A DNA stretch of 48,321 bases from the IMG/VR virus record IMGVR_UViG_3300025030_000039, positions 380,878 through 429,198 of that record; one strand, 5' to 3'. The DNA comes from a virus. The translations under genes and the position numbers were made by a program. Under the pieces are notes generated by a model. The model had not been told where the DNA came from and ran no database searches. It worked only from the letters and a program-made list of their open reading frames with translations. The stretch's first letter is position 1. The number at the start of each line of letters is the position of its first letter. This document shows, piece after piece, positions 1-48,321 of this stretch.

Positions 1-200
1 AATTGCTTTTCTAATATATCTCATAAAAAGAATCGCTTTATCTTCATTTGAAAAAGTTGCATCTCCAATATCTTGAATAGGTACTGGAAATAAATATTTT
101 TTATTATCAACATTTACATTATAATATAAATGTCCTGCTCTATAATATGAAAAATAAACTTTATTGTCTTTTATAATTTCTTTTATATTTGGTAACATAA
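1..200 (-). CDS. hypothetical protein, 5' part only (gene continues beyond window start)
   Basis: ATG at 200-198 (rc of 'cat') opens a minus-strand frame that stays open to position 1 (MLPNIKEIIKDNKVYFSYYRAGHLYYNVNV...); no similarity recognised. Confidence 0.35.
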
Positions 201-218
201 CTTTTTTTATTTAGTTTG

Positions 219-295
219 TCCGCTAAGATGGATTTGAACCAGCATGTAACCAATTAACCTTTCAACCGGGTATCAGCCGGAGGGTATATTAGCGG
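219..295 (-). tRNA. tRNA-like element of uncertain identity (possibly aberrant/pseudo-tRNA; candidate anticodon loop CTGATAC = GAU/Ile)
   Basis: rc contains a 7-bp acceptor stem (CCGCTAA/TTAGCGG), T-arm GCTGG-TTCAAAT-CCATC (one C-T mismatch) and a palindromic hairpin CCGG-CTGATAC-CCGG; no canonical D-arm could be folded by hand; 77 nt without CCA. Confidence 0.3.
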
Positions 296-306
296 TTTAT
301 AATTTG

Positions 307-377
307 CAGATCTACAAAGATTCGAACTCTGAAAGACGGGTCTGGAATCCGTCGTGTTACCATTACACTATAGACCT
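307..377 (-). tRNA. tRNA-Trp (anticodon CCA)
   Basis: rc: acceptor AGGTCTA/TAGATCT, D-stem GTGT/ACAC, anticodon stem ACGGA/CCCGT (A31-C39 mismatch) with loop TTCCAGA, T-arm CAGAG-TTCGAAT-CTTTG, discriminator G; 71 nt, folded by hand. Confidence 0.5.
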
Positions 378-388
378 ATTTAAATTCG

Positions 389-464
389 TGGGAACTGAGA
401 GATTTGAACTCCCGGCCTTAATTTTGTAAGAATTCTGCTCTAAACCAAACTGAGCTAAGCTCCC
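389..464 (-). tRNA. tRNA-Val (anticodon TAC)
   Basis: rc: acceptor GGGAGCT/AGTTCCC, D-stem GCTC/GAGC, anticodon stem GAATT/AATTA (G27-A43 mismatch) with loop CTTACAA, variable AGGCC, T-arm GGGAG-TTCAAAT-CTCTC, discriminator A; 76 nt. Confidence 0.55.
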
Positions 465-483
465 ATTTACACCTAAACTTTTG

Positions 484-567
484 TACTACGTATGGGATTC
501 GAACCCATGAGTTGTTTCCAACACAACAGTGAAAGTGTTGCGACCTAAACCTCTAGTCGAACGTAGC
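484..567 (-). tRNA. tRNA-Glu (anticodon TTC) with unusually long (15-nt) variable region
   Basis: rc: acceptor GCTACGT/ACGTAGT, D-stem GACT/GGTC, perfect anticodon stem CAACA/TGTTG with loop CTTTCAC, T-arm ATGGG-TTCGAAT-CCCAT; 15 nt (TGTTGGAAACAACTC, hairpin GTTG-GAAA-CAAC) between anticodon stem and T-stem. Confidence 0.5.
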
Positions 568-589
568 ATTTAAATTTGGGTGGAAGATG

Positions 590-673
590 GGTACCTGATA
601 GGATTCGAACCTACGATGTTTCTAATGTATAGAGCCACAATCTATTGCCTTCGGCCGCTAGGCTACAGATACC
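590..673 (-). tRNA. tRNA-His (anticodon GTG) with encoded G-1 and a long (14-nt) variable region
   Basis: rc: extra 5' G (G-1) opposite discriminator C73, acceptor GTATCTG/CAGGTAC (one G-U), D-stem GCCT/AGGC, perfect anticodon stem ATAGA/TCTAT with loop TTGTGGC, T-arm GTAGG-TTCGAAT-CCTAT; 14 nt (ACATTAGAAACATC) in variable position. Confidence 0.55.
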
Positions 674-690
674 ATATTAAATATTTCAAA

Positions 691-731
691 GAACAAAATA
701 AAAAGGTTCAAATCTTGCGATTTGAACCTTT
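691..731 (-). terminator. rho-independent terminator (perfect 13-bp stem, loop TTGC, then U-tract on minus strand)
   Basis: aaaggttcaaatc (702-714) / gatttgaaccttt (719-731) perfect inverted repeat; minus-strand RNA continues UUAUUUUGUUC (rc of 691-701). Confidence 0.6.
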
Positions 732-921
732 AAATATAGAATTATATAGTTAATGCACAAATCACATAATATTAATGTTCACCTCTTCTAGAAGATGTTC
801 CCAAATATGAATGATATGTACAGAAATTGCTTTCATTTGTTTATATATTAAAATTTTATTTGTAATTATATGCAAATATATATAAAAAGTTTCGCATTTA
901 CAAATTTATTTTAAATTATTT

Positions 922-1986
922 TTAACTTATTTTATTTTGAAGTTCTTGTATACCTTTTTTATCTTTAATTTTATTACCAATATATTCAAATTGTCCTCTC
1001 CATTCATCACTTGAACTGTATGATTCTTTTTCTGTAAGAATTTTTTTATGTTGTAAATAAATTAAAATCGCATCTGCTAATTCAAAAAGTTGTTGATATT
1101 TTAATTTGCCTTTGTATTTTCCGATAAATTGATTAGTTTTAACATTATTGTATTTTGTATTACCATTAAGTATTTTAGCAATTGAAGTACTACTATGTGA
1201 AGAAGGCAATTCATATATAAGTGTAAGTATATCATTTATGATTTCTTTTTCATTAATTGAAAGTTCCGTTTTATCAAAAATATATAATGATAGAAATTTT
1301 TGATAATTATTCCATGAATCATTGGAATGATTATATACCGTATTCAAATCATAATTATCATAAGTATCAATTTTATTTAAATCAAACGATTCATAACATT
1401 GTTCTTTAATAAAAAATATTTTATCAATTTCGTCTTGTGTATGAATTTGTGTATGTGGTAAGTGTAGTCTATATAACATAGCATTAGTATCTAAGTTATT
1501 ATCCTTTTGGAATTTTGCCCAAAAATCATAAAAATCTTGTTCCTTTTTAATGTAATAATTTACGCTATCATCATAATGATATTTATAACCAGAACCATTA
1601 GGATTGTTTATATCTAATTTATATTTTGTTATGCTTGCTATAGCATCAGGGTTATCTAAAAAATGAGCTCTTGATATTTTATAAAAATCTATTCTATTGA
1701 AATCATACGTATGTCCAGGTGACCATGTTATTAATTCAATATTATTTTTCCAGAAAAATTGTAATCTTGCTGCTAATTTTCTTTTTTGTAAAGTTTCATA
1801 TAAATTATTATCGAATTTAAAAAGATGTAATGGAACTTCTTTTCCATATTTATCTAAAACTATAATAAGTGGAATTTTATTGTGTATAAATATTTTAGAA
1901 ATTTTATACATTTGATCTCTATGAAAATATAAAGATTGTTGTGATGCTTTTAAGCTATCACCAGGCATAAGATATTCTCTATTCAT
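922..1986 (-). CDS. hypothetical protein (354 aa)
   Basis: long minus-strand ORF; no recognisable motifs. Confidence 0.5.
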   Translation of the reverse strand: MNREYLMPGDSLKASQQSLYFHRDQMYKISKIFIHNKIPLIIVLDKYGKEVPLHLFKFDNNLYETLQKRKLAARLQFFWKNNIELITWSPGHTYDFNRIDFYKISRAHFLDNPDAIASITKYKLDINNPNGSGYKYHYDDSVNYYIKKEQDFYDFWAKFQKDNNLDTNAMLYRLHLPHTQIHTQDEIDKIFFIKEQCYESFDLNKIDTYDNYDLNTVYNHSNDSWNNYQKFLSLYIFDKTELSINEKEIINDILTLIYELPSSHSSTSIAKILNGNTKYNNVKTNQFIGKYKGKLKYQQLFELADAILIYLQHKKILTEKESYSSSDEWRGQFEYIGNKIKDKKGIQELQNKIS

Positions 1987-1990
1987 TTAA

Positions 1991-2040
1991 TAAAATATAA
2001 AAAAAGAACATAACTATATTAACTATATTATGTTCTTTTT
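1991..2040 (-). terminator. rho-independent terminator downstream of 2055..2333
   Basis: imperfect hairpin with 10-bp perfect core aagaacataa (2003-2012) / ttatgttctt (2029-2038); minus-strand RNA then has UUUUUUAUAUUUUA (rc of 1991-2002). Confidence 0.55.
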
Positions 2041-2054
2041 AATTAATAAAAATA

Positions 2055-2333
2055 TTATTTACTTTCATCAAAATATTCTTTATGAATTTTTTTCTGAAGC
2101 TCAATAGAAGCTTTAACTTCTTCAATTTCTTTGTGAATTTCTCTTATTGAAGCGAAATTTAGAGTTTGATGTTGAAATGCAGTGTTTAAAGCTCTTTTCT
2201 TAATAACAATTTCTTGTTCTAAAGAAGATACTTCTTTGTTTGATGCTGCAATAGCTTCTTCTAATCTTAGAGAAGCATCTTGATTTGCTGTTTCTTTATC
2301 GTCAGCGCTGATTAGTTTAAGGTACTTGTTCAT
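2055..2333 (-). CDS. hypothetical small coiled-coil protein (92 aa)
   Basis: ORF; E/K-rich heptad-like sequence. Confidence 0.4.
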   Translation of the reverse strand: MNKYLKLISADDKETANQDASLRLEEAIAASNKEVSSLEQEIVIKKRALNTAFQHQTLNFASIREIHKEIEEVKASIELQKKIHKEYFDESK

Positions 2334-2341
2334 AATAATAA

Positions 2342-3601
2342 TTATTTGGTTAATAAATTAAAAAATATATCAATTAAATGTTTTTCAAATTTTAAAGTTT
2401 TTTGTTTTGCATCACTTCTTATTAATTCTTGTTCTTTTATAAGAAGTTTGAAAAATTCCGTTTTTCTTAAATCAAATGCTTGTTCAGAAAGATAAATAGT
2501 TCTTTTAATATTATGAGATAGCAGCCCATTGTTATTAATTAAACCTTTAATAGAAGCATTTAAGAAATATCCCTTTTTAGCTAGAAATAATCTAGCTTTT
2601 TCTACTTCATTTAGTTCTTTAGGTAAAAGTTCTCTTTCTTCACAACCTTCCGAGTTTTCAGCTAATCTACCTGCAACATGATTTATTCCACTAATTGTTT
2701 TAATGTTTTCAACCATTCCTTTAGGTAAAGATATAACTTCCTTTTTTGTTGATTTAATAGATACCTTATAAGTATCTTTAAATTCAGATTCAACTATTCT
2801 TTTATTGCTTAAAACTTTTTTCCAAGAATCATTATAAGTATAAGCTCCAAACCAATCCCATCTAAGATTTGCTTCATAAGTTTTTTCGATTTCATTACAT
2901 ACAGTAATTACTAAATCTTCTGGAAGAGATCCCGCAATTATTCTCACTATCTTATCATCCATATCCCAAGTATCTTTTACAATACGAGATTCATTTATTT
3001 TAAGATTATCTATATCATAATGAAAAATAGATGGAGCATTATATTCATAGCATTTAATTCCTTTTCTGTAAATAATTAATTTATCTCCTCCTTTAAAAAG
3101 TTTAAATCCATTTCCTGTATATAATAAATCTTTTCGTTCAAATGAAAAATAATAATCCCATTTATTAATAACTTCTTTTATAGATGGAATGATATCAATA
3201 AAAATACAAGTCTTATTATCTTCAGAATTAACTTCTTCAACAATTTCCCATATAGGATTTTCTTCATCTAAAGCATTACAATAAATTTCACGTATTACCA
3301 TCCAAGGTTCCCATATAGTACCTCCCATATCAACACAAAAAGAAGTTTCTTTTCCATCTATAACAATAAATTCTGCATCTTCACCTCTAAATTTATGTGA
3401 TGTTATACTAAAAAGTATTTCTCTATGACCAGAAAATGCATGAAATTTTATTTTATTTCTCATTAACCAAGCAATAGCATAATTAAGACCACTTCCATAT
3501 TCTCCTATTTTAGTGTCATCATTTTTCTTAGTAGAAAATCCTATTTTTTCAAAAGCTTTAGGTTCTATTTTACCTTTATTTGAAATTTTTAAGAATGCCA
3601 T
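2342..3601 (-). CDS. hypothetical protein (419 aa)
   Basis: ORF; glycine-rich GEYGSGLNYA and EIYCNALDE segments but no motif order matching a known ATPase family. Confidence 0.45.
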   Translation of the reverse strand: MAFLKISNKGKIEPKAFEKIGFSTKKNDDTKIGEYGSGLNYAIAWLMRNKIKFHAFSGHREILFSITSHKFRGEDAEFIVIDGKETSFCVDMGGTIWEPWMVIREIYCNALDEENPIWEIVEEVNSEDNKTCIFIDIIPSIKEVINKWDYYFSFERKDLLYTGNGFKLFKGGDKLIIYRKGIKCYEYNAPSIFHYDIDNLKINESRIVKDTWDMDDKIVRIIAGSLPEDLVITVCNEIEKTYEANLRWDWFGAYTYNDSWKKVLSNKRIVESEFKDTYKVSIKSTKKEVISLPKGMVENIKTISGINHVAGRLAENSEGCEERELLPKELNEVEKARLFLAKKGYFLNASIKGLINNNGLLSHNIKRTIYLSEQAFDLRKTEFFKLLIKEQELIRSDAKQKTLKFEKHLIDIFFNLLTK

Positions 3602-3712
3602 TTAAATTATATTTAATGAATTAATTATGTAAATATAATAAAAAAGAGTTTAATTAAAAACAAAAAGAGCATAATTAAAAATTACACTCCTTATTAATTT
3701 AAAATATTTTGT

Positions 3713-4465
3713 TTATTTATTTTCAGTTGTTCCTTTTGCAGATTCTTTAATTTCCTCAAATTGCTTTTGTACTTCAGCATAAGGTATTTGTTGTAAATCA
3801 AATGCTATAATATGTATAACCTTTAATTCATTATCTATAGTATTTGTAAATGATGAATCAATTATAGAAGTAGATAAATATGTTTGAATTTGATTATCCA
3901 TATTTGCATACATTTTATAATGTTCTTTATTTGAAGATAAATTTTCATCCATTTTTAATCCTAATGGAATTATTTTACTAAATAATAAAATACCAGTACA
4001 TATCAAAAATGTTGCTAATAAATTATCTGAAGAATCTCCCCATCCTTTTTTAGAAATAATTAAACCTAAAATTAAACAAACTATCATAAATATAGTTTGT
4101 AAAATTATAAAATAATATAAATTAGCTATAAAAAAATCTATAGTTTTATCGTGTGAATCTGCTCTTTTTCTTATAATTTTTAGTTGATTAAATATTCTAT
4201 TTAATGTATATTTATCTTCATTTTTTTTAGGATTAACAATATATCTAGCATTAGATACTTTATCATAAATGACTACAGTTTTTTCAGAATTAATAGAAGT
4301 ATCCTTTAGGGTTAAAATATTTTTATCACCAGATAATTTATCTGATTTAGTTTCAGCCATTCTAATAGTAATAAAATGAAATATAAATAACATTAATATT
4401 AATATAATGGCTGAAACTAAAACAAATCTTTTTTTAATAAAATTTATAACCTTTACATAATTCAT
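3713..4465 (-). CDS. hypothetical membrane protein (3-4 predicted TM helices)
   Basis: hydrophobic stretches LVSAIILILMLFIFHFITI, FIILQTIFMIVCLILGLII, LLATFLICTGILLF. Confidence 0.45.
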   Translation of the reverse strand: MNYVKVINFIKKRFVLVSAIILILMLFIFHFITIRMAETKSDKLSGDKNILTLKDTSINSEKTVVIYDKVSNARYIVNPKKNEDKYTLNRIFNQLKIIRKRADSHDKTIDFFIANLYYFIILQTIFMIVCLILGLIISKKGWGDSSDNLLATFLICTGILLFSKIIPLGLKMDENLSSNKEHYKMYANMDNQIQTYLSTSIIDSSFTNTIDNELKVIHIIAFDLQQIPYAEVQKQFEEIKESAKGTTENK

Positions 4466-4510
4466 AGAATTAACTATATTAAATTATATATTGATCATAA
4501 ACCCTTTTAA

Positions 4511-5131
4511 TTAGTCATTTAATAAACTAGATTTAGATTTATATAATTTTTCTTTACTCATACCTCTATAATTAGATGTACCTTTACTTATAGTGGCATA
4601 AGCGTTATTTGTTCCATCTGCAGTAGCTGCAAAACACATAGAATTACTTGTTGACATTCCCATAGATTGTCCAGCTTGCATAGCATCTTGATTTGCTGCT
4701 AAAAATATAAATTCCCAATCACCTTTTCTTTTCTCTTCAATAAGTTTAAAAATATTTTCTCTTGTGAATTCTCTACTTGCATTTTCTTCTCCATCTGTAA
4801 GAATAACACATAGATATCTATCTGCTTCTATTTGCATTGATTCAACTTGGTGTACTCCTTTTCCAATTGCATCATATAATGCAGTTGAACCTCTAGGTAC
4901 AAAAGTTTTGTCATTTAATTCTTCTATATTTTTGATATCTTCACCATGAGCAATAAGATCATATTCAGTATCAAATAAAGCTATGCTCATCATACATTTT
5001 CCTTCAATATTTTTTTGATCATTTAAAAATGTATTAAATCCACCTATAGCATCATTTTTTATAGTTGACATAGATCCTGATCTATCTATAATTGCTAATA
5101 TAACTGTTCCGTCAAATTTTTCTTTTTTCAT
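4511..5131 (-). CDS. von Willebrand factor type A (vWA) domain protein
   Basis: MIDAS motif DRSGSM near N-terminus, then GSTALYDAIG and VILTDGEEN blocks typical of vWA. Confidence 0.6.
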   Translation of the reverse strand: MKKEKFDGTVILAIIDRSGSMSTIKNDAIGGFNTFLNDQKNIEGKCMMSIALFDTEYDLIAHGEDIKNIEELNDKTFVPRGSTALYDAIGKGVHQVESMQIEADRYLCVILTDGEENASREFTRENIFKLIEEKRKGDWEFIFLAANQDAMQAGQSMGMSTSNSMCFAATADGTNNAYATISKGTSNYRGMSKEKLYKSKSSLLND

Positions 5132-5195
5132 AATTATTTTTATTTAAATTTAATTGTTAAATATTCTCACTTTGTTGATTAAGTTGTTAAGGCTT

Positions 5196-6029
5196 TTAAT
5201 CTAATTTTTCTCCACATGTTGGACAAAATTTCCATGTCGATTTTTTAATTCTTGATCTACATTCTGGACAATATTGTCTATTATCAGTTGGAAAAATAAC
5301 AGTTTTTTGAGATTCAGGAAGAATCTTATATTCAACAAATGATGAACAATAAGAATTAAATTCAATATCTATTTGATCAAAATATTGACTTGAAGTTTTA
5401 CCTTTAGATATTCTACCAGTTTCTTTTGTCGCAGACATTTTAGAACATTTAACTGATCTTTTATTTTCATTTAAAAATCCTTTAGTTTGTTCTTGATTAG
5501 AATTTACATTAATATTGATATCTAAGCTATCTGTTGTAGTAGAATATTGTCCACTAGTATTTGTAACTCCTGTTGAATAAAAACATGTATTAATATTTTG
5601 AGTTCCATTTGTATACGTACCAGGAAACCAATAATCTTTGTCAAAAGATAATGTTAAATTTTGATTTTTAACTTTTTCATCATAAAATTCTATACGTAAA
5701 ATACCATTTTTTGCAATAGCATGATTAGTTGATTGATTATTTTCAACTTCATACGTTTCAAAAAGAAATTTACGATTCTGATCTAAATATCTATCTAACC
5801 AAACTCGTTCACCTGGTTTTAAAACAAGTAAATTCTTTGACATAGAATTACCATTAAAGATAATTTTAATACCGATAGTATTTTGTTTTGGATTATAGAG
5901 TTCTAATTCAAACTCATCTTTGTCTCTTAAAAAGACATTATTATCGTTTGCCTGGGAACGATAAACCCTTTGTCTGTTTTTGCCTATGGCCACGTGAGCC
6001 TCTGGCGTTCCATAAAATAATTGTACCAT
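5196..6029 (-). CDS. hypothetical protein with C-terminal zinc ribbon (CPEC...CPTC)
   Basis: C-terminal CxxC-x14-CxxC; S/T/N-rich linker; N-terminal 30 codons noticeably GC-richer than surroundings. Confidence 0.45.
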   Translation of the reverse strand: MVQLFYGTPEAHVAIGKNRQRVYRSQANDNNVFLRDKDEFELELYNPKQNTIGIKIIFNGNSMSKNLLVLKPGERVWLDRYLDQNRKFLFETYEVENNQSTNHAIAKNGILRIEFYDEKVKNQNLTLSFDKDYWFPGTYTNGTQNINTCFYSTGVTNTSGQYSTTTDSLDININVNSNQEQTKGFLNENKRSVKCSKMSATKETGRISKGKTSSQYFDQIDIEFNSYCSSFVEYKILPESQKTVIFPTDNRQYCPECRSRIKKSTWKFCPTCGEKLD

Positions 6030-6158
6030 TTTTAATCTCTATTTTTATTTTTGCTAATTTTTTTGTCGCTCTTAAACGACTCTAAGCTTATTAAACTCAA
6101 AACTAACAAAGTGAGACCTTAACATTAATTATATGAAAATAAAATTAAAAGTTTCGAT

Positions 6159-6938
6159 TTAATTATCGAAAAATCCGAAATCACTTGAATTTTTTAAATG
6201 TTCATATTTATCTTTAAACCAGTTTGGAAAAAATTTCCAATTTTTATCATTTATATTGTTTATAAATTTTAAATTTTTAGATAAAATATCATCTAAATCT
6301 TTCCAAATATTTTTATTTTTATTTATTAATTTAGTATCAAATTCTAATGTATCTTTTTCAAACATTGTATAATTTTTTCCTAAATCAAAAATTTTACGTA
6401 TTTTATCTCCATCTTTATGATATTCTAATAAAGCAAAAAATAATCTACCTAAACTATTAAATTCTTCTGAATTTCCTACACCATTAGAATCTTCTATATC
6501 ACCAGAATATAAAGCAGGATTACTAGTATTACTTGCTTCACATACAACATATCTTATAGGAATATTTATTAAAAAATTATCATTAAATATATCATTTAAA
6601 TTATCAACTCCACTAATATTATAATACTGATATCCTTTAAGAGATGGTAAAATAGCAATTATAATTCTATAATCATCATTTTTTAAAAAAATTGGTGATA
6701 CATCTGTTATATCACCTTCTTCCTTTAAATATTTAGTTGACCAATATTCTAATTCAATACTTATAATATTAATATCATTACCGTGTTTAGATTCATAATT
6801 TTTAACTAAATGTTGAAATATTTCAATAACTATATCACCTTTAGCATTGTTATATAAAATTTTACTAATTTCAGGGTATGGATTTCCATATGATTTACCT
6901 TCATTTAAAAAACTAATATAATCTTTAATAAATTTCAT
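6159..6938 (-). CDS. hypothetical protein (259 aa)
   Basis: ORF only. Confidence 0.4.
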   Translation of the reverse strand: MKFIKDYISFLNEGKSYGNPYPEISKILYNNAKGDIVIEIFQHLVKNYESKHGNDINIISIELEYWSTKYLKEEGDITDVSPIFLKNDDYRIIIAILPSLKGYQYYNISGVDNLNDIFNDNFLINIPIRYVVCEASNTSNPALYSGDIEDSNGVGNSEEFNSLGRLFFALLEYHKDGDKIRKIFDLGKNYTMFEKDTLEFDTKLINKNKNIWKDLDDILSKNLKFINNINDKNWKFFPNWFKDKYEHLKNSSDFGFFDN

Positions 6939-6951
6939 TAATTATTTTATT

Positions 6952-7185
6952 TTATATATTTTCTTTTTTAGCTCTTAAAATTTTTGGTATAAATTCTTCA
7001 TTAATATTTTTGCAATCTGCACATCTAAAACCTGGTATAGGTAAATTTTCCTTTTTACCTGTTCCTGATTGTAAAATAGATGCAATTTTAATTATATAAA
7101 TTTGTTCAAATACATCACTACCACATTTTGAACAAACTGCATTAGGCATATTTGGAATTTCATTTTTAATTGTTAATTGATTCAT
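6952..7185 (-). CDS. small zinc-ribbon protein (77 aa)
   Basis: CSKCGS ... CADCKN four-Cys arrangement; 4-nt overlap with the next gene's stop. Confidence 0.4.
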   Translation of the reverse strand: MNQLTIKNEIPNMPNAVCSKCGSDVFEQIYIIKIASILQSGTGKKENLPIPGFRCADCKNINEEFIPKILRAKKENI

Positions 7186-8921
7186 GACATTAAATTTTTT
7201 AATCTGTTATTAAAGTGATCTGGAAAATTTTCTCTATTATTTAATATATTCATTATAGTACCATCTATAAAATAAGTTATAGCCCAATCGTCTTTTGTTC
7301 TAATTGATCTACCCACGCCCTGAAAAATACTGATTTCTGTTTTCCAAGAATACCATTCATTTGATTTTTTTAATTTTGCTTTAACTAATGGATCTGATAA
7401 TGATGGATATGGAACTTTAAAAAATATTTGAAATCTACTTATATCATCTTTTAAATCTAAACCTTCTAAAAGAGATGGTCCTATAAGTATTAAACCTTCT
7501 TTGTTATTTTTAAAAGTATTTAATATTTGTAATTTTTCTTGAGTATTAACGTAACTAATTAATCTATTTTTGTATTTTGAATTTTTTAAAATATAATTCA
7601 TGAATTCATAAGATCCAGTATGAATAATACCTGAATTATTTTTATGTTTTTTCTCAATAATATAATCCATTACTTTTAATACATACGGAAGATTTTTTTC
7701 TTTTTCTTTATATGATAATTTATATTTAGGTAAATAGAAAATAGGTGATTTATCATAATTAAAATCACTAGGTATTCTCATAAATTTAACTTTATCTAAA
7801 GCTATAACATTTGCATATCTCTGAGGTGTTCCAATAGTAGCACTCATAAAAATTTTAAAACCTGCTTGTTTATGCATATGTTTAATTATCATAAATCTTT
7901 CATCTAAACAATTAAATTTAATTTCATCATTAGCTTCATTCTTTATAATATTATCTACAGAAGTTAAAGTTATTATTTCATTATAATCTTCTAATTTACA
8001 ATGTAAATCTTTTATCCAATCTAATATCCATAAACCTCTTTTCCATTCTTTAGGTAATTTTCTTTTATCAAAGGGATATAAATCTTTAAGTACTGTTTTT
8101 ATTTCTTCCGCAATACTAATAAAAGGAACTAATATAGATTCAACTTCTTTTAATAATTCAAATAATATAGATGTGCTTTCATTATCATAAATACGCTCAA
8201 TAATTTTTAATAAATTTGAATGATTATAACTAGCATTTAATTTAAAAAGAAAACCATTTTTATTAATAATTTGAGAAATTTCATATAAATAATCTCCAAT
8301 ATTTCTAGTTATTTTCGGTGAAAAATGATTCTGTATTATATCATCTATTTTATGTGCTTCATCAAAAAATATAAAATCTCTTTTTTGAAAAGGAACTGGC
8401 TTATCGGCTTCTTCCATTTTTCTGGCTACGTAATTTCTTTGTATAAGCCAGTAATTATATGTTAATAAAGTAATTTTATTTTCAATAGCTTTATCTCTTG
8501 TAACTAAATATTCGCAATTACTTCTGCAATATAACAAATTAGGATTTAAATTTCTACATCTACATTCTCCAATAGAAAATTTTTCATCATTAATATGACA
8601 TTTATAATTATCTACACCATTAATAAATCCAAAATTTAATTTGTATTTTATAAAATCTTCTTTATACTGTTCATATAACGAAATTTCACTAGTTAAAATA
8701 TATCCAGAATATTTTAATTTTTCTAATACATATGATACAGCAAGTGCAATTATACTTTTACCTGAACCTGTCGGTGCATCTAAAATAATTGAATCATATT
8801 TATTTTCTAAATATGTATTAATTACTTCTAATATTGCTTCTTTTTGCCATAATCTAAATTTAAAATCATTAGAAATGCTAATTTTAAAATTATTTAAATG
8901 CTCATTTATAATATTAATCAT
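7182..8921 (-). CDS. SF2 DNA helicase, DinG/Rad3(XPD)-like with Fe-S cluster domain
   Basis: Walker A ILDAPTGSGKS, four-Cys insert CHINDEKFSIGECRCRNLNPNLLYCRSNCEY, DEAH box FFDEAHKIDD, motif VI QGVGRSIRTKDD. Confidence 0.65.
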   Translation of the reverse strand: MINIINEHLNNFKISISNDFKFRLWQKEAILEVINTYLENKYDSIILDAPTGSGKSIIALAVSYVLEKLKYSGYILTSEISLYEQYKEDFIKYKLNFGFINGVDNYKCHINDEKFSIGECRCRNLNPNLLYCRSNCEYLVTRDKAIENKITLLTYNYWLIQRNYVARKMEEADKPVPFQKRDFIFFDEAHKIDDIIQNHFSPKITRNIGDYLYEISQIINKNGFLFKLNASYNHSNLLKIIERIYDNESTSILFELLKEVESILVPFISIAEEIKTVLKDLYPFDKRKLPKEWKRGLWILDWIKDLHCKLEDYNEIITLTSVDNIIKNEANDEIKFNCLDERFMIIKHMHKQAGFKIFMSATIGTPQRYANVIALDKVKFMRIPSDFNYDKSPIFYLPKYKLSYKEKEKNLPYVLKVMDYIIEKKHKNNSGIIHTGSYEFMNYILKNSKYKNRLISYVNTQEKLQILNTFKNNKEGLILIGPSLLEGLDLKDDISRFQIFFKVPYPSLSDPLVKAKLKKSNEWYSWKTEISIFQGVGRSIRTKDDWAITYFIDGTIMNILNNRENFPDHFNNRLKNLMS

Positions 8922-9729
8922 TATTTAATTTTAAGTTATAACTCCAAAAATAATTTTTGAATTTTTTATTTTTTCTAGCGACATATGAAATACTATTTCT
9001 TAAAAATCCAAGATTTTCATTTATTTCATTTGAAGAATTCCAAATTTTTAATAATTTCCAATTTAAATCATATTGATATATTTTTTTAATATATTTACTC
9101 ATAGCATTTTTAATATTATTTTTACCTTTTTCTGATCTAGGTTTACTCATATTTTGTATTCTTTCTTTTGTATGTAATTTATTTTTTAATGAATTAGAAA
9201 TATTTTTTTTTCTTTCTATTGAAAATATTTTATTTTTATTACCTTTTGATATTTTTTCTTTATGATCTTTTGATAATTTTTTACCGTACATTGGATTTTT
9301 TGATCCTTTTTTTAAATCAGATAATTTTTTTTTTAATTCTGGATTATTAGCATACATTATTTTTAATGATTCTGATTTTTTTCTACCTTCCTCTTTAGAT
9401 CCTTTCCTATACTTAAATGAATATGCTATAGGTAAAATATTAAATCCTTTATCTCTTTCATATGATTTATATAAATCTATATAATATTGTTCTCTCTCCT
9501 TTAATTGTTCTAAAAAAAATTCATCATAATATTCTAGTATTTCAATTTTAAAACATTCTTCTCCATATTTATTATAGCTTCTTTGTAATAATATTTGAGC
9601 TTTATTTTTTCTTAAAGCTTTAAAATGACCATTAATTCTTCTATTAATATCTTTACTTGAACCTATATAAATTTTATTATTAGCTTCACATATAATTTTA
9701 TATATGCCCGGTTTACTTTTATAATACAT
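8914..9729 (-). CDS. free-standing GIY-YIG homing endonuclease (Seg/I-TevI-like) with NUMOD3-type C-terminal DNA-binding repeats
   Basis: GIYKI...YIGSS...R..GH..AL N-terminal GIY-YIG motif; repeated G.K.S.E.K.KIS-like basic modules downstream; overlaps helicase gene by 8 nt. Confidence 0.65.
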   Translation of the reverse strand: MYYKSKPGIYKIICEANNKIYIGSSKDINRRINGHFKALRKNKAQILLQRSYNKYGEECFKIEILEYYDEFFLEQLKEREQYYIDLYKSYERDKGFNILPIAYSFKYRKGSKEEGRKKSESLKIMYANNPELKKKLSDLKKGSKNPMYGKKLSKDHKEKISKGNKNKIFSIERKKNISNSLKNKLHTKERIQNMSKPRSEKGKNNIKNAMSKYIKKIYQYDLNWKLLKIWNSSNEINENLGFLRNSISYVARKNKKFKNYFWSYNLKLNND

Positions 9730-9794
9730 TTGTTTTTATTTATATATCAAATATAATTATAGTAATTAGTTAATTCAATGGTTGATATGTCTAT

Positions 9795-10385
9795 TTAAAA
9801 TAGTCCCTTTTTATTTCCAAATTTTTTGAGCATTAACCAAATTATAAAAGCGTGACCCATACTTTTATCTTCATAATTTATAACGTCTTTAAAAGACATA
9901 GATTTTTTAATATGATTATATCCATCGAAATCTCTTAAATAAATATCTTTATCAGTTTCATTATATACATTTAAAAGTTGTTTAAATGCTTTAGATTTAA
10001 TTAAAGCGTTTGCATATAATGGAAGATATATTTTTTTTCTTGCATCAATATATCCTAATCTTTTATTATTCCACAATGCAAATAATGGTTTACGTCCTTT
10101 ACCCATTGGATATCTATAAGCTCTTATATCATTCCAACCTTTAATAGCCCATTCAAAATAAGTATTTTTGATATTATTATTTTCATCTATAAATTCATTA
10201 TATACTTTTGAAAACTGCCAAGCATTCTCGATATTTTTAGATACATAATTTTCATAAAGTTTAATTGGTCCTAAATAAAATGGACTTAATCCTTTAGTCC
10301 AATTCAATGATCTAGATGTAGTATTTATGTCTAAAGCATTTTCTGGAATTTCATCATCATATTTTGCTACAAATAAATTATTCAT
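9795..10385 (-). CDS. NADAR-like (YbiA/DUF1768-like) protein
   Basis: LSPFYLGPIKL...ENAWQFSKVY resembles the YbiA FSNF..WPIKV..SEHYFQAQKF core; later GKGRKPL...NKRLGY block; assignment from memory of family motifs. Confidence 0.4.
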   Translation of the reverse strand: MNNLFVAKYDDEIPENALDINTTSRSLNWTKGLSPFYLGPIKLYENYVSKNIENAWQFSKVYNEFIDENNNIKNTYFEWAIKGWNDIRAYRYPMGKGRKPLFALWNNKRLGYIDARKKIYLPLYANALIKSKAFKQLLNVYNETDKDIYLRDFDGYNHIKKSMSFKDVINYEDKSMGHAFIIWLMLKKFGNKKGLF

Positions 10386-10744
10386 TATTCTTTATTCTTT
10401 ATAAAAAAAAATTCTTCATCATTTTCATCTCTCATGCTATCTATTATACCTTTTTGTTTTAAAGTATATAAGTGCACGCATGAAAAAATTAATTGTAAAT
10501 CATTAACAGCAATTTTTTCATTTGTCCAAATAGTAATACAGTCTCCATTATTGATATAATTATCAAATACTTTTTGACCTATTATTGAAGTAATAGCAGC
10601 TTCATATACAATATCATTTGTATTAAGAGGTTCAATACAATTTTCATATGCATCATCTAATACCATATCTTTTATAACAGGTATTATACTCCTTAATACT
10701 TTTTGGACTTTTTTAGGATATATTGGTAAATCAAATTCATTCAT
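10385..10744 (-). CDS. hypothetical protein (119 aa)
   Basis: ORF only. Confidence 0.35.
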   Translation of the reverse strand: MNEFDLPIYPKKVQKVLRSIIPVIKDMVLDDAYENCIEPLNTNDIVYEAAITSIIGQKVFDNYINNGDCITIWTNEKIAVNDLQLIFSCVHLYTLKQKGIIDSMRDENDEEFFFIKNKE

Positions 10745-10746
10745 AT

Positions 10747-11973
10747 TTAATTATTTTTAGATTTTTCTCCTAAGTAACCGCCATGATGTCTTTTAGAATA
10801 ATCTTCTTTTGTAAAATTTATTTTTTTCATTAATTGAACAACTATAATATCTCCAATAACCATCATAGCGGTTGTTGAAGCAGTAGGTGTTAATCCTAAT
10901 GGACAAAGTTCTTCTTGTTCTCCCGTATAAAGTACAAAGTTAGCCAATTTAACTAATTCAGAATCTAAATTTCCAATTAATACAATAACTTTTAAATCAG
11001 AATAAAGATTATGTGCTAAATGAATAAATTCTATAACTTCTTTAGTTTTACCGGAATTAGAAATTAAAAATAAAACATCATTTTTTTGAATCATTCCCAT
11101 ATCACCATGCTGTGCTTCTGCTGCATGAATATATATAGCCGGAGTACCAGTTGAACTTAGTGTTGTTGCTATATTTAATCCAACTTGTCCAGCTTTTCCC
11201 ATTCCAGAAATGACTACCTTAGATCCTAATTCATGAATATGTTTATAAATTAAATTAATAACTTCTTCATAAGGATTATCTAATGGTATTTTTTTTATAG
11301 CATAAATTTCTTTATCTAATAAATCTTTTATTTCGTTATTTAAATTATTTTTAACTTTTATTCTTAATCTTTTTATATTTGTATTAACATCACCTAATTT
11401 AGCTATTGTAAATAAATTATTATAAGATAATAATAAATGAATACCTTTATAAATTTTATTTCCAGAATGTTTTCTATAAACAATAATATCATCATTTACT
11501 CTTTCATCTATTATAACATCGAATGAGGAAATTTTATAATCTATAATATCATTATCATATTTAACAATATTTAAATATTCTTTAAGATTATCATTAATAA
11601 AATTAAAAGTATTATTACTGATTACTATTATATTTCCAGGACCTATTCGAGATTCTATAGAAATAGAAGATCCAGCACTTATTATTTTTGATAAATATTT
11701 TTTTGCTAATAATTTTTTATCATTGATATCATCTAAAACTATATCAATATTTTTATCTTTTGTTAATGTTAATAATTCATTTATTAATGTATCTTTAACA
11801 TTAATTAAACTAAAATGTTTATCACATAAAAAGTTTGCTTCTATAATATCTAATTCTGGATATCCAGTTCTTATTATATTAGGTTCAGATTCATTAAAAT
11901 CAAAATATTTTATAATATTTTCATCATTTTTGACTCTAATTACAGATATAATTTGTTTTATTTTTTCTTCCAT
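10747..11973 (-). CDS. kdsD-like: arabinose-5-phosphate isomerase-like SIS-domain protein (KdsD/GutQ-type SIS in C-terminal half, no CBS pair; ~230-aa N-terminal region of unknown function)
   Basis: GMGKAGQVGLNIATTLSSTGTPAIYIHAAEAQHGDMGM...ISNSGKTKE...CPLGLTPTASTTAMMVIGD aligns closely with the E. coli KdsD SIS domain. Confidence 0.6.
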   Translation of the reverse strand: MEEKIKQIISVIRVKNDENIIKYFDFNESEPNIIRTGYPELDIIEANFLCDKHFSLINVKDTLINELLTLTKDKNIDIVLDDINDKKLLAKKYLSKIISAGSSISIESRIGPGNIIVISNNTFNFINDNLKEYLNIVKYDNDIIDYKISSFDVIIDERVNDDIIVYRKHSGNKIYKGIHLLLSYNNLFTIAKLGDVNTNIKRLRIKVKNNLNNEIKDLLDKEIYAIKKIPLDNPYEEVINLIYKHIHELGSKVVISGMGKAGQVGLNIATTLSSTGTPAIYIHAAEAQHGDMGMIQKNDVLFLISNSGKTKEVIEFIHLAHNLYSDLKVIVLIGNLDSELVKLANFVLYTGEQEELCPLGLTPTASTTAMMVIGDIIVVQLMKKINFTKEDYSKRHHGGYLGEKSKNN

Positions 11974-12680
11974 TTTATTAAAAGTTTATATAAATCTTCT
12001 TTAGTATCAATTCCTATATGATCAAAATGTGTTTCTACACCATAAATATTAAGTCCATTATCAAGCCATCTTAATTGTTCTAAACTTTCAGATTTTTCTA
12101 ATTCACTTTCAGATAATTGATTAATCTTAAACAATGCTTTATATGAAAACCCGTATATTCCTATATGTTTATATGGGTTATAATTATTTTGTTTTAAATT
12201 ATATGGTATTGGAGATCTACTAAAATATAAAATTCTTTTATTAGATGCTATAATTGCTTTAACTGTATTTTTATCTAAATATTCTTCTTTATCTTCTATC
12301 TTTTTATAAAGAGTTACAATATTTTTATTTTTTAACAGTTTACAAATATCATCTATACATGTTGGATTAATTTCGGGTTCATCTCCTTGTATATTTAAAT
12401 AATAATCATAATTATATTTTAAATATATTTCTATTAATCGTTCTGTTCCATTCTTATGATCTTTGTTTGTAAATTCTACATTACCATTAAATGATTTTAC
12501 TACATCATATATTCTTTGATCATCTGTTGCAACAATAACATTAGTTAATAATTTAGATTTTTTAACTTGTTCATAAACACATTGTATCATAGGTTTTCCA
12601 TTAATATCTATTAATGGTTTACCGGGTAATCTAGTAGAATTATAACGAGCTGGAATAACTCCTAAATATGTTTTATTCAT
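11958..12680 (-). CDS. kdsB: 3-deoxy-manno-octulosonate cytidylyltransferase (CMP-Kdo synthetase)
   Basis: IPARYNSTRLPGKPLIDINGKPMI, VIVATDD, GTERL, NIQGDEPEI match KdsB signature blocks. Confidence 0.7.
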   Translation of the reverse strand: MNKTYLGVIPARYNSTRLPGKPLIDINGKPMIQCVYEQVKKSKLLTNVIVATDDQRIYDVVKSFNGNVEFTNKDHKNGTERLIEIYLKYNYDYYLNIQGDEPEINPTCIDDICKLLKNKNIVTLYKKIEDKEEYLDKNTVKAIIASNKRILYFSRSPIPYNLKQNNYNPYKHIGIYGFSYKALFKINQLSESELEKSESLEQLRWLDNGLNIYGVETHFDHIGIDTKEDLYKLLIKWKKK

Positions 12681-12942
12681 ATTCTTTAAATGTGGGAGAA
12701 CACCCTAAATATATTGTATTTCTAATCATTTGCTTTTCATAATCTGCTAATCTTTTTTTATTAAAATTTGCTTCGATTATTTCATCACATCTTTTTTTAT
12801 CTATTGTATAATTTGTAAAGAAAAATTCTTGTTCTGTTTCTTTAGTTGCTACCATATTATCCCAATCTCCGACAGGATCTGTTTCTTTATAAAGATCTCT
12901 ATAAATATTTTCAATAATTATTAAAAGTTTTTTATCTCTCAT
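12673..12942 (-). CDS. hypothetical small protein (89 aa) between kdsB and kdsA
   Basis: ORF; not HAD-like, so not KdsC. Confidence 0.35.
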   Translation of the reverse strand: MRDKKLLIIIENIYRDLYKETDPVGDWDNMVATKETEQEFFFTNYTIDKKRCDEIIEANFNKKRLADYEKQMIRNTIYLGCSPTFKEYE

Positions 12943-13712
12943 TGTAATGCATTTTTAATACGTAAACATTTAACTAATATATCATATAGCTTATCTATAT
13001 GCAATATACTCGATGCATCCGATAAGCTCTCAGAAGGATTTGGATGTACTTCGAAAAATAATCCATCTACTCCTACTGCAGTAGCTGCTACTGCTAATGT
13101 TTCAATCATTTCAGGATTACCTCCTGTAGTATTTCCATTATTAGGTTTTTGAACAGAATGAGTACAATCCATAATTACTTTATCTGCATATCGTTTCATA
13201 ATTGGAATAGATGTCATATCCACAACTAAATCTTTATATCCAAATGAACTTCCTCTTTCTGTTAGCCATACTTCACCGGTTGAAACAGATTTAACTTTTT
13301 CTACAACATTTTTCATTGATTCAGGCGACATCCATTGTCCCTTTTTAACATTAACTATAGAATTAGTTTTACCTGCACTAATTAATAAATCAGTTTGTCT
13401 ACATAAAAATGCAGGTATTTGTAAATATGATACATATGAAGATGCTAATGCAACTTCTATAGTTTCATGCACATCTGTTATAACTGGAATATTATATTGT
13501 TCCTTAATGTTTTTAAGAATTTTTAATGCTTCTATATCTCCTATTCCTGTAAATGAATTTAGATCAGATCTATTTGCTTTTTTATAACTTGCTTTAAATA
13601 TTAAATCAACGTTTAAATCTTTAGTTATTTTTATTAATTTATTAACAATATAATATGTAATATCATTATTTTCTATAACACAAGGACCTGCTATTAAAAT
13701 TAAATTACTCAT
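12939..13712 (-). CDS. kdsA: 2-dehydro-3-deoxyphosphooctonate aldolase (Kdo-8-phosphate synthase)
   Basis: LIAGPCVIEN, QIPAFLCRQTDLL, KKGQWM, TERG, DCTHSVQ blocks characteristic of KdsA/DAHP-synthase family. Confidence 0.7.
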   Translation of the reverse strand: MSNLILIAGPCVIENNDITYYIVNKLIKITKDLNVDLIFKASYKKANRSDLNSFTGIGDIEALKILKNIKEQYNIPVITDVHETIEVALASSYVSYLQIPAFLCRQTDLLISAGKTNSIVNVKKGQWMSPESMKNVVEKVKSVSTGEVWLTERGSSFGYKDLVVDMTSIPIMKRYADKVIMDCTHSVQKPNNGNTTGGNPEMIETLAVAATAVGVDGLFFEVHPNPSESLSDASSILHIDKLYDILVKCLRIKNALQ

Positions 13713-14323
13713 ATCAATTTTTTAAATATTACTTCATTATTATTATATGACAATTTTTCATTTTGTTTATTAAATTTATGAACAAATCCACTTTCATTTA
13801 TAGTAGTATCTGTTATGATTTCGTATTTTGAAAATATATCAGAGTCACTAAATAAATAATTTGCATTATAAATAACTAAATATCCATTTATATTTAATAA
13901 TGAATCTAATTCATTAATCATGTCATTATACTTTTCAAACTCATAAATTCCTTTACTAGATAATACTTTTTCAGTTTCTGGCCATCTACATAAAACAGAC
14001 ATCGCAAAAATAATATCATATTTATGTTGTTTATGTTCATTTGTATCATACAAGAAAAAATTATTATCCTTATATTTATTTTTTGCTTTTTTTATTGCAT
14101 CAATATTAATATCAACACCATAAATATTTGAATTCTTAAAATACAATTCTTTTAATGTTTGTGTTTCTGCTCCTATTGAACATCCAAATGATAAAATTTT
14201 ATCAGCATCCTTTTTTAATTCTGATAATTTTAAAAAAATATTAGGATATCTATTATAATTTGTAACTATAGTACTTTGATGTAAATTATTCATATTAATT
14301 TTTATTTTTAAATGGACACACAT
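13709..14323 (-). CDS. class I SAM-dependent methyltransferase
   Basis: ILSFGCSIGAET (motif I), YGVDIN..AI (motif II), DIIFAMSVL (motif III). Confidence 0.5.
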   Translation of the reverse strand: MCVHLKIKINMNNLHQSTIVTNYNRYPNIFLKLSELKKDADKILSFGCSIGAETQTLKELYFKNSNIYGVDINIDAIKKAKNKYKDNNFFLYDTNEHKQHKYDIIFAMSVLCRWPETEKVLSSKGIYEFEKYNDMINELDSLLNINGYLVIYNANYLFSDSDIFSKYEIITDTTINESGFVHKFNKQNEKLSYNNNEVIFKKLI

Positions 14324-15080
14324 TATATAATTTATCTAAATCTATATCTAATTTATAGGGTTTATATAAATTAAATACACTAGATATACTAGATGAATTA
14401 TTAATTATTAATGGATTAGTATCATTTCTATTAACAGATCTAAAATAATCATTAAATTTAAATCCGGCACCTAACACAGCATCAGAAAATTTTATCCAAT
14501 AACTTGGAATTCCATAACTATCACCTGCTATTATTCCATGTAATGAACTAGATACTATCATTTTACATGATTTAATTTCATTAACAACTTTATTTATATC
14601 ATCTAAAATATTGATAATTTTTATATTAGATAAATCTTTAACATTATTTAACCATTCATTATTTTGATCTACGTAATGTGGAATAATTCCTAAATCATAT
14701 ATTTGTTCTACTTTAGGATTATAAAATATAGAATATAAAAGAGCAGGATCACCATATATTTCTGGGCATTTAATTCCTAATTGTATTAATCTATTTTTAG
14801 TTAAAGGTCCACGAACGGCATAAATATTTTTAGGAATAGATTTAACATTTCCATTTCTATTTATAAATCCAGATCCCCATATATTACAAGTTAAGTTAGC
14901 ATTATCCAAAATACTACCAATAACTAAAAATTTTTCATTATCATTATTAATCAAATTATATTCTACTTCTTTATTAGATATTAATTGTACAAGTAATGGA
15001 TTTAATGCATCACCCCAATTATTACCTTTAATAGATTTAAACCACCATAATGGTATTTTATTTATTATAATTTGCCCCAT
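14295..15080 (-). CDS. polysaccharide pyruvyl transferase (CsaB/WcaK family)
   Basis: N-terminal NWGDALNPLL and C-terminal SSSLHGIIAGDSYGIPS blocks typical of PS_pyruv_trans. Confidence 0.55.
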   Translation of the reverse strand: MGQIIINKIPLWWFKSIKGNNWGDALNPLLVQLISNKEVEYNLINNDNEKFLVIGSILDNANLTCNIWGSGFINRNGNVKSIPKNIYAVRGPLTKNRLIQLGIKCPEIYGDPALLYSIFYNPKVEQIYDLGIIPHYVDQNNEWLNNVKDLSNIKIINILDDINKVVNEIKSCKMIVSSSLHGIIAGDSYGIPSYWIKFSDAVLGAGFKFNDYFRSVNRNDTNPLIINNSSSISSVFNLYKPYKLDIDLDKLYNVCPFKNKN

Positions 15081-15880
15081 TCTTGTCCTATATTTCTAAT
15101 TATTGAGTGATCGGATGCTAATAAAACATCTTGTTTTTTTCTTTCAACTTGTAATTTTTCAACATTTTCTGCTACTCTATCTTCTTCAGTAAACTTATGT
15201 CTATAATATAAATGCATAGATAAAATATTATCGTCTTTTATAGATTTTGCTCCGCCTTTTGTGTTTAAATATTTAAAAAGTCTTCTATGGAAATCAGAAT
15301 CTTCATGTCCATATACTTTAAATCTTTCATCAAACCCTCCTATATTTAATACATTATCTTTGTGAGTTACTAACCATGGTGCAAATGGCATTGTCTGTTT
15401 TAAATTTTTAGTAGGGTTTGATTCTTCTAAAAAATAACCAGTTATAATTGGCATATTAGGTTCAACTGAAAATGCTGTTTTATTTCTAATTAACCACCAT
15501 TTTCCAGAAGTTAATACTATGTTTTTATTTTCAACATCTTTAAAATGTTCTAATGTTATACTTATAACATCTGAAAAATGAATTATATCACCATCACAAA
15601 AAGCTATTATATTTCCTTGAGCTTGTTTAATTCCAATATTTCTTGCATATCCTGGATTTCTAGAAATTATTTTTTCTTTACTTTTTATTACTTTTATATT
15701 AGAATATCTTTTTGTGATATCACTTAAATAATCATCGGTCCCATCTATCGATCCATCGTCAACAACAATAATTTCCCATTTATCTATAGGAGCTAATGTA
15801 AATAGCATTGATCTAACTGTTAAATCAACGTGCATTTTTCTATTATATGTTGGTATAATTATACTTAAAAAATCATTCAT
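15065..15880 (-). CDS. family 2 (GT-A) glycosyltransferase
   Basis: SIIIPTYN, IIVVDDGSIDGT, YARNIG, FCDGD (DxD). Confidence 0.65.
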   Translation of the reverse strand: MNDFLSIIIPTYNRKMHVDLTVRSMLFTLAPIDKWEIIVVDDGSIDGTDDYLSDITKRYSNIKVIKSKEKIISRNPGYARNIGIKQAQGNIIAFCDGDIIHFSDVISITLEHFKDVENKNIVLTSGKWWLIRNKTAFSVEPNMPIITGYFLEESNPTKNLKQTMPFAPWLVTHKDNVLNIGGFDERFKVYGHEDSDFHRRLFKYLNTKGGAKSIKDDNILSMHLYYRHKFTEEDRVAENVEKLQVERKKQDVLLASDHSIIRNIGQEWGKL

Positions 15881-15882
15881 AG

Positions 15883-16464
15883 TTAAAATTTATAGTTAAA
15901 TAATTTAATATCTTTTTCATATATTTCAGATACTAATTGTATACTTTCTTTATCATAATATACTTTATATGATTCGTATTCTTTAATACTTTTATTTATA
16001 TTTAAAAGATCTAAATTAAAAATATTTTTAAATTGATTATTTATATTTTCATGTTTATATACATTATTAATCATTAGTTTATTATCTTCATCATAAATAT
16101 ATTTATATTGATTTTTCCAACCTGGATGCCAAAATTTATCTGGATTATTTTTAAGTAATATTAAACACTCTTTAAATGTTAATCCTAATAATAAATCATA
16201 ATCTTTATGTTTAGTTTCATCTTCAGTTGAATGCCAATAACTTTTTTCCATTTTTGCATACTCATAGTTTGATACTACTCTATCCCAAGGATTTCTAACT
16301 ACTGCAAATTTAAAATAATTATTCCAATTATCAGGAAAAGTATCTTTATAATATTTCCAAGCTCTATGAAAAGATCTTTTCATATCTAAAATTTTAATAA
16401 TAGATGTACCTGCATTTTTAGGTATATGTATAAATATTGCTCTGTACTTATCTGATATTGGCAT
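15883..16464 (-). CDS. sulfotransferase (carbohydrate/HS2ST-like family)
   Basis: 5'-PSB-like IHIPKNAGTSI and 3'-PB-like VRNPWDRVVSNYEY. Confidence 0.55.
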   Translation of the reverse strand: MPISDKYRAIFIHIPKNAGTSIIKILDMKRSFHRAWKYYKDTFPDNWNNYFKFAVVRNPWDRVVSNYEYAKMEKSYWHSTEDETKHKDYDLLLGLTFKECLILLKNNPDKFWHPGWKNQYKYIYDEDNKLMINNVYKHENINNQFKNIFNLDLLNINKSIKEYESYKVYYDKESIQLVSEIYEKDIKLFNYKF

Positions 16465-17080
16465 AATTATTAATATTTATATTTTCATTAACTATTCCTA
16501 ATTTTGTTAACAAATATGATCTATCTTCTCTTTTCCAATATCCTATAAATTTTATACTTTTTCTCCTCATAAAAATCGTTTTAAACCCTGGAAATATTTC
16601 AAATATTTTATAAATATCATAACTTTGTAAATGATCTGGAGTTAATGGATTTTGATTATATGGAAATGAAAAATAAACATCATTTAAATTTTTCATCATA
16701 GTTTCTTTAAAATATATTAATGATTTATTATCTAAATGTTCTAGAACTTCTAATGCTATTAATAAATTACATTCTTTTAGAATTTCATTCGTTTGATCTA
16801 AATCTAATTTAATTAATGATAAATTTTTATATTTTCTAAAATATTCATTTCCATAATCTATAGCATCTTGAGCCATATCAAACCCTATAAATGTTAAATC
16901 AGGCCGTTTTGACGCTAAATATGCAGTTCCTACTCCTATTCCACATCCCATTTCTACTACTTTTCCTGATTTAGGTAAAAATCTTTCAGCAAGTTCATAT
17001 CTAAATTTAATATATGGAGCAATACTATCCCAATCAATTAATGTTGTTCTATATTGTCCATCTGGTACATTTTTATTCAT
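16448..17080 (-). CDS. class I SAM-dependent methyltransferase
   Basis: VVEMGCGIGVGT motif I; LIALEVLEHL. Confidence 0.55.
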   Translation of the reverse strand: MNKNVPDGQYRTTLIDWDSIAPYIKFRYELAERFLPKSGKVVEMGCGIGVGTAYLASKRPDLTFIGFDMAQDAIDYGNEYFRKYKNLSLIKLDLDQTNEILKECNLLIALEVLEHLDNKSLIYFKETMMKNLNDVYFSFPYNQNPLTPDHLQSYDIYKIFEIFPGFKTIFMRRKSIKFIGYWKREDRSYLLTKLGIVNENININNYANIR

Positions 17081-17083
17081 ATT

Positions 17084-18082
17084 TTATTCAAAGTATTTTA
17101 ATGTTTTAATAATATCAGGATTTCCTGAATTAAACTGTAAATTTAATAATGATGTTAAATATTTATTAATATTTGATTCATTAATTTTATAATTTAAAAA
17201 ATTTCTTTGTTCTTCTATATTTTCCGAAGTTACTTCATATGTAACTCCTTTGTTTGAAAAATAATTTATACCATAAGTCATAATAGGTTTATGAAATAAT
17301 AACATTTCATTAATAATAGTAGAATTAATTGCTATTATACCATTAGAATAATAACCCCATGATATACTATTTAAACTTTCTGTATATTGTGTATTTGTAT
17401 ATTTTTGACATTCTTTTAAAATGTTCTGTTTATTAATAATACTATCTTTTGGATGAGGTTTAATAATTATTAATTTATCTTGAAATAACATAACAATATG
17501 TTTAATAAAACTTTCCATATCTTTAAAATATGGAGAATATTTAACTATTTGTGTATCAGTTTTTATTTGTAATGGTATAAATAAATAATTATTTGCATCA
17601 GGTTTTTTTATGTCTTTAATATATTCATTTTGTTTTATACGTATTAAATTTAAATTTATATTTTCATCTATAATATTTTTTTCTACATGTTCTGAACCAC
17701 CATTAGTACCTTTTCTATCTATTACAAATATTCCTTTTTGTGGAAACCAACCGTGTTCACAATATATTATTTTTGTGAATTTTTTTAATTCATTTAAAAT
17801 AATAGGTTGATGTCCACGCTCTTCATCATCAAAATCTCCATTCCAAACAATTACATGCGTAGCATTTAATGATTTAATTTTTTGTATAACTTCAATATCA
17901 CTATTAAAAGAAAAAGAATTAGATTTCGTCATTAAATTATTATCGAAAAGCCGCGGAGGTTTAATATGATTTCTGCATATAAAATATTTTTGATATGGTA
18001 TGCCCCAATATAAATTTTTAATTAATCCTGGCAAACTATTATGCCATGATAAAAAAATTATGATTTTATTGTCTCTTTCCAT
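17084..18082 (-). CDS. KpsC/KpsS-family (Capsule_synth) glycosyltransferase, probable beta-Kdo transferase
   Basis: YLFIPLQIKTDTQI, LIIIKPHPKD and INSTIINEMLLFHKPIMTYGINYF match the conserved blocks of capsule polysaccharide biosynthesis proteins KpsC/KpsS. Confidence 0.55.
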   Translation of the reverse strand: MERDNKIIIFLSWHNSLPGLIKNLYWGIPYQKYFICRNHIKPPRLFDNNLMTKSNSFSFNSDIEVIQKIKSLNATHVIVWNGDFDDEERGHQPIILNELKKFTKIIYCEHGWFPQKGIFVIDRKGTNGGSEHVEKNIIDENINLNLIRIKQNEYIKDIKKPDANNYLFIPLQIKTDTQIVKYSPYFKDMESFIKHIVMLFQDKLIIIKPHPKDSIINKQNILKECQKYTNTQYTESLNSISWGYYSNGIIAINSTIINEMLLFHKPIMTYGINYFSNKGVTYEVTSENIEEQRNFLNYKINESNINKYLTSLLNLQFNSGNPDIIKTLKYFE

Positions 18083-20568
18083 AATTGTACATATTGTTTA
18101 ACGTGATTTTCCCATGTTAAATTTTTAACTTTTTCGCTGTTGATTAATCTATTTTCTTCTAAAATTGATCTATTTTTATTAATATTATTAAGTGCATTAA
18201 CAAACCCTTCGACATTATTTTGTTCAAATATGTATTCAGAACTTAAATGTTCAGGTACTTCTCCAACTCTTGTTGATAAAACAGTATGACCATATTTCAT
18301 AGATTCTATTAATGGTAGTGGAGTACCTTCATATTTAGAAGTAATTAAAACCACATCTATATTTTTATATAAATTAACAAAATTTCCATCTTTATTAGTT
18401 ATTACTTCAAATCCTAATGCTTTAAGTTTATTAATAATTATATCCATATTAGGTGAAAGAATAGTAAATTTAAAAGATTTATTATCTATAGCATTTGCAA
18501 TGGTTAATAATTTTTCTTCATTTTTTACTCCATCACTATAAGATCGTCCAATATATCCTATATTTATTTTATTTTGTGAATTAATTGAATCTTTAGTAAT
18601 AATAAAGTCGCTTACTCCTAATGGTATATACCTAACATCTATATTGCTAAGACGACTTTTAATATAATTATATTGTTCTTTTGAAGTACATACTATAGTT
18701 TTAAACTTATCCATATTTTTAATTCTATAATTTGTGTTTGCTCTAGAAATATCAAACAAACTGTCATGGATCATATGTATTCCTTTTCTTAATACATTAT
18801 TTTTAATATTATATTTCATTCTTTCAAAATATAGTATAGATGTTCTATACACAGGTCTCCAATGTTGATATACATCACAATCCATTAAAGGATTAATGGA
18901 AGGTATTATAGTAAATTCTGGAGCATATTTTTGATATTCTTTAATCATAGAGCTAAAAACCCAGCCCCAATGATTAGACATAACCATATTTATAATTGGT
19001 TTATTTATAGATTTTGCTTCTAATCTTTTCCTATTAGATTCTTCTTGTAATTTTTTAAAAAATATTTCTTTTTCTGCAACAGTTTTTAATGTATTACTAT
19101 ATAACTCATTATCATTAAATAATTTTTCATCAATATTTTTGATATGATAATTATTTTCATTAAACAGTACTTTTCTATTAGGTATACTATTATAGTTTGT
19201 AATACTTTTTTGTGTAGTCGAAACTTTATTTTTAAATCTTCTAGAGGCTTGATAATGAATAATAACTGGATGTATATTTGGATATAATTTTTTCATCAAA
19301 TCAAAAATAAATGTATATTCAGGAGGAAGATTTTTAACTATCAATCCATTATTTTTCATTTTATCCATAGCTTTACCAAGGTTCCATTGTTCCATTGTTT
19401 TAGCATTAGGACCTTCTGCATTATTTTGATCTCTCCATATTCTACATAATTCTCGAGTTCTTTCATTATTTTCCATATATATGGTTCCACTAAGGCATTC
19501 ATTTTCTCTCCATCTAAAATCTTGAAATCTAACTGCAACATCAGCTGTATAATTTATAAAAAGCTCGGGAACTCTTTGTATAATTGCATCACAATCAATA
19601 TATAACAATCTTTTATCTTTAAATTCATCTAGAACATAAAGCATAAATTCTGCTTTAAATCTAGTATTTTTTTGCCAATCACCTAAATTTTCTATACCTG
19701 CAAAATAATAATTTAGTTCAAATTTATCACATGATGCAATAGTTTTTTTAGCTTCTTCTTCATATGGAGTATTAATGGTAAAATATCCTACAACTAATAT
19801 ATCAGATAATCTATTTTTATTATTATAATTACATATAATAGATTTAATATTGCCTATATTATTTGTGATATTTATTTTATTATTTTTATCATCAGTAGTT
19901 TTCACTTTTTCATTATTATGTATTATATTAATATGTTTAAATTTATTTTTTGCATTGCTTAAAGATTTTTCAAAATTAGTTTTTATTCTTAAATCACTTA
20001 TATTATTAGTATTTAAATCATAAATTATAATTTCTTGATAATCCATCAATAATCCCAATTGTATAGCAGAATAATTACTACTATTTCCATTAATAAAATT
20101 ATTTTTATCATTTGAAAATTCATTATTATTTAATGATTTAGATTCTAAAATATAATCAAATTTATGTAATTTATCATAAACTAATCCATGTTTATGATCA
20201 TAAAAATGCCCATTATGAGAAGATAAATTAGAATTTATATTATTTAAAATAAATATCTTCTTAATTGAATTTTCAATATCTAATTTATTTAAATTTGAAT
20301 AATTAATAGTTAAAAAAATATCAACTCTTTTTATATTATTAGTTGATATATTACTAGCTAATATATCATATTCTTCTATATTAACTAATGAACTAATTTT
20401 AGAATATGATAAATTACCACATAAAATAATAAGTTTATTTCTTTTTTTAACGGGTAACATATTTAAAATATTTGAATTATTTAAATTTTCATTTTTTTTA
20501 CATAATTTTTTTGTATGAATATTTTTACTTAGAATTTGCGCATTTATTTTTAAAAAGTTCTGTTTCAC
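18058..20568 (-). CDS. large multidomain glycosyltransferase: Asn-rich N-terminal region, central GT-A-like domain (DxD YIDCDAI), C-terminal GT-B (GT4-like) domain
   Basis: LLYIDCDAIIQRV nucleotide-sugar transferase-like DxD; C-terminal EGTPLPLIESMKYGHTVLSTRVGEVPE GT4/GT1 signature. Confidence 0.55.
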   Translation of the reverse strand: MKQNFLKINAQILSKNIHTKKLCKKNENLNNSNILNMLPVKKRNKLIILCGNLSYSKISSLVNIEEYDILASNISTNNIKRVDIFLTINYSNLNKLDIENSIKKIFILNNINSNLSSHNGHFYDHKHGLVYDKLHKFDYILESKSLNNNEFSNDKNNFINGNSSNYSAIQLGLLMDYQEIIIYDLNTNNISDLRIKTNFEKSLSNAKNKFKHINIIHNNEKVKTTDDKNNKINITNNIGNIKSIICNYNNKNRLSDILVVGYFTINTPYEEEAKKTIASCDKFELNYYFAGIENLGDWQKNTRFKAEFMLYVLDEFKDKRLLYIDCDAIIQRVPELFINYTADVAVRFQDFRWRENECLSGTIYMENNERTRELCRIWRDQNNAEGPNAKTMEQWNLGKAMDKMKNNGLIVKNLPPEYTFIFDLMKKLYPNIHPVIIHYQASRRFKNKVSTTQKSITNYNSIPNRKVLFNENNYHIKNIDEKLFNDNELYSNTLKTVAEKEIFFKKLQEESNRKRLEAKSINKPIINMVMSNHWGWVFSSMIKEYQKYAPEFTIIPSINPLMDCDVYQHWRPVYRTSILYFERMKYNIKNNVLRKGIHMIHDSLFDISRANTNYRIKNMDKFKTIVCTSKEQYNYIKSRLSNIDVRYIPLGVSDFIITKDSINSQNKINIGYIGRSYSDGVKNEEKLLTIANAIDNKSFKFTILSPNMDIIINKLKALGFEVITNKDGNFVNLYKNIDVVLITSKYEGTPLPLIESMKYGHTVLSTRVGEVPEHLSSEYIFEQNNVEGFVNALNNINKNRSILEENRLINSEKVKNLTWENHVKQYVQLWKETIKS

Positions 20569-21185
20569 ATTAATGTAATATTATTTGCTTTATTTATATA
20601 TTTTGTAAAATATGTTTTTTCCACAATAGATGAATGACTTTTATGATAAATAGATCTAAATACATTTTTTTCATTTTGTTTAAAATTTTCAAAAAAATCA
20701 AATCCATATAAGTTTAATTCTAAAAAATTTATTCTAGTAACTAAAAAATTAAAAGTAGCAGCTCCAGTGGAAGGAATAAACATTATTTTAAAATCTTTTC
20801 TTCTAAATTCATCATAAAACTCTTTACTACATATATAAACGTTATTAAATAATTCTAAAAGTTTATTCTCTCTATCTGAATATCCAGTTTTCGACCATCT
20901 ACTTAATTGAAGAATATATTTAGCATTTGCAGCTTTACATAATCTAACAGCATTGGAAACAGTATTCATTTGTGGAACAAATATATGTGTTTTTTCTCCT
21001 AATGCATTTTTATATTTTGGTAATGCATCTATAGAATAATTTAATCTTATTATTATATCGTTTGAATCAATAGATTTTCCATTATTTTCATTTAATAATT
21101 TAGTTGAATTTCCAACCAAAGCTATTTTTTTTCCATTACAATATTCTTGTATTTTTTCTAAAGGAATAGATATATTTTTATTCAT
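20565..21185 (-). CDS. sialyltransferase-like glycosyltransferase (sialylmotif L- and S-like blocks; candidate CMP-ulosonic-acid transferase)
   Basis: KIALVGNSTKLL..G.SIDSNDIIIRLN (L-motif-like) and IPSTGAATFNFLV...LYGFDFF (S-motif-like). Confidence 0.45.
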   Translation of the reverse strand: MNKNISIPLEKIQEYCNGKKIALVGNSTKLLNENNGKSIDSNDIIIRLNYSIDALPKYKNALGEKTHIFVPQMNTVSNAVRLCKAANAKYILQLSRWSKTGYSDRENKLLELFNNVYICSKEFYDEFRRKDFKIMFIPSTGAATFNFLVTRINFLELNLYGFDFFENFKQNEKNVFRSIYHKSHSSIVEKTYFTKYINKANNITLM

Positions 21186-21260
21186 ATGGTAATACTTGGT
21201 AATAGCATATTTTAATTAATATGGTAAATTATATATTATTTATGCATACATCAAGATGCA

Positions 21261-21300
21261 TTATATAAACACCGAATGCTAACAATAATGTTAGCATTTG
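21261..21300 (-). terminator. rho-independent terminator after hsp20-like gene
   Basis: ccgaatgctaaca / tgttagcatttgg 13-bp stem (one G-U), loop ATAA, followed on minus RNA by UGUUUAUAUAAUG. Confidence 0.5.
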
Positions 21301-21324
21301 GAATATTTTAAATTTTAAGCTATA

Positions 21325-21681
21325 TTATAAAATTTTTACTTTCTTTGATTTTAGTTTTTCTTTTAAAGGACATTTAATACTTAAAACTCCATTTTTTATA
21401 GAAGCCTCTATATTATCTAAATCTACGTCCCCTTTTACTTTAAATTTCTTTTCAAATTTCTTTTTTAAACCTATTTCTTCTCCAGAGTAAGAAATTAAAA
21501 TAATATCACCTTCAGTTTTTAAATCTATATCCGATTTATCATATCCGGGAATAAGTACATCTAAAATATAATAATCATCTTCTTTTTTAACTTCATATGA
21601 AGGTGAAGTTATTGTATTTACACTTGTTAAAAGTGAATTAAATAATTCATTTGCTAAATCATTAAATGTTGTTGTTGTCAT
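21325..21681 (-). CDS. small heat-shock protein (Hsp20/alpha-crystallin family)
   Basis: YYILDVLIPGYDKSDIDL...GEEIGLKKKFEKKFKV...DNIEASIKNGVLSIKCP alpha-crystallin domain pattern. Confidence 0.6.
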   Translation of the reverse strand: MTTTTFNDLANELFNSLLTSVNTITSPSYEVKKEDDYYILDVLIPGYDKSDIDLKTEGDIILISYSGEEIGLKKKFEKKFKVKGDVDLDNIEASIKNGVLSIKCPLKEKLKSKKVKIL

Positions 21682-21780
21682 AATTTAAAATTTTTTATAT
21701 TAATTTATAAAATATATTCAAAAATTATACCAAAAGTATATTTTAATTTAAAAATGACTATTCGTCATATATTTGACAAA

Positions 21781-21824
21781 AATGACAAATTAAAATAGGA
21801 ATCTAGATTATAAATTCCTATTTT
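21781..21824 (-). terminator. rho-independent terminator after 21832..22089
   Basis: aaaataggaat (21792-21802) / attcctatttt (21814-21824) perfect 11-bp stem, 11-nt loop, minus RNA continues AAUUUGUCAUUUUUG. Confidence 0.5.
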
Positions 21825-21831
21825 AAAGTTA

Positions 21832-22089
21832 TTATGCTTGTACTTCAGCATTAACTACTGGAGTTGAAGCTTCTGCTTCTTTTCTTGGTTTAAATACTCT
21901 AACTGCTTTAGATACTAATTCAGCATCTTCTAACGAATATACACCAGCTTTTTGAGCAAGTGATGCTCCTTGAATTAAAATACCAATTGCTTGTTCTTGA
22001 GTTAACTCATCTTTAAAAGGATCAAATTGTTTTTCTTTACTTTCCATAATTTTAAAATTTTTATTTGTAATTACATTTATTATATGCAA
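21832..22089 (-). CDS. hypothetical small acidic protein (85 aa; may start at internal Met MESKEK)
   Basis: ORF with locally higher GC/codon quality; bracketed by terminator hairpin. Confidence 0.45.
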   Translation of the reverse strand: MHIINVITNKNFKIMESKEKQFDPFKDELTQEQAIGILIQGASLAQKAGVYSLEDAELVSKAVRVFKPRKEAEASTPVVNAEVQA

Positions 22090-22107
22090 ACCTAATTATA
22101 AGTTTCA

Positions 22108-23196
22108 TTAAATATTTTTAATTATTATTTTAGATATATATTCAACATCATTTTCAGTTAGTTCAGAATACATTGGTATAGCTAATACTTCTTTTGACAA
22201 ATTTAATGCAATTGGCATTTCTATATTTCCATAAAGTTTTTTAATTAATGTAAATTCTGAACATATAGGATAAAAATAAGGTCTACTTGATACATTTTTA
22301 ACTAATAAATCATTTTTAATTTTATCTCTATTTGGATGTTTAATTATCATATAGATATAATTATAATGAATATTTTTATTATCATATTTGGTAAATATTA
22401 TATCATTTGGAAGATATTTTTTATAAAACTCAAATACATTCTTTCTTTTTGATATTATTAAATCCAAATCATCTAATATACATAAACCCATAGATGCTTG
22501 AAATTCATTCATTTTACCGTTTGTTCCTGGATATATTACGTCATATTCTTCATTAAATCCAAAGTTACTGAATAGTTTAGATATTCTAAATATTTCTGGA
22601 TTATTAAATGTAATTAATCCTCCTTCTATTGTATGAAATACTTTTGTAGCATGAGTTGAAAAAACAGAAACATCTCCAAAATTACCTATACCAATATTAT
22701 TAATAGTAACTCCAAACATATGAGCTGAATCATATATTGTATACAAATCATATTTTTTAGCAATAATTTCTATCTTTTCTATATCTACAGGATTACCATA
22801 AATATGAACTGGTAATATAGCAGCTGTATTTTTTGTTATTTTTTCTTCTATTTTATTAATATCTATATTACCATCATTAATGTTAACATCAATAAATATA
22901 GGAATATTTCCAGAATTAATAATAGATGTTATGGTTGCAGCAAATGTAAAAGGAGTAGTTATTATTTCTTTTCCTTTTATTCCTAAAATAGAAATAGTAG
23001 CTTCTAAAGATGTTGTTCCATTTAAAAAAGGATACACATAATTTACACCTAAATAATTTTTAGCAGAATTAATATATTCATTATGAATAGGACCAAAATT
23101 AGTAAGCCAAGATTCTTTCCAAATTCTATTTAAATATTTAATATATTTCTTTTTATCAGGTAAATAAGGTTTAACTACAGGTATATGTTTTTTCAT
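22108..23196 (-). CDS. DegT/DnrJ/EryC1/StrS-family PLP-dependent sugar aminotransferase
   Basis: GTTSLEATISILGI.GKEIITTPFTFAAT...IPIFID...AILPVHIYGNP.D...DSAHMFG...STHATKVF (PLP-Lys) pattern. Confidence 0.6.
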   Translation of the reverse strand: MKKHIPVVKPYLPDKKKYIKYLNRIWKESWLTNFGPIHNEYINSAKNYLGVNYVYPFLNGTTSLEATISILGIKGKEIITTPFTFAATITSIINSGNIPIFIDVNINDGNIDINKIEEKITKNTAAILPVHIYGNPVDIEKIEIIAKKYDLYTIYDSAHMFGVTINNIGIGNFGDVSVFSTHATKVFHTIEGGLITFNNPEIFRISKLFSNFGFNEEYDVIYPGTNGKMNEFQASMGLCILDDLDLIISKRKNVFEFYKKYLPNDIIFTKYDNKNIHYNYIYMIIKHPNRDKIKNDLLVKNVSSRPYFYPICSEFTLIKKLYGNIEMPIALNLSKEVLAIPMYSELTENDVEYISKIIIKNI

Positions 23197-24116
23197 TATA
23201 AAATTTTATCACCAGTTGAATTAATAATTTTCCTTTTTGGAACTGTTTGTTTAATATCTTTTTTTAATTCTTCAGCGGTTTTATCTAACTCTTTTTCAAA
23301 ATTTGATTTCTTCTTTTGATTATCTAATTCTTTTTTTATGTCTTCTAATTCTTTTTCAAATTTTGTTTTTTCTTCTTCGTATTTATTTTTATCTTTAAAA
23401 TTAGAATTTTTTAAATTGTTAATAGTATCTATATGATCCTTTTCTTTTTCTTCTAACTCTTTAATTTTTATATGCTTTTCTTCTAACTCTTGTTGAATTT
23501 TATCATCTATTACGGATTGTAACTCATTTGTTAAATTTTTAGTAATTTCTTCTTCTTTATCTAATCCATATTCTTTCGATAATACTTCAATATTATTATC
23601 GTTAATTTCTTTTATTTTTTTATCTATAATATCTTCTCTTTTGTTTAATTCATCATTTTTATCGGATTGTTTATCTGGTCTAATATAATCAACAAGTGAT
23701 TTTATAAAGCCTAAAGCAACTATTGGTAATAAAGCACCTGATACTATTGCTAAAATTCTTTTTTGTAAAATTAATTCTAAATTATTTAATCCGAAAAGTT
23801 CAATCCATGCTTGAAAATTTATAACATTAACATAAGCAAAATAGGTATTACCCATCATTTGAACAAGTGTTAAAAGAATAAATAAAAACCATATAAGATT
23901 TTTATTCATTTTATCTAATATAATTAATGATGCTAATGATGCTGCTGCTCCAATTTCGAAAGCAATAGCTAAACTTACAGATAACCAATACGGATTAGAT
24001 AAAGCAAAAAAATCTATTACGTGAATAGTGGATATAACGCTCACAATAATATAGAGAAATACAAATATTCCAATTACTGAATAATGAACTATATTGTGTT
24101 TTTTATTTAATTCCAT
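23196..24116 (-). CDS. hypothetical membrane protein with C-terminal K/E-rich coiled coil
   Basis: multiple TM-like segments in N-terminal 140 aa; KEKEL repeats after. Confidence 0.45.
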   Translation of the reverse strand: MELNKKHNIVHYSVIGIFVFLYIIVSVISTIHVIDFFALSNPYWLSVSLAIAFEIGAAASLASLIILDKMNKNLIWFLFILLTLVQMMGNTYFAYVNVINFQAWIELFGLNNLELILQKRILAIVSGALLPIVALGFIKSLVDYIRPDKQSDKNDELNKREDIIDKKIKEINDNNIEVLSKEYGLDKEEEITKNLTNELQSVIDDKIQQELEEKHIKIKELEEKEKDHIDTINNLKNSNFKDKNKYEEEKTKFEKELEDIKKELDNQKKKSNFEKELDKTAEELKKDIKQTVPKRKIINSTGDKIL

Positions 24117-24599
24117 TTAGTTATCCTCCTGACTTCTCAAGTATCTTTCTATTCTTGATATTTTTATTTTACCTATAGATAAACATCCAATAGTTCTTAT
24201 ATTAGAAGGTTTATTATCTATTTGATTAAATGTTAATCTAATTTCTGCATATAATCCTCCCATCATCATATTACTTGTCATTTCAGATGTTAAAGGTAAT
24301 AATATTTTTCCTTGATTTTCTATACTAGAAGTTGATTCAAATTGTAATATTTGAATTTCATCAGTTACAAACGAATCTGTTGGATATTTAAACAAATTAG
24401 TTACTTCATCTCTATCATCGAAAAGAGCTATAAATATTTCAGAAACATTATTTAAATCTAATAATGTCCCATCAGGATTAGTTAATTGTATGCTAATCTC
24501 AGTATCAGAACCTTGATAAATATTTTCAACACATGGTATAGAAGCAGTAAAAGATTTACAAGATGCACTACCACTACATTTAATTAAATCATTTGACAT
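24117..24599 (-). CDS. hypothetical protein (160 aa)
   Basis: ORF only. Confidence 0.4.
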   Translation of the reverse strand: MSNDLIKCSGSASCKSFTASIPCVENIYQGSDTEISIQLTNPDGTLLDLNNVSEIFIALFDDRDEVTNLFKYPTDSFVTDEIQILQFESTSSIENQGKILLPLTSEMTSNMMMGGLYAEIRLTFNQIDNKPSNIRTIGCLSIGKIKISRIERYLRSQEDN

Positions 24600-24606
24600 T
24601 ATCTAT

Positions 24607-24945
24607 TTATTTTTTTATTATTGTATAATAGTCTTTAATTGTATAAGAATTATATTCTGGTTTATCAGCTTGTCTTTCCCAATATAAAAATTTAGCAGTT
24701 TGTTCGTCATCATTTTCTTGAAATTTCACCGGTAAACTATCTACAATATTTTTATATTCTAATACAACATCATCTAATGAATCAATTTCATTCTTTAAAA
24801 CTATTAATTCTTTTCTCATTAAAGTATTTTCACTATTATGAGAGCATGAATTACAAGTATTTATTAATGTTAAAAAAAACATTCCAAATATAGAATATAT
24901 TAGCCATTTAGCGGCTAAATCATGTAAAAATTTCATATTTTTCAT
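24607..24945 (-). CDS. hypothetical protein with N-terminal signal/anchor
   Basis: hydrophobic N-terminus WLIYSIFGMFFLTLINTCNSCS. Confidence 0.4.
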   Translation of the reverse strand: MKNMKFLHDLAAKWLIYSIFGMFFLTLINTCNSCSHNSENTLMRKELIVLKNEIDSLDDVVLEYKNIVDSLPVKFQENDDEQTAKFLYWERQADKPEYNSYTIKDYYTIIKK

Positions 24946-24980
24946 TTTAATTTATTTGTTTTTAATTATATATATAATAT

Positions 24981-25544
24981 TCAATTTGTTTCGTTTTTAA
25001 CATGAAACACTTCTATTTTAATATTAAATTTAGATTCTAATTTCTTTACTTCATCTAAGTTTCTAATATCATCATCATAATAAATAAATTCTTTATATCC
25101 CTTATCTATTAATTCAATAAAAGCTTGCTTTTTCTTTAATGCAGTATTGCCATTATATTTAATATTACCAACTGCATAAATCATATCAAAGGGAATATCA
25201 AATCCTAATGTATTTAAATAAGTTTTAACTAATATACTATCAGCTCTTGCTGTAATAATAGCAATTGGTTTATTATTATTATAATCTTCTCTAAATATAT
25301 TTACTATTTTTGTATTAATACTTCCTTTAATAAGATAATCAATTTCATTAAATTGATTCAAATCTAATTCTTCATTATCTTTAAGCTGTAAATTTGTAAA
25401 TTCTGCTGATGTTAATTCTTTAATAATTTTGCCCGTTAATTTATCTTTAATTAATGCCTTTGCAGAACTGTATACTATACAATCATCTAAATCGAAAATT
25501 GTAATTTTATAATTCCAATCTTGATACATTTCTAAAAGTTCCAT
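24981..25544 (-). CDS. HAD-superfamily phosphatase-like protein
   Basis: ITIFDLDDCIV (motif I-like), ITAR, YYDDD. Confidence 0.45.
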   Translation of the reverse strand: MELLEMYQDWNYKITIFDLDDCIVYSSAKALIKDKLTGKIIKELTSAEFTNLQLKDNEELDLNQFNEIDYLIKGSINTKIVNIFREDYNNNKPIAIITARADSILVKTYLNTLGFDIPFDMIYAVGNIKYNGNTALKKKQAFIELIDKGYKEFIYYDDDIRNLDEVKKLESKFNIKIEVFHVKNETN

Positions 25545-25556
25545 TTATTTATTTTA

Positions 25557-26288
25557 TTAATTTATTTTATATTTTTTATGATATTCAATAACTCCATTCA
25601 TAAAATCTTTAAAATATTTTTTAATTTCATTTTTTGAAACTGTAAATATTTGAGGAGTATAATCTTGTTCATTACTGATCCATATTTCTGCATGTGATGG
25701 TAATTTTCCAGTCATTTTATAGTATGCAACATAATAAGCTGAAAGTTGCATTTTATAATTATCTACCCATTCATATTGTTTAGGTTTTTTACTAGTTTTA
25801 AAATCACAAATAACGTGATTATCTAATGAATCTGCATATATTAAATCTACTCTACCGGCGTATCCTCCACCCATAAAATTATAAAGCATTTTTTCTTGGA
25901 TTATAACCTCTTTAACTTTATCAAATATTTGAGCATTATAAAAATTAAAAAATAATTTTCTTCCAACTTCTATTTCGTCTGGAGTAAATCCTTCATTAAT
26001 TCCCCATATTGAAGTTTTTTCTAAAGTATCTAAAAGCTTATCTTTTTTATTTTTTAAAGTACTACTTAAATAATTTTCATTAAACATGTGCATGCATGTT
26101 CCTCTATTTGCAGAAAATTTTGAAATAGCATTTGCCTTTTCTTCACCTATTCTTTTTTTCCAATCATCTAACCACTTGTCATCACTCATTGAACTTATTA
26201 TAGTTGTAACACTTGGTAAATAATTAATTTGGTCGTCAGTTTTTACTATATAGTGACGACCCCCATTTATTGTAACTGTATCAGACAT
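25557..26288 (-). CDS. PD-(D/E)XK-family nuclease-like protein
   Basis: GRVDLIY...VICDFKTSKK (D...D-x-K arrangement). Confidence 0.4.
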   Translation of the reverse strand: MSDTVTINGGRHYIVKTDDQINYLPSVTTIISSMSDDKWLDDWKKRIGEEKANAISKFSANRGTCMHMFNENYLSSTLKNKKDKLLDTLEKTSIWGINEGFTPDEIEVGRKLFFNFYNAQIFDKVKEVIIQEKMLYNFMGGGYAGRVDLIYADSLDNHVICDFKTSKKPKQYEWVDNYKMQLSAYYVAYYKMTGKLPSHAEIWISNEQDYTPQIFTVSKNEIKKYFKDFMNGVIEYHKKYKIN

Positions 26289-26724
26289 TCTTAAAAAATT
26301 GAGTAATATAATCTATAACATTATTATCTATTATAGCAGTTATTAAAAATTTAGAAATAAAAAATATAACTGTCCATAATATAGTATTAAATAATATTTT
26401 TCTAAAACTTATATAAAATCTGCTTCCTTCTAAAACTAATAAATATGAATCAGTTCCATCTATTTTTTCAAATGTCGGATATATTAATTCAGTTAAATTT
26501 AATTTTAAAAGTATTGCATCATAATCTCTTAATTTAGAAAGTACATATGACTCTTGAGATAATGGTTGAGATGCTATTTCTTCAGGCAAATTAATAACAG
26601 TATACATTCTTCCAAATGGATCAACTCTTATTTTATTTTCTTCTAAAAACTTTATATTTTTTTTTGTAGTCTTTTTTATAATTAACCAGTAATTAATTTC
26701 TTTAAATAAATTTATAAAATACAT
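26281..26724 (-). CDS. hypothetical protein, C-terminal TM segment
   Basis: ORF; LWTVIFFISKFLITAII hydrophobic. Confidence 0.35.
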   Translation of the reverse strand: MYFINLFKEINYWLIIKKTTKKNIKFLEENKIRVDPFGRMYTVINLPEEIASQPLSQESYVLSKLRDYDAILLKLNLTELIYPTFEKIDGTDSYLLVLEGSRFYISFRKILFNTILWTVIFFISKFLITAIIDNNVIDYITQFFKNV

Positions 26725-27092
26725 TATAATTCTCCTTTATAATTTTGCTCCTCTTGACCTAATAATCTTTGGAATTCAGTTTCATCGGCATCGATTTGCA
26801 TTCGTAAATGTTCTATTTCTTTTTTTAAATCATTCTTTTCTTGAAAATCTTTATATGTAAGATTTAAGAATTTTTCTCTAAGCTTTAAATGATTTTCAAT
26901 ATTTGCTTTATGTTTATAAAATAATTCTTTTAATGGATTAGAATGTTTTTTAGTAGAATCAAATTTACCACTAAAACTATCTTTTTTAGAAGGTTCTGAC
27001 TTTTTCTCAACCTTAATTTTTAAATTTTTTTCAGCATTTGAAACATTTTCTTCAAAAATATAATCTTCATATTTTGGTACTAATTCGTTCAT
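26724..27092 (-). CDS. hypothetical protein (122 aa)
   Basis: ORF only. Confidence 0.35.
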   Translation of the reverse strand: MNELVPKYEDYIFEENVSNAEKNLKIKVEKKSEPSKKDSFSGKFDSTKKHSNPLKELFYKHKANIENHLKLREKFLNLTYKDFQEKNDLKKEIEHLRMQIDADETEFQRLLGQEEQNYKGEL

Positions 27093-27296
27093 AATATATT
27101 ATTTTTTAATATATATTTGTTTTTATGATTATTTTTTGATATATAAATTAAATAAGAAATTTGTGGAATAGATATTATTTAAATTAAATAATAAAAAGTA
27201 GTCAATAATTCTTAAAAAGATAATTGATAATAGGTTTATAGTATAACCTTTAATGATTAATATCTTATAAATAATACTATATCATAGTAATTTTAA

Positions 27297-28058
27297 TTAC
27301 ACTAACTCTATTCCCATAATTTCTGATAATATTTTACGGCCTCTTGCTATTCTATTTTTAACTGTTTGTTCTGTAATCATATTCTTTTTAATTTCATCTC
27401 TTTCAGATTTAAGAGTATTAAATAAAGTTTTATCTCCATTCGTATATGCTACTTTTATTTTATCACATAAATCATTATATTTAGATTTATATTCTTCATT
27501 AAATTTTTCTTCTATTTGTCTATAACTTAAACCATTAAGGAATCGTTCTACCATTATACATTTATAAATAGGTTTTAAATTATGTATTGCATCTAGTAAT
27601 TTACTGTATTGATCATCTTTTTCATTTTGTTCTTTTTCATAATCACTATCATCTTTAATTTCATCAATATCATGTTCATAAAAATCTGTAAAATTTCTAT
27701 CTTTTTTACCAATTTCTGAATTATCAGTATTCTCACTAACTTCATATCCATATGATAAAGATACTCTTGAATTTCTTTCTCTTATAAATTGAATTGAATC
27801 ATGATATGCTATAGTATATAGCCAAGTAGTTATTTGATATGTTTTATCGTATTCATCAATTCTAGTATATAATTTAAACATTGTATTAGAAACCACGTCG
27901 TTCGCTGCATCTTCATCTTGAACTATTTTTAAAACATAATTTCTTATATTTGGATATATTTTTTCATATAAATTTTTAAATGCCTCATCACTACGAGTAG
28001 TATAAAATTCATTTGCTAATTCAGCATAAGTTACTTTTGATAAATCTAATTTTGCCAT
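27297..28058 (-). CDS. sigma-70-family RNA polymerase sigma factor (ECF/late-type), with an insertion inside the region-4 HTH
   Basis: region-2-like DVVSNTMFKLYTRIDEYD...ITTWLYTIAYHDSIQFIRERN and region-4-like LSYRQIEEKF...EQTVKNRIARGRKIL. Confidence 0.55.
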   Translation of the reverse strand: MAKLDLSKVTYAELANEFYTTRSDEAFKNLYEKIYPNIRNYVLKIVQDEDAANDVVSNTMFKLYTRIDEYDKTYQITTWLYTIAYHDSIQFIRERNSRVSLSYGYEVSENTDNSEIGKKDRNFTDFYEHDIDEIKDDSDYEKEQNEKDDQYSKLLDAIHNLKPIYKCIMVERFLNGLSYRQIEEKFNEEYKSKYNDLCDKIKVAYTNGDKTLFNTLKSERDEIKKNMITEQTVKNRIARGRKILSEIMGIELV

Positions 28059-28087
28059 ATAATTTGCCTTTTTATTGTTATAAAAAT

Positions 28088-28618
28088 TTATAACGTTTGT
28101 TTATATTCATTAATTAATTCTTTTATTGTATCTATTTCAACAGGAGCTAAATTCCAACAATCTGCGCATACATTAATTCTATTTTCATTTGCTTTATGCG
28201 GAAAATCTTTATAATTATGACCGTGAAAATGGAATATTCCATCTTCTTTTCCATTCCAGTATTCAAGAGGCCAATGACATAAAATAGCTTTTAATTTAGG
28301 TAATTCAATTATTTGATCATCATACATTTTTACATTATCATATAATTGAGCAGATTCTTTTAAAGCTTTATCTGTATTACCGTTTAAAAAATAAATTTTA
28401 CCTTTTAATTTGCCTAGCATAATATTTGCTATAAAAGGATCCCATGCAAAATTTCCTAAATGATAAACTATATCATTATCTTTAACTTTATCGTTCCATA
28501 ATTTAGTCATTTTTTCATCCATTTCTTCAACTGATTTAAATGGTCTTTTAGCATGATTAATAATGTTCTTACGACCAAACATCGTATCGGAAGTAAGAAA
28601 TATTTTAGTTTTACTCAT
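28088..28618 (-). CDS. calcineurin-like metallophosphoesterase
   Basis: FLTSDTMFG, GNFAWD, GNTD, HFHGHNY metal-ligand blocks. Confidence 0.55.
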   Translation of the reverse strand: MSKTKIFLTSDTMFGRKNIINHAKRPFKSVEEMDEKMTKLWNDKVKDNDIVYHLGNFAWDPFIANIMLGKLKGKIYFLNGNTDKALKESAQLYDNVKMYDDQIIELPKLKAILCHWPLEYWNGKEDGIFHFHGHNYKDFPHKANENRINVCADCWNLAPVEIDTIKELINEYKQTL

Positions 28619-28620
28619 AA

Positions 28621-29601
28621 TTATCCAAATAATTTAATTTTAATTTGTTTTTCAGGAGTATTTTCTCCATAATATTCATCATGCCAATCATTAACTAAAG
28701 AAAAATCAAATTTGTCAAAATAATCATGTATTTCGCGTTCTTGAAAATTAGATAATGAAGTTATTGATTTTTTAAACACTTGTTGTTTATAACTTTTATG
28801 CGTTATAACTAATGGCCATTTTTCTTGAAATAAATCATATTCTTTTTTTCTTATTTCCATTCTTCTATCTCCACCAATTGAACCTTTAGAATTATTAACA
28901 TTATCTAAAGTTTCAAACTTTCTTTTTCCGTCTTCAAAATTTATTGTTGACATCGGTATAGTATGCATAAATGAAAAATACCTACTAATAATTAAAGGTA
29001 AAAATTTATGAGATGCAACCTGCATAGTAAAATCTGTATCTGATCTAAAATTTTCAAATCTATTATCATAATTACATTTTTTAGCCACTTTAGTATTTAT
29101 TATTACTAATTGAGCAGGATTTGAATATAAATTTATATAATTCTTTTGTTGTTTAGAAAAATGATGTATACTAATAGATGGAACTGTAACTAATCCTATT
29201 CTATCTAAGTCTGTTTTCATAACATGTTCTAAAGCTAATAATGTAGGATTAGATTCAAAAGTTTGTGAATGTTTAACATCATCATCATGATGAATATAAT
29301 AATCTCCTAATGTACAACCCCAATCTTTAAGATATTTAAATGTATTAATTATACCCATTCTAGTTGGATACCATTTAAATTCAACTTGTTTAAATTTTTC
29401 AACTAAATATTTTTTATCTTCATCTGAATATTCTTGTCCTAACACATGAACATTTGTTGCATTATAATGTTTAAATAAATTATCTAAACATGCATCAATC
29501 ATTAACGTTTCTTTCTTATGTTTAGTATATCTTTTTAAAGATGGAATCATTATAACTCCATTATATTCAAATCTATCATTTATTTTATTAGACATAATCA
29601 A
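28621..29601 (-). CDS. hypothetical protein (326 aa)
   Basis: ORF; HHDDD acidic cluster could be a DxD but unsupported. Confidence 0.4.
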   Translation of the reverse strand: MIMSNKINDRFEYNGVIMIPSLKRYTKHKKETLMIDACLDNLFKHYNATNVHVLGQEYSDEDKKYLVEKFKQVEFKWYPTRMGIINTFKYLKDWGCTLGDYYIHHDDDVKHSQTFESNPTLLALEHVMKTDLDRIGLVTVPSISIHHFSKQQKNYINLYSNPAQLVIINTKVAKKCNYDNRFENFRSDTDFTMQVASHKFLPLIISRYFSFMHTIPMSTINFEDGKRKFETLDNVNNSKGSIGGDRRMEIRKKEYDLFQEKWPLVITHKSYKQQVFKKSITSLSNFQEREIHDYFDKFDFSLVNDWHDEYYGENTPEKQIKIKLFG

Positions 29602-29809
29602 TCAATATTTTAGTTTTATGTTTTAAATTAATTTCTTCTTCAAATGATCTATATTGAAACCAATAATCTCCAAAAGATTTTTCTTGACCTTCCTTCCAAT
29701 TCATTTCTATATGTATAATATCATTTATTTCATTTATATTTTTTATACACAATAAAGGATATTGTTTTACTAACTCTGATATATTTTCTATTAATTTATT
29801 ATTTTTCAT
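29588..29809 (-). CDS. hypothetical small protein (73 aa)
   Basis: ORF only. Confidence 0.3.
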   Translation of the reverse strand: MKNNKLIENISELVKQYPLLCIKNINEINDIIHIEMNWKEGQEKSFGDYWFQYRSFEEEINLKHKTKILIDYV

Positions 29810-30494
29810 CTTTAATCAGTTTAATAAATTCATTTATTCCTTCAGTTGCTTTACTTTCAATTTTATTTATATACGCATAACCACCTACATTAGGAGTAGG
29901 ATCAATATAATAAATAGGTTTTAAATCATTAACATATTGTAATAAAGTAGCAGCTGGATAAACTTGTAATGTTGTTCCAATAATTAAAAAAATATCAGCA
30001 GATTTAACAATATTCATAGCATCAGATAATAATGGAACACCCTCTCCAAACCAAACTACAGCTGGCCTATATTCATTTAATTTAGAATTAGATAATTCTA
30101 AATATCCTATATTTATCCATTTAGAATTATCCATATCATCTTCATATTTTCGTATTTTTCTTAATTCACCATGAAGATGTAATATGTTTTTACTACCAGC
30201 TCTTTCGTGTAAATCATCCACATTTTGTGTTATAATAAATACATTATAATCTTTTTCTAATTCAACTAATTTAATATGACATTCATTTGGATGTACATTT
30301 GCTAATTCAGCTCTTACCGAATTATAAAAGGAATTCATTTCTTCTCTAATAGAATTCCATCCATTAATAGATGCATAAACTTCTGGATCATATTTTTCCC
30401 AAAGTCCACCTTTATCTCGATATGTAGGAATTCCGCTTTCTTGTGAAACACCAGCTCCTGTAAATACTACTAAATTTTTCTTATTTTTTCCCAT
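29799..30494 (-). CDS. Sir2-family (sirtuin-like) NAD-binding protein lacking the zinc-ribbon module
   Basis: GAGVSQESGIPTYRDKGGLW, ITQNVDDLHERAG, HLHGEL, PAVVWFGE; no Cys pairs where CobB/Sir2 has the Zn ribbon. Confidence 0.55.
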   Translation of the reverse strand: MGKNKKNLVVFTGAGVSQESGIPTYRDKGGLWEKYDPEVYASINGWNSIREEMNSFYNSVRAELANVHPNECHIKLVELEKDYNVFIITQNVDDLHERAGSKNILHLHGELRKIRKYEDDMDNSKWINIGYLELSNSKLNEYRPAVVWFGEGVPLLSDAMNIVKSADIFLIIGTTLQVYPAATLLQYVNDLKPIYYIDPTPNVGGYAYINKIESKATEGINEFIKLIKDEK

Positions 30495-30792
30495 CTGCTA
30501 TTTTATATCTTGAAATTAATTTTTTATTTGGTAATACACAATCTTCAATTATAGCCGGTTCTCGTGTAGGAATAAACCAAGGAACCCATACATGTCCAGG
30601 TGTTTTTTCTTCAACGCTCATTTGCCAATCATTATATTCTTCATTTAAAAATATATTTATTTTTTCTATTTTATCTGAATATGTTTTTTTACAATATTCT
30701 ATAAAATCTTTAACAATAGGTTCTTGTACAAATATAAGATTTCCTTTAGGTAATTTAGGTAATTTTTCCATTTTATTAAAATAAATCTTCAA
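30481..30792 (-). CDS. hypothetical protein (103 aa)
   Basis: ORF only. Confidence 0.3.
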   Translation of the reverse strand: MKIYFNKMEKLPKLPKGNLIFVQEPIVKDFIEYCKKTYSDKIEKINIFLNEEYNDWQMSVEEKTPGHVWVPWFIPTREPAIIEDCVLPNKKLISRYKIADGKK

Positions 30793-32032
30793 TTATATTA
30801 TCTACCGATTTTGATTCAACTTTATTTTTTTTAGACTTTAAAGTTTTAATACTTTTTGTAACATCATGCACTTTATGTAATTCAATTTGAATTGGTGTAA
30901 CTTTATATTTTTCTTTATTGTCTCGTAATATATTAACCAATTCTTTAGAATATTCTTTATCATTAAAATTAACTGCTTTAAACTGTTCTTCTATTATTTG
31001 TTTTCTCATAGAAGGATTACTCTTTATAGCTTTTATTCTTTTTTCTACATCTTCTCTATTAGATACATAATTAAATTTTTGGCAAATATCTGAATGACCA
31101 AATACACGTTTAGTAGGATCTAATTCAATATCAATTAAAGTTATAACAGAAGCCCATATACTTTGATAACATCTCTGAGGCATATCTCTTCCTTCATACC
31201 ACTCATCGCCTATAACAACATGAGTATATGTATCATTAGATTTTTCCATATAATCTTTAGCATCAACTGACTTTCCATAAATAGGAGGTCTGGGATTACC
31301 ATTTTTAGAAGCAATATTTAATAAATCTTCTGAATTTATTTTTCCAAACATTTCAACATTTATACTATCAGAATATCCAAAATAATATTTAACCATTTTT
31401 TTAATTCTTCTATTACCTCGCATTGTCCCTCCATATATTAAATCATAATTTGGTTTATCATTCATGGATAACGGATTATCAAGACATGGAAATTTTTCGA
31501 ATGGAAAATGAATAACATCTGCTACTTGTATTTCTGTTTTAGAAATAACTTCTCTAACATCATCTAATTTATATGGCTGTGAAATATATATTATATCATT
31601 TCGTGTTATTTCAATATCTTCTTGTTTATAATTAGAACTCCATTCTTTTCCTTTAATTGATCCCCAAGTTTGTCTTAATACTAATGCTGGATCACAATAA
31701 ATATAATAAATTTGACCGACAAATTTATTAATAATGAAATAATTTAAAATTTGATCCCTAGATTCAGCACCACCAAAATAATTTATGGTTCCGTTCAATA
31801 TAATTAATGCATCATATTTTCTATCATTAATTTTATCAAAATTATCTTCAATATTATAAAAATTAAATGTATTTGGATTATTATCTTTTGCTAAAATTTT
31901 TGTATAAATATCTATTTTTGCCCCACCTCTATGTAGAGTTTCAATTATATATCTAGCCTCATAATTTCCACCAGATGTATCTCTAGCATCCCATGCTATC
32001 CTAGAACCTATTTTAATTACTGCTATTTTCAT
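30776..32032 (-). CDS. bgt-like: DNA beta-glucosyltransferase homolog (T4 BGT-like, GT63-type)
   Basis: recalled T4 BGT blocks align along the length: MKIAVIKIG/MKIAIINMG, DALIILNGTINYFGG/DRLIVVNSSINFFGG, QIYYIYCD/KIYYLFTD, YDLIYGGTMRGNRRIKKMV/LDVIYGGSFRSGQRESKMV, VVIGDEWYEG...IWASVITLIDIELD/LIIGDKNYND...TMASDAVMLIDEEFD. Confidence 0.6.
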   Translation of the reverse strand: MKIAVIKIGSRIAWDARDTSGGNYEARYIIETLHRGGAKIDIYTKILAKDNNPNTFNFYNIEDNFDKINDRKYDALIILNGTINYFGGAESRDQILNYFIINKFVGQIYYIYCDPALVLRQTWGSIKGKEWSSNYKQEDIEITRNDIIYISQPYKLDDVREVISKTEIQVADVIHFPFEKFPCLDNPLSMNDKPNYDLIYGGTMRGNRRIKKMVKYYFGYSDSINVEMFGKINSEDLLNIASKNGNPRPPIYGKSVDAKDYMEKSNDTYTHVVIGDEWYEGRDMPQRCYQSIWASVITLIDIELDPTKRVFGHSDICQKFNYVSNREDVEKRIKAIKSNPSMRKQIIEEQFKAVNFNDKEYSKELVNILRDNKEKYKVTPIQIELHKVHDVTKSIKTLKSKKNKVESKSVDNIIEDLF

Positions 32033-32318
32033 ATCTCATTACTTGTTCAAGTCTACCAAATATTAAATCTACAAATTTATGTGTTGTAGTATCTCTATCA
32101 TATATTATTTTTGCACCTAATAAATTCATATCGATAATTTGTGGTACATTATTAGTTTCATCACAAATAACATCAATATTTTCGTGATTAATTAAAAATA
32201 TTCCCTTTAAAATTAAAGCAAATCCTTCTCTAAATTCAGCAGTATTAAAATAATGAGGATTATTCATTAATTCAGAGTTAACTTTACTATAAATATTTGA
32301 CACTAATTCTTTTTTCAT
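32013..32318 (-). CDS. hypothetical protein (101 aa)
   Basis: ORF only. Confidence 0.35.
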   Translation of the reverse strand: MKKELVSNIYSKVNSELMNNPHYFNTAEFREGFALILKGIFLINHENIDVICDETNNVPQIIDMNLLGAKIIYDRDTTTHKFVDLIFGRLEQVMRYENSSN

Positions 32319-32375
32319 TATATTCTTATTTTATTATTCAGACCTATCTCAAACTATATTAAATTTAAGATCTAA

Positions 32376-32591
32376 TTATTTGTTAAGTTGGAAGATTCTT
32401 GATAGATATTCTTTACTTAAAGTTTCAGCATCTTTTAGTTTACTAAACATTTCTTCTCTGACATCTTTCAAAGTCCTATCATTTGTTTCAAAACGCGATT
32501 GTAGGAAAGTATGAAAATTTATTTTATCTTCATCAGATAATTTATCGTATATTTTTTTAATTGCTTCTAAATATGTTAATTTATTTTGCAA
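32376..32591 (-). CDS. hypothetical small protein, paralogous to 32576..32800
   Basis: shared pattern xNKLxxxxxxxKxLSxxDKIxFxxFxxxxxE with neighbour. Confidence 0.35.
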   Translation of the reverse strand: MQNKLTYLEAIKKIYDKLSDEDKINFHTFLQSRFETNDRTLKDVREEMFSKLKDAETLSKEYLSRIFQLNK

Positions 32592-32800
32592 ATTTGTTTT
32601 GTTAAAAATTCAACATTAAAATAAGGTTCTTCTTTATCATTTTTTAATTTTAATAAATCATTAATAATATCTAATCTTTCATTAATTAATTCTAGATTTT
32701 CAACTTCTTGACTTCGTTTAATAAAAAAACCAAATTTTATTTTATCTCTATGACTTAATGATTTATATAAATCTTTTATGTCTTCTAATTTATTTTCCAT
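32576..32800 (-). CDS. hypothetical small protein, paralog of 32376..32591
   Basis: tandem duplicated small ORF; AGGAGG-like sequence 7 nt upstream of ATG. Confidence 0.35.
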   Translation of the reverse strand: MENKLEDIKDLYKSLSHRDKIKFGFFIKRSQEVENLELINERLDIINDLLKLKNDKEEPYFNVEFLTKQICKIN

Positions 32801-32951
32801 TTTTATCCTCCGTATTTTGTAATTTTTGTTTTAATTCTATTAAAATTTTATATTGATCGTCTGACCAAATTTGAACTTTCTTTTTATTAAAACCTTCATT
32901 TTCATCATTTCTATTTCGATCATTATTAGATCTTTCTTTAGTATTTTCCAT
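32790..32951 (-). CDS. possible small ORF (53 aa, N/D/E/K-rich) below ORF-track cutoff
   Basis: ATG at 32951; stop overlaps start of 32576..32800; low-complexity so may be spurious. Confidence 0.2.
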   Translation of the reverse strand: MENTKERSNNDRNRNDENEGFNKKKVQIWSDDQYKILIELKQKLQNTEDKNGK

Positions 32952-33455
32952 TTAAAAAATTTTGTTTTGTTTTATTTTATTATTGTTTTTATTATCTAAA
33001 TATATTATATCTATATCAAAAGGTGATACATAATATTTATTTATTTTATAATCAGCATATTTAACTTTGTTTATTTGATAATATATTTTAATATTTGAAT
33101 TATTTTCTAATGTATACCAAATATATTTAACAGATTTATTATTTAATCTGAATTCTTGTCTTTCTTTTATTTTTAAATGATTTTTATCGAATTCAATATA
33201 TGGTCCATGATCACCTATAACTATTCTATTATATCCTATTACAAAAACTTCTTTGTTAAAAATTAATAAATTATTTTCAGAAATATTTTGAAATTTATAA
33301 TATTTATCTAAATATTTTTTATAAATATTTCTTATTATTTGACTATCAATATTATCTAAACAATTATAATTTCCTCTATTAATATTTTCCCAATAAAAAT
33401 TCCAAACTTCTAATTCTTTATTATCTTTAATTTCTTTTAATATAAAATTATACAT
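32952..33455 (-). CDS. hypothetical protein (167 aa)
   Basis: ORF; 8-nt overlap with hydroxymethylase gene. Confidence 0.4.
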   Translation of the reverse strand: MYNFILKEIKDNKELEVWNFYWENINRGNYNCLDNIDSQIIRNIYKKYLDKYYKFQNISENNLLIFNKEVFVIGYNRIVIGDHGPYIEFDKNHLKIKERQEFRLNNKSVKYIWYTLENNSNIKIYYQINKVKYADYKINKYYVSPFDIDIIYLDNKNNNKIKQNKIF

Positions 33456-34329
33456 TACTTTTTATATTTGTATAAATCCAATTAAATAATTTATCTTCAC
33501 TTATAAATAATTTATCTTCTAATATACATGAAGTTAAATATTTAAATACAGAACTCATTTTACCTTTATTATCTATTATATTTAAATCTATTAATGGTAA
33601 TTCTAAAGGTACAAAAGGATGCGCTAACATTTCATTAATGAGTTCAAAATTTCGTTGATATATGTGAAGTGAATTATCTATATGTGTATATTTTCCAAGT
33701 TGTAAATCATGATATTTATCTTCCTTAAGAAGTTTAAACATTTGTTGATGTAATAAAGTAAAAAACGCTATATCAGTTGGTAAACCTAATATAGCATCGT
33801 TTGACCGCATTTCAACAGTAAAATCTAATTTATTATCTCTAATATGAAATATACCTGTTAGTGTACATACAAAATCTTTATTACCTTCAAATTGATGATC
33901 TGGTGTATTAAAATGCATTATAGCTTGTCTTGTATCTTTATCAGATATTAATGAATCATAAGCCCATTCCCATTGATTTTTATTATGTTCATTTACTCTA
34001 TTAAATAATAAATATCCATAAGCACTATTAACAGTTAATCCATCAGGATTAACTATTTGATTCCAAAATTTTGCGTATTTTGATATAAATTCTATAGTAT
34101 TATAACCATTAAAATACCATATTAATTCCGCGGAAATATATTGTAATTGACTGCCTCTTCTTTCATTTTTATATAATGCTGACAATGGATTTGTTATTTC
34201 AATAGATACATTAATATCTTCATTTACATTTTGACCTCTTGGAGATGTAATATATTGAGGATTATAATACAAATCAACTAATATTTTTTTATATGCTAAA
34301 GCAAATGTCTGTTCAGTATAAGTTTTCAT
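33448..34329 (-). CDS. thymidylate-synthase-superfamily dNMP hydroxymethylase, cytosine-type (T4 gp42 dCMP hydroxymethylase-like)
   Basis: DFVCTLTGIFHIR (catalytic Cys block, cf. gp42 DFMCTNTVQYLIR) and VEMRSNDAILGLPTDIAFF (cf. gp42 MRSNDVVFGFRNDYAW; Asp at the position that is Asn in thymidylate synthase PFNIASY). Confidence 0.6.
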   Translation of the reverse strand: MKTYTEQTFALAYKKILVDLYYNPQYITSPRGQNVNEDINVSIEITNPLSALYKNERRGSQLQYISAELIWYFNGYNTIEFISKYAKFWNQIVNPDGLTVNSAYGYLLFNRVNEHNKNQWEWAYDSLISDKDTRQAIMHFNTPDHQFEGNKDFVCTLTGIFHIRDNKLDFTVEMRSNDAILGLPTDIAFFTLLHQQMFKLLKEDKYHDLQLGKYTHIDNSLHIYQRNFELINEMLAHPFVPLELPLIDLNIIDNKGKMSSVFKYLTSCILEDKLFISEDKLFNWIYTNIKSNV

Positions 34330-34965
34330 TACTGATTAGCTTTTAATATTATATTTTTTATTTGATTATTAATTTCTTCAGGTGTATGATTAGAAACATT
34401 TATAAGATATTTATGATAAATTTTACTTTTATTAAAAGCTTCTTCAAATGCTTCTTTTTCTATTTTAACTTCTTCTACATTTTTATAAAATGATAAACCA
34501 TCATCTCTTTTAAGAATTGTTTCTGGATCATTTACAAATACAAACATAAATAAATTATCTTTTAATTCATTTACATATTGTTTTTCTATATCTAAAATAT
34601 AATCACCAGAATATTTTCTATATAAAGGAGCATATACCAATTCTCCTAAATGACTCCTATCAAAAATATAATTATAAGAATTATTAGAAAACAAATCTGA
34701 TGACATTTTATTATTTATACTTTCTATCATCATTGTAAACATTTGATTGTATAAAGTAGTAGAATAATTTATATGTTCTTCGTCTTTATTGAAAGGTAAT
34801 CCACTATAATGAAATGTTTGAAATACATTTCCTTTTCCTAAAATATCAGAAGCTTGTATAAGTTTTATTTGAGTTCCTTTACCTGTATTGTACTCAGTCT
34901 GGCCCTTCCATAATAATATGCAATGGAAGGGCCAGATTTTTAATTTTATTTTTTATTTTGTTCAT
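34329..34965 (-). CDS. thymidylate/nucleoside-monophosphate-kinase-like gene interrupted by a frame change (N-terminal 23 codons in one frame ending at TGA 34894-34896; remainder in +1 frame)
   Basis: frame A: MNKIKNKIKNLALPLHIIMEGPD* (hhhEGxD as in TMK IVIEGLDG); frame +1 continues TEYNTGKGTQIKLI...IFDRSHLGELVY (GKGTQ and DRS lid-like motifs) through the annotated ORF 34329..34742. Confidence 0.4.
34901..34932 (-). promoter_or_regulatory. GC-rich perfect 11-bp inverted repeat (ggcccttccat/atggaagggcc, 10-nt loop) immediately 5' (mRNA sense) of the frame-breaking TGA; candidate recoding/bypass or terminator-like structure
   Basis: direct reading; perfect complementarity; on the plus strand followed by a T-rich run (agatttttaattttattttttattttg). 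Confidence 0.45.
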
Positions 34966-34991
34966 ATTTTAAATATTTTTCTTGTGTTATT

Positions 34992-35609
34992 TTATCGAAT
35001 ATTATTAATTTCTGCTTTATTATCAATAAAGGATTCTATAGTACCCTTATTTTTTTCTTCTTTAACGTTTTCTTCTACTAAAATTAAGTCTCTATAATTA
35101 GGATATCTTTTAATTAAAATTTCTAACATTTTAATATCATTATGTTCTCTTATTTCTTCTGATTTTAATTTTTTTATTTTTTCTTCTTCAATATGAGCTA
35201 ACTCAACCTCTTTTCTAAGAAGTTCTATAACTTTCCAATCTTTATGTGTTTTAATTAAAACATCTGCATTTTCATGATTATGAATTAATTCAATATTAAA
35301 ATAAAGTTCTTTAATATTAGAATTTAAAGTATTATAACTTGATTGTAATGGTAAAAATTGTGATAAATATTTATTAATATCTATATCAGCATATAAATCT
35401 ATATTTAATTCATTAATTACATTATATTTAATAATATAAAAAGAATATTCATAATAAGCTAATTTATTTTGGTTTTCTATTTCAGTTAATAAAATATTAA
35501 TAATTTCTTCAACATTTGAACCTTTTATTACAATTTCATTATCATAAAATTTAGTATATCCTTTTAATTGAAATTCACTCTTGTAATTTAATGCTAATTT
35601 ATTTTCCAT
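34992..35609 (-). CDS. hypothetical protein (205 aa)
   Basis: ORF only. Confidence 0.4.
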   Translation of the reverse strand: MENKLALNYKSEFQLKGYTKFYDNEIVIKGSNVEEIINILLTEIENQNKLAYYEYSFYIIKYNVINELNIDLYADIDINKYLSQFLPLQSSYNTLNSNIKELYFNIELIHNHENADVLIKTHKDWKVIELLRKEVELAHIEEEKIKKLKSEEIREHNDIKMLEILIKRYPNYRDLILVEENVKEEKNKGTIESFIDNKAEINNIR

Positions 35610-35656
35610 AATTTTTATTAATTTTATTATATTATATGCACAATATTATATTTTGT

Positions 35657-35950
35657 TTAAATTTTATTAAATAATTTTTCAATTATTAATTCCGTTTCTT
35701 TTATATCGTCTTCAGTAGGTATAGGAACAATATTAACTTCAAAGATTGGACCTTTTTCTACTTTTCCATTATCTATTATTTTGCCCATCGCTCTTAATGA
35801 TATATTTAAAGTTTGTCCAAATTTTTCCTTTATTTCATTAAACAATGAGTTGTTAGTAATTTTAAAATTTATTAGTGTATTATTACTTTCATCAAATTCA
35901 GTCCAGCCGACAATCTGTTCTATATATTTAACAGGTACTAATCCGTTCAT
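35657..35950 (-). CDS. hypothetical protein (97 aa)
   Basis: ORF only. Confidence 0.35.
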   Translation of the reverse strand: MNGLVPVKYIEQIVGWTEFDESNNTLINFKITNNSLFNEIKEKFGQTLNISLRAMGKIIDNGKVEKGPIFEVNIVPIPTEDDIKETELIIEKLFNKI

Positions 35951-35951
35951 C

Positions 35952-36698
35952 TTATTTTATATTATTGAAATAATTATTAATTTCATTTAATTCACTTTCA
36001 GTATTAAAACTTTTTGTTAAAAATTTATCATCTAATATTAATAAATGAGCAGGTTCATTTATATTCCATAAATAATGAACAATATCTAAAAATATTAATT
36101 CTTTATTTATATACTTTCCATTTTTATCTAAAACATTATGAGCAGTTAATAAATGATTATAAAAATTATTATTTATCACAAATATAGATTGATCGTGATA
36201 TCCATCCGAAATTTTATCACCTCTTTTACTAAACATTGCTTGTTCTGCTTTATTGTCTGAAAATTTAAACCATACATACGGATTTTTTTCATATATTACA
36301 GGTATAGTAAGACTAGTAGTAGTTTTAATATTTGATATATTTTCAAACAATTCTTTATTTGAAAAATAAGTATCTCCCCAACAAATAGAAATATTATCAT
36401 ATACATTAGTATCTATAAATCCTAATGTTTCTAATATTGCATGCCCACAACCTCTTCCTGATTTAATAGGTATTAAATGTATTTTATCATCTAAATCTAT
36501 ATAATTATGTATAACTTCTTTATAAAGATCAAAATTTGTATGATTAGAGGCAATTATAATTTGATCATAAAATTCATAAGCATTTTCTATAGTATGCAAT
36601 AAATTTGGTTTACCGTTTATTAAAGATATCGCTTTAGGCAAATATCCCATTCTTGAACTGTCACCAGCCGCTATTATAAGTAATACTTTTTTATTCAT
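35952..36698 (-). CDS. IspD/TarI-family sugar(alditol)-phosphate cytidylyltransferase-like protein
   Basis: LLIIAAGDSSRMGYLPKAISLINGKPNLLH matches the AAGxGxRMG..PKQ...L.G.P glycine-rich loop of IspD/TarI/MobA-like NTP transferases. Confidence 0.5.
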   Translation of the reverse strand: MNKKVLLIIAAGDSSRMGYLPKAISLINGKPNLLHTIENAYEFYDQIIIASNHTNFDLYKEVIHNYIDLDDKIHLIPIKSGRGCGHAILETLGFIDTNVYDNISICWGDTYFSNKELFENISNIKTTTSLTIPVIYEKNPYVWFKFSDNKAEQAMFSKRGDKISDGYHDQSIFVINNNFYNHLLTAHNVLDKNGKYINKELIFLDIVHYLWNINEPAHLLILDDKFLTKSFNTESELNEINNYFNNIK

Positions 36699-37095
36699 TA
36701 GTAATGAGATCGAATGTAAATATTTTTTTAAAAATTATTTCTTGTTCATTTTGTGTGCCTGTAGATCTAATTCCAACTCTTAAATCATCTAAAATTTCTT
36801 TTGCTATATTACCTTTAGGTGTTTTTAATATTTCTAAATTAACATAAATTTCATTATCATTTTCATAATAAATGTCTGTTATAAGATGAGATACATTAGC
36901 TAAAGAAATTTCAAATTCAGTAGGATTATATAATTCTCCTAATAATGTTTTATTTTTAATTTTTTCTTTTAAGTGTTCTATATTTTGTTTTAGACTTTCC
37001 TTATTAACATTTACCCATCTAGGTTCTGTTAAATCTAATGCTAATGCTTTATAAGCAATAGGAATTAATTTATATTTTTCTTTATTCATTTTCAA
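36691..37095 (-). CDS. hypothetical protein (134 aa)
   Basis: ORF only. Confidence 0.35.
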   Translation of the reverse strand: MKMNKEKYKLIPIAYKALALDLTEPRWVNVNKESLKQNIEHLKEKIKNKTLLGELYNPTEFEISLANVSHLITDIYYENDNEIYVNLEILKTPKGNIAKEILDDLRVGIRSTGTQNEQEIIFKKIFTFDLITNE

Positions 37096-37552
37096 TAATT
37101 AAATTTGTAAAATATCTTTTTTTAATTTCAAAAAAATTATTTTTAGAATTTGAATATTTTTTTACAGTATCTTTATCACAATATCCAGCAAATATAATAT
37201 TTATTTCATTATGTGATATATTTTCAATTTGCATTAATGCAATATAATCAAATGTTAATTTTTTAAAATAAACATTATCGTGATATGTAGCTCTATTTGT
37301 TTTAACATCTATTTTAAATCCAGCATGTATAAAATCATATCCACCATCACCTTTAACATTATTAGTATAATTTATTTCTGATACTTTATCTTCAAATAAT
37401 TTTTTATACGCTAATTCACCTAATTTGCCTATAATAATATCTTTCTTAACTTTTCGTTTTTCTCTATATTGAGCATTATGATTATTGAAAGATTTATTTG
37501 CAAATTCAAATAAATCTTTCAATTCATTTCGTTTTATTTGTATTTTTATCAT
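37082..37552 (-). CDS. hypothetical protein (156 aa)
   Basis: ORF only. Confidence 0.35.
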   Translation of the reverse strand: MIKIQIKRNELKDLFEFANKSFNNHNAQYREKRKVKKDIIIGKLGELAYKKLFEDKVSEINYTNNVKGDGGYDFIHAGFKIDVKTNRATYHDNVYFKKLTFDYIALMQIENISHNEINIIFAGYCDKDTVKKYSNSKNNFFEIKKRYFTNLIIENE

Positions 37553-37928
37553 AATTGCTTTTAAATAATTCTATAAATTCAGGATAAAACCATCCTTTAA
37601 AATTTTTATCTTTTTCTAATTTTAAAATAAAATCATAAGACTCTTTAGATCCTATTTGTACATGTAATGTTTTAAGTTCTCTTTCACTTTCACGAAGTTT
37701 AATATGATCATTAGAAAAATTTCTAGCAATTTTATAAATATCTTTTGGATCAGGAGCATTATCAGGATTATGAACACGCTTCCAAATGAGATTATGAATA
37801 TAAGCACTTGCTGTTTTAGTATGATAATCTGTTTTAACTTCTTCTGAATATTCACGTTTAACAATATAATAGTATTGTAATTCTCCTATTGCTCCATCTT
37901 GTAATTCAAAAAATCCATCTTCTATCAT
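37524..37928 (-). CDS. hypothetical protein (134 aa)
   Basis: ORF only. Confidence 0.35.
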   Translation of the reverse strand: MIEDGFFELQDGAIGELQYYYIVKREYSEEVKTDYHTKTASAYIHNLIWKRVHNPDNAPDPKDIYKIARNFSNDHIKLRESERELKTLHVQIGSKESYDFILKLEKDKNFKGWFYPEFIELFKSNYDKNTNKTK

Positions 37929-37929
37929 T

Positions 37930-39768
37930 TTACGAAATTAATTTTAAAAGTTTCAATGTATCATGTGGATTATTGACATCATATACAATAGTTGTTTTAA
38001 CTTCTCTAAATACTGAATCGTTTCCTTTTTCTAATTCATCTCCGACGAATAAAATTGATGCGTCTTTAAATCTATTATATTCAAATATAACTAATTTACT
38101 ATATCCTTTATGCATTATGTCTATAGTAGATCTTCCATTTAATTTAATTTCATATTTATCTCCAATTAATACTTCTAAATCTTTCGCCTTTATTATTCTT
38201 TCATTTTCTTTAAATCGTCTAAATGAAATAATCACATTATTTCTATTTTCAAATTTATATACTGGTATATTACATTTAACTGCAGCATTATAAATTTCAT
38301 TAATTTGATCATTTGTTAATACATATTTATTAGTTAAGTAATGCGAAAAAATATATTCTCTTTTCTTATTATCCCATACACATTTACTATTTCCACCATC
38401 ACAAAATAACTCGTTTTTATAATCACCAGAAGTATTACAATATTTTTTAAGTTGTTTATTAATGTGCTCAACAGAATTACCAGTTAAAATTGAAAATTCT
38501 GGATTTTTATATATTATTTCTAGATTATGTCTAGATTCGTTAATAAATGAATCCTCGTATCTAGATACTAAAGTACCATCAAAATCAAATATAATTTTAT
38601 CTTTATTAATTAATTCTGTATAATAATTTCTAATAATTATTTTGGCTAAAAGATCACCATTATGTACACTTGCAATAGTTAGAGAATAAGGATCATTAAT
38701 AATATCTTCTGTTATAATATCATTAGTTAAAGCAGTTTCAATATATTTAAAAGAAGGATCAATTTTTCGCATACTTTCATGAGCATTAGAATTAACTATA
38801 GTTATTATGTCTTCTAATGGAAGATATTTATTTAGAATATGTTGCATTTGACCAGCATTTATGCCTTTCATATCGCTATCTTGTACATTATTCATAATTA
38901 AAAATTTTAAAGCTTTTGATTCTTTAATAATTTTTTTGAAGTCTTTATGTTTATAAGTAGGTATTAAAGAGGACCACTGTGTACCAGGTCCAAAAGTTAT
39001 GATATCTGCTTCTTTAATTTTTTCTAAAACTTCATTAGAAATTTCGGGAATTACTTCTTCATTTTTATTATTTACCAATCTAATATCTACTATAGGATCA
39101 TCTTCATTATCCCATTTAACAATAATTGCTTCATCTAATAGTAATTTACCAGATTTAGTAAATGCTTGTAAATATAAACTAACATCTGATATTAATAATA
39201 CTCTATCTTCAAGTATTCTAAATACCTCTTTAGCCATTATCTTACCAGCAGTCGCTAATGAAAAATTATTCAATCCAGCTAAACCTGCATATATCATGTT
39301 AGCAATAGAAAAATTATTAAATGATATTAAATCTATATTCCTTTGAGAAAAGAAACTATCTACAGCAGGATTAATTATATTATCTAAAATATTTAAATTT
39401 AATGTTTTATCTTCTTCATTAAATGAACAATTATTAATAATTTCTTTTTTTATTTCTAATAACATTTCATTAATATGATTAAAACTAGCATCTTTAGAAT
39501 TTAAATCTATTCTTTTAAATAAAAAACCTTTAATTAAATTAGCAAGTGGACTATTATCGATAAATCCATATGCGTATTCTTGATTTTTTCTTAAATCTGA
39601 AGGTCCTAATATTTTACCATCATAATTTTTTCTAACTTCTCCTGTTGATAATCCATTATCATAACAATTAGTTATTAAAGTTAAAGTTAAATCTTTATCA
39701 AGAAGTCTATCTAATCCATTTTGTAGAGTTATTGTACCTCCACCACCTGTAAATGATACTATTTTCAT
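37930..39768 (-). CDS. CofD/YvcK (UPF0052, 2-phospho-L-lactate transferase-like) domain fused to a C-terminal HAD-like hydrolase domain
   Basis: N-terminal KIVSFTGGGGTITLQNGL...LTLITNCYDNGLSTGEVRKNYDGKILGPSDLRKN parallels YvcK/CofD GGGTG..LL.GL...ITAIVTVADDGGSSGRLR..GI.PPGDIRN; residues ~395-405 KIIFDFDGTLV = HAD motif I. Confidence 0.5.
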   Translation of the reverse strand: MKIVSFTGGGGTITLQNGLDRLLDKDLTLTLITNCYDNGLSTGEVRKNYDGKILGPSDLRKNQEYAYGFIDNSPLANLIKGFLFKRIDLNSKDASFNHINEMLLEIKKEIINNCSFNEEDKTLNLNILDNIINPAVDSFFSQRNIDLISFNNFSIANMIYAGLAGLNNFSLATAGKIMAKEVFRILEDRVLLISDVSLYLQAFTKSGKLLLDEAIIVKWDNEDDPIVDIRLVNNKNEEVIPEISNEVLEKIKEADIITFGPGTQWSSLIPTYKHKDFKKIIKESKALKFLIMNNVQDSDMKGINAGQMQHILNKYLPLEDIITIVNSNAHESMRKIDPSFKYIETALTNDIITEDIINDPYSLTIASVHNGDLLAKIIIRNYYTELINKDKIIFDFDGTLVSRYEDSFINESRHNLEIIYKNPEFSILTGNSVEHINKQLKKYCNTSGDYKNELFCDGGNSKCVWDNKKREYIFSHYLTNKYVLTNDQINEIYNAAVKCNIPVYKFENRNNVIISFRRFKENERIIKAKDLEVLIGDKYEIKLNGRSTIDIMHKGYSKLVIFEYNRFKDASILFVGDELEKGNDSVFREVKTTIVYDVNNPHDTLKLLKLIS

Positions 39769-40043
39769 TTTAAAATTGTTAAAATTATCATATTAATAAT
39801 TGCGAATATAAACCAATACATTAAATATTCATTAGTATCCGAATTAAATTTTATACTAAATTCTTCTTGAGATATCTCTTTTATTATTTTATATCCCATA
39901 TAATTATATTCTATATTATTTGAATCAATATAAACATTTTTATTATTACTATTTTGAATAGCCTCATCTATTAATTTATCAGTTCCATTTATATTCAGAT
40001 AATACTGATCTTTATTTTGTATTTTAATTTTTTTCATAATCAA
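39765..40043 (-). CDS. hypothetical protein with C-terminal TM helix
   Basis: YLMYWFIFAIINMIILTIL. Confidence 0.35.
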   Translation of the reverse strand: MIMKKIKIQNKDQYYLNINGTDKLIDEAIQNSNNKNVYIDSNNIEYNYMGYKIIKEISQEEFSIKFNSDTNEYLMYWFIFAIINMIILTILK

Positions 40044-40729
40044 AAATCGGGATTTGTAATTCTTATATCGTAAGTTGTAAAATTTTCAAAATCTAATTCA
40101 TCTGCTTCTAATCTTCTATTTAAACTATCACCTGGCATTTTTCTTTGTGCTAATCTAGTTTTTCTAACAGTTTTAGGTATGTCAAAATACATTATAAAAC
40201 AATTTTTTCTATCAGCTTGTGAAATTTTAGATATACCAGATGGTGTCATTATAAAAATATCATCTTTATAAAATTGTTGTTTTGATGTTCCATAATGCCA
40301 TCCATTAAAACTAACGTATTCATACCAAAACCTTGATTGTATTTTTTCTTCAAAATCTTTATTTGAAATAAAAACATAATCTTTATTATTTACTTCTCCA
40401 TCTCTTGGTGGCCTAGTAGTATACGATGTAGCATACACATATCCTTTATCTTCAAATAATTTTCTAGCATAATCTTTGCCAGATGCAGCTGCTCCTACTA
40501 ATATTATTCTTTTATGATTTCTATAAAAATATTTTACTTCTATTGTGCATGTTTGCATACTTCTAGCAACTGGTAAAATATTAATTTCTTGAATATCAAC
40601 CATTATAGGATCTAAACCATTTCTAATTAAATTTTTTTCTAATATAATATTAGTCAATTTATTATTTCTATCATATTTTTCAAATAAGCTAGAATCATCT
40701 TTTGATATTATAAAAGTTGTAGATAACAT
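40040..40729 (-). CDS. guanylate-kinase-fold nucleoside monophosphate kinase with ~75-aa N-terminal extension and atypical P-loop GAAASGKD
   Basis: YATSYTTRPPRDGEVNNKDYVFISNKDFEEKI...GWHYGTSKQ aligns with GMK TTRPPRPGE..G.DY.FVS..EF...I...YGTS; P-loop ends in D (as in T4 Dnk GVKRSGKDT) rather than S/T. Confidence 0.5.
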   Translation of the reverse strand: MLSTTFIISKDDSSLFEKYDRNNKLTNIILEKNLIRNGLDPIMVDIQEINILPVARSMQTCTIEVKYFYRNHKRIILVGAAASGKDYARKLFEDKGYVYATSYTTRPPRDGEVNNKDYVFISNKDFEEKIQSRFWYEYVSFNGWHYGTSKQQFYKDDIFIMTPSGISKISQADRKNCFIMYFDIPKTVRKTRLAQRKMPGDSLNRRLEADELDFENFTTYDIRITNPDF

Positions 40730-41253
40730 TATATTTTCATTTTAAAATTATGTTGTTTAATAATTGCTAATATAGCTTCTGCATTTCCTTTTGCATCGTC
40801 TAAAGCATTATGTGTATGCTTGGTTTTTCTTAAATGTTTAAAAGAAGCATAATAATCTCCTGCTATACCTTTATATAGTGATGTTAAACTTGTACAACTA
40901 AATCCAAAGGGATTTGATTGAGTATAATGATTTAAATACCAACACATAAACATCCAATCAAATCCAGCATTATCTGCTATCATTCTAGGTTGTCCTATAT
41001 TTGTTTTTAAAATCCAGTCTTTGAATTCAAGCATAACATCTAATGGATTTCTAAACGTTATACATTGATCTCTGGTAAATCCTGATACTGATAATGCTTC
41101 TGGAATCCATTTTTGTGAAATAGGTTTAAGTTCTGTGTAAAATGTTTTGTCTAATTTTCCTTCTTTATCTATCATTACAGCACCAAACGAAATCATTGAA
41201 TAGTCACCAGGTATAGGGCCATCAGCCTCTACATCTATTGAGAAAAAACTCAT
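40729..41253 (-). CDS. DEDDh-family 3'-5' exonuclease (DnaQ/oligoribonuclease/T4 DexA-like)
   Basis: FFSIDVEADGPIPG (Exo I), MIADNAGFDWMF (Exo II), HNALDDAKGN (Exo III with His). Confidence 0.5.
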   Translation of the reverse strand: MSFFSIDVEADGPIPGDYSMISFGAVMIDKEGKLDKTFYTELKPISQKWIPEALSVSGFTRDQCITFRNPLDVMLEFKDWILKTNIGQPRMIADNAGFDWMFMCWYLNHYTQSNPFGFSCTSLTSLYKGIAGDYYASFKHLRKTKHTHNALDDAKGNAEAILAIIKQHNFKMKI

Positions 41254-41309
41254 AGTTATTTAATTTTAAATTTATTTAATTATAAGGGAATAATTAATTT
41301 AGTTTCGCA

Positions 41310-42107
41310 TTAAACCGATGTAGTTTTAGCGAAATGATTTTCTAATCTTTGTAATAGTTTTGTTGTTACAAATTTAGTATCTAAAGGCATATCTGATTTA
41401 TTAATAATCCAGCTAAAATAGCTTTTATCTGTCTTAAAAACTTCAGCTACGGTTTTTCCTTGATATTTACCAAAATTAAAAATGATTTTTTTATCTTCAG
41501 TCATTTTAAATCTTCTAGCATAATCAACAATGTTAGGTTCATTAATCAATTTATCGATTTCATCTATTGATGAAGGCATTTTTTCACCATAAACCTCTAA
41601 TTGTTTATTAAATATTTCTATTGTTGCATCTATATCAGCTTCTGCTGTATGCGCATTTTCTAATGTTTTTCCTGTATATTTTTCGTATACTGCTTCTAAT
41701 TTTCTAGATTCCATCGTAGTTAAAATTGAATATGCATCTATAACTCTAACTTGACGAGGATCATAATTAATTCCAGCTCTCATGAATTCTTCAATTAGTA
41801 TTGGAATATCAAATCTCATACAGTTATATCCACCTAAATCACAATTATTTATAAATGAAAATATTTCATTTGAAACAGATTTAAATGTTGGACTATTTTT
41901 AAGATCTTCTAAACTAATACCATGTTTTTCGAAAGCACCAAGTTCAATCGTTTTTCCCTCTGGATTAATCCTTGAATAATATACTGCTGTAGAATAATCT
42001 ACATTAATTTTTTTAATACAAATTTCTATAATTCTATCTTGTGATATATTTAAGCCTGTCGTCTCTACATCAAAAAAGGCTATACTTTTATTTAATTTTA
42101 TTTTCAT
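41310..42107 (-). CDS. DnaQ(epsilon)-like 3'-5' exonuclease with C-terminal extension
   Basis: IAFFDVETTGL, GYNCMRFDIPIL, HTAEADIDAT. Confidence 0.55.
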   Translation of the reverse strand: MKIKLNKSIAFFDVETTGLNISQDRIIEICIKKINVDYSTAVYYSRINPEGKTIELGAFEKHGISLEDLKNSPTFKSVSNEIFSFINNCDLGGYNCMRFDIPILIEEFMRAGINYDPRQVRVIDAYSILTTMESRKLEAVYEKYTGKTLENAHTAEADIDATIEIFNKQLEVYGEKMPSSIDEIDKLINEPNIVDYARRFKMTEDKKIIFNFGKYQGKTVAEVFKTDKSYFSWIINKSDMPLDTKFVTTKLLQRLENHFAKTTSV

Positions 42108-42247
42108 TTTATAATTTTATTGCAAATTATTAATATTAAGTTAATTTAAATAATATTTCGGTATTTGCTATTAAATCTTAATTATAATTTAATATGGCAT
42201 TATATTAAATTATATGCTATTACGGATATGCACCGGTTAGGACTTAA

Positions 42248-42526
42248 TTAGGTAAAATATTTTTTAAGAGTTTCAATTGATAAATCTGCGTTTTTTAATT
42301 GCTCTGTATATTCAACTAATTTTGTTAAAATACTTTTATCCTGTAAAACAGATATATCCTCAAGAGTAAAAGCCTTGCTTAAAACAGCTAAGGCTTCATC
42401 TCTTCGAGATTCATAATATCTAAATAATGATTTAAATAAAAGTTCTTGTGTACTTTCATTTTCATTATGTTCAGAATCTTCAGGAATCTTATTTAATGGA
42501 TTATTATGATTTTTAATTAATTCCAT
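42248..42526 (-). CDS. hypothetical protein (92 aa)
   Basis: ORF only. Confidence 0.35.
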   Translation of the reverse strand: MELIKNHNNPLNKIPEDSEHNENESTQELLFKSLFRYYESRRDEALAVLSKAFTLEDISVLQDKSILTKLVEYTEQLKNADLSIETLKKYFT

Positions 42527-42756
42527 TATATTGATTTAAAATCAAATTTATCTTTTATATTATTATTGAAAAATGTTCCTTGAGAATCTGAATATACAAA
42601 TTTATTAAATGTATCTTCATCGACATTGTAATAATTATAACATTTTCCACCTTTAAATTCTACTGTTAAAACATTTTTAGTATGGTTATAGCTACTTTTA
42701 ACAATCATAGTTGAATCAAATTCGTGATTCGAAATTTTTTCTGCTGTTTTTTTCAT
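42526..42756 (-). CDS. KTSC-domain protein
   Basis: SSYNHTKNVLTVEFKGGKCYNYYNVDEDTFNKFVYSDSQGTFFNNNI fits KTSC pattern (...L.VeF.nG..Y.Y.dV....f......S.G.ff...I). Confidence 0.45.
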   Translation of the reverse strand: MKKTAEKISNHEFDSTMIVKSSYNHTKNVLTVEFKGGKCYNYYNVDEDTFNKFVYSDSQGTFFNNNIKDKFDFKSI

Positions 42757-42775
42757 AAATTTATTTTTAAATTGT

Positions 42776-43255
42776 TTATAATATTTCTATTCTATTATGT
42801 ATTTCCATTTTAACTAAAACATTACTAGATTTATCGTTATAATTAGATTTTTCTTCTATATAAAGATTATACTCTTTAACACAATGATTATTAACAAAAA
42901 AATACATTATATGAAAATTTTGTTTTTTACTAAAAAGGCTATATATAATAGTATCATTATCAGTATTATGTGTTATATCTAAACTAAAATGTTCAAGCAT
43001 TACCTTTTCAAGTATTTCTTCATGAGTACGAATTCCACATTCTGGACTACAGACTGATACAGTAACTAAAACATTACTTTCATTTATATATGAATAACAT
43101 TTATTTTCTAATTCTTCATATACATAATTAATCATTGGAATATAAGAGTCTTTAACTAAATTTATGTATACTCCATTTATTTCAACTTGTTTATTTTCTT
43201 GACTAAACGACATTAATGTTAATATTATTAATGCTAAAGTAAAAATTTGTTTCAT
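42776..43255 (-). CDS. hypothetical secreted protein (signal peptide)
   Basis: MKQIFTLALIILTLMSFSQ N-terminus. Confidence 0.4.
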   Translation of the reverse strand: MKQIFTLALIILTLMSFSQENKQVEINGVYINLVKDSYIPMINYVYEELENKCYSYINESNVLVTVSVCSPECGIRTHEEILEKVMLEHFSLDITHNTDNDTIIYSLFSKKQNFHIMYFFVNNHCVKEYNLYIEEKSNYNDKSSNVLVKMEIHNRIEIL

Positions 43256-43256
43256 A

Positions 43257-43376
43257 TTATTTCATATTATCTGCTAAAGTGAAAAGCAGTAGTTTATTAA
43301 AATCTATTAAATCAGTTTCTGTATTGCCTATTCTATTCATTAGTTTTTTTCGTTTAGAGTCTTTCATTTCATAAAA
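43257..43376 (-). CDS. possible small ORF (39 aa) below ORF-track cutoff
   Basis: MKDSKRKKLMNRIGNTETDLIDFNKLLLFTLADNMK read by hand on minus strand; stop 2 nt from next ATG. Confidence 0.2.
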   Translation of the reverse strand, partial: FYEMKDSKRKKLMNRIGNTETDLIDFNKLLLFTLADNMK

Positions 43377-43380
43377 AACT

Positions 43381-43836
43381 TTAATTTTTCATATGATTTT
43401 CAACTAACCATTTTATTAAAATTACATCACCACCTAAATCCTCAATAAATTTAATATTTTCTTTTTCATTTATAAATTTAATAGCAAGTGTTGGATGATC
43501 ATGAGTTTTTAATTTTCCAGTTTTCATATTTAATAAAAAACGATTTATTGAAAAATGTTTATTATCATTGAATTCTTCCATTGCTAATTTATAATCATTA
43601 TTTATATCTAAAATAGCAGCGTCAAATTTACATATATCGTGATATAAACCTGCCAATATTAAATTAATATCATTTGTAGTAATTAATTTTTCAACAACAA
43701 TTTTAATATGCTCTGCTGTATTTTTTTCAGAATGAAAATCACTTCTTTCTTTTAAACGTTTGCATTGAAGAAATTTTTGTATTAAAAATAAAGGAGCAAT
43801 ATTTAATAAATCATAAATAGAATTAATTTTATGCAT
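43381..43836 (-). CDS. HD-domain phosphohydrolase-like protein
   Basis: H..H...(EHIKIV) ... LILAGLYHDICKF (HD motif). Confidence 0.45.
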   Translation of the reverse strand: MHKINSIYDLLNIAPLFLIQKFLQCKRLKERSDFHSEKNTAEHIKIVVEKLITTNDINLILAGLYHDICKFDAAILDINNDYKLAMEEFNDNKHFSINRFLLNMKTGKLKTHDHPTLAIKFINEKENIKFIEDLGGDVILIKWLVENHMKN

Positions 43837-43874
43837 TATAAATTTATATGGGATATTAATAAATTGTTTAAAAA

Positions 43875-44075
43875 TTAATGTGTTCCGTTAATTAATGAGA
43901 TTCCATGTTTTAAACCTCTTATAAAATCATCTTTTTCGAATCCTAAATCATTTGAAATATATTTACCGATTACAATACCTATAATATTACCAACATCTCC
44001 AAGATCACCTTTTTCAAATGATACTTTATCTATTTCATTTTTAATTTCTAAAAATATTTTTTCTAAGTTTTGCAT
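43875..44075 (-). CDS. hypothetical small protein (66 aa)
   Basis: ORF only. Confidence 0.3.
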   Translation of the reverse strand: MQNLEKIFLEIKNEIDKVSFEKGDLGDVGNIIGIVIGKYISNDLGFEKDDFIRGLKHGISLINGTH

Positions 44076-44322
44076 TGAATATAATATTAATAATTAAAAA
44101 AAATAATTGCAGCGGTGCAATAACTATAAATAAAAAAATTAAAATAACAATTAATATTAAAACTATAATTGTATAAATAATACCTACTTTATTAGTTTCT
44201 TTAAATAAAGAATTTAATGTTTCATTTAATTTATATGTTTCATTTTTAAGTATTATAAAACATATTAATGTATATAAAAATCCAATAAAAATCCAATTAG
44301 TAATAAATTGATTTAATTCCAT
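44041..44322 (-). CDS. hypothetical small membrane protein (two TM segments)
   Basis: WIFIGFLYTLICFIIL and IIYTIIVLILIVILIFLFIVIAPLQLFFLIINIIF. Confidence 0.4.
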   Translation of the reverse strand: MELNQFITNWIFIGFLYTLICFIILKNETYKLNETLNSLFKETNKVGIIYTIIVLILIVILIFLFIVIAPLQLFFLIINIIFNAKLRKNIFRN

Positions 44323-44597
44323 CTTGCTCCAGTTAAATCTTCAATTAATTGTTCAAAATCTAAACATATTGATTGTAATTTAGTTTTAACCATACTATGT
44401 GTTTCAGAATAATTATTTATTACTTCATTTTCATTATATAGTGTTTTTGTAATATCAATCATTCCATTTTCTCTAACTGTAACAAAAATATCTGAATTAA
44501 TTTCACAACACCATATTGTTTCCATATCAGTTAATTCAAATTTTTTATCTAATCTATTTTCTAATAAACTTTTTAATCTTATTGCTGATAGTTCCAT
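44313..44597 (-). CDS. hypothetical protein (94 aa)
   Basis: ORF only. Confidence 0.35.
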   Translation of the reverse strand: MELSAIRLKSLLENRLDKKFELTDMETIWCCEINSDIFVTVRENGMIDITKTLYNENEVINNYSETHSMVKTKLQSICLDFEQLIEDLTGARWN

Positions 44598-44608
44598 ATA
44601 AATATATT

Positions 44609-44995
44609 TTAAATTAAAAGATTTCTAGCTATAGAAGATGCATCTTGTCCATTATACTGACCTACATATTTATTATTTAGAAAACTCATTATTTTTCCTA
44701 TAGAATTTTTACCAATTAAATTAGAATTAGATATTTCTTGTTTAATTATTTCTTCTAATTGTTCTTTTTCTAATAATTTAGGTAGATATTCCTTTAAATA
44801 TATATTCTCATGTTCACAGTGCGTAATTTCATTATTTTCAACCATTTTTTTAATAATTCTTATTACATCACTATCACTTGGATCTTTAGATTCTCTATCT
44901 AATTCACCTATTAAAGTTCCTAATACTAATCTTTTTTCAGGCTGCTTATTTATCATAGCCTGTTTACGATCATCAATTATTTTTTCTTTTAACAT
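44609..44995 (-). CDS. YqeY/GatB-domain protein
   Basis: pattern ...KQPEKRLVLGTLIGELDRE...DSDVIRIIKKMVENN...EYLPKLLEKEQLEEIIKQEI...IGKIMSFLNNKYVGQYNGQDASSIARNLL resembles YqeY. Confidence 0.4.
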   Translation of the reverse strand: MLKEKIIDDRKQAMINKQPEKRLVLGTLIGELDRESKDPSDSDVIRIIKKMVENNEITHCEHENIYLKEYLPKLLEKEQLEEIIKQEISNSNLIGKNSIGKIMSFLNNKYVGQYNGQDASSIARNLLI

Positions 44996-44999
44996 ATTT

Positions 45000-46232
45000 T
45001 TATTTTAGAGATTTTTTTAATTCTTTTAAATCATTAATATACATTTCTTTAGGAATTAATTTTTTAGTTTCAATTAATTCTGCCTTTTTAATTTCAAACT
45101 GATTCATTAATTCATCATATTTTTCTTTTGTTAATGAATGAATAGCCATTGACAATAAATAAGAATAAGAATCATCAATTTTATCAAATTTTAACTTACT
45201 TAATGATTCAATTATTTTATCTTTAGGAACTTTATTAACTTTAATTTCATTATCTATTATTCCCTTTATAAAGCGTGCTTTGTTAGATAATATTTTAACT
45301 TCATATTCTGATTTATCGATTAGATAATCTTTTCTTTTTTGATAGTAATTTAATCTAAAATCAACAAAATATTGAACTATATCTTTAGCAGATTTAAATA
45401 TTTTAAGCTTTCCTGTTTCATCAAGAGTTGTTAAATTTTCAGTTTCATATTCTTGTAGCTTAAATAAATCTTCAATTTTTTCCTTTTTAAGGAAAGTCGC
45501 TAAATTTGTTCTAGAAAATTTAATTTCATAATTTATATTTTGTGAACAATTATCTTCATATGAAGCTATTTCTTTTTTTGCTAATTTAGAATTTAAATGT
45601 TTTTCATATTTTTCATATGTTGTGCTAGGTGGTAATTCTGATATAATTATTGTACTTGTATTTGTTACTGCATATTTTCCTTCAAATATCCACCTGTTAG
45701 ATTTTTCTTCATCTTTATAAATGCCTCCTGTAAAATCTTTAATCCATGGTGGTAATTCTCTAATTTTTTTACTATCTAAATGATCAAGACATGCATCAAT
45801 TAATGTTTTTGGATTTCTATTTAATATATTTGTTGCAAATCCTACAGCAATTCCTGAACTTCCATTTAATAATACAGTCGGTATTATGGGTAAGAAGAAA
45901 TTCGGTTCAATTTCATTTCCTTCTTCTATTTTAGATTCTAATAATTCGAAATCTTTATATAATAATCTAAAATTAGGATGTAACCTAGTTGATATATATC
46001 TAGGAGCTCCTGCTTCGGGAGATCTTAAACTACCAAATTGTCCAATTTCATCTAGTAGTGGCATAGAATTTTTATAAGATTGTGCCATTCCTATAATTGC
46101 TTGATTTAATGCTGAATTATGAACTACTATTTTAGATTTACCTACTACAAAACTTTCATATTCAGGAACTGATATATCATAATATTTTTTAGGTTCATTT
46201 AAAATATTAATTTTTATACTCTTTATTTTCAT
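45000..46232 (-). CDS. topoisomerase II A-type (GyrA/T4 gp52-like) subunit, C-terminal fragment, preceded by intein C-terminal splicing segment (Int-C, ~39 aa) with its own start codon
   Basis: N-terminal MKIKSIKINILNEPKKYYDISVPEYESFVVGKSKIVVHN (intein blocks F/G, terminal HN) then extein SALNQAIIGMAQSYKNSMPLLDEIGQFGSLRSPEAGAPRYISTRL (cf. GyrA SAVYDTIVRMAQ...GNFGS...AAMRYTEIRL; active-site Tyr). Confidence 0.65.
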   Translation of the reverse strand: MKIKSIKINILNEPKKYYDISVPEYESFVVGKSKIVVHNSALNQAIIGMAQSYKNSMPLLDEIGQFGSLRSPEAGAPRYISTRLHPNFRLLYKDFELLESKIEEGNEIEPNFFLPIIPTVLLNGSSGIAVGFATNILNRNPKTLIDACLDHLDSKKIRELPPWIKDFTGGIYKDEEKSNRWIFEGKYAVTNTSTIIISELPPSTTYEKYEKHLNSKLAKKEIASYEDNCSQNINYEIKFSRTNLATFLKKEKIEDLFKLQEYETENLTTLDETGKLKIFKSAKDIVQYFVDFRLNYYQKRKDYLIDKSEYEVKILSNKARFIKGIIDNEIKVNKVPKDKIIESLSKLKFDKIDDSYSYLLSMAIHSLTKEKYDELMNQFEIKKAELIETKKLIPKEMYINDLKELKKSLK

Positions 46233-47491
46233 ATATTTTCATTTATAAAATCAATACATAGTTTATAATTTTCTTCAATAGATTCTGTATCCCATATAAC
46301 TAAAACTTTAAAATTATTTAATTTTGCTAATTGTATTTTTTCTTCAAATATTTTTAAATATTTTTTATATCCTTCTTTAGTCATTGGATGATACCATTTA
46401 TTTAATTTGTTAATATATCTATAATCTGGATGCCATCTACATCCATTAAATTCTATTATTAATTTTTTTGTTTTAATTGTTAAATCATAGAAAAAATAAC
46501 TATTATTTTTTCTTTCTAAATAAAATTCATTTTTATTTTTATTACTATCTCCATAATAAATATCATAAGTATTAATACTTTTATCGGTTATTAAATAATT
46601 TATAACTTTACTAAAAACTTTCATAGAAGCATTAGAAGCATTAGAATTAAAAGGTTTATAATACCCATTTCTTTTTATTAATATATTTTTAACTTTTAAT
46701 TTTACTTCTTCTATTTGACCTGGATTAATAATTCCTTCTCCATATCTTTCTGTAAATGTATTTTTAATTTTTTCTTTTACTTTATCTCTTTGAAAAACAT
46801 TTACAATTCCCTCAGTTTCTAATAATTTATTTTCCCAATTAATTCTAGATTTAGAGTTTTTAGAAAAATTATGTTTAGTTCCACAACTTTTGATATATCC
46901 AAGTTTTTTATTTTCATCTCCACATTTTTTAGAACAAGTTTCTTCACCATTTTTATTAAAATATTCTTTATCACATATTTTACACTTTTGATATTTTCTA
47001 CATTTAGAACATTTAGTTGAATATAAATTTAAATCTTTTTCAATATATTTTAAACTTATAAATTTATTATTATATTCTTTATTACATCTTTTACATATTA
47101 AATTTTCATTTTTAATTTCTTTTAAATCCATGTTTTATTTTATATATTAACATAAATTTAAGCTTTTTATTAGCATGAAGACTTAGGTTAAATAAGATAT
47201 AATATCATCACCTTCTTTTAAGTCTTTTACATATTTCCAAATATTACCTTTTAATAAAAATGGATGATACTCGGTAAATTTAAATATTTCGCCATTTTCC
47301 ATTTCTATTTCGTATTCTTTATCTGTAATTTGACCTATACGTGCATTGCATCCTTCAGCAATAACAAATTTATTATTAATATCATCAAATGCGATTATAT
47401 TCATTTTTTTATTAGGGTAGTTTTCAGCCCATTCACCAATTTTAATATAACTACCGTCTTCTAATAAAATAGGAGTATCATAATCCCCGCA
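46116..47491 (-). mobile_element. intein inserted after YHHGD of the topo II A subunit, fractured into Int-N / free-standing endonuclease gene / Int-C
   Basis: Cys at +1 of intein (codon 47491-47489) after extein ...AFYHHGD; intein ends HN (codon 46118-46116) before Ser+1; blocks A (CGDYDTPILL), B (TEYHPFLL), F, G identified by eye. Confidence 0.6.
46229..47131 (-). CDS. free-standing endonuclease gene inside the intein: N-terminal Cys-rich zinc-finger repeats plus C-terminal Vsr-like (PD-(D/E)XK superfamily) nuclease domain
   Basis: multiple CxxC pairs in first 90 aa; YDLTIKTKKLIIEFNGCRWHPD and NFKVLVIWDTE resemble Vsr/DUF559 blocks (..ifvDGcfWHgh.. / ..vlrfWehe..). Confidence 0.45.
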   Translation of the reverse strand: MDLKEIKNENLICKRCNKEYNNKFISLKYIEKDLNLYSTKCSKCRKYQKCKICDKEYFNKNGEETCSKKCGDENKKLGYIKSCGTKHNFSKNSKSRINWENKLLETEGIVNVFQRDKVKEKIKNTFTERYGEGIINPGQIEEVKLKVKNILIKRNGYYKPFNSNASNASMKVFSKVINYLITDKSINTYDIYYGDSNKNKNEFYLERKNNSYFFYDLTIKTKKLIIEFNGCRWHPDYRYINKLNKWYHPMTKEGYKKYLKIFEEKIQLAKLNNFKVLVIWDTESIEENYKLCIDFINENI

Positions 47492-47722
47492 GTCACCATG
47501 ATGATAAAAAGCTTCTGCAGATACTTTACCTCCTAATTGAAATACTTTTAAAGGTTTTTCTTTACCTGTCTTCCAAATTTTATTTGCAATAAAAACTATT
47601 TTTCTTGCTGTAGGTTTTAACCCATCAATTACGGATGGAATTGCTCTATGTTCAACTACGTATTGTGCATACTCTAAATAATCTTCATCACAATATTGTG
47701 ATATTGTTTTATTATTTACCAT
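47183..47722 (-). CDS. topoisomerase II A-type subunit N-terminal fragment (77 aa extein) fused to intein N-terminal splicing domain (Int-N, ~102 aa), terminated by stop
   Basis: EYAQYVVEHRAIPSVIDGLKPTARKIVF...AFYHHGD (cf. GyrA [29 protein letters not shown]...KYHPHGD) followed by CGDYDTPILLEDGS...GEIFKFTEYHPFLL. Confidence 0.65.
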   Translation of the reverse strand: MVNNKTISQYCDEDYLEYAQYVVEHRAIPSVIDGLKPTARKIVFIANKIWKTGKEKPLKVFQLGGKVSAEAFYHHGDCGDYDTPILLEDGSYIKIGEWAENYPNKKMNIIAFDDINNKFVIAEGCNARIGQITDKEYEIEMENGEIFKFTEYHPFLLKGNIWKYVKDLKEGDDIISYLT

Positions 47723-47730
47723 AAATGTGT

Positions 47731-48321
47731 TTAAAATAAAGCTGTTTCTAAAATTAAAGGTTCACCTAATATTTTTTCTTTTCGTTCATCAGATTCCCCA
47801 GCAAACCAAGCTGATAATGTACTTTGATATTCTCCATCCTTTGTAATTTTTATTACTTTAGGATTTTTTAATATTTCTTCATACTCATAATCTTCCAATG
47901 AAGCTAATCCCTTTTTATATTCTACATTCCAACTTTTAACATCTTTAATAGAATGCTCCCATTTATCATATTCATCTTGAGTATAAAAATAATTTATAGC
48001 AGTTCCTTTTTTAGTTACAACTAACGGAGTCATAACTTTATATATTTTTTCCTGCTCGAATAATTCTGGCCAATATTTTGCAAAGAAATGTATTAATGCG
48101 CCTGCAATAGCATTACCATCTGGATCAGCATCTGTATAAATATATAATTTTCCATATCTTAATCCAGCAGGTACTTCACCTAATTTTAATCCTACTGCGC
48201 CCATTAAACCTAATACTTCTTCGTTTTTAATTACTTTAGCATTAGTTAATTCACTTACATTAATAAATTTACCTTTTAATGGAAAAGCTCCAAACTTTTG
48301 AGAATCTCTAAATTTACGTAC
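47731..48321 (-). CDS. topoisomerase II B-type (GyrB/T4 gp39-60-like) subunit, C-terminal TOPRIM part; gene continues beyond window end
   Basis: frame stays open upstream of first Met (…GAFPLKGKFINVSELTNAKVIKNEEVLGLMGAVGLKLGE…); PLKGKxxNV and YIYTDADPDGNAIAGALIHFF (DxDxDG TOPRIM motif). Confidence 0.6.
   Translation of the reverse strand, partial: VRKFRDSQKFGAFPLKGKFINVSELTNAKVIKNEEVLGLMGAVGLKLGEVPAGLRYGKLYIYTDADPDGNAIAGALIHFFAKYWPELFEQEKIYKVMTPLVVTKKGTAINYFYTQDEYDKWEHSIKDVKSWNVEYKKGLASLEDYEYEEILKNPKVIKITKDGEYQSTLSAWFAGESDERKEKILGEPLILETALF

What the first reader, a model, noticed from the sequence alone, without database searches (positions are those of the whole stretch)
484..673. tRNA-Glu and tRNA-His carry similar 14-15-nt inserts (..TTRGAAACA..) in the variable region
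Both hand-folded cloverleafs are otherwise canonical, including the His-specific G-1:C73, but have 14-15 nt between the anticodon stem and T-stem (Glu TGTTGGAAACAACTC, His ACATTAGAAACATC), sharing a TTRGAAACAWC core. Class I tRNAs normally have 4-5 nt there. A shared insert in two different isoacceptors suggests either a functional element (recognition by a phage or host factor, or a cleavage/processing determinant, for example against an anticodon nuclease) or a small inserted element.
Basis: seen in the sequence. Interest (0 to 1): 0.5.

Follow-up and report, generated by a model that had tools for sequence, protein, structure and literature searches.

The report
Phage Glu/His tRNAs with extra arm
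The only glutamate and histidine tRNAs of this 462-kb phage carry a long "variable arm" that textbooks reserve for leucine, serine and tyrosine tRNAs, and the same oddity recurs in many unrelated large phages but was not seen in a sample of cellular genomes, so it looks like a selected phage tRNA design rather than an accident.

Summary
ARAGORN and Rfam call tRNA-Glu(UUC) at 484-567 and tRNA-His(GUG) at 590-673, both on the minus strand. Their variable regions are 15 and 14 nt, against 4-5 nt in 15 other class I tRNAs of the same genome.

The "shared insert" reading is not supported. The Glu region is a 4-bp hairpin with a GAAA tetraloop. The His region has no stable pairing. Ten percent of unrelated phage Glu x His arm pairs are equally similar.

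Scans of IMG/VR found 35 loci with long-arm tRNA-Glu and 37 with long-arm tRNA-His, plus long-arm Asn, Asp, Cys, Met, Lys, Gln, Trp and Thr tRNAs. Many sit beside a normal-length paralogue. In 21 Glu sequences all five arm pairs show compensatory changes. Identity marks are kept (G-1 in 28 of 31 His). None of 120 cellular hits to the same pattern was such a tRNA-His. Two cultured Arthrobacter phages carry one.

Best reading: these are functional tRNAs with a class II-like arm. The most likely purpose, which is inferred, is to differ from host tRNAs and escape tRNA-cleaving defences. T5/SP15 tRNA-Tyr does this through its variable loop. I rate this a new variant of a known kind, of moderate to high interest.

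The parts
484..567 (-). tRNA-Glu(UUC), 84 nt without CCA, with a G1.U72 acceptor pair, a Glu-type D-arm and discriminator A73
   Evidence: ARAGORN. Rfam RF00005, 50.8 bits. It scores 87.8 bits on the long-arm Glu model R1. The predicted minimum-energy fold is the cloverleaf plus the arm hairpin.
509..523 (-). Glu variable arm U-GUUG-GAAA-CAAC-UC: stem 519-522 paired with 511-514, GNRA tetraloop at 515-518
   Evidence: Drawn as a hairpin by ARAGORN. It folds alone at -3.3 kcal/mol; 1 of 200 shuffles folds as well. The homologous helix has compensatory changes at 5 of 5 pairs in 21 phage tRNA-Glu sequences.
531..533 (-). Glu anticodon UUC
   Evidence: and the sequence
590..673 (-). tRNA-His(GUG) with encoded G-1 (673) pairing with discriminator C73 (590), giving an 8-bp acceptor helix, and a class II-like D-arm GCCUAGCGGCCGAAGGC
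   Evidence: ARAGORN. Rfam, 54.6 bits. RNAalifold on 7 subfamily members gives the cloverleaf, with compensatory changes at 12 of 22 pairs. The nearest D-arms are of Ser type.
615..628 (-). His variable region ACAUUAGAAACAUC, conserved in sequence across its subfamily (UACAUWAGAAACRYC) but without stable pairing; at most a mini-stem A.C/U-A/U-A with an AGA triloop
   Evidence: Predicted unpaired by ARAGORN, by RNAfold at 0 kcal/mol and by RNAalifold. The same motif occurs in IMG/VR loci L036, L076, L052, L059, L067 and L087 and in 11 AT-rich contigs of the metagenome collection (at least two labelled human gut).
636..638 (-). His anticodon GUG (anticodon loop UUGUGGC, G37)
   Evidence: and the sequence
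389..464 (-). tRNA-Val(UAC) of the same cluster with a normal 5-nt variable loop (internal control)
307..377 (-). tRNA-Trp(CCA) of the same cluster with a normal 4-nt variable loop (internal control)
702..731 (-). Terminator-like 13-bp hairpin followed by a T-run, just upstream of tRNA-His; it closes the preceding gene (922-1986)

Best explanation
Both genes encode real, translationally competent tRNAs built on a class II-like plan: a normal cloverleaf for glutamate or histidine plus a long variable arm. They are members of a widespread, phage-enriched class of long-arm versions of normally short-arm (class I) tRNAs. The arm is part of the mature tRNA. It is not an intron and not a mobile insert. 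Host GluRS and HisRS presumably charge these tRNAs, because the phage has no detectable homologue of either enzyme and the cognate identity marks are intact. The most likely function, which is inferred, is that the protruding arm makes the phage tRNA structurally unlike the host isoacceptor. Host or competitor tRNA-targeting nucleases that dock on or cut near the variable/anticodon side would then fail to recognise it, and translation of Glu and His codons would continue during infection. Shown here: the gene calls, the arm structure and its covariation, the distribution, the paralogue relationships and the retained identity marks. Inferred: expression, charging and nuclease resistance. My confidence in the structural core is about 0.9. 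My confidence in the anti-nuclease purpose is about 0.35-0.4.
For: Both gene finders call the genes. They are the phage's only Glu and His tRNAs. IMG/VR scans gave 35 loci with tRNA-Glu(UUC) of 80 nt or more and 37 with tRNA-His(GUG) of 80 nt or more. The Glu arm is a hairpin: mean longest stem 4.31 bp against 3.08 +/- 0.145 in shuffles (0 of 1000 shuffles reach it), with 25 distinct stems and mostly GNRA loops. On 21 sequences, 5 of 5 arm pairs have changes on both sides and 93.7% of cells are paired; sliding the partners gives 31-44% for the whole structure. Identity marks are kept: G-1 in 28 of 31 long-arm His, and isotype-appropriate discriminators in long-arm Asn, Asp, Cys and Trp. With the arm removed, 24 of 29 long-arm Glu are nearest to a short-arm Glu. 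Clear paralogue pairs exist: L053 His-83 and His-73 share D-arm and T stem, and L215 Glu-86 and Glu-73 share the acceptor stem. A normal copy lies in the same array in 19 of 35 (Glu) and 11 of 37 (His) loci. None of the first 120 cellular-genome hits to the same His pattern is a long-arm tRNA-His. tblastn finds no GluRS or HisRS in the phage. Cultured Arthrobacter phages Talia1610 and Racecar carry an 85-86-nt tRNA-His next to an RNA ligase gene; the arm is identical in both while the acceptor and D stems changed in a compensatory way. LR756500 encodes a T4 Pnkp-like kinase-phosphatase inside its tRNA array. Precedent: Retron-Eco7/PtuAB and Septu cut E. coli tRNA-Tyr in the variable loop, and SP15/T5 tRNA-Tyr escapes because of its distinctive longer variable loop (PMC12673091, PMC13096335). 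HisRS charges microhelices bearing G-1:C73, so an extra arm should be tolerated (PMC9976931).
Against: No expression, charging or cleavage data exist for any of these tRNAs. In E. coli the absence of residue 47 and the U13-G22:A46 triple are major GluRS determinants (PMC9976931), so a long arm might impair charging in some hosts. The window's His region is conserved in sequence rather than in pairing, which fits a sequence-specific partner better than a generic steric shield. The isotype spread (His, Asn, Asp, Glu, Gln, Lys, Met, Cys, Trp, Thr) overlaps known nuclease targets only qualitatively, and it was read off post hoc from a biased sample. Pnkp and RNA ligase genes are common in tRNA-rich phages. 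The host of LR756500 is unknown.
Confidence: 0.45

Rival explanations
1. The arm is a recognition handle. A phage-encoded or host protein, such as a modification enzyme, a chaperone or protector, or a tRNA-dependent enzyme, binds the extra arm and so marks phage tRNAs for a special fate.
For: The window's His variable region is conserved in sequence (ACAUWAGAAAC) while the acceptor, anticodon and T stems vary. GNRA tetraloops, common docking motifs, dominate the arms. The source paper notes tRNA-modification genes in huge phages (PMC7162821).
Against: Across phages the Glu arms share shape but not sequence (25 distinct stems). The trait occurs in unrelated phage lineages, from phages of Actinobacteria to AT-rich contigs of the metagenome collection (at least two labelled human gut) and 640-kb phages, so no single partner protein is evident. 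None turned up among the 30 ORFs scanned with Pfam near the arrays.
Confidence: 0.2
2. The arm is a tolerated evolutionary legacy with no special function. Some long-arm tRNAs descend from class II tRNAs (Leu, Tyr, Ser) by an anticodon and identity switch. Others picked up a hairpin that the synthetase, EF-Tu and the ribosome simply tolerate.
For: The window His D-arm is nearest to Ser-type D-arms. Of the long-arm His tRNAs, 14 of 32 have a Tyr, Leu or Ser D-arm as nearest match. The Talia1610 tRNA-His is most similar to phage tRNA-Leu genes. The LR756500 tRNA-Asp shares its D-arm and anticodon stem with tRNA-Tyr. HisRS ignores the tRNA body.
Against: The trait recurs across many isotypes and lineages. 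The hairpin is kept by compensatory change. The arm is identical in Talia1610 and Racecar while other stems changed. The Glu bodies are Glu-type and gained the arm. Long-arm His was not found in the cellular sample.
Confidence: 0.15
3. The tRNAs cause recoding by mischarging. The long arm recruits SerRS (or LeuRS or TyrRS), so Glu and His codons are partly read as another amino acid, as with nematode nev-tRNAs.
For: SerRS recognises the size of the arm rather than the anticodon (PMC9976931). nev-tRNAs and allo-tRNAs are precedents (PMC3333845, PMC5389517).
Against: The discriminators are A73 (Glu) and C73 with G-1 (His), not the G73 of bacterial tRNA-Ser. Cognate identity marks are conserved. 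These are the phage's only Glu and His tRNAs. The arms are short, with 4-5 bp stems or, in the window's His, no stem.
Confidence: 0.05
4. The extra nucleotides are a small inserted element or an intron shared by both genes and removed during maturation, or else the genes are decaying pseudogenes.
For: The two regions share TTRGAAACAWC.
Against: That similarity is ordinary among unrelated arms (10% of pairs). There are no repeats or target-site features, and 12-15 nt is far too short for a bacterial group I intron. After removing the hairpin only 3 nt would remain (U+UC in Glu), fewer than a class I loop needs. All stems are intact and covary. These are the only Glu and His tRNAs of the genome.
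Confidence: 0.03

Closest known systems
Class II tRNAs (bacterial tRNA-Leu, -Ser, -Tyr, -Sec)
   Same: A variable region of 12 nt or more between the anticodon and T arms. In Glu it forms a short hairpin with a 1-nt 5' spacer and a 2-nt 3' spacer ending in C48. The window's His also has a class II-style D-arm.
   Different: The anticodons and identity marks are those of Glu and His (G-1:C73), amino acids whose tRNAs are class I in all compiled cellular sets (PMC9976931, PMC7609411). The His arm has no stable stem.
T5/SP15 phage tRNA-Tyr with a distinctive longer variable loop that resists Retron-Eco7 (PtuAB)
   Same: A phage-encoded isoacceptor whose variable arm differs from the host's. In that case the arm difference is experimentally required for escape from a nuclease that cuts in the variable loop (PMC12673091, PMC13096335).
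   Different: That case remodels an arm that already exists in a class II tRNA. Here an arm appears on class I isoacceptors. No nuclease or phenotype is known for these tRNAs.
allo-tRNAs and (8/4) tRNA-Ser / tRNA-His of phages (Mukai et al. 2017, PMC5389517)
   Same: Non-canonical tRNAs found in metagenomes and phage tRNA clusters. allo-tRNAs combine a long variable arm with non-Ser anticodons.
   Different: allo-tRNAs have 8/4 or 9/3 acceptor/T helices and Ser identity. The (8/4) tRNA-His lacks G-1 and has A73 or U73. The window tRNAs are 7/5 with G-1:C73 (His) and a Glu-type body.
Nematode nev-tRNAs (PMC3333845)
   Same: A class II architecture combined with an anticodon of a class I amino acid.
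   Different: nev-tRNAs are Leu-type bodies charged with leucine. Here the cognate identity marks are kept and most Glu bodies are Glu-type.
Engineered tRNAs with hairpin-tagged variable arms and His identity (Mukai 2020, PMC7590224)
   Same: They show that a tRNA with a long variable arm can be given His identity and work in E. coli translation.
   Different: They are synthetic, built on a 9/3 allo-tRNA chassis, and are not natural isoacceptors.

Membership tests
tRNA (Rfam RF00005), bacterial-type elongator | Cloverleaf with a 7-bp acceptor, D, anticodon and T arms, a 7-nt anticodon loop and a T-loop of UUCGAAU type | tested here: met
   Rfam scores of 50.8 and 54.6 bits against a gathering score of 29 over model positions 1-71; ARAGORN cloverleaves.
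Class I tRNA (the usual class for Glu and His) | Variable loop of 4-5 nt | tested here: not met
   The variable regions are 15 nt (Glu) and 14 nt (His), against 4-5 nt in 15 other tRNAs of the genome.
tRNA-His (bacterial) | Genome-encoded G-1 pairing with C73, and anticodon GUG | tested here: met
   G673 and C590, anticodon at 636-638. G-1 is present in 28 of 31 long-arm phage tRNA-His. The 8-bp acceptor helix covaries.
tRNA-Glu (E. coli-type identity set) | U34 U35 C36 A37, U13-G22 with A46, and absence of residue 47 (augmented D helix) | tested here: inconclusive
   The anticodon loop CUUUCAC and U13.G22 are present and the D-arm is Glu-type. The rule of a 4-nt loop without residue 47 is violated by the 15-nt arm (rule from PMC9976931). 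Charging was not testable.
Class II tRNA (Leu/Ser/Tyr/Sec) | Long variable arm forming a stem-loop | tested here: met
   Met for Glu: GUUG/CAAC plus GAAA, with covariation at 5 of 5 pairs. For His the length criterion is met but no stable stem is predicted.
Class II tRNA (Leu/Ser/Tyr/Sec) | Anticodon and discriminator of Leu, Ser, Tyr or Sec | tested here: not met
   The anticodons are UUC and GUG. The discriminators are A73 (Glu) and C73 with G-1 (His).
allo-tRNA / (8/4) phage tRNA-His (Mukai 2017) | 8/4 or 9/3 acceptor/T-stem configuration; the (8/4) tRNA-His lacks G-1 and has A73 or U73 | tested here: not met
   7-bp acceptor (8 with G-1) and 5-bp T stems, with C73. Definition taken from PMC5389517.
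Intron-containing tRNA (group I or bulge-helix-bulge) | An intron of suitable size and structure, usually in or next to the anticodon loop, whose removal leaves a canonical tRNA | tested here: not met
   ARAGORN in intron mode gives no better model. The extra 12-15 nt lie in the variable region, and removing the hairpin leaves only 3 nt. Whether the RNA is processed is not testable with these tools.
Anti-defence phage tRNA (nuclease-resistant isoacceptor, as for T5 tRNA-Tyr or tRNA-Lys) | Resistance to a defined tRNA-targeting nuclease and rescue of infection | not testable with these tools
   Only circumstantial evidence: a structural difference from canonical tRNAs, normal paralogues in the same arrays, a Pnkp-like gene in the array, and an RNA ligase gene next to the long-arm His in Talia1610 and Racecar.

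The most novel reading that the evidence does not exclude
Large phages systematically rebuild the variable region of their tRNAs. They add an arm to class I isoacceptors (Glu, His, Asn, Asp, Lys, Gln, Met, Cys, Trp, Thr) and delete it from tRNA-Leu. The result would be a partly orthogonal tRNA set that host tRNA-directed immunity cannot recognise. Variable-arm remodelling would then be a general, previously unrecognised axis of the phage-host arms race, and a natural source of orthogonal tRNA scaffolds.
Probability: 0.3. Interest if true: 0.85.

Novelty: new variant of a known kind. Interest (0 to 1): 0.62.

Why it matters
The split of bacterial tRNAs into class I (short variable loop) and class II (Leu, Ser, Tyr, Sec) is treated as fixed, and synthetase identity rules are built on it. 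One example is the rule that E. coli tRNA-Glu lacks residue 47.

Natural, conserved tRNA-Glu and tRNA-His with long arms, plus the wider set seen here, show that phages break this rule repeatedly.

If the arm protects against tRNA-cleaving defences, the one experimentally shown case (the T5/SP15 tRNA-Tyr variable loop) would extend into a general strategy.

The sequences also say which synthetases tolerate an extra arm, which is useful for designing orthogonal tRNAs. Cultured hosts and phages exist (Arthrobacter globiformis with Talia1610 or Racecar), so the question can be tested directly.

Tried and rejected
- **Shared insert.** I compared the window's Glu and His arms with all Glu x His arm pairs from other phages. 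The similarity is ordinary, so I rejected this.
- **Intron.** ARAGORN in intron mode gave only spurious long-intron calls on the other strand. Rejected.
- **Class II tRNA with a mutated anticodon.** With the arm removed, most Glu bodies are nearest to short-arm Glu. I rejected this for Glu. It remains possible as an origin for His.
- **Phage-encoded GluRS or HisRS.** tblastn with the E. coli enzymes against the whole phage found nothing (E > 0.4).
- **RNA ligase in LR756500.** tblastn with the Talia1610 ligase found nothing significant. Other ligase families were not tested.
- **Alternative hairpin in His.** A fold of the anticodon-stem 3' strand with UAGA of the variable region appears in the single-sequence minimum-energy fold. 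It is not conserved in the subfamily.
- **Syntenic relatives.** A search with the neighbouring ORF (922-1986) found none in IMG/VR.
- **Gene context.** Pfam scans of 30 ORFs around the arrays gave no tRNA-specific partner other than a Pnkp-like protein.
- **Literature.** Eight searches found no description of long-arm Glu or His tRNAs in phages.

Full report
**1. What is there**

The window is AT-rich (about 22% G+C) and is identical to LR756500.1 positions 118150-166470, a 462,018-bp curated "uncultured phage" genome.

ARAGORN finds four tRNA genes on the minus strand: Trp(cca) 306-377, Val(tac) 388-464, Glu(ttc) 483-567 and His(gtg) 589-672. The Rfam tRNA model agrees, with 55.2, 60.2, 50.8 and 54.6 bits against a gathering score of 29. 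It places the extra nucleotides of Glu and His as insertions in the variable region.

ARAGORN's drawings show canonical acceptor, D, anticodon and T arms.
- The Glu region is UGUUGGAAACAACUC (window 509-523). It folds as U-GUUG-GAAA-CAAC-UC, a 4-bp stem with a GNRA tetraloop.
- The His region is ACAUUAGAAACAUC (window 615-628) and is drawn unpaired.
- G-1 (673) pairs with C73 (590).

The Glu arm folds alone at -3.3 kcal/mol, and 1 of 200 shuffles does as well. The His region does not fold at all.

**2. Context in the genome**

I assembled the whole record. ARAGORN finds 26 tRNAs and a tmRNA, all between 61.4 and 118.8 kb on one strand. Rfam adds a tRNA-Cys and a fragment.

Fifteen class I tRNAs have variable loops of 4-5 nt. 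Glu (15 nt) and His (14 nt) match the phage's own Tyr, Leu and Ser tRNAs (12-18 nt). Asp has 8 nt. No second Glu or His tRNA exists. tblastn with E. coli GluRS and HisRS finds no homologue, so host enzymes would have to charge these tRNAs.

A T4 Pnkp-like kinase-phosphatase lies inside the array at record positions 114322-115278. Pfam hits the PNK3P domain. Its N-terminal part matches PNKP kinase domains and its C-terminal part matches phosphatase domains among solved structures.

**3. Is it a one-off?**

It is not. I scanned IMG/VR for a His anticodon loop followed at long-arm distance by the T arm (TTGTGGN{20,26}GGTTCGAATCC), and with the equivalent Glu pattern. ARAGORN on the returned loci found tRNA-His(gtg) of 82-89 nt in 37 loci and tRNA-Glu(ttc) of 82-94 nt in 35 loci. 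Many contigs are 100-500 kb long.

None was a long-arm tRNA-His. The hits were Arg, Trp, Pro and Ser tRNAs in which TTGTGG sits in another arm.

Among tRNAs that were not selected for, 62 of 779 unique class I tRNAs in these arrays are 80 nt or longer. They include Asn 11 of 55, Cys 6 of 38, Met 12 of 88, Trp 6 of 45, Gln(UUG) 4 of 35 and Lys(UUU) 4 of 44, plus some Thr, Pro, Asp and Val. None was found for Phe (0 of 55), Ala(UGC) (0 of 50), Arg(ACG/UCU) (0 of 59) or Glu(CUC) (0 of 20). Their discriminators fit the isotype: G73 for Asn, Asp and Trp, and U73 for Cys.

Further examples:
- The 642-kb phage LR756502.1 has a long-arm Glu(UUC) next to a normal one, three long-arm Lys tRNAs and a long-arm Thr.
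- Two cultured phages, Arthrobacter phages Talia1610 and Racecar, carry an 85-86-nt tRNA-His with arm U-GUCA-GAAA-UGAC-AU. It is annotated simply as tRNA-His and sits next to an RNA ligase gene.

**4. Is the arm a selected structure?**

For Glu, yes.
- The 29 unique arms have a mean longest hairpin stem of 4.31 bp, against 3.08 +/- 0.145 in shuffles (0 of 1000 shuffles reach it).
- There are 25 different stems, and loops are mostly GNRA (GAAA 10, GUAA 3, GAGA, GUGA).
- I built a covariance model from eight sequences and aligned 21 long-arm tRNA-Glu, including the window's at 87.8 bits.
- On that alignment all five arm pairs have changes on both sides and 93.7% of cells are paired, which is comparable with the canonical stems. 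Slid controls give 31-44% pairing for the whole structure. The caveat is that the alignment is fitted to the model.

Talia1610 and Racecar differ by compensatory changes in the acceptor and D stems, yet have identical arms.

For His the picture is mixed. Many lineages have clear GNRA hairpins. The window belongs to a subfamily (window, L036, L076, L052, L059, L067, L087, plus 11 AT-rich contigs of the metagenome collection, at least two of them labelled human gut) in which the region UACAUWAGAAACRYC is conserved in sequence. RNAalifold leaves it unpaired, although the rest of the cloverleaf covaries at 12 of 22 pairs. At most a 3-bp mini-stem with an AGA triloop is possible: G-C/U-A/A-U in L052 and A.C/U-A/U-A in the window.

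**5. Shared insert?**

No.
- The two window arms share 9 identities in their best register. That level is reached by 59 of 567 (10%) Glu x His arm pairs from unrelated phages, against 1.4% of mononucleotide shuffles.
- The resemblance reflects a common arm "grammar": a 5' U, an A-rich or GNRA loop and a 3' (A)UC tail ending in C48.
- In Glu the GAAA is the tetraloop. In His the same letters have no such role.
- Long-arm Glu and His rarely co-occur: 1 of 11 Glu in His-selected loci and 0 of 17 His in Glu-selected loci.

**6. Origin**

With the arm removed and the anticodon masked, 24 of 29 long-arm Glu are nearest to a short-arm Glu. In 25 of 29 (Glu) and 27 of 30 (His) the best short-arm neighbour beats the best Leu, Ser or Tyr neighbour.

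Paralogue pairs within one array show the arm arising inside a phage lineage:
- L053 His-83 and His-73 have the same D-arm and T stem. The variable region changed from CUUAU to GUCGGCAACGACAAU, and position 37 is G in the long copy and A in the short one.
- L215 Glu-86 and Glu-73 have the same acceptor stem.

The window Glu has a typical Glu D-arm. The window His has a D-arm closest to Ser-type D-arms, and the Talia1610 tRNA-His resembles phage tRNA-Leu genes. Some long-arm His tRNAs may therefore descend from class II tRNAs by an identity switch.

**7. Function**

What follows is inference. The tRNAs keep cognate identity marks and are the phage's only Glu and His tRNAs, so they are most simply functional adaptors. 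HisRS needs only G-1:C73 plus the anticodon (PMC9976931). For GluRS the E. coli rule that residue 47 is absent would be violated, so tolerance by the host enzyme is an open point.

The trait is enriched in phages, recurs in many isotypes and often sits beside a normal paralogue (19 of 35 Glu loci and 11 of 37 His loci). The arm's shape is conserved while its sequence is not. This fits a generic structural disguise.

The only experimentally shown role of a phage-specific variable arm is escape from tRNA-targeting immunity. [quoted passage not shown] SP15 tRNA-Tyr resists, and loses its anti-defence activity when its longer variable loop is deleted or replaced by the E. coli one (PMC12673091). 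Septu also cuts in that loop (PMC13096335). RNA-repair genes sit in or next to these arrays, and the source paper notes genes for ligating tRNAs cleaved by host defences (PMC7162821).

I therefore favour nuclease evasion, at about 0.35-0.4. The alternatives are a sequence-specific handle for a protein, which suits the window's His better, a tolerated legacy of class II ancestry, and mischarging, which is unlikely.

**8. Novelty**

Eight full-text searches found no description of long-arm Glu or His tRNAs, or other long-arm class I tRNAs, in phages. The nearest published items are:
- allo-tRNAs and (8/4) phage tRNA-His (PMC5389517)
- nev-tRNAs (PMC3333845)
- engineered arm-tagged His tRNAs (PMC7590224)
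- the T5/SP15 tRNA-Tyr case

Reviews state that class I tRNAs have 4-5 nt in the variable region and that only Leu, Ser and Tyr carry the long arm (PMC7609411; PMC9976931). I rate the finding a new variant of a known kind.

Noticed in passing
window 216-292, minus strand: A 77-nt tRNA-like RNA with anticodon loop CUGAUAC (GAU = Ile), missed by ARAGORN and Rfam in the window; it would be the genome's only tRNA-Ile. It has a 7-bp acceptor, only UAUACCCU where the D-arm should be, a 4-bp anticodon stem, then UUGAAAGGUUAAUUGGUUACAU, which contains a D-loop-like AAUUGGUUA, and then a T arm. The D-arm segment seems to have moved to the variable position (an ACC/GGU pairing is possible). Homologues lie unannotated in 37 Streptomyces phage records (83% identity over 59 nt) and in 9 IMG/VR contigs. 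The Mildred21 copy scores 30.3 bits on Rfam tRNA. Ten of 19 stem pairs show compensatory changes while the two odd segments are nearly invariant.
   Followed up: partly
L001 38770-38845 (record 106920-106995); L352 37644-37802; L362-L372: tRNAs with Leu anticodons (UAA, UAG, CAA) of only 74-77 nt, with 5-nt variable loops and A73. In the AT-rich metagenome contigs (at least two labelled human gut) two of them sit right next to the long-arm tRNA-His. In LR756502 they lie beside normal 84-85-nt tRNA-Leu genes. Forty of 100 unique ARAGORN 'Leu' calls in the IMG/VR loci are shorter than 80 nt.
   Followed up: partly
L001 17064-17141 (record 85214-85291): tRNA-Asp(GUC) with an 8-nt variable region (AAAAACAG) and a D-arm and anticodon stem resembling the phage's tRNA-Tyr. 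Relatives in L216 and L226 have full GNRA-type arm hairpins of 18-21 nt. This hints at a Tyr-to-Asp anticodon switch.
   Followed up: partly
L001 42502-42570 (record 110652-110720): A 69-nt tRNA with anticodon CUA (amber-suppressor type) and a reduced D-arm. TAG ends only 18 of 334 ORFs of 150 aa or more, which may mean TAG is recoded or may simply reflect AT bias.
   Followed up: no
L001 46172-47128 minus (record 114322-115278), with tRNA-Cys at L001 46094-46164: A T4 Pnkp-like polynucleotide kinase-phosphatase gene immediately upstream of a tRNA-Cys that ARAGORN missed. No RNA ligase was found with the one query tried.
   Followed up: partly
5' flanks of tRNA-His genes in L010-L227 and window 673-675: The three bases before position 1 are AUG in 26 of 31 unique long-arm tRNA-His and in many normal phage tRNA-His. 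This means a conserved A-U precedes the encoded G-1, perhaps an RNase P processing context.
   Followed up: no
31 IMG/VR loci (e.g. L119, L120, L158, L172): A conserved 92-nt tRNA-like family with anticodon UAU (Ile), encoded CCA, an unusual D region GGUGUUGGUACACAGG and a 24-nt variable arm (UCAGCGCCAGAUUAGCGUUCUCGA) with compensatory changes. It was picked up by chance because the arm contains CTTTCA.
   Followed up: no
L001 26359-26771 (record about 94511-94921): A phage-encoded tmRNA (Rfam 95.5 bits) with tag peptide GNNAEMRMAA.
   Followed up: no
window 7182-9729, minus strand: A DEAD/ResIII-type helicase ORF (7182-8921) overlapped at its start by a GIY-YIG/NUMOD3 homing-endonuclease-like ORF (8914-9729).
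   Followed up: no

Follow-up and report, generated by a model that had tools for sequence, protein, structure and literature searches.

A phage gene island for CMP-Kdo supply and the predicted assembly of a sulfated, pyruvylated, and methylated glycan

Gene clusters that couple Kdo synthesis to glycosyltransferases (GTs) have been described in giant viruses. In Cafeteria roenbergensis virus (CroV; crov265-267), Fadolivirus, and polar Mesomimiviridae, as in the phage locus analyzed here, API, Kdo-8-P synthase, and CMP-Kdo synthetase are clustered with GTs and sugar methyltransferases, and according to the available text of the reports, these clusters are proposed, on in silico evidence only, as in our case, to decorate virions (PMC9614988, PMC10570341). 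Their hosts are eukaryotes without Kdo, whereas our locus belongs to a tailed phage; Kdo-8-P phosphatase is fused to the isomerase in CroV, whereas the phage isomerase carries an extension without a detectable family; and the same text, unlike the phage island, mentions no retaining beta-Kdo GT, GT29-like enzyme, or sulfotransferase. The fibril-glycan clusters of Mimivirus, Megavirus, and Tupanvirus likewise combine sugar-nucleotide synthesis and single- or multidomain GTs with pyruvyl- and methyltransferases; they are clade specific and variable, consist entirely of soluble enzymes, and place their product on virion proteins, and the Tupanvirus cluster adds SAT/APS kinase (PMC9614988), the phage having an APS kinase as well. 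Their glycans, made in eukaryotic hosts, contain rhamnose, viosamine, bacillosamine, and other sugars but no Kdo, and they have been shown experimentally.

Among cellular enzymes, the retaining beta-Kdo transferases KpsC/KpsS (GT107), WbbB (GT99), and KrkA (GT140) resemble one phage protein in having a modified GT-B fold, an HP motif, and an aspartate nucleophile within QXXXD, and WbbB and KrkA, like the phage enzyme, are coupled to other GT modules. The phage protein nevertheless differs from them in its low identity (12 to 19%), its single module, and the lack of accompanying KpsMTED or Wzm/Wzt export genes. A second parallel is plant RCKT1, a putative RG-II CMP-beta-Kdo transferase with a GT29 fold, for which CMP-Kdo rather than CMP-sialic acid is the proposed donor (PMC11288761); RCKT1 is a Golgi membrane protein, whereas the GT29-like phage enzymes are soluble cores of 190 to 217 aa. 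In phages, Kdo supply genes have already been reported for cyanophage S-SCSM2R (kdsA/kdsB plus 13 GTs; PMC12801897) and the Tara viral genome TARA_ERS478052_N000008 (PMC5332604), both large marine T4-like phages with KdsA, with or without KdsB, and many GTs, but their KdsA is only 43% identical to the one considered here, and the S-SCSM2R paper describes no comparable operon organization. Finally, soluble GTs of mycobacteriophages glycosylate subunits of the capsid and the tail tube in the cytoplasm (Freeman et al. 2023, cited in PMC12619734); as summarized there, these systems comprise two to four GTs, without sugar-nucleotide synthesis, Kdo, sulfation, or pyruvylation, and act in Gram-positive-type hosts.

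We analyzed a 48,321-nucleotide stretch of viral DNA (the window) that exactly matches bases 118150-166470 of LR756500.1, the 462-kb genome of an uncultured tailed bacteriophage. The original prediction had delimited a glycan island at positions 10747-23196, and all of the minus-strand glycan genes that it listed are present and pass Pfam gathering thresholds (NCBIfam models were judged by their equivalog cut-offs). Thirteen of the 15 ORFs in this interval exceed the curated Pfam cut-offs for families named beforehand, and the genes there that do not encode sugar enzymes are those for Hsp20, a conserved small ORF, and an 89-aa ORF. The boundaries, however, shifted: a tightly packed array of 14 minus-strand genes, overlapping or no more than 3 nt apart, runs from 21185 down to 9795, overrunning the lower boundary by 950 bases, while the DegT gene at the upper end stands apart, separated from the array by Hsp20, the small ORF, and a hairpin (21272-21301). 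The array ends in a 119-aa ORF without a Pfam or PHROG match (10385..10744, minus strand), 2 nt from the isomerase gene, and, outside the interval, a DUF6939 gene (9795..10385, minus strand; PF22075, E 1e-9) whose start shares 1 nt with the stop of the preceding ORF; the related locus L058 showed no homolog of this gene.

The CMP-Kdo supply had been predicted to be complete, but only three of its four steps are encoded, since KdsA, KdsB, and a SIS isomerase were found and KdsC, the Kdo-8-P phosphatase, was not. KdsA, the Kdo-8-phosphate synthase (12939..13712, minus strand; PF00793, DAHP_synth_1, 202 bits, E 1e-59), exceeds two NCBIfam equivalog cut-offs (344 bits against 242 and 334 against 314), whereas DAHP synthase models stay far under theirs. 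KdsB, the CMP-Kdo synthetase (11958..12680, minus strand; PF02348, CTP_transf_3, 181 bits, E 3e-53), reaches 276 bits against its NCBIfam model (cut-off 193) and 188 against TIGR00466 (cut-off 155); the pseudaminic-acid enzyme PseF reaches only 48 bits. Between the two lies the 89-aa ORF (12673..12942, minus strand), without a family match in Pfam or NCBIfam; L058 also has small ORFs at this position, with no detectable similarity to it. The arabinose-5-phosphate isomerase (10747..11973, minus strand; SIS, 61.4 bits) has a single SIS domain at about aa 211 to 408, preceded by a fused extension of about 210 aa at the N terminus. Its best NCBIfam models, KpsF/GutQ (E 3e-46) and KdsD (E 9e-45), miss their cut-offs for lack of the CBS domains, and its C-terminal half matches Bacteroides fragilis 3ETN (E 6e-71) as well as 5UQI and 2XHZ. 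Our search of the extension returned no recognizable family or homolog, inspection by eye revealed no HAD motif in it, and no canonical internal start codon occurs near aa 189 to 228; in related loci, the SIS proteins stand alone at 193 to 220 aa. A weak candidate for the missing phosphatase is a HAD-type protein (24981..25544, minus strand) with visible DxD and DD motifs, for which the matches, to Acid_PPase (E 0.0095) and pyrimidine 5'-nucleotidase (E 8e-4), are subthreshold and of which no homolog was seen in L058. By this route, the isomerase would provide arabinose-5-P, KdsA would condense it with PEP to Kdo-8-P, and KdsB would convert Kdo to CMP-Kdo, the intervening dephosphorylation presumably not being phage encoded.

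Six GT modules, three of the CMP-ulosonic-acid type (retaining beta-Kdo GT, GT29-like, and MptE/GT42-like) and three of the NDP-sugar type (retaining GT-A, GT4, and GT2), accompany this supply. The predicted KpsC/KpsS-type Kdo transferase was borne out by a Capsule_synth match (17084..18082, minus strand; 55.7 bits) and by its fold and catalytic motifs (QXXXD and HP), which are those of retaining beta-Kdo transferases such as KpsC and WbbB, and HMM, profile, and fold searches likewise support the Kdo enzyme assignments. The predicted GT-A/GT-B fusion contains both modules but has a third one: the 836-aa protein (18058..20568, minus strand; GTG start at 20568 or ATG at 20460) consists of an MptE/GT42-like N module (about aa 30 to 190), a retaining GT-A module of the Nucleotid_trans type (about aa 250 to 450), and a GT4-type GT-B module (about aa 520 to 836; Glycos_transf_1/Glyco_trans_1_4). 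The best structural neighbors of its GT-A module, namely, PBCV-1 A64R (capsid protein), LH3, UGGT, Skp1 galactosyltransferase, glycogenin, and Mimivirus R699, have proteins or protein-bound glycans as substrates, although GT-A fold neighbors do not fix the acceptor. The GT with sialyltransferase motifs is a compact, soluble GT29-like enzyme (20565..21185, minus strand; PF00777, Glyco_transf_29, 37.8 bits against 23) in which no membrane anchor was seen by eye. Its family profile matches ST3Gal-I 2WML (E 2.6e-9), ST8Sia-III, ST6Gal-I, and ST6GalNAc-II over sialyl motifs L and S, and VGN...ID..D..R.N, PS.G, and H....E are invariant across five homologs. We take it to use a CMP-sugar and regard it as a candidate inverting Kdo transferase. 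The remaining enzyme is an inverting GT-A transferase of family GT2 (15065..15880, minus strand; PF00535, Glycos_transf_2, 84 bits).

The predicted decoration enzymes all exceed their Pfam thresholds. The carbohydrate sulfotransferase (15883..16464, minus strand; PF03567, Sulfotransfer_2, 48.3 bits against 22), 47% identical to its L058 ortholog, carries PKNAGTS and RNPWDRVVS, which we take to be the 5'- and 3'-PAPS-binding motifs. An APS kinase (PF01583, E 2e-55) is encoded 16 kb away, outside the window, at genome positions 112794-113300, and L058 and L079 carry one at the island end. The polysaccharide pyruvyl (ketal) transferase (14295..15080, minus strand; PF04230, PS_pyruv_trans, 61.3 bits against 25.3) is 43 to 46% identical to orthologs in L059, L064, and L065. 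Two SAM-dependent methyltransferases (13709..14323, Methyltransf_31, 44.5 bits against 27; 16448..17080, Methyltransf_12, 34.9 bits against 30; both minus strand) complete the set within the array. The DegT/DnrJ/EryC1-type NDP-keto-sugar aminotransferase (22108..23196, minus strand; PF01041, 280 bits), whose best NCBIfam models (DesI, PseC, and LegC) all stay under their equivalog cut-offs, is a lineage-specific addition upstream of Hsp20; in L079, L081, and L083, DegT genes lie within the variable part of the island.

The same gene order recurs in at least 10 independent metagenomic contigs, and the blueprint is common to loci L058, L059-61, L064-67, L079, L080, L081, L082, and L083 and a 282-kb contig with P0054. 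The ends are constant, one made up of the genes for the small ORF, the GT29-like enzyme, and MptE+GT-A and the other of SIS-KdsA-KdsB; the locus is a hypervariable sugar island of which this operon is one version. No GenBank phage record other than LR756500.1 has either the beta-Kdo GT or the MptE+GT-A protein. The original prediction had expected a phage Kdo-plus-sulfotransferase cluster to be unusual; the island type as a whole is without GenBank phage counterparts, but it recurs in uncultured large aquatic phages, and Kdo supply genes as such, which we found in 56 IMG/VR loci, were not new to phages. The signature MptE+GT-A transferase is represented by more than 224 protein clusters, whereas the beta-Kdo GT, missing from most related islands, has about 16, which argues that the latter is not the general initiating enzyme. 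The beta-Kdo GT forms a separate subfamily, and scans with short peptide patterns taken from it detected no relative in 185,579 species-representative bacterial genomes. In L062 (43% GC), a methyltransferase-sulfotransferase-beta-Kdo GT-GT29-like-GT-A-pyruvyltransferase cassette lies beside a membrane acyltransferase_3/SGNH gene and looks like a cellular surface-polysaccharide locus.

Taken at the level of its gene families, the operon makes CMP-Kdo and should assemble a sulfated, pyruvylated, and methylated glycan. The constant genes (small ORF, GT29-like, MptE+GT-A, and Kdo supply) probably build a conserved Kdo-containing inner glycan and the variable middle genes a strain-specific outer part, to which the beta-Kdo GT, the GT2, and the pyruvyl-, sulfo-, and methyltransferases would contribute here. 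The island encodes no membrane protein, and the predicted lack of a Wzx/Wzy/ABC exporter extends to the entire 462-kb genome, where a hydropathy scan yielded only three strongly multihelical proteins (at least four hydrophobic helices each). These are a cation-efflux protein, a single ABC permease, and a tape-measure-like protein, and none is a glycan flippase, polymerase, or ABC exporter; nor is a ligase encoded. The locus would constitute a wholly cytoplasmic, phage-encoded assembly line for an acidic Kdo-containing glycan.

Since flippase, polymerase, ligase, and exporter are lacking and virions assemble in the cytoplasm, a structural protein of the phage would most likely carry the glycan, which would form an anionic coat comparable to the fibril and capsid glycans of giant viruses. 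We favor such cytoplasmic glycosylation of a virion protein over host envelope remodeling, while stopping a little short of calling this candidate acceptor probable. Counted in its favor were the lack of island membrane proteins, the GT-A neighbors, and the restricted occurrence of the beta-Kdo GT, together with the position of the P0054 island beside the Gp23 capsid and prohead-protease genes and of the L079 island after a collagen-repeat protein. On the other side, family searches recognized no structural gene among the immediate neighbors of the island in this phage, L062 appears cellular, and the sulfo- and pyruvyltransferase families in question are familiar chiefly from polysaccharides of the cell surface. 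Giant-virus virion-glycan clusters share part types with the island (PMC9614988), but all characterized retaining beta-Kdo transferases use export-bound lipid-linked glycans (PMC10148158).

That last point also speaks for host envelope remodeling, which we regard as possible though rather doubtful. The phage enzymes would assemble a glycan, or add its cap, on a lipid carrier of the host, either undecaprenyl-PP-linked O-antigen or a phosphatidylglycerol-Kdo capsule primer, to be exported by a host ABC transporter or ligase, and the outcome would be superinfection exclusion, avoidance of progeny readsorption to the infected cell or debris, or protection from grazers. O-antigen and capsule loci also have a hypervariable center and conserved flanks. 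Fold and motifs place the beta-Kdo GT with KpsS, KpsC, WbbB, and KrkA, of which the characterized members all serve ABC-transporter-dependent pathways; its coupling to a multimodule GT, including a fusion in L068, resembles the WbbB architecture; and L062 resembles a cellular counterpart of the cassette. Against this reading, known phage seroconversion modules depend on membrane proteins, whereas this genome encodes none for a glycan pathway; the beta-Kdo GT is missing from most related islands and so cannot be their common initiating step; and the peptide patterns found no relative of it in bacterial species. Published work on LPS and cell-wall genes of phages does prefer a role at the host surface (PMC12801897, PMC5332604).

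The Kdo genes might alternatively only sustain host LPS (lipid A-Kdo) and the outer membrane during a long infection, with the transferases serving unrelated purposes, which would fit the many IMG/VR contigs, and S-SCSM2R, that have KdsA, often with adjacent KdsB, but no other island genes. We consider this unlikely, as three CMP-ulosonic-acid-type transferase modules are encoded in the same overlapping array as the supply genes, each of the 10 related loci examined has both the supply cassette and the signature transferases, and WaaA (GT30), the lipid A Kdo transferase, is absent. Still less likely is attachment of the glycan to modified bases of the phage genome. Viral GTs do put diverse glycans on DNA, according to the citing report (Pyle et al. 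2024, cited in PMC12619734), and the window carries thymidylate-synthase-like, T4 beta-glucosyltransferase-like, nucleotide kinase, nucleotidyltransferase, and CofD-PMM fusion genes at 30.7 to 40.7 kb. These, however, form a separate cluster 7 to 17 kb from the island; in the relatives examined the thymidylate-synthase-like gene is not island adjacent, that of L082 lying about 8 kb upstream, past the sigma-factor gene; and the island enzymes belong to polysaccharide and glycoconjugate families. To our knowledge, DNA has not been found to carry Kdo, sulfate, or a pyruvate ketal.

A bacterial island misjoined into a phage contig, as an assembly chimera or host contamination, might be suspected from the bacterial type of the Kdo enzymes and the affinity of the SIS domain to the Bacteroides fragilis enzyme, but it has next to no probability, as GC content, GC skew, and coding strand do not change between island and flanks, the island sits 129 kb inside the 462-kb record, and a misjoin at its junctions is already contradicted by synteny, with flanking phage genes (sigma factor, PD-(D/E)XK nuclease, and Hsp20) and island genes in the same order in independent JGI, ENA/Tara, and Logan assemblies. 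The DNA is phage and not host, the alternative that the original prediction had raised. GC is even within the window (18 to 30%; genome-wide mean, 24.3%) and across the 400-kb minus-strand gene block, from about 20 to 420 kb, that encloses it (22 to 24%); the window also encodes a T4-type topoisomerase II and a sigma factor, and the tape-measure-like protein is encoded 5 kb outside it.

Between the operon and the Hsp20 gene lies a strong 13-bp hairpin (21272..21301), terminator-like on the minus strand, in a region with six terminator-like sites where 1.6 are expected. Hsp20 itself (21325..21681, minus strand; PF00011, 42.8 bits) occupies the matching position in L058, L060, L061, L064, L066, L080, and L081, but not in L079, L082, or L083, and is a conserved island neighbor but probably not a pathway member. 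The conserved small ORF (21832..22047, minus strand) encodes a 71-aa protein without a Pfam, PHROG, or PDB match and was not found in GenBank phage records apart from LR756500.1. All related loci that were aligned have it immediately upstream of the island. Its core is helical and its tail acidic, with Pro and Thr, and seven sequences of it align at 39 to 46% identity.

Our data establish the enzyme repertoire of the island at 10747-23196 and the tight linkage of its genes, all of which lie on the minus strand. Fourteen genes, from the GT29-like gene (beginning at 21185) down to a DUF6939 gene (ending at 9795), overlap or are separated by gaps of at most 3 nt; a 13-bp hairpin (21272-21301) lies between this array and the Hsp20 gene, and DegT is located further upstream than Hsp20 and a small ORF. 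The 12.45-kb interval is an exact match to positions 128896-141345 of LR756500.1, an unannotated GenBank record of 462,018 bp labeled "uncultured phage," in which the window corresponds to bases 118150-166470. The gene families named in the original prediction, which was made from the sequence alone, were largely borne out, with 13 of the 15 ORFs of at least 85 aa in the interval (Hsp20 counted in) passing Pfam gathering thresholds.

The predicted complete CMP-Kdo supply held for the isomerase, KdsA, and KdsB, that is, for three of four steps. KdsA, a DAHP_synth_1 protein (344 bits versus a cut-off of 242), and KdsB, a cytidylyltransferase (276 bits versus 193), both score above NCBIfam equivalog or subfamily cut-offs. 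These scores exclude an aromatic-pathway enzyme in the first case; a sialic or pseudaminic acid enzyme is excluded in the second, as the Kdo models pass and PseF reaches 48 bits against a cut-off of 206. For the SIS-domain isomerase, the best NCBIfam family is KpsF/GutQ (E 3e-46), and the score remains under the KpsF/KdsD cut-offs because the protein lacks the CBS pair and has only one SIS domain. PDB 3ETN, annotated in its deposition as a putative phosphosugar isomerase with a part in capsule formation, is matched by the C-terminal 209 residues (E 6e-71); we take it to be the characterized single-domain arabinose-5-phosphate isomerase of Bacteroides fragilis. The same part also matches the CBS-less 5UQI, presumably an Escherichia coli isomerase, and 2XHZ, an arabinose-5-phosphate isomerase, in its SIS domain; the SIS protein qualifies as a predicted arabinose-5-phosphate isomerase. 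It carries a fused N-terminal extension of about 210 residues, and the fusion is real, since there is no canonical start codon at the point where the stand-alone SIS genes of relatives start. The extension has no Pfam match, assigned family, or HAD motif, and a homologue search with it returned nothing, a weak negative given that the phage's own protein was not returned either; we thus rejected it as a CroV-like Kdo-8-phosphate phosphatase.

No KdsC was matched among the ORFs scanned with Pfam and NCBIfam, and a regular-expression search for HAD motifs over the whole genome gave nothing convincing, the only candidate being a weak HAD protein at 24981-25544. A host phosphatase or an unrecognized one must therefore act at this step. 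KdsA (12939-13712) contains AGPCVIE close to its N terminus, and we assume that its cysteine occupies the position marking the metal-dependent class of Kdo-8-phosphate synthases, with asparagine in E. coli-type enzymes. This cysteine and the Bacteroides-like isomerase hint that the supply genes do not stem from an enterobacterial-type lineage; the proximity of the isomerase to a Bacteroides enzyme is also the sole clue to the host.

The assignment of the Capsule_synth protein (17084-18082, minus strand) as a Kdo transferase was upheld, and we accept it as a predicted retaining beta-Kdo transferase on the basis of profile matches to KpsC (6MGD, E 5e-7) and WbbB (5FA0, E 4e-6) together with invariant QXXXD and HP motifs. 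In an alignment of 15 collected homologues (45 to 53% identity), Q172-I-K-T-D176 is invariant and has as its counterparts QVESD in KpsC and QVEDD in WbbB; H210-P211, aligned to the HP of both enzymes, and E109 in an EHGW motif are likewise invariant. The signature of this superfamily (PMC10148158) consists of an invariant QXXXD aspartate nucleophile, an HP-motif histidine whose role is to protonate the departing CMP, and a glutamate that serves as general base in the N-terminal domain, for which E109 is a candidate. Its members take Kdo from CMP-beta-Kdo with retention by way of a covalent Asp-Kdo adduct, a mechanism predicted for the phage enzyme. The highly modified GT-B architecture of KpsC and WbbB is also present in the phage enzyme, which by sequence comparison forms a distinct subfamily with 12 to 19% identity to the solved enzymes. 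While group 2 capsule systems comprise a dual-module KpsC, a separate KpsS, and KpsMTED export, the phage has a lone 332-aa module, and a hydropathy scan of its genome, with Pfam on the multi-helix hits, gave no exporter.

The subfamily is rare, with about 16 protein clusters among 5.8 billion, and GenBank phage records other than LR756500.1 contain none. Short peptide patterns of the subfamily, run twice against 185,579 species genomes, brought up no bacterial relatives. A scan of viral contigs in IMG/VR returned a single one (UViG_3300008255_000278, 40% GC), in which a 676-aa ORF at 9962-11992 (locus L068) joins a beta-Kdo transferase (37% identity) to a GT4 domain; that they are fused is support for the two enzymes being functionally linked. 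A homologue of the window's phosphoesterase gene comes after the fusion ORF. On the metagenomic contig of locus L062 (Logan SRR26992429, 1-12730, 43% GC), a beta-Kdo transferase 45% identical to the window's lies in one orientation with a methyltransferase, a sulfotransferase, a GT29-like protein, a Nucleotid_trans GT-A, and a pyruvyltransferase, adjoined by an acyltransferase_3/SGNH membrane protein, an arylsulfotransferase, and a short-chain dehydrogenase. The phage cassette may have a cellular equivalent, or its origin, in L062.

The 206-aa GT29-like protein (20565-21185, minus strand) matches PF00777 with 37.8 bits against a cut-off of 23, and it and four homologues keep sialyl motifs L and S and the H....E pair. 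Its family profile matches four mammalian GT29 sialyltransferases, best of all ST3Gal-I (E 2.6e-9), in an alignment that spans motif L (VGNS...IDSHD.V.R.N) and motif S (PSTG...L.GF). The GT29 family is characterized by a type II membrane anchor, a disulfide between motifs L and S, and CMP-sialic acid as the donor, none of which applies to the phage protein: no hydrophobic anchor was seen by eye in its sequence, the motif L/S cysteines, presumably conserved in GT29, are not retained across the five-sequence alignment of the phage family, and no sialic acid synthesis genes occur in the locus. It is, by its sequence features, a soluble minimal GT29-fold enzyme, divergent and GT29-like in its predicted working. 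Because CMP-Kdo is the sole CMP-sugar that the locus supplies, the enzyme probably uses Kdo as its donor sugar; CMP-Kdo transferase activity has also been proposed for a GT29 member from plants (PMC11288761).

The adjacent 836-aa protein (18058-20568, minus strand), described in the original prediction as a GT-A/GT-B fusion, does contain GT-A and GT4 modules but has three modules rather than two. The C-terminal module is a GT4 by Pfam. The N-terminal module has no Pfam match of its own; it is related (E 3e-11) to homologues that match PF01973 (MptE-like/DUF115) below threshold (E 3e-5), and its family profile matches the GT42 enzyme CstII with an E value of 0.007. The middle module passes the threshold of Nucleotid_trans (PF03407) and has a DxD motif and a GT-A fold. 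A WaaZ-type Kdo transferase was considered for it and set aside, the precomputed matches, found in homologues, being only "faint" or "weak"; as the module matches Nucleotid_trans and retaining NDP-hexose GT-A folds, we do not claim Kdo as its donor. Elsewhere the N-terminal and middle parts make up a separate protein, about 500 aa long and with more than 224 clusters, and they are absent from GenBank phage records other than LR756500.1. Contigs encoding this MptE+GT-A protein reach 160 to 280 kb and carry T4-type genes, in one case Gp23 and a prohead protease.

The sulfotransferase matches Sulfotransfer_2 (PF03567) with 48.3 bits against a cut-off of 22. An APS kinase (PF01583, E 2e-55), a source of PAPS, is encoded outside the window at LR756500.1 112794-113300, 16 kb from the island, and supports a working sulfation step. 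It is 56% identical to the APS kinase that ends the island of L058, a related locus on another metagenomic contig, and its neighbors encode a NADAR-domain protein and a polynucleotide kinase/phosphatase-like protein. A crude search of the genome with motif regular expressions found no ATP sulfurylase. A genome motif search for a 4,6-dehydratase to feed the aminotransferase gave only one extended short-chain dehydrogenase, near 244 kb (LR756500.1 244358-245311, outside the window), which we take to be UDP-glucuronate decarboxylase/UDP-xylose synthase-like. A binding-protein-dependent-type ABC permease also lies outside the window, at LR756500.1 376951-377721, and these two genes may indicate that other parts of the genome encode additional functions in sugar-nucleotide metabolism or anion uptake.

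One blueprint recurs in ten independent loci. It runs from a sigma factor through a PD-(D/E)XK nuclease (and PhoH, thioredoxin, and amidase genes) to Hsp20, followed by a conserved small ORF, the GT29-like gene, and the MptE+GT-A gene. Then comes a variable block of transferases (GT2, GT4, GT9, GT10, GT11, GT25, and GT-D-like) and modifiers (methyltransferases, sulfotransferase, pyruvyltransferase, DegT, epimerase/dehydratase, and acetyltransferase), and finally SIS, KdsA, and KdsB, with APS kinase after them in some loci. The island of the window is thus one of the alleles at a locus that is hypervariable between its conserved ends, and the beta-Kdo transferase is part of its variable block, not of the constant ends. 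The small ORF encodes a protein of 63 to 91 aa and lies directly upstream of the island in all related loci that were aligned, one of which has no Hsp20 neighbor (window, 21832-22047; L058, 6941-7132; L060, 695-937; L064, 4118-4384; L066, 5906-6181; L079, 9700-9897; L080, 9685-9909). Its helical core, QA..VLIQA..IAQ.KGAY.LEDA, is conserved, and its acidic, Pro/Thr-containing tail is variable; it has no PDB, Pfam, or PHROG match, and other GenBank phage records lack it. Its role could be that of a partner, a regulator, or an acceptor.

Considering this repertoire, CMP-Kdo made by the cassette would feed the sialyltransferase-fold enzymes and the beta-Kdo transferase, NDP-sugar transferases would lengthen the chain, and sulfate, a pyruvate ketal, and methyl groups would complete the glycan. 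As the acceptor we favor, tentatively and with a confidence that falls somewhat short of even, a phage protein. All island enzymes are soluble and virion assembly is cytoplasmic, and the 462-kb genome yielded no sign of an export function. The absence of a Wzx, Wzy, or ABC exporter, noted in the original prediction for the island, extends to the whole genome by admittedly crude methods: a hydropathy scan of all ORFs returned only three proteins with at least four strongly hydrophobic segments (the tape-measure-like protein, a cation-efflux protein, and the binding-protein-dependent ABC permease), which are unrelated to glycan pathways, and the scan, with Pfam on these three, gave no flippase, polymerase, ligase, or polysaccharide exporter, nor one of ABC-2 or KpsM type. 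No multi-helix membrane protein lies in or beside the island. Furthermore, the best structural neighbors of the GT-A module glycosylate proteins, the top one acting on a viral capsid protein; that the beta-Kdo transferase is so rare speaks against KpsS-like lipid initiation as a common first step; the island adjoins structural genes in two relatives; and the same types of parts occur in giant-virus virion-glycan clusters (PMC9614988).

Taken as a whole, these features may mean that uncultured large T4-like aquatic phages of a widespread lineage bear on their virions a strongly anionic glycan coat that varies from strain to strain. In this scenario, which we regard as possible but rather doubtful in its full form, soluble GT29-like and Maf/GT42-like enzymes would start the glycan with Kdo on a phage protein, and in the present phage beta-Kdo, then sulfate, pyruvate ketal, and methyl groups would be added. 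The main rival is remodeling of the host envelope through host carriers and exporters. We hold this to be a real possibility, though not a probable one: the known biology of beta-Kdo transferases (PMC10148158), the same cassette beside a membrane acyltransferase in the probably cellular L062, and the customary reading of phage "LPS genes" speak for it, and the soluble, exporter-free gene set argues for the phage-protein acceptor instead. Support of host LPS alone is unlikely as the role of the island, and so is DNA hypermodification, the genes suggestive of which form a separate cluster in the window.

That the locus could be host DNA in a chimeric contig, a caveat of the original prediction, was rejected on the evidence of composition, strand, and synteny, and assembly chimerism is unlikely. 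LR756500.1 has 24.3% GC and about 626 ORFs, with nearly all genes between about 20 kb and 420 kb on the minus strand; within the window, GC is 18 to 30% all along, and 100% of sizeable ORFs are on the minus strand. A promoter scan of this DNA, at 22% GC, was uninformative (166 sites versus 155 expected). The T4 gp52-type topoisomerase II subunit of the window is nearest to those of other huge uncultured phages (54 to 56% identity), with about 35% identity to cultured jumbo phages. This gene, a sigma factor, a Sir2 protein, a T4 beta-glucosyltransferase-like protein, a GIY-YIG/NUMOD3 homing endonuclease, and, 5 kb past the window edge, an 1801-aa tape-measure-like protein with repeated hydrophobic segments identify the source as a tailed phage.

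Genes of "LPS" or "cell-wall" type are frequent in large marine phages, and their purpose has been disputed for two decades; this locus makes the question defined and testable. Kdo supply genes have been described in silico in giant viruses (PMC9614988, PMC10570341), in a Tara viral genome (PMC5332604), and recently in cyanophage S-SCSM2R, as the first for cyanophages (PMC12801897). We found 56 KdsA loci in IMG/VR, with KdsB adjacent in about half. The "Moraphage" paper reports core glycosyltransferases in what may be another large aquatic phage lineage and does not mention Kdo (PMC12619734). What is new here is the link of Kdo supply to three classes of Kdo-type transferase, the sulfation encoded by a phage, and the recognition of a conserved yet hypervariable locus in a large uncultured phage lineage. 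One compact operon joins CMP-Kdo supply, these three transferase classes, and three kinds of decoration, with PAPS available through APS kinase, and it keeps its genomic position, constant ends, and variable middle in many uncultured phages.

Giant-virus virion-glycan clusters similarly hold pyruvyl- and methyltransferases, multi-domain glycosyltransferases, and APS kinase (PMC9614988). The gene content is alike, but our phage is uncultured and its glycan is predicted from genes. Seroconversion modules (Gtr, Oac, and Wzy/Iap), in contrast, employ a membrane flippase, transferase, acyltransferase, or polymerase, none of which is in the island. Were the virion-coat scenario true, Kdo-based glycosylation of a protein and a sulfated virion glycan would be seen for the first time in a bacteriophage, and the fibril glycocalyces of giant viruses would have an equivalent among phages, encoded at a hypervariable "serotype" locus. 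A product on the virion would mean that tailed phages, like giant viruses, make their own complex glycocalyx, with a bearing on adsorption, particle stability, aggregation, and ocean grazing; a product on the host would mean an unusually elaborate takeover of envelope assembly that does without an exporter. Whichever applies, the retaining beta-Kdo subfamily and the minimal GT29-fold transferase offer new soluble enzymes for Kdo glycoengineering.

Several other features of the window deserve mention. The cluster at 30776-40729 (minus strand) looks like DNA hypermodification machinery and comprises a T4 beta-glucosyltransferase-like N-domain (30776-32032), a thymidylate-synthase-like candidate dNMP hydroxymethylase (33448-34329), a weak thymidylate-kinase-like ORF (34329-34742), an NTP_transf_3 nucleotidyltransferase (35952-36698), a 612-aa CofD and phosphomannomutase-like fusion (37930-39768), and a guanylate-kinase-like ORF (40040-40729). 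The Sir2-family protein (29799-30494) is near the sigma factor, and the GIY-YIG/NUMOD3 homing endonuclease (8914-9729) separates a DEAD-box/XPD-like helicase gene from the end of the array of glycan genes. Four tRNA genes (Trp-CCA, Val-TAC, Glu-TTC, and His-GTG) cluster at 306-672 (minus strand). Finally, the gp52-type topoisomerase II gene (45000-47722, minus strand) is split into three ORFs: one (47183-47722) with the first approximately 83 TopoIV-A residues and an intein N-terminal splicing region, a separate DUF7487/DUF7479 protein (46229-47131) that is possibly a homing endonuclease, and one (45000-46232) with the intein C-terminal splicing end followed by the remaining topoisomerase. This arrangement resembles a split intein whose halves are separated by an independent ORF.

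Follow-up and report, generated by a model that had tools for sequence, protein, structure and literature searches.

The window analysed here, a stretch of 48,321 nucleotides from the virus record IMGVR_UViG_3300025030_000039, carries a sirtuin gene in the vicinity of DNA-modification genes, and the encoded protein lacks the zinc-binding cysteines of deacylase sirtuins. Does this loss place the protein among the SIR2 enzymes of defence and counter-defence, as the original prediction had suggested, or does the gene encode a protein lysine deacylase? The gene (29799..30494, minus strand, as are all window features given below with coordinates) starts with an ATG and encodes a single-domain, CobB-type (class III-like) protein of 231 aa from a cysteine-less, Bacteroidota-type subfamily of sirtuins. 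At 27%, its GC content differs little from the 23% of the phage, which argues that it is not a recent passenger.

The SIR2 family of Pfam (PF02146) matches the protein over its whole profile (positions 1-180 of 180; E=9.3e-38, 130 bits for a cut-off of 24), and PHROG 2162 ('Sir2') matches it with E=2e-47; such values put the sirtuin match far beyond chance. PF02146 was the sole Pfam family detected at E<=0.01, SIR2_2 being absent, and the PADLOC defence models gave no match to the sirtuin or to three of its neighbours, even at E<=1. A comparison with SIR2 family profiles, of the kind that the original prediction had called for, returned the classical family alone, a result that goes against a defence-type reading. 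The CobB/deacylase models of NCBIfam score under their curated cut-offs (179 bits versus 243 for the best one, NF001753; 171 versus 320 for NF040867), and the window sirtuin is a homologue without equivalog status in the curated NCBIfam CobB subfamilies (NF040867, NF001752 and others).

The AlphaFold (AF2) model of the protein (pLDDT 93.8, pTM 0.90) was aligned by Foldseek over nearly the whole chain (about 233-237 columns, TM 0.85-0.87) with Sir2-Af1 and CobB, including CobB-peptide complexes. Identity with E. coli CobB and the Archaeoglobus Sir2-Af1 (1s5p, 6rxq, 1ici, 1m2h) is 33-36%, with identical catalytic and tunnel residues, and the best solved relatives of the window sirtuin (Sir2-Af1, Sir2-Af2, E. 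coli CobB and SIRT5) are deacylases. By its full-length profile and its fold, the window protein is a member of the classical sirtuin family (PF02146; CobB/Sir2Af/SIRT5-like).

The sirtuin NAD-binding motifs had been read as intact, and this reading holds for an open reading frame with exactly the predicted limits. The glycine-rich motif GAGVS, which binds the NAD pyrophosphate (aa 13-17, 30444..30458), is followed by GIPTYR (aa 21-26), by the QNVD motif of the nicotinamide-ribose (C) pocket (aa 90-93, 30216..30227, within QNVDDLH at aa 90-96) and by HLHG, which contains the catalytic His108 (30171..30173). The latter is invariant in every alignment, whether with E. coli CobB or with phage sirtuins. 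Further downstream, FGE (aa 149-151), GTT (aa 173-175) and VYP (aa 178-180; together 29955..30050) contain residues of the acyl-lysine tunnel and of NAD binding that correspond to those of CobB, in which the equivalents of F149, V178, Y179 and P180 (F190, V219, Y220 and P221) form the acetyl-lysine tunnel (PMC5107563). Thirteen positions involved in NAD binding, catalysis or the acyl-lysine tunnel, namely G13, G15, S17, R26, Q90, N91, D93, H108, F149, V178, Y179, P180 and D198, are invariant across 60 relatives. The signatures of the family (GAGxS, QN(V/I)D, the His in HG, and FGE with the V-Y-P tunnel) are thus all found in the window sirtuin.

The Y-x-x-R pair that characterises class III desuccinylases/demalonylases, such as SIRT5 and E. 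coli CobB, is incomplete. At this acyl-carboxylate site (Y57-N-S-V60-R61, 30312..30326), alignment with CobB shows that Y57 is kept and that V60 occupies the place of R95. Position 60 is an arginine in 51 of the 60 relatives and hydrophobic in nine; in the same alignment, the arginine of YxxR has been lost from the window copy and from four other members of its clade (see below). Both Y92 and R95 of CobB are required for desuccinylation and de-2-hydroxyisobutyrylation (PMC6636992). With a valine in place of the arginine by which succinyl, malonyl and 2-hydroxyisobutyryl groups are recognised, the window sirtuin is likely to favour acetyl groups or other acyl groups without a charge. It differs in this respect from E. 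coli CobB and Sir2-Af1 (class III/U), which have the Y..R pair for succinyl-lysine and a structural zinc held by cysteines, whereas the window protein has neither the arginine nor the cysteines.

The absence of the zinc-binding module, also foreseen in the original prediction, is real, in a protein whose identity as a sirtuin is firm (PF02146, PHROG 2162). The small-module insert (aa 109-148, 30051..30170), which is the site of the Cys4 zinc in other sirtuins, reads ...KWINIGYLELSNSKLNEYRP and contains no cysteine, the only one in the protein being C72, in 'NECH'. Between His108 and the RPAVVWFGE strand, the region of the zinc ligands in E. coli CobB (RCSQ...DKCHCC) and in other sirtuins, no cysteine is found, and the insert is modelled by AF2 at a block-mean pLDDT of about 89-97.

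Many defence-associated SIR2 NADases have no zinc ribbon, and the missing cysteines had been taken as a pointer to NADases or ADP-ribosyltransferases of this kind. Comparison with the relatives of the window sirtuin does not support such a link. In all of the best 120 homologues, among them chromosomal genes of Myroides, Winogradskyella, Polaribacter, Flavobacterium, Muribaculaceae and Bacteroidales, the small module has 0-1 Cys or could not be parsed; among the best 149 representatives after clustering at 50%, two cysteines at most were counted in 113 of the 121 parsable modules. A small module without these cysteines is common to a large and mainly cellular subfamily, of which the housekeeping sirtuin of Bacteroidota is typical. 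A four-Cys zinc site is not required for membership of this subfamily, since the CobB protein of P. gingivalis and 113 of 121 parsable representative relatives do not have one. The lack of the zinc site in phage Sir2/CobB proteins has already been reported for KVP40 and phiSt2 (Skliros et al., 2016; PMC5107563); in two sirtuin surveys, we found no mention of cysteine-less sirtuins of Bacteroidota. The defence SIR2 NADases (ThsA, DSR1/2, SIR2-HerA, SIR2-APAZ/pAgo) have in common with the window protein the Rossmann-type NAD-binding sirtuin superfamily, but they belong to a different family (SIR2_2-like) and are multi-domain or work with partner genes, and none of their models matched the window sirtuin. 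They carry a fused sensor or an adjacent HerA, TIR or pAgo gene, whereas the window sirtuin is a single domain of 231 aa without such a neighbour.

The closest cellular relatives (~50% identity) are chromosomal "NAD-dependent deacylases" of Bacteroidota encoded by single-copy-type genes, a Flavisolibacter locus among them. The CobB protein of P. gingivalis (PGN_0004), which deacetylates RprY in vitro in a NAD-dependent manner (PMC6032018), is 47% identical to the window sirtuin over the full length. Its sequence was recovered from metagenome contigs via a qPCR primer; the published cobB cloning primer found nothing in the genome contigs, and a degenerate version of it matched Flavisolibacter alone. 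Both proteins are single-domain and similar in length (231 aa in the window, 234 aa in P. gingivalis); they agree in their NAD, His, FGE and VYP residues and lack a Cys4 zinc site, the module of the P. gingivalis protein containing one Cys. The window sirtuin differs in being phage-encoded, in having TYRD for TFRD and Val for Arg in YxxR, and in its small module, which reads W-I-N-I-G-Y...Y-R-P versus ...GD.(C)..G.QLRP in typical cellular forms. The tyrosine of TYRD, located in the cofactor loop, replaces phenylalanine in the phage clade (12 of the 60 sequences).

In a neighbour-joining (NJ) tree, the window sirtuin falls within this clade of 12 sequences (87% bootstrap), among Bacteroidota-type sequences. 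The eight contexts of the clade that we examined all look phage-like and AT-rich, and several of the contigs are hundreds of kb long; its maintenance in at least eight distinct phage-like contexts therefore indicates selection for function. The Sir2/CobB proteins of KVP40-, T5-, rV5- and GAP32-like phages (PHROG 2162) are likewise phage-borne, single-domain PF02146 proteins without zinc cysteines, and their small module, like that of the window sirtuin, includes a '..(I/V)D(I/V)GY..' strand. However, they are only 31-41% identical to it, and in the NJ tree they group apart from it on a long branch of their own, a separation that is provisional as the deep nodes are weakly supported. In the T5 and rV5 types the VYP region is remodelled (NTVINF..FP segment), whereas the window sirtuin keeps V-Y-P. 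Assignment of the window sirtuin to the T5/KVP40-type clade via the 'IDIGY' motif was considered and rejected, as cellular sirtuins and further phage types contain this motif too and the clades stand apart in the tree.

The DNA-modification genes reported near the sirtuin are confirmed. One encodes a T4 beta-glucosyltransferase-like protein of 418 aa (30776..32032; PF09198, E=7e-23; PHROG 7922, E=2e-52) and the other a thymidylate-synthase-fold enzyme of 293 aa (33448..34329; PF00303, E=1e-18; PHROGs 160 and 5131), a candidate pyrimidine hydroxymethylase or thymidylate synthase (TS) that scores far under the NCBIfam TS cut-offs. The neighbours of the sirtuin are the glucosyltransferase, two small ORFs that flank it, as had been noted, and lie on the same strand, a 326-aa protein and a phosphoesterase. 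The upstream small ORF (30481..30792; 103 aa from a TTG, 96 aa in the public gene call, which fits an ATG at 30771) overlaps the Sir2 start by 14 nt and encodes a conserved phage protein, with no match in Pfam, PHROG, PADLOC or NCBIfam. It has five homologues, of which only that of the closest relative (locus L026, 56% identity) is located immediately upstream of Sir2; no sirtuin is found near three of the four others in their contexts, and a role as a dedicated or obligate Sir2 partner was rejected on these grounds. The putative downstream ORF (29588..29809, 73 aa), an ORF call alone, overlaps the Sir2 stop by 11 nt, has one sub-threshold Pfam match (EcoRV, 16 bits versus a cut-off of 25) and has no homologue in the related loci. 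The phosphoesterase, two genes downstream of the sirtuin (28088..28618, 176 aa; PHROG 547 'phosphoesterase', E=2e-35), is 27% identical (E=2e-11) to ORF80 of rV5, which adjoins the RNA ligase gene and is separated by about 1.8 kb from the rV5 sirtuin, encoded on the other strand.

A search for a conserved operon by tblastn and all-against-all BLASTP of the ORFs of 14 related loci found the sirtuin alone in common, apart from the upstream small ORF, which L026 also has, and the phosphoesterase, which is distantly similar to that of rV5. Neither an acetyltransferase nor an obvious substrate gene is linked to the sirtuin. Between 27.0 and 34.5 kb, a sigma-70 scan was uninformative (68 promoter-like sites versus 76.6 expected from shuffles) and a scan for intrinsic terminators detected none on the coding strand.

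NAD salvage and RNA-repair genes are present in the 462-kb genome, none of them within 30 kb of the sirtuin. On the record, the sirtuin is located at 148 kb, RNA ligase, cREC and nucleotidyltransferase-like genes at 25-36 kb, and a gene encoding a bona fide KptA/Tpt1 at 82 kb. The sole Macro-like gene, with a weak Macro domain (18929-19708 of the record), is about 128 kb from the sirtuin and a NADAR gene about 34 kb from it; a NAMPT was not detected in the genome. Neighbourhoods with RNA ligase, Nudix and NAD salvage genes, as in other phage sirtuins, are not reproduced around the window gene. In GAP32, for example, Sir2 is flanked by genes annotated as 'RNA ligase' (148 aa) and Nudix and by genes of NAD salvage, which encode NAMPT and an NMNAT/Nudix enzyme. 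Among the relatives of the window sirtuin, four of the five contexts with long flanks contain NAD/ADP-ribose or RNA-repair genes within 7 kb. The types found near clade relatives are KptA (L020), NADAR with DNA ligase (L018), cREC with RNA ligase (L004) and an NMNAT-like gene, and a CTP_transf_like gene is linked to the sirtuin in L001, L012 and L013. For such a gene to occur in four of five 14-kb contexts, we infer p~0.01, a rough and uncalibrated estimate on the assumption that these genes have the density of the window phage, one per ~58 kb.

We consider it fairly probable that the window gene encodes a catalytically competent CobB-type sirtuin, i.e., a NAD-dependent protein lysine deacetylase/deacylase acting during infection. 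Such an enzyme would remove acyl groups from protein lysines with NAD+, releasing nicotinamide and O-acyl-ADP-ribose. It may be produced during infection along with the neighbouring same-strand genes, and could then deacylate host and/or phage proteins, resetting their activity. Of the two functions initially put forward, the deacylase matches and the P. gingivalis CobB favour a protein-modifying enzyme; the anti-defence NAD effector gained no support, and the flanking ORFs do not form a conserved set. Our preference for a deacylase remains a measured one, given the CobB equivalog scores under cut-off, the TYRD loop, the NAD/RNA-repair gene neighbours in relatives and the lack of a linked acetyltransferase or substrate gene. 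It is from neighbourhoods of NAD/ADP-ribose and RNA-repair genes that Iyer et al. argue that phage sirtuins have a role other than deacylation (PMC9503650).

The role in question is RNA repair, proposed for most phage sirtuins (PMC9503650, section 3.7.3). In this hypothesis of Iyer, Burroughs and Aravind, the sirtuin would transfer ADP-ribose from NAD+ to the 2'-phosphate of a cleaved tRNA or mRNA, in a KptA/Tpt1-like manner, and would heal, with phosphoesterases, cREC, Nudix and RNA ligase, the RNAs cut by host anticodon nucleases. The phosphoesterase two genes downstream, as a homologue of the one near the RNA-ligase-sirtuin cluster of rV5, is consistent with such a role, as are the genes near the relatives L004, L020 and L018 (with the rough p~0.01 given above) and the 'RNA ligase' and Nudix genes of GAP32. 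We nevertheless regard RNA repair as unlikely for the window sirtuin. In the NJ tree, the protein nests with cellular deacylases of Bacteroidota, outside the clade of the proposal, both for the T5, rV5, KVP40 and GAP32 sirtuins and, provisionally, for the 'RNA-repair' clade of Iyer et al. (2022), with its T5, rV5, Serratia phage BF and SP15 types; it also keeps the V-Y-P tunnel of CobB in place of the rearranged segment of rV5/T5-like proteins. Of the neighbourhood typical of the proposal (RNA ligase, cREC, 2H, Nudix, HAD and calcineurin-like phosphoesterase), only the phosphoesterase is found at the window sirtuin, the RNA ligase, cREC and KptA genes being 65-120 kb away; some of its clade relatives do have neighbours of these types. 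Moreover, the genome encodes a genuine KptA/Tpt1, which would make the activity redundant and leaves no need for the sirtuin to stand in for KptA.

It is also conceivable, if quite improbable, that the phage clade derives from a Bacteroidota deacylase which took on a new function within a NAD/ADP-ribose toolkit of the phages, serving counter-defence rather than acting as a housekeeping-type deacetylase. In concert with the products of the KptA, NADAR, cREC, RNA-ligase and NMNAT-like genes that lie repeatedly within a few kb of the sirtuin in relatives, its members might, for instance, attach ADP-ribose to a non-protein or immune-signalling substrate or remove a modification from it. The sequence features that could hint at such a change are the cofactor-loop Tyr, the W-x-D/N-I-G-Y small module and the loss of the YxxR Arg in five members.

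A protein (or DNA) mono-ADP-ribosyltransferase modifying a host factor, like SirTM or the side activities of SIRT4/6, seems very unlikely. Sirtuin chemistry permits ADP-ribosyl transfer (PMC9503650), and the NADAR and weak Macro domain proteins of the genome could reverse or process ADP-ribose adducts, but neither gene is adjacent to the sirtuin, whereas SirTM forms an operon with a Macro domain gene. In addition, the acyl-lysine-binding residues and the catalytic His are all canonical, and the closest characterised relative is a deacetylase. Finally, a NAD+-consuming or NAD-metabolic (anti-)defence effector, which would be a NADase of the ThsA, DSR or SIR2-HerA kind or else act on NAD-depleting host immunity as a decoy or modulator, seems likewise very unlikely: the protein is indeed a phage-borne NAD-using enzyme, and NAD salvage genes accompany the sirtuin in related phages (GAP32; L001, L012 and L013), but it resembles neither SIR2_2 nor the defence SIR2 models of PADLOC, it lacks both a sensor domain and a HerA, pAgo or TIR partner, its cysteine-less trait is common to housekeeping enzymes, no NAMPT was detected in the phage genome, and an unregulated NADase would harm the replication of the phage itself.

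About a thousand phage records have a CobB-type sirtuin in their annotation, and published suggestions for what these proteins do range from activating acetyl-CoA synthetase to repairing RNA. A lack of zinc cysteines does not mark out NADase-type SIR2 domains, as these cysteines are missing from a whole, largely Bacteroidota subfamily. Because this cysteine-less housekeeping subfamily includes an active deacetylase, the loss of these cysteines should not be used to flag enzymes of defence or counter-defence. The window sirtuin, a small, well-behaved and confidently modelled protein with canonical acyl-lysine residues, would provide a convenient test case for the functions proposed for phage sirtuins.

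The window matches LR756500.1 (positions 118150-166470) exactly, a record corresponding to a 462-kb uncultured 'huge phage' genome with 24% G+C, and all of its called genes lie on the minus strand. The protein of 231 aa encoded at 29799-30494 (minus strand) aligns to the full length of the classical-sirtuin profile PF02146 (positions 1-180 of 180; E=9.3e-38) and hits PHROG 2162, 'Sir2 (NAD-dependent deacetylase)' (E=2e-47); no other Pfam family was detected in it at E<=0.01. The sirtuin motifs quoted in the original prediction are present, and the zinc-binding cysteines are indeed missing: the only cysteine is C72, and none occurs between HLHG and RPAVVWFGE, the segment that holds the structural zinc in other sirtuins, among them E. 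coli CobB (RCSQ...DKCHCC). The NCBIfam CobB and deacylase models match strongly, yet under their curated cut-offs, so the protein is a diverged homologue and not an equivalog. Among proteins of known structure, those most similar in sequence are Sir2-Af1, Sir2-Af2, E. coli CobB and SIRT5 (E=1e-37 to 1e-25). An AlphaFold2 model built from an alignment of 60 relatives (pLDDT 93.8, pTM 0.90; block means of ~89-97 in the small module) superposes on Sir2-Af1 and CobB-peptide complexes with TM-scores of 0.85-0.87 across ~234 columns, which puts the Rossmann and small domains both in place.

Sequence comparisons indicate that the missing zinc cysteines are a trait of the whole subfamily and not a peculiarity of the phage protein. 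Its 120 best homologues among 5.8 billion proteins are of equal length (~47-67% identity) and carry zero or one cysteine in the module (residues 109-148) in every parsable case; those with names are chromosomal genes of Bacteroidota (Myroides, Winogradskyella, Polaribacter, Flavobacterium, Joostella, Muribaculaceae and Bacteroidales) with NAD-dependent deacylase annotations. When 1.84 billion cluster representatives were searched exhaustively with HMMER, 263 relatives emerged at E<=1e-30; among the best 149 of them, 121 were parsable, with at most two module cysteines in 113 and at least three in eight, the latter placed near the bottom of the ranking. The module of a chromosomal sirtuin of Flavisolibacter has no cysteine at all. 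In P. gingivalis, CobB (PGN_0004) deacetylates RprY in vitro in a strictly NAD+-dependent manner (PMC6032018). We retrieved its gene from metagenome contigs via the qPCR primer of that study, the termini of the product being consistent with the published cloning primers at both the N- and C-terminal ends; it has one cysteine in the module and shares 47% identity with the phage protein over its full length. Together with the subfamily counts, this makes a cysteine-less module consistent with an ordinary deacetylase. That the Sir2/CobB proteins of phages KVP40 and phiSt2 lack a zinc site was already pointed out in 2016 by Skliros et al. (PMC5107563).

Thirteen positions are invariant across the 60 relatives (G13, G15, S17, R26, Q90, N91, D93, H108, F149, V178, Y179, P180 and D198), including NAD-binding, catalytic and acyl-lysine-tunnel residues as described for CobB (PMC5107563). 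The Phe of the cofactor loop is replaced by Tyr (TYRD) in the clade of the phage protein (12/60 relatives). Val60 occupies the position of R95 of E. coli CobB, from the class III Y-x-x-R pair; this position is Arg in 51 of the 60 relatives and hydrophobic in nine. In CobB, Y92 and R95 are reported to be required for desuccinylation, and the R95 equivalent for de-2-hydroxyisobutyrylation (PMC6636992); Val60 thus suggests that the enzyme prefers uncharged acyl groups such as acetyl, with probably lower activity on succinyl-type groups.

By tblastn, sirtuin homologues were detected in 1019 phage records, from T5-like, rV5-like, KVP40-like, jumbo and other phages. A bootstrapped NJ tree places the window protein in a clade of 12 sequences (P0001-P0009, P0011, P0013 and P0015; 87% support) among cysteine-less Bacteroidota-type sequences, with weak deep support, and the sirtuins of T5, rV5, KVP40 and GAP32, likewise cysteine-less, form a separate long branch; those of RsoM2USA and LR756511 retain CxxC...CxxC. 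Eight clade contexts were examined, the window and those of seven relatives; AT-rich throughout (23-33% G+C), they combine dense small unannotated ORFs with phage-type genes, two contigs reaching 263-425 kb; the window sirtuin gene itself has 27% G+C, near that of its phage. Clade member P0008 is labelled 'Candidatus Pacearchaeota archaeon' (public bin) at NCBI; its contigs of 263-425 kb (L004-L006) carry phage-like content (RNA ligase, cREC, numerous small ORFs) and probably derive from a mis-binned huge phage. The record 'Acinetobacter phage MD-2021a' (CAKLQH020000011.1) is evidently a bacterial chromosome contig despite its title (sstT, msbA, gcvH, cobB), on which a cysteine-poor CobB adjoins the lipoyl-protein gene gcvH. 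In one relative (L001-L003), a 143-aa GGDEF-domain ORF (7573-8004) overlaps the sirtuin gene start; c-di-GMP is reported to act as an inhibitory ligand of E. coli CobB (bioRxiv 10.1101/362293), and the overlap may be a coincidence. Upstream of the 62 window gene starts the sequence is A/T-rich and has no Shine-Dalgarno signal, with the motif at 4/62 starts versus a background of 7.9%; Bacteroidota ribosomes do not use this signal (PMC9976891). Such starts, and the kinship of the sirtuin to those of Bacteroidota, hint at a Bacteroidota host.

Downstream from 32032, all on the minus strand, a T4 beta-glucosyltransferase-like gene (30776-32032) is followed by a small ORF (30481-30792), the sirtuin gene, a 73-aa ORF (29588-29809), a 326-aa ORF of unknown product (28621-29601), a phosphoesterase (28088-28618) and a sigma factor (27297-28058). 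Starts and stops overlap along this run and no terminator-like site was found within it on that strand, which makes co-transcription plausible. The upstream ORF, called mechanically with a TTG start (103 aa), overlaps the glucosyltransferase stop; the public call of 96 aa fits a start at the ATG at 30771, from which the two genes no longer overlap. With five homologues, it is by sequence conservation a real gene. It adjoins the sirtuin gene in the closest relative only and occurs on three other contigs without one, and no relatives of the 73-aa ORF were detected in the loci examined; thus, the flanking ORFs define no system. On one phage contig (L029, 5348-6300), a homologue of the upstream ORF is found two genes away from one with a Macro domain, with no sirtuin within 6 kb. 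The tie of the sirtuin to the glucosyltransferase and to a thymidylate-synthase-fold gene is one of proximity alone.

Elsewhere on the minus strand of the window, a long series of sugar/capsule-type biosynthesis genes (10747-23196) encodes a KdsD/KpsF-like SIS-domain isomerase, a CMP-KDO-synthetase-like CTP_transf_3, a KDO-8-P-synthase-like DAHP_synth_1, two SAM methyltransferases, a polysaccharide pyruvyl transferase, a GT2, a sulfotransferase, a KpsS-like Capsule_synth, an 836-aa GT1, a GT29 sialyltransferase-like protein and a DegT aminotransferase, which could decorate virion, host surface or DNA with glycans. A topoisomerase II A-subunit gene (45000-47722) appears interrupted: the DNA_topoisoIV N-terminus with an intein-splicing N-part (47183-47722) is separated by a DUF7487/DUF7479 match (46229-47131) from the intein C-part and the remainder of DNA_topoisoIV (45000-46232). 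The arrangement resembles either a split gene or an intein accompanied by an endonuclease-like ORF, inserted or free-standing. Unusually for a phage, a 612-aa protein (37930-39768) joins a CofD-like 2-phospho-L-lactate transferase domain to a phosphomannomutase-like C-terminus.

Iyer, Burroughs, Anantharaman and Aravind proposed an RNA-repair role for most phage sirtuins, by KptA-like 2'-phosphate removal, from neighbourhoods with RNA ligase, cREC, 2H, Nudix, and HAD or calcineurin-like phosphoesterases (PMC9503650). A homologue of the window phosphoesterase lies near the rV5 RNA-ligase-sirtuin cluster, and within 7 kb of other sirtuins of the window protein's clade we found cREC and RNA ligase (L004), KptA (L020), NADAR and DNA ligase (L018), or a CTP_transf_like nucleotidyltransferase with CoaE (L001; the pairing recurs in L012 and L013). 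LR756500.1 (L033-L035) also carries a scattered NAD/ADP-ribose and RNA-repair toolkit between 18929 and 114221 in record coordinates: a weak Macro domain (18929-19708), an RNA ligase with an N-terminal HNH-like region (25610-26704), cREC (34141-34458), a 386-aa CTP_transf_like protein (34850-36010), an NMNAT-like plus NUDIX protein (47604-48515), CoaE (61508-62227), KptA/Tpt1 (81897-82457) and NADAR (113745-114221); NAMPT was not found in this record. However, these genes are distant from the sirtuin, which lies at 148 kb of the record; from nearest to farthest, NADAR lies at 113.7 kb, KptA at 81.9 kb, NMNAT-like/NUDIX at 47.6 kb, CTP_transf_like at 34.9 kb, cREC at 34.1 kb and RNA ligase at 25.6 kb. 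Moreover, with a genuine KptA in the genome (PF01885, E=2e-47) no substitute is needed, and the window protein keeps the peptide-lysine tunnel, which is remodelled in the T5 and rV5 types. A role in RNA repair is thus unlikely; the recurrent linkage would also suit a plain deacylase within an NAD-economy gene set, with NAD supply and ADP-ribose clean-up genes travelling together.

Protein ADP-ribosylation by this sirtuin appears very improbable. Least probable is the NADase or anti-defence enzyme that the original prediction derived from the cysteine loss, a loss shared by the subfamily of PGN_0004; PADLOC defence models gave no match to the protein at E<=1. As judged from its sequence, the gene encodes an intact CobB-type sirtuin, probably catalytically active, that belongs to the Bacteroidota subfamily without zinc cysteines and occurs in a clade of large AT-rich phages. 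We favour, with some reserve, a function during infection as an NAD-dependent lysine deacetylase or deacylase of proteins.

Follow-up and report, generated by a model that had tools for sequence, protein, structure and literature searches.

The window analyzed here, a stretch of 48,321 nucleotides from a virus, encodes a thymidylate synthase (TS)-like protein and a homolog of a phage T4 DNA glucosyltransferase, and this raises the question of whether this phage would glycosylate its own genome and, if so, where the sugar donor would come from. The window is 100% identical to the genome record LR756500.1 ("uncultured phage"; 462,018 bp), and its GC content is approximately 22%, versus 24.3% genome-wide. 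It also contains a large Kdo-type glycan gene cluster (10.7 to 23.2 kb) and encodes many further glycan enzymes. Assignments of GT-B, TS, kinase, and nucleotidyltransferase proteins were made with Pfam, PHROG, and NCBIfam profiles, together with PDB sequences and residue-level comparison. The module genes and the features within them that are described below lie on the minus strand. Judging from these sequence comparisons, we consider, with moderate confidence, that the region from 28621 to 40729 is a conserved huge-phage module for DNA containing glycosylated 5-hydroxymethylcytosine (hmC), with a phage-encoded supply of nucleotide sugar. If so, the genome would be shielded, like that of the T-even phages, against restriction enzymes and further nucleases that target DNA.

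The open reading frame (ORF) at 30776 to 32032 (418 amino acids) is, by its sequence, a full-length T4 DNA beta-glucosyltransferase (beta-GT; GT63, GT-B fold) homolog, as had been proposed in a preliminary description of this DNA, and it retains the catalytic and UDP-binding residues. It scored 81.7 bits with PF09198 (T4-Gluco-transf; cutoff, 27), its residues 1 to 355 were covered by PHROG 7922 (beta-glucosyltransferase; E value, 2e-52), and it matched 1bgt, the sequence of the T4 BGT crystal structure, with an E value of 4e-33. Identity to annotated b-gt genes is approximately 27% over 84% of the length. The T4 residues E22, D100, G188, R191, R195, F213, G214, Y261, and R269 are all kept, S189 is replaced by Thr, and E272 is replaced by Gln, which is found at this position in the window clade. 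We take E272 of T4 BGT to be a ligand of the UDP ribose, and the Gln counts against the reading that we favor. The protein also has a Lys-rich C-terminal extension, ending in DNIIEDLF.

The TS-like protein (33448 to 34329; 293 amino acids) is a predicted dCMP hydroxymethylase (5-hydroxymethyl-dCMP [hm-dCMP] synthase), again in agreement with the preliminary description. It matched PF00303 (E value, 1.4e-18), and its best solved relatives were the CMP hydroxymethylase MilA (6.6e-27) and T4 dCMP hydroxymethylase (1.9e-18), whereas E values for true TSs were at least 3.6e-11. The motif MRSNDAILGLPTDIAF was found in the protein. When the residue rules published for the TS family classes (PMC13326640; PMC5175136) were applied, C146, S167, and D169 were kept, and the substitutions L143D, H147T, and N177D were present (Escherichia coli ThyA numbering). 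In the alignment with MilA, Ser occupies the position of MilA Ala176 and Arg that of MilA Lys133, which corresponds to the deoxyribose type. The sequence thus has all of the published signatures of dCMP hydroxymethylases. It lacks those of TSs, of 5-hydroxy-dCMP synthases, and of CMP-specific enzymes.

The core of hydroxymethylase and beta-GT thus stood, but the extent first given to the module, 30776 to 34329, did not. At 28621 to 29601 lies a previously unrecognized gene for a predicted second glycosyltransferase with a GT-A fold and an invariant HxDDD motif, which is present only in the closest relatives of this phage. On the other side, 35952 to 36698 encodes a MobA-like (NTP_transf_3) protein, a putative sugar- or alditol-phosphate nucleotidylyltransferase (PF12804; E value, 1.7e-9). 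No curated NCBIfam family scored above its cutoff for this protein; the best full-length alignments, all far under the cutoffs, were with the uridylyltransferase domain of GlmU, ribitol-5-phosphate cytidylyltransferase, and IspD. A fusion protein of 612 amino acids is encoded at 37930 to 39768. Its N-terminal domain (about residues 1 to 385) is YvcK/CofD-like, with YvcK-type proteins as the best matches by both sequence and structure and CofD/FbiA more distant; NCBIfam names YvcK a UDP-GlcNAc-binding protein. Its C-terminal domain (about residues 390 to 612) resembles HAD-IIB phosphomannomutases (PMM) and alpha-phosphoglucomutases (alpha-PGM), with a score for the PMM Pfam model under the gathering threshold, and this PMM-like domain may be a mutase or a phosphatase. 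Between the two genes are two small conserved ORFs (36691 to 37095 and 37082 to 37552) that share 30 to 32% identity with ORFs at the same position in L005/L006 and have no Pfam match over threshold.

The TS-like gene, beta-GT, fusion, and NTP_transf_3 gene occur together in all nine phage contexts collected (the window, L005, L100, L101, L007 [the cultured Ralstonia phage RsoM2USA], L008, L103, L104, and L105, the last being the same phage as the window). These contexts span GC contents of 22 to 52% and protein identities of 26 to 63%. Their TS-like proteins form two subclades, MilA-like and gp42-like, and the hydroxymethylase residues are present in all of them. In each of the nine, the nucleotidyltransferase gene is next to or near that of the fusion, and both lie within a few kilobases of beta-GT; they directly adjoin it in RsoM2USA and L104, and in L101, all three belong to a back-to-back operon of six module genes. 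Two nucleotide kinases accompany the module in most of the contexts. The preliminary description had suspected that the chemistry may differ from that of T4, and the sugar-phosphate enzymes that it had noted are indeed conserved partners of beta-GT in every phage context. Its Sir2-like gene does lie in the neighborhood, but in a variable slot outside the conserved set. The small paralogous ORFs that it mentioned are weakly supported: those at 32376 to 32591 and 32576 to 32800 are 31% identical (pairwise E value, 2e-5), and no pair of coding-strand ORFs of at least 60 amino acids was found at a blastp E value of 1e-3 or lower.

The same nucleotidyltransferase-fusion pair is found in bacteria. 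In 33 bacterial loci (from L009 to L041 and L055; obtained by a scan of bacterial genomes and look-ups, and nearly all from metagenome-assembled genomes), the nucleotidyltransferase gene immediately adjoins that of the fusion. In all 33 loci with a full-length fusion, the pair adjoins genes for GT2, YfhO, TagF-like, and flippase proteins, and a further locus (L102) has the same pair in the same type of neighborhood. NTP_transf_3 and GT2 domains also occur as fusion partners of related CofD-like domains. The cassette is native to bacterial cell surface polysaccharide loci. In the context listings that were read, there were no F420 genes besides the CofC/CofD-like pair.

Both kinase-like genes of the preliminary description were followed up. 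That at 40040 to 40729 is guanylate kinase (GK)-like (PF00625, E value of 4.4e-16; PHROG 1815, E value of 2e-33), with an N-terminal extension of 70 amino acids, and is a candidate hm-dCMP/deoxynucleoside monophosphate kinase. GK-like genes are also found on this flank of the cassette in L005/L006 (54% identity), L008, and L103, and in L100, this position is taken by a T4 gp1-type DNMK gene (PF21448). The region from 34329 to 34965, thymidylate kinase (TMK)-like, did not hold as a single ORF. A 7-nt insertion (34890 to 34896; TGAGTAC on the coding strand), at the Asp/Asn codon junction in the P-loop, introduces an in-frame TGA and a frameshift and separates an N-terminal piece of 23 codons from a 137-amino-acid ORF (34329 to 34742; PHROG 761, 2.5e-8; PF02223, 0.004, below the cutoff). 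Deletion of the 7 nt gives an ORF of 209 amino acids, collinear with the intact relatives in L005, L007, L008, L100, and L101 (181 to 212 amino acids), all of which have the EG.D..GK motif. The interruption is real; an independent Logan assembly (run SRR1658462) is identical in this region (0 mismatches in 4,882 nt). A G+C-rich stem-loop of 14 bp (34898 to 34936) lies directly 5' to the insertion, within the coding sequence of the kinase, and its predicted RNA fold has an energy of -28 kcal/mol (z = -4.87; none of 200 shuffles as good); a reading of the homologous L005 sequence found no matching complementary stretch.

On these grounds, we propose the following pathway. The TS-like enzyme, by residue-level homology, would convert dCMP, methylene-tetrahydrofolate, and water to 5-hm-dCMP, which the phage kinases (GK-like, and TMK-like where intact) would phosphorylate to the diphosphate; host enzymes would form the triphosphate for incorporation by the phage polymerase. 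Because the catalytic base and UDP-binding residues of T4 are conserved, the beta-GT homolog would transfer a hexose from a UDP-type sugar to the 5-hydroxymethyl group in duplex DNA. The fold, DxD-type motif, and gene adjacency of the GT-A enzyme suggest that it adds a second sugar to the first or to other hmC residues, so that the DNA would probably carry more than one sugar. As domain identity and gene context suggest, the PMM/alpha-PGM-like domain would convert hexose-6-phosphate to hexose-1-phosphate, the MobA-like enzyme would form the NDP-hexose, and the YvcK-like domain would bind it or help in making it; with these three activities, the donor would be supplied by the phage, whereas T4 uses host UDP-glucose. 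In a simple supply line, the YvcK/CofD-like domain is superfluous, as a plain mutase and nucleotidyltransferase would suffice. Queries with T4 gp56 dCTPase, T4 alpha-GT, and MazG/PRA-PH-like proteins gave no match in sequence searches, which are of limited sensitivity, of the whole 462-kb genome, in line with the preliminary description for the first two, and no NUDIX-like homolog was found there. As dCTPase, MazG-like, and NUDIX-like homologs were not found, full replacement of cytosine is only a possibility, and with no dCTPase found, the complete pathway that had been suggested is not established. The disruption of the TMK-like gene also counts against the proposed pathway.

Does the module need its own donor supply at all? 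The TS-like protein and beta-GT alone, with UDP-glucose from the host, could give simple beta-glucosyl-hmC, and the nucleotidyltransferase, fusion, and GT-A enzyme could serve another role, such as that of the Kdo-type cluster in the window, which needs nucleotide sugars. The T4 UDP-binding residues kept in beta-GT are consistent with this, as are VPE25-like phages, in which a TS-like gene and beta-GT occur but the fusion does not. We consider it unlikely, as the fusion and nucleotidyltransferase stay near beta-GT in all nine contexts despite deep divergence, adjoining it in two and sharing an operon with it in a third, and in none of the other contexts read was a Kdo-type cluster seen beside the module. 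We give just as little weight to the possibility that the MobA-like enzyme and CofD-like domain act like CofC and CofD (FbiD and FbiA) of F420 synthesis, with the former producing NDP-X and the latter placing phospho-X (for example, hexose-1-phosphate) on a hydroxyl of glucosyl-hmC or hmC with release of NMP, which would result in a teichoic acid-like phosphodiester decoration on DNA. The fusion domain is nearer to the UDP-GlcNAc-binding YvcK family than to CofD/FbiA, the fused PMM-like domain and the GT2/YfhO contexts in bacteria fit donor supply more simply, and our literature searches found no such phosphodiester-linked base modification of DNA.

Less probable still is a modification that is not based on hydroxymethyl-dC, in which the TS-like enzyme produces 5-hydroxy-dCMP (as RB69 gp48 does), 5-methyl-dCMP, 5-hm-dUMP, or, like MilA, hm-CMP destined for a small molecule. 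MilA is the best PDB sequence match, and TS homologs with unexpected chemistry have been found only recently (PMC13326640). Against this, D169 is retained, while D169N is present in every 5-hydroxy-dCMP synthase tested (PMC13326640); L143D speaks against methylation, N177D against a dUMP substrate, and Ser167 and the Arg at MilA Lys133 against a ribose substrate, and the constant gene partner is a homolog of an hmC-specific DNA beta-GT. The least credible reading is that the module glycosylates a protein, lipid, or host surface polymer. The bacterial home of the cassette and the other glycan enzymes in the window would fit such a target, but the PF09198 family is annotated and characterized as hmC-DNA glucosyltransferase, no other acceptor of this family is known to us, and the hydroxymethylase and nucleotide kinases co-occur with beta-GT in all nine phage contexts. 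Glycosylated hmC DNA remains the best-supported reading, with both key assignments surviving profile, structure database, and residue tests.

The proposed pathway shares with that of T4 and the T-even phages (gp42, the gp1 dNMP kinase, the gp56 dCTPase, and alpha- and beta-GT) the active-site signature of the hydroxymethylase, a full-length beta-GT whose catalytic Asp/Glu and UDP-binding Arg/Tyr are those of T4, and nucleotide kinases encoded nearby. As differences, identity to the T4 proteins is only about 27%, gp56 and alpha-GT homologs were not found, the kinases are GK- and TMK-like rather than gp1 type, the genome is 462 kb with 24% GC, and the module adds the nucleotidyltransferase, the fusion, and the GT-A transferase. 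A MobA-like nucleotidyltransferase paired with a CofD-fold protein recalls CofC/CofD, but the domain here is nearer to YvcK, has a PMM-like domain as its fusion partner, and occurs in glycan or DNA glycosylation loci; its best matches are of the type of YvcK/GlmR, the UDP-sugar-binding protein of Firmicutes. The arrangement also recalls the sugar activation cassettes of polysaccharide loci, in which a mutase and a nucleotidyltransferase (ManB/ManC) adjoin glycosyltransferases, but the nucleotidyltransferase here is of the MobA/IspD-like family and not of the classical PF00483 type. To our knowledge, a fusion of YvcK-like and PMM-like domains has not been described, and our literature search found no link of one to phage DNA modification.

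The non-T-even setting is as the preliminary description had it, but it is not novel in itself, as glycosylated hmC outside the T-even phages already has a precedent in the Enterococcus siphophages VPE25 and VFW, whose cytosines were reported to be modified on the basis of bisulfite resistance (PMC4999554). These non-T-even phages also have adjacent TS-like and beta-GT genes, and their TS-like proteins are 38 to 40% identical to that of the window, but they are without homologs of the full-length fusion, nucleotidyltransferase, or GT-A gene; one Enterococcus phage gave only a partial match (24%) to the fusion. Phage-encoded NDP-sugar pathways that serve DNA glycosylation are known from RB69 and DLP3 (PMC13326640). 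Arabinosyl-5-hydroxycytosine in RB69, DLP3, and HY126 depends on a TS-like 5-hydroxy-dCMP synthase and DNA arabinosyltransferases, with UDP-arabinose supply genes that include a HAD phosphatase and a nucleotidyltransferase-kinase (PMC13326640). The TS homolog in the window differs in keeping D169, the hydroxymethylase type rather than the flavin-dependent hydroxylase type; in addition, the module has transferases of the T4 beta-GT type and a HAD domain that is more like a PMM mutase than a heptose-bisphosphate phosphatase, and the pathway described for those phages has no YvcK/CofD-like domain (PMC13326640). The proposed pathway would share its logic with theirs: a TS homolog that makes a modified dCMP, a phage NDP-sugar line in which a HAD family member and a nucleotidyltransferase take part, and more than one DNA glycosyltransferase acting in series.

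The window is 100% identical to part of the 462,018-bp record LR756500.1 (window position n is record position n + 118,149), a genome with an overall GC content of 24.3%; all long open reading frames (ORFs) of the window lie on the minus strand, with a GC content of 20 to 26%. Our results clearly support the assignment of ORF 30776-32032 (418 aa) as a homolog of T4 DNA beta-glucosyltransferase (BGT), as proposed in the preliminary description. The protein scored 81.7 bits (cut-off, 27) against PF09198, the Pfam family for the N-terminal domain of T4 beta-glucosyltransferase, matched positions 1 to 339 of the 358-position PHROG 7922 profile (E value of 2e-52), and matched residues 48 to 332 of the T4 BGT structure sequence 1bgt (E value of 4e-33), with the D100A mutant entry of T4 BGT, 1nzd, also among the structure-sequence matches. 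It passed the threshold of family GT63 with both Rossmann-like domains aligned, and annotated b-gt genes of T-even-like and Enterococcus phages are about 27% identical to it across 84% of its length. In an alignment of the window protein with T4 BGT and eight module-linked relatives, Glu22, Asp100, Gly188, Arg191, Arg195, Arg269, and Tyr261 (T4 numbering) are kept in the window protein and in all eight; among these we take Glu22 and Asp100 to be catalytic, with Asp100 as the base, and Arg191, Arg195, Arg269, Tyr261, and Gly188 to bind UDP. Ser189 of T4 is replaced by Thr, and Glu272 by Gln in the window and in two close relatives, L005 and L100.

The beta-glucosyltransferases of the window, L005, L100, and a third close relative, L101, carry a Lys-rich C-terminal extension of about 50 to 60 aa (window 30776-30950) that closes in a conserved acidic-hydrophobic tail (...DNIIEDLF, ...DDMIDDIFL, ...EDILDMF, ...DEDDIF), and those of T4, the Ralstonia phage RsoM2USA (L007), L008, and L104 are without this extension. 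The tail is, we presume, reminiscent of clamp-binding or SSB-type interaction tails and might tether the enzyme to the replisome. Four other loci from IMG/VR scans (L001 to L004, about 30% GC) encode beta-glucosyltransferase-like proteins 35 to 37% identical to that of the window, with identical scores for L003 and L004, and no other module gene was found within 10 kb of the gene at any of them. L001, the one of the four that was aligned, is without Arg191, Ser189, and Tyr261 of the UDP site and keeps Glu22, Asp100, Arg195, and Arg269. With no linked module genes, and with Arg191 and Tyr261 missing in L001, these loci were dropped as evidence for the module; their proteins may use another donor or have another function.

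The second enzyme, encoded by ORF 33448-34329 (293 aa), belongs to the thymidylate synthase (TS) family (PF00303, 67.5 bits; cut-off, 24.3) and has the TS fold with the catalytic Cys146 in a DFVC motif. Its best solved relatives are two hydroxymethylases specific for cytosine, MilA (6.6e-27) and T4 gp42 (1.9e-18), with true thymidylate synthases at 3.6e-11 or worse. Among TS homologs, N177D is a mark of cytosine specificity, an acidic residue at L143 provides water access for hydroxymethylation rather than methylation, and D169N is characteristic of flavin-dependent 5-hydroxy-dCMP synthases, a recent discovery (Lee et al. 2026, PMC13326640), while Ser167 and Arg126' confer a preference for deoxyribose, the corresponding residues of MilA being Ala176 and Lys133 (Zhao et al. 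2016, PMC5175136). Both N177D and L143D are present in the TS-like proteins of the window, L005, RsoM2USA, and L008. The window protein keeps Asp169 in its MRSND motif, and the Ser of this motif and the Arg of DTRQ align with Ala176 and Lys133 of MilA. Judged by its residues, the protein thus displays the complete pattern of a predicted dCMP hydroxymethylase (Cys146, L143D, Ser167, Asp169, N177D, and Arg), and this confirms the earlier reading of the ORF, which had relied on MRSND and an Asp-for-Asn signature; the ranking of MilA and gp42 agrees with it. On the same diagnostic residues, we rejected readings of the protein as a 5-hydroxy-dCMP synthase, a thymidylate synthase, a dUMP hydroxymethylase, or a CMP-specific MilA-like enzyme. 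The similarity searches suggested for the two ORFs detected both GT63 and TS-family, gp42-type relationships.

These two genes are part of a larger conserved set. The 612-aa fusion protein encoded by ORF 37930-39768, which joins a YvcK/CofD-like domain to a phosphomannomutase (PMM)-like domain, has over 100 full-length homologs, and we examined the gene neighborhoods of several of these, comparing the ORFs there with the window ORFs; an IMG/VR scan with the fusion protein as the query gave no match. In every phage context read, a TS-like gene, a beta-glucosyltransferase homolog, the fusion gene, and a MobA-like nucleotidyltransferase gene (35952-36698 in the window) occur together, and most contexts add a thymidylate kinase (TMK)-like kinase (181 to 212 aa) and a GK-like (window 40040-40729) or gp1-type kinase. 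The contexts include the close relatives L005, L100, and L101, whose proteins are 30 to 65% identical to those of the window, the distant huge-phage contigs (344 to 368 kb) of RsoM2USA (41% GC), L008 (52% GC), and the soil contig L103, and the phage contig L104, which comes from a 44-kb record and whose protein is also present on a 291-kb contig. In L101 the fusion, the nucleotidyltransferase, a 181-aa kinase, the TS-like protein, the beta-glucosyltransferase, and a 323-aa protein follow one another without gaps. In the linear record of RsoM2USA, the nucleotidyltransferase gene lies in the last 760 bases and the fusion and beta-glucosyltransferase genes in the first 3 kb, and the three are therefore contiguous on a circular map. 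The TS-like genes of the module contexts fall into two different subclades, and hydroxymethylase residues are present in all. That the linkage recurs in such deeply diverged phages is our main reason for assigning the genes described earlier as sugar-phosphate enzymes to the same pathway.

The position just downstream of the beta-glucosyltransferase gene differs among the phages: a 103-aa ORF and a Sir2 gene (29799-30494) are found in the window, a MazG-like gene in L005 (9158-9460), and a gene for a DUF6939 protein in L100 (9420-9992), the window's own DUF6939 ORF being located elsewhere (9795-10385). As relatives fill this position with different genes, the Sir2 gene is outside the conserved set. 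In L008 and L103, a helicase similar to that of window 7182-8921 lies between the TS-like and beta-glucosyltransferase genes.

The AlphaFold model of the fusion protein is confident (pLDDT of 91.7). A profile built from 31 family members matched YvcK-like proteins (2.7e-27), alpha-phosphoglucomutase (alpha-PGM; 1.1e-14), and PMMs (2e-14 to 3e-7, and one at 3.5e-5), and reached only 1e-3 with trehalose-phosphate phosphatase. No variation occurs within the family in the HAD catalytic motifs or in the Gly-rich and acidic motifs typical of the CofD/YvcK superfamily. The PMM-like domain has the features of HAD-IIB PMM/alpha-PGM enzymes, namely, the DxDxT nucleophile motif, the Lys, the GDxxxxD motifs, and a PMM-type cap; PF03332 (PMM) gave 18.5 bits with the single fusion sequence (cut-off, 22.4). 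The N-terminal domain has the CofD fold and falls in the Pfam family, and neither an F420-synthesis genomic context nor closest similarity to true CofD was found for it. Given the gene context and the greater similarity to YvcK, we rejected a true CofD function in F420 synthesis. The score against the YvcK/GlmR model TIGR01826 was 71.5 bits, below the NCBIfam cut-off of 196, and the domain is by sequence a distinct subfamily of the CofD/YvcK superfamily. The nucleotidyltransferase aligns over its full length with the uridylyltransferase domain of GlmU and also matches ribitol-5-phosphate cytidylyltransferase and IspD-type cytidylyltransferases, with no curated threshold reached. At the downstream end of the module (28621-40729), ORF 28621-29601 encodes a protein with a GT-A Rossmann-like fold and the DxD metal- and nucleotide-binding motif. 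Beside it lies a gene for a 176-aa protein without a family match (28088-28618), also present in L005, L100, and L101 (40 to 57% identical), with a second, diverged copy inside the L005 module (copies at 5281-5823 and 11365-11895); its N-terminal FLTSDTxFG motif looks like that of a calcineurin-type metallophosphoesterase.

The fusion and the nucleotidyltransferase also form a two-gene cassette in bacteria. A scan of one genome per bacterial species gave 80 loci, and a homolog of the window nucleotidyltransferase (23 to 33% identical) is the immediate neighbor of the fusion gene in all 33 loci at which the fusion is full length. Nearly all of these 33 are from metagenome-assembled genomes (MAGs), mostly of gut Clostridia, Lachnospiraceae, Erysipelotrichaceae, and Christensenellaceae. 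The two contexts read in detail are both cell-surface glycan loci, one with GT2 enzymes, a flippase, an acyltransferase, and Kdo genes, and the other with GT2, YfhO, a TagF-like enzyme, a flippase, and a deacetylase. We considered a general association of the cassette with Kdo genes and dropped it, since Kdo genes are found with the cassette only at the Erysipelotrichaceae loci L009 and L012. More distant CofD-like domains are found in single polypeptides with the architectures NTP_transf_3-CofD-GT2, CofD-GT2, CofD-NTP_transf_3, and GT2-CofD-HAD. Together with the cassette neighbors, these fusions suggest that the subfamily acts alongside a nucleotidyltransferase and a glycosyltransferase; in phages, the GT2 partner is replaced by the beta-glucosyltransferase.

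The kinase-like gene at 34329-34965 named in the preliminary description is interrupted. A 7-nt insertion, TGAGTAC (34890-34896), separates the Asp codon of the P-loop (EGPD|NTGKGT) from the Asn codon that follows, shifting the frame and bringing in an in-frame TGA; removing the 7 nt restores a 209-aa kinase ORF, and the copies in all relatives are intact. An assembly error is unlikely, as the insertion is identical in an independent Logan assembly. Reassignment of the stop codon (code 4 or other) was rejected because stops are in use, and readthrough of TGA would still need a frameshift; TAA closes 49 and TGA 10 of the 59 stop-terminated coding-strand stretches with 100 or more codons. No kinase N terminus was found in the same-frame upstream extension of ORF 34329-34742. 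A 14-bp G+C-rich stem lies directly 5' of the insertion (window 34898-34936; -28 kcal/mol, z score of -4.9), and the site is laid out as a purine-rich GAAGGG, a 3-nt spacer, GAC, and then UGA, a layout that we consider to resemble the +1 frameshift site of prfB and the T4 gene 60 take-off site. Against +1 recoding, the Asp tRNA could not re-pair after the slip; the product would carry a P-loop two residues longer. The TMK-like kinase gene is thus probably inactivated, with recoding as a possible alternative.

That neither a dCTPase nor an alpha-glucosyltransferase had been recognized in the window holds for the whole genome. Searches with phmmer and jackhmmer, of limited sensitivity, found no dCTPase match among the 975 ORFs of at least 50 aa of the 462-kb genome with T4 gp56, the MazG-like protein of L005, the PRA-PH-like protein of L103, and the NUDIX protein of L008 as queries, and the T4 a-gt query gave no match in the same genome. 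The modules of L005 and L103 do include MazG/PRA-PH-like genes. With no dCTPase found in the genome, replacement of cytosine may be partial or complete.

A few kilobases downstream of the module in the order of transcription, a 12-kb cluster for glycan biosynthesis (10747-23196, minus strand) encodes a SIS-domain (KdsD/KpsF-like) protein, a KdsB-like CMP-sugar synthetase, a KdsA-like Kdo-8-phosphate synthase, two methyltransferases, a polysaccharide pyruvyl transferase, a GT2 enzyme, a sulfotransferase, a KpsC/KpsS-like capsule (Kdo) transferase, an 836-aa GT4-type protein, a GT29 (sialyltransferase)-like ORF, Hsp20, and a DegT-type sugar aminotransferase. It may act on the virion, on the surface of the host, or even on the DNA. 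The KdsA-like and KdsB-like proteins (11958-13712) are 43 to 48% identical to proteins of uncultured Erysipelotrichaceae MAGs (L012 and L009), and L012 (26% GC) also has the nucleotidyltransferase-fusion cassette; this likeness may point to the lineage of the host or to where these genes came from. The gene for subunit A of gyrase/topoisomerase IV (45000-47722) looks split into a part with the N-terminal 56 profile positions and, after them, an intein splicing domain (47183-47722) and a part with the remainder of the subunit (45000-46232), with a DUF7487 ORF between them (46229-47131). The T4 gp43-like family B DNA polymerase is spread over at least three separate ORFs in 15 kb outside the window (LR756500.1 248783-263903), and the polymerase gene of L104 is likewise divided, with a DUF7487 gene separating its exonuclease and polymerase parts. 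A GIY-YIG/NUMOD3 homing-endonuclease-like ORF (8914-9729) shares 8 nt with the beginning of a DEAD/ResIII, Helicase_C_2 helicase gene (7182-8921).

The best-supported model predicted from these sequences is one of glycosylated 5-hydroxymethylcytosine (hmC) DNA. Based on residue-level conservation, the TS-like enzyme would produce 5-hydroxymethyl-dCMP, and the beta-glucosyltransferase homolog would glycosylate hmC in DNA; the activity characteristic of GT63 is glucose transfer from UDP-glucose to hmC of duplex DNA. Fold, motifs, and context suggest the remaining steps: phage kinases and host enzymes would convert the monophosphate to the triphosphate for incorporation into DNA, the GT-A enzyme would add or extend a sugar, and the PMM-like domain and the nucleotidyltransferase would convert hexose-6-phosphate via hexose-1-phosphate to an NDP-hexose donor, a route in which the YvcK-like domain would bind or assist. 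This domain might instead be a phosphotransferase that acts with the MobA-like nucleotidyltransferase, as CofD does with CofC, and places a phospho-group, such as hexose-1-phosphate, onto the sugar or the hydroxymethyl group of hmC. We consider this improbable. If true, the phage DNA would be decorated through phosphodiester links in the manner of teichoic acids, a chemical class of DNA base modification of which the literature searched gave no example, and the two-gene cassette would be an unrecognized glycan-phosphorylating system in many gut Firmicutes. The additional genes (nucleotidyltransferase, fusion, and, in the closest relatives, the GT-A enzyme) form a reproducible set from which both a more elaborate sugar modification and a donor supplied by the phage itself are predicted, and the phage context provides a lead to the function of a widespread, uncharacterized bacterial cassette.

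The predicted system would bring cytosine replacement and glycosylation of the T4 style into a clade of huge phages with very different hosts and GC contents of 22 to 52%. As the clade includes the cultured RsoM2USA, which carries the core genes, the idea is directly testable. Such DNA would be refractory to many restriction enzymes and to many of the chemistries used in sequencing or cloning, a point relevant to the handling of these phages. The paper on RsoM2USA lists the beta-glucosyltransferase and is silent on DNA modification and on the fusion gene. In the literature searched, including the huge-phage and MetaGPA papers, we found no prior description of the module and no publication tying CofD/YvcK-like proteins to phage DNA modification. 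Outside the T-even phages, a pair of TS-like and beta-glucosyltransferase genes occurs in the Enterococcus phages VPE25 and VFW, for which cytosine modification has been reported (PMC4999554), and the UDP-arabinose genes of RB69, DLP3, and HY126 are a direct precedent for a phage-encoded donor pathway that feeds DNA glycosyltransferases (PMC13326640). Glycosylation of hmC is thus known, and what is new is the conserved, uncharacterized donor or decoration cassette together with the extra transferase.
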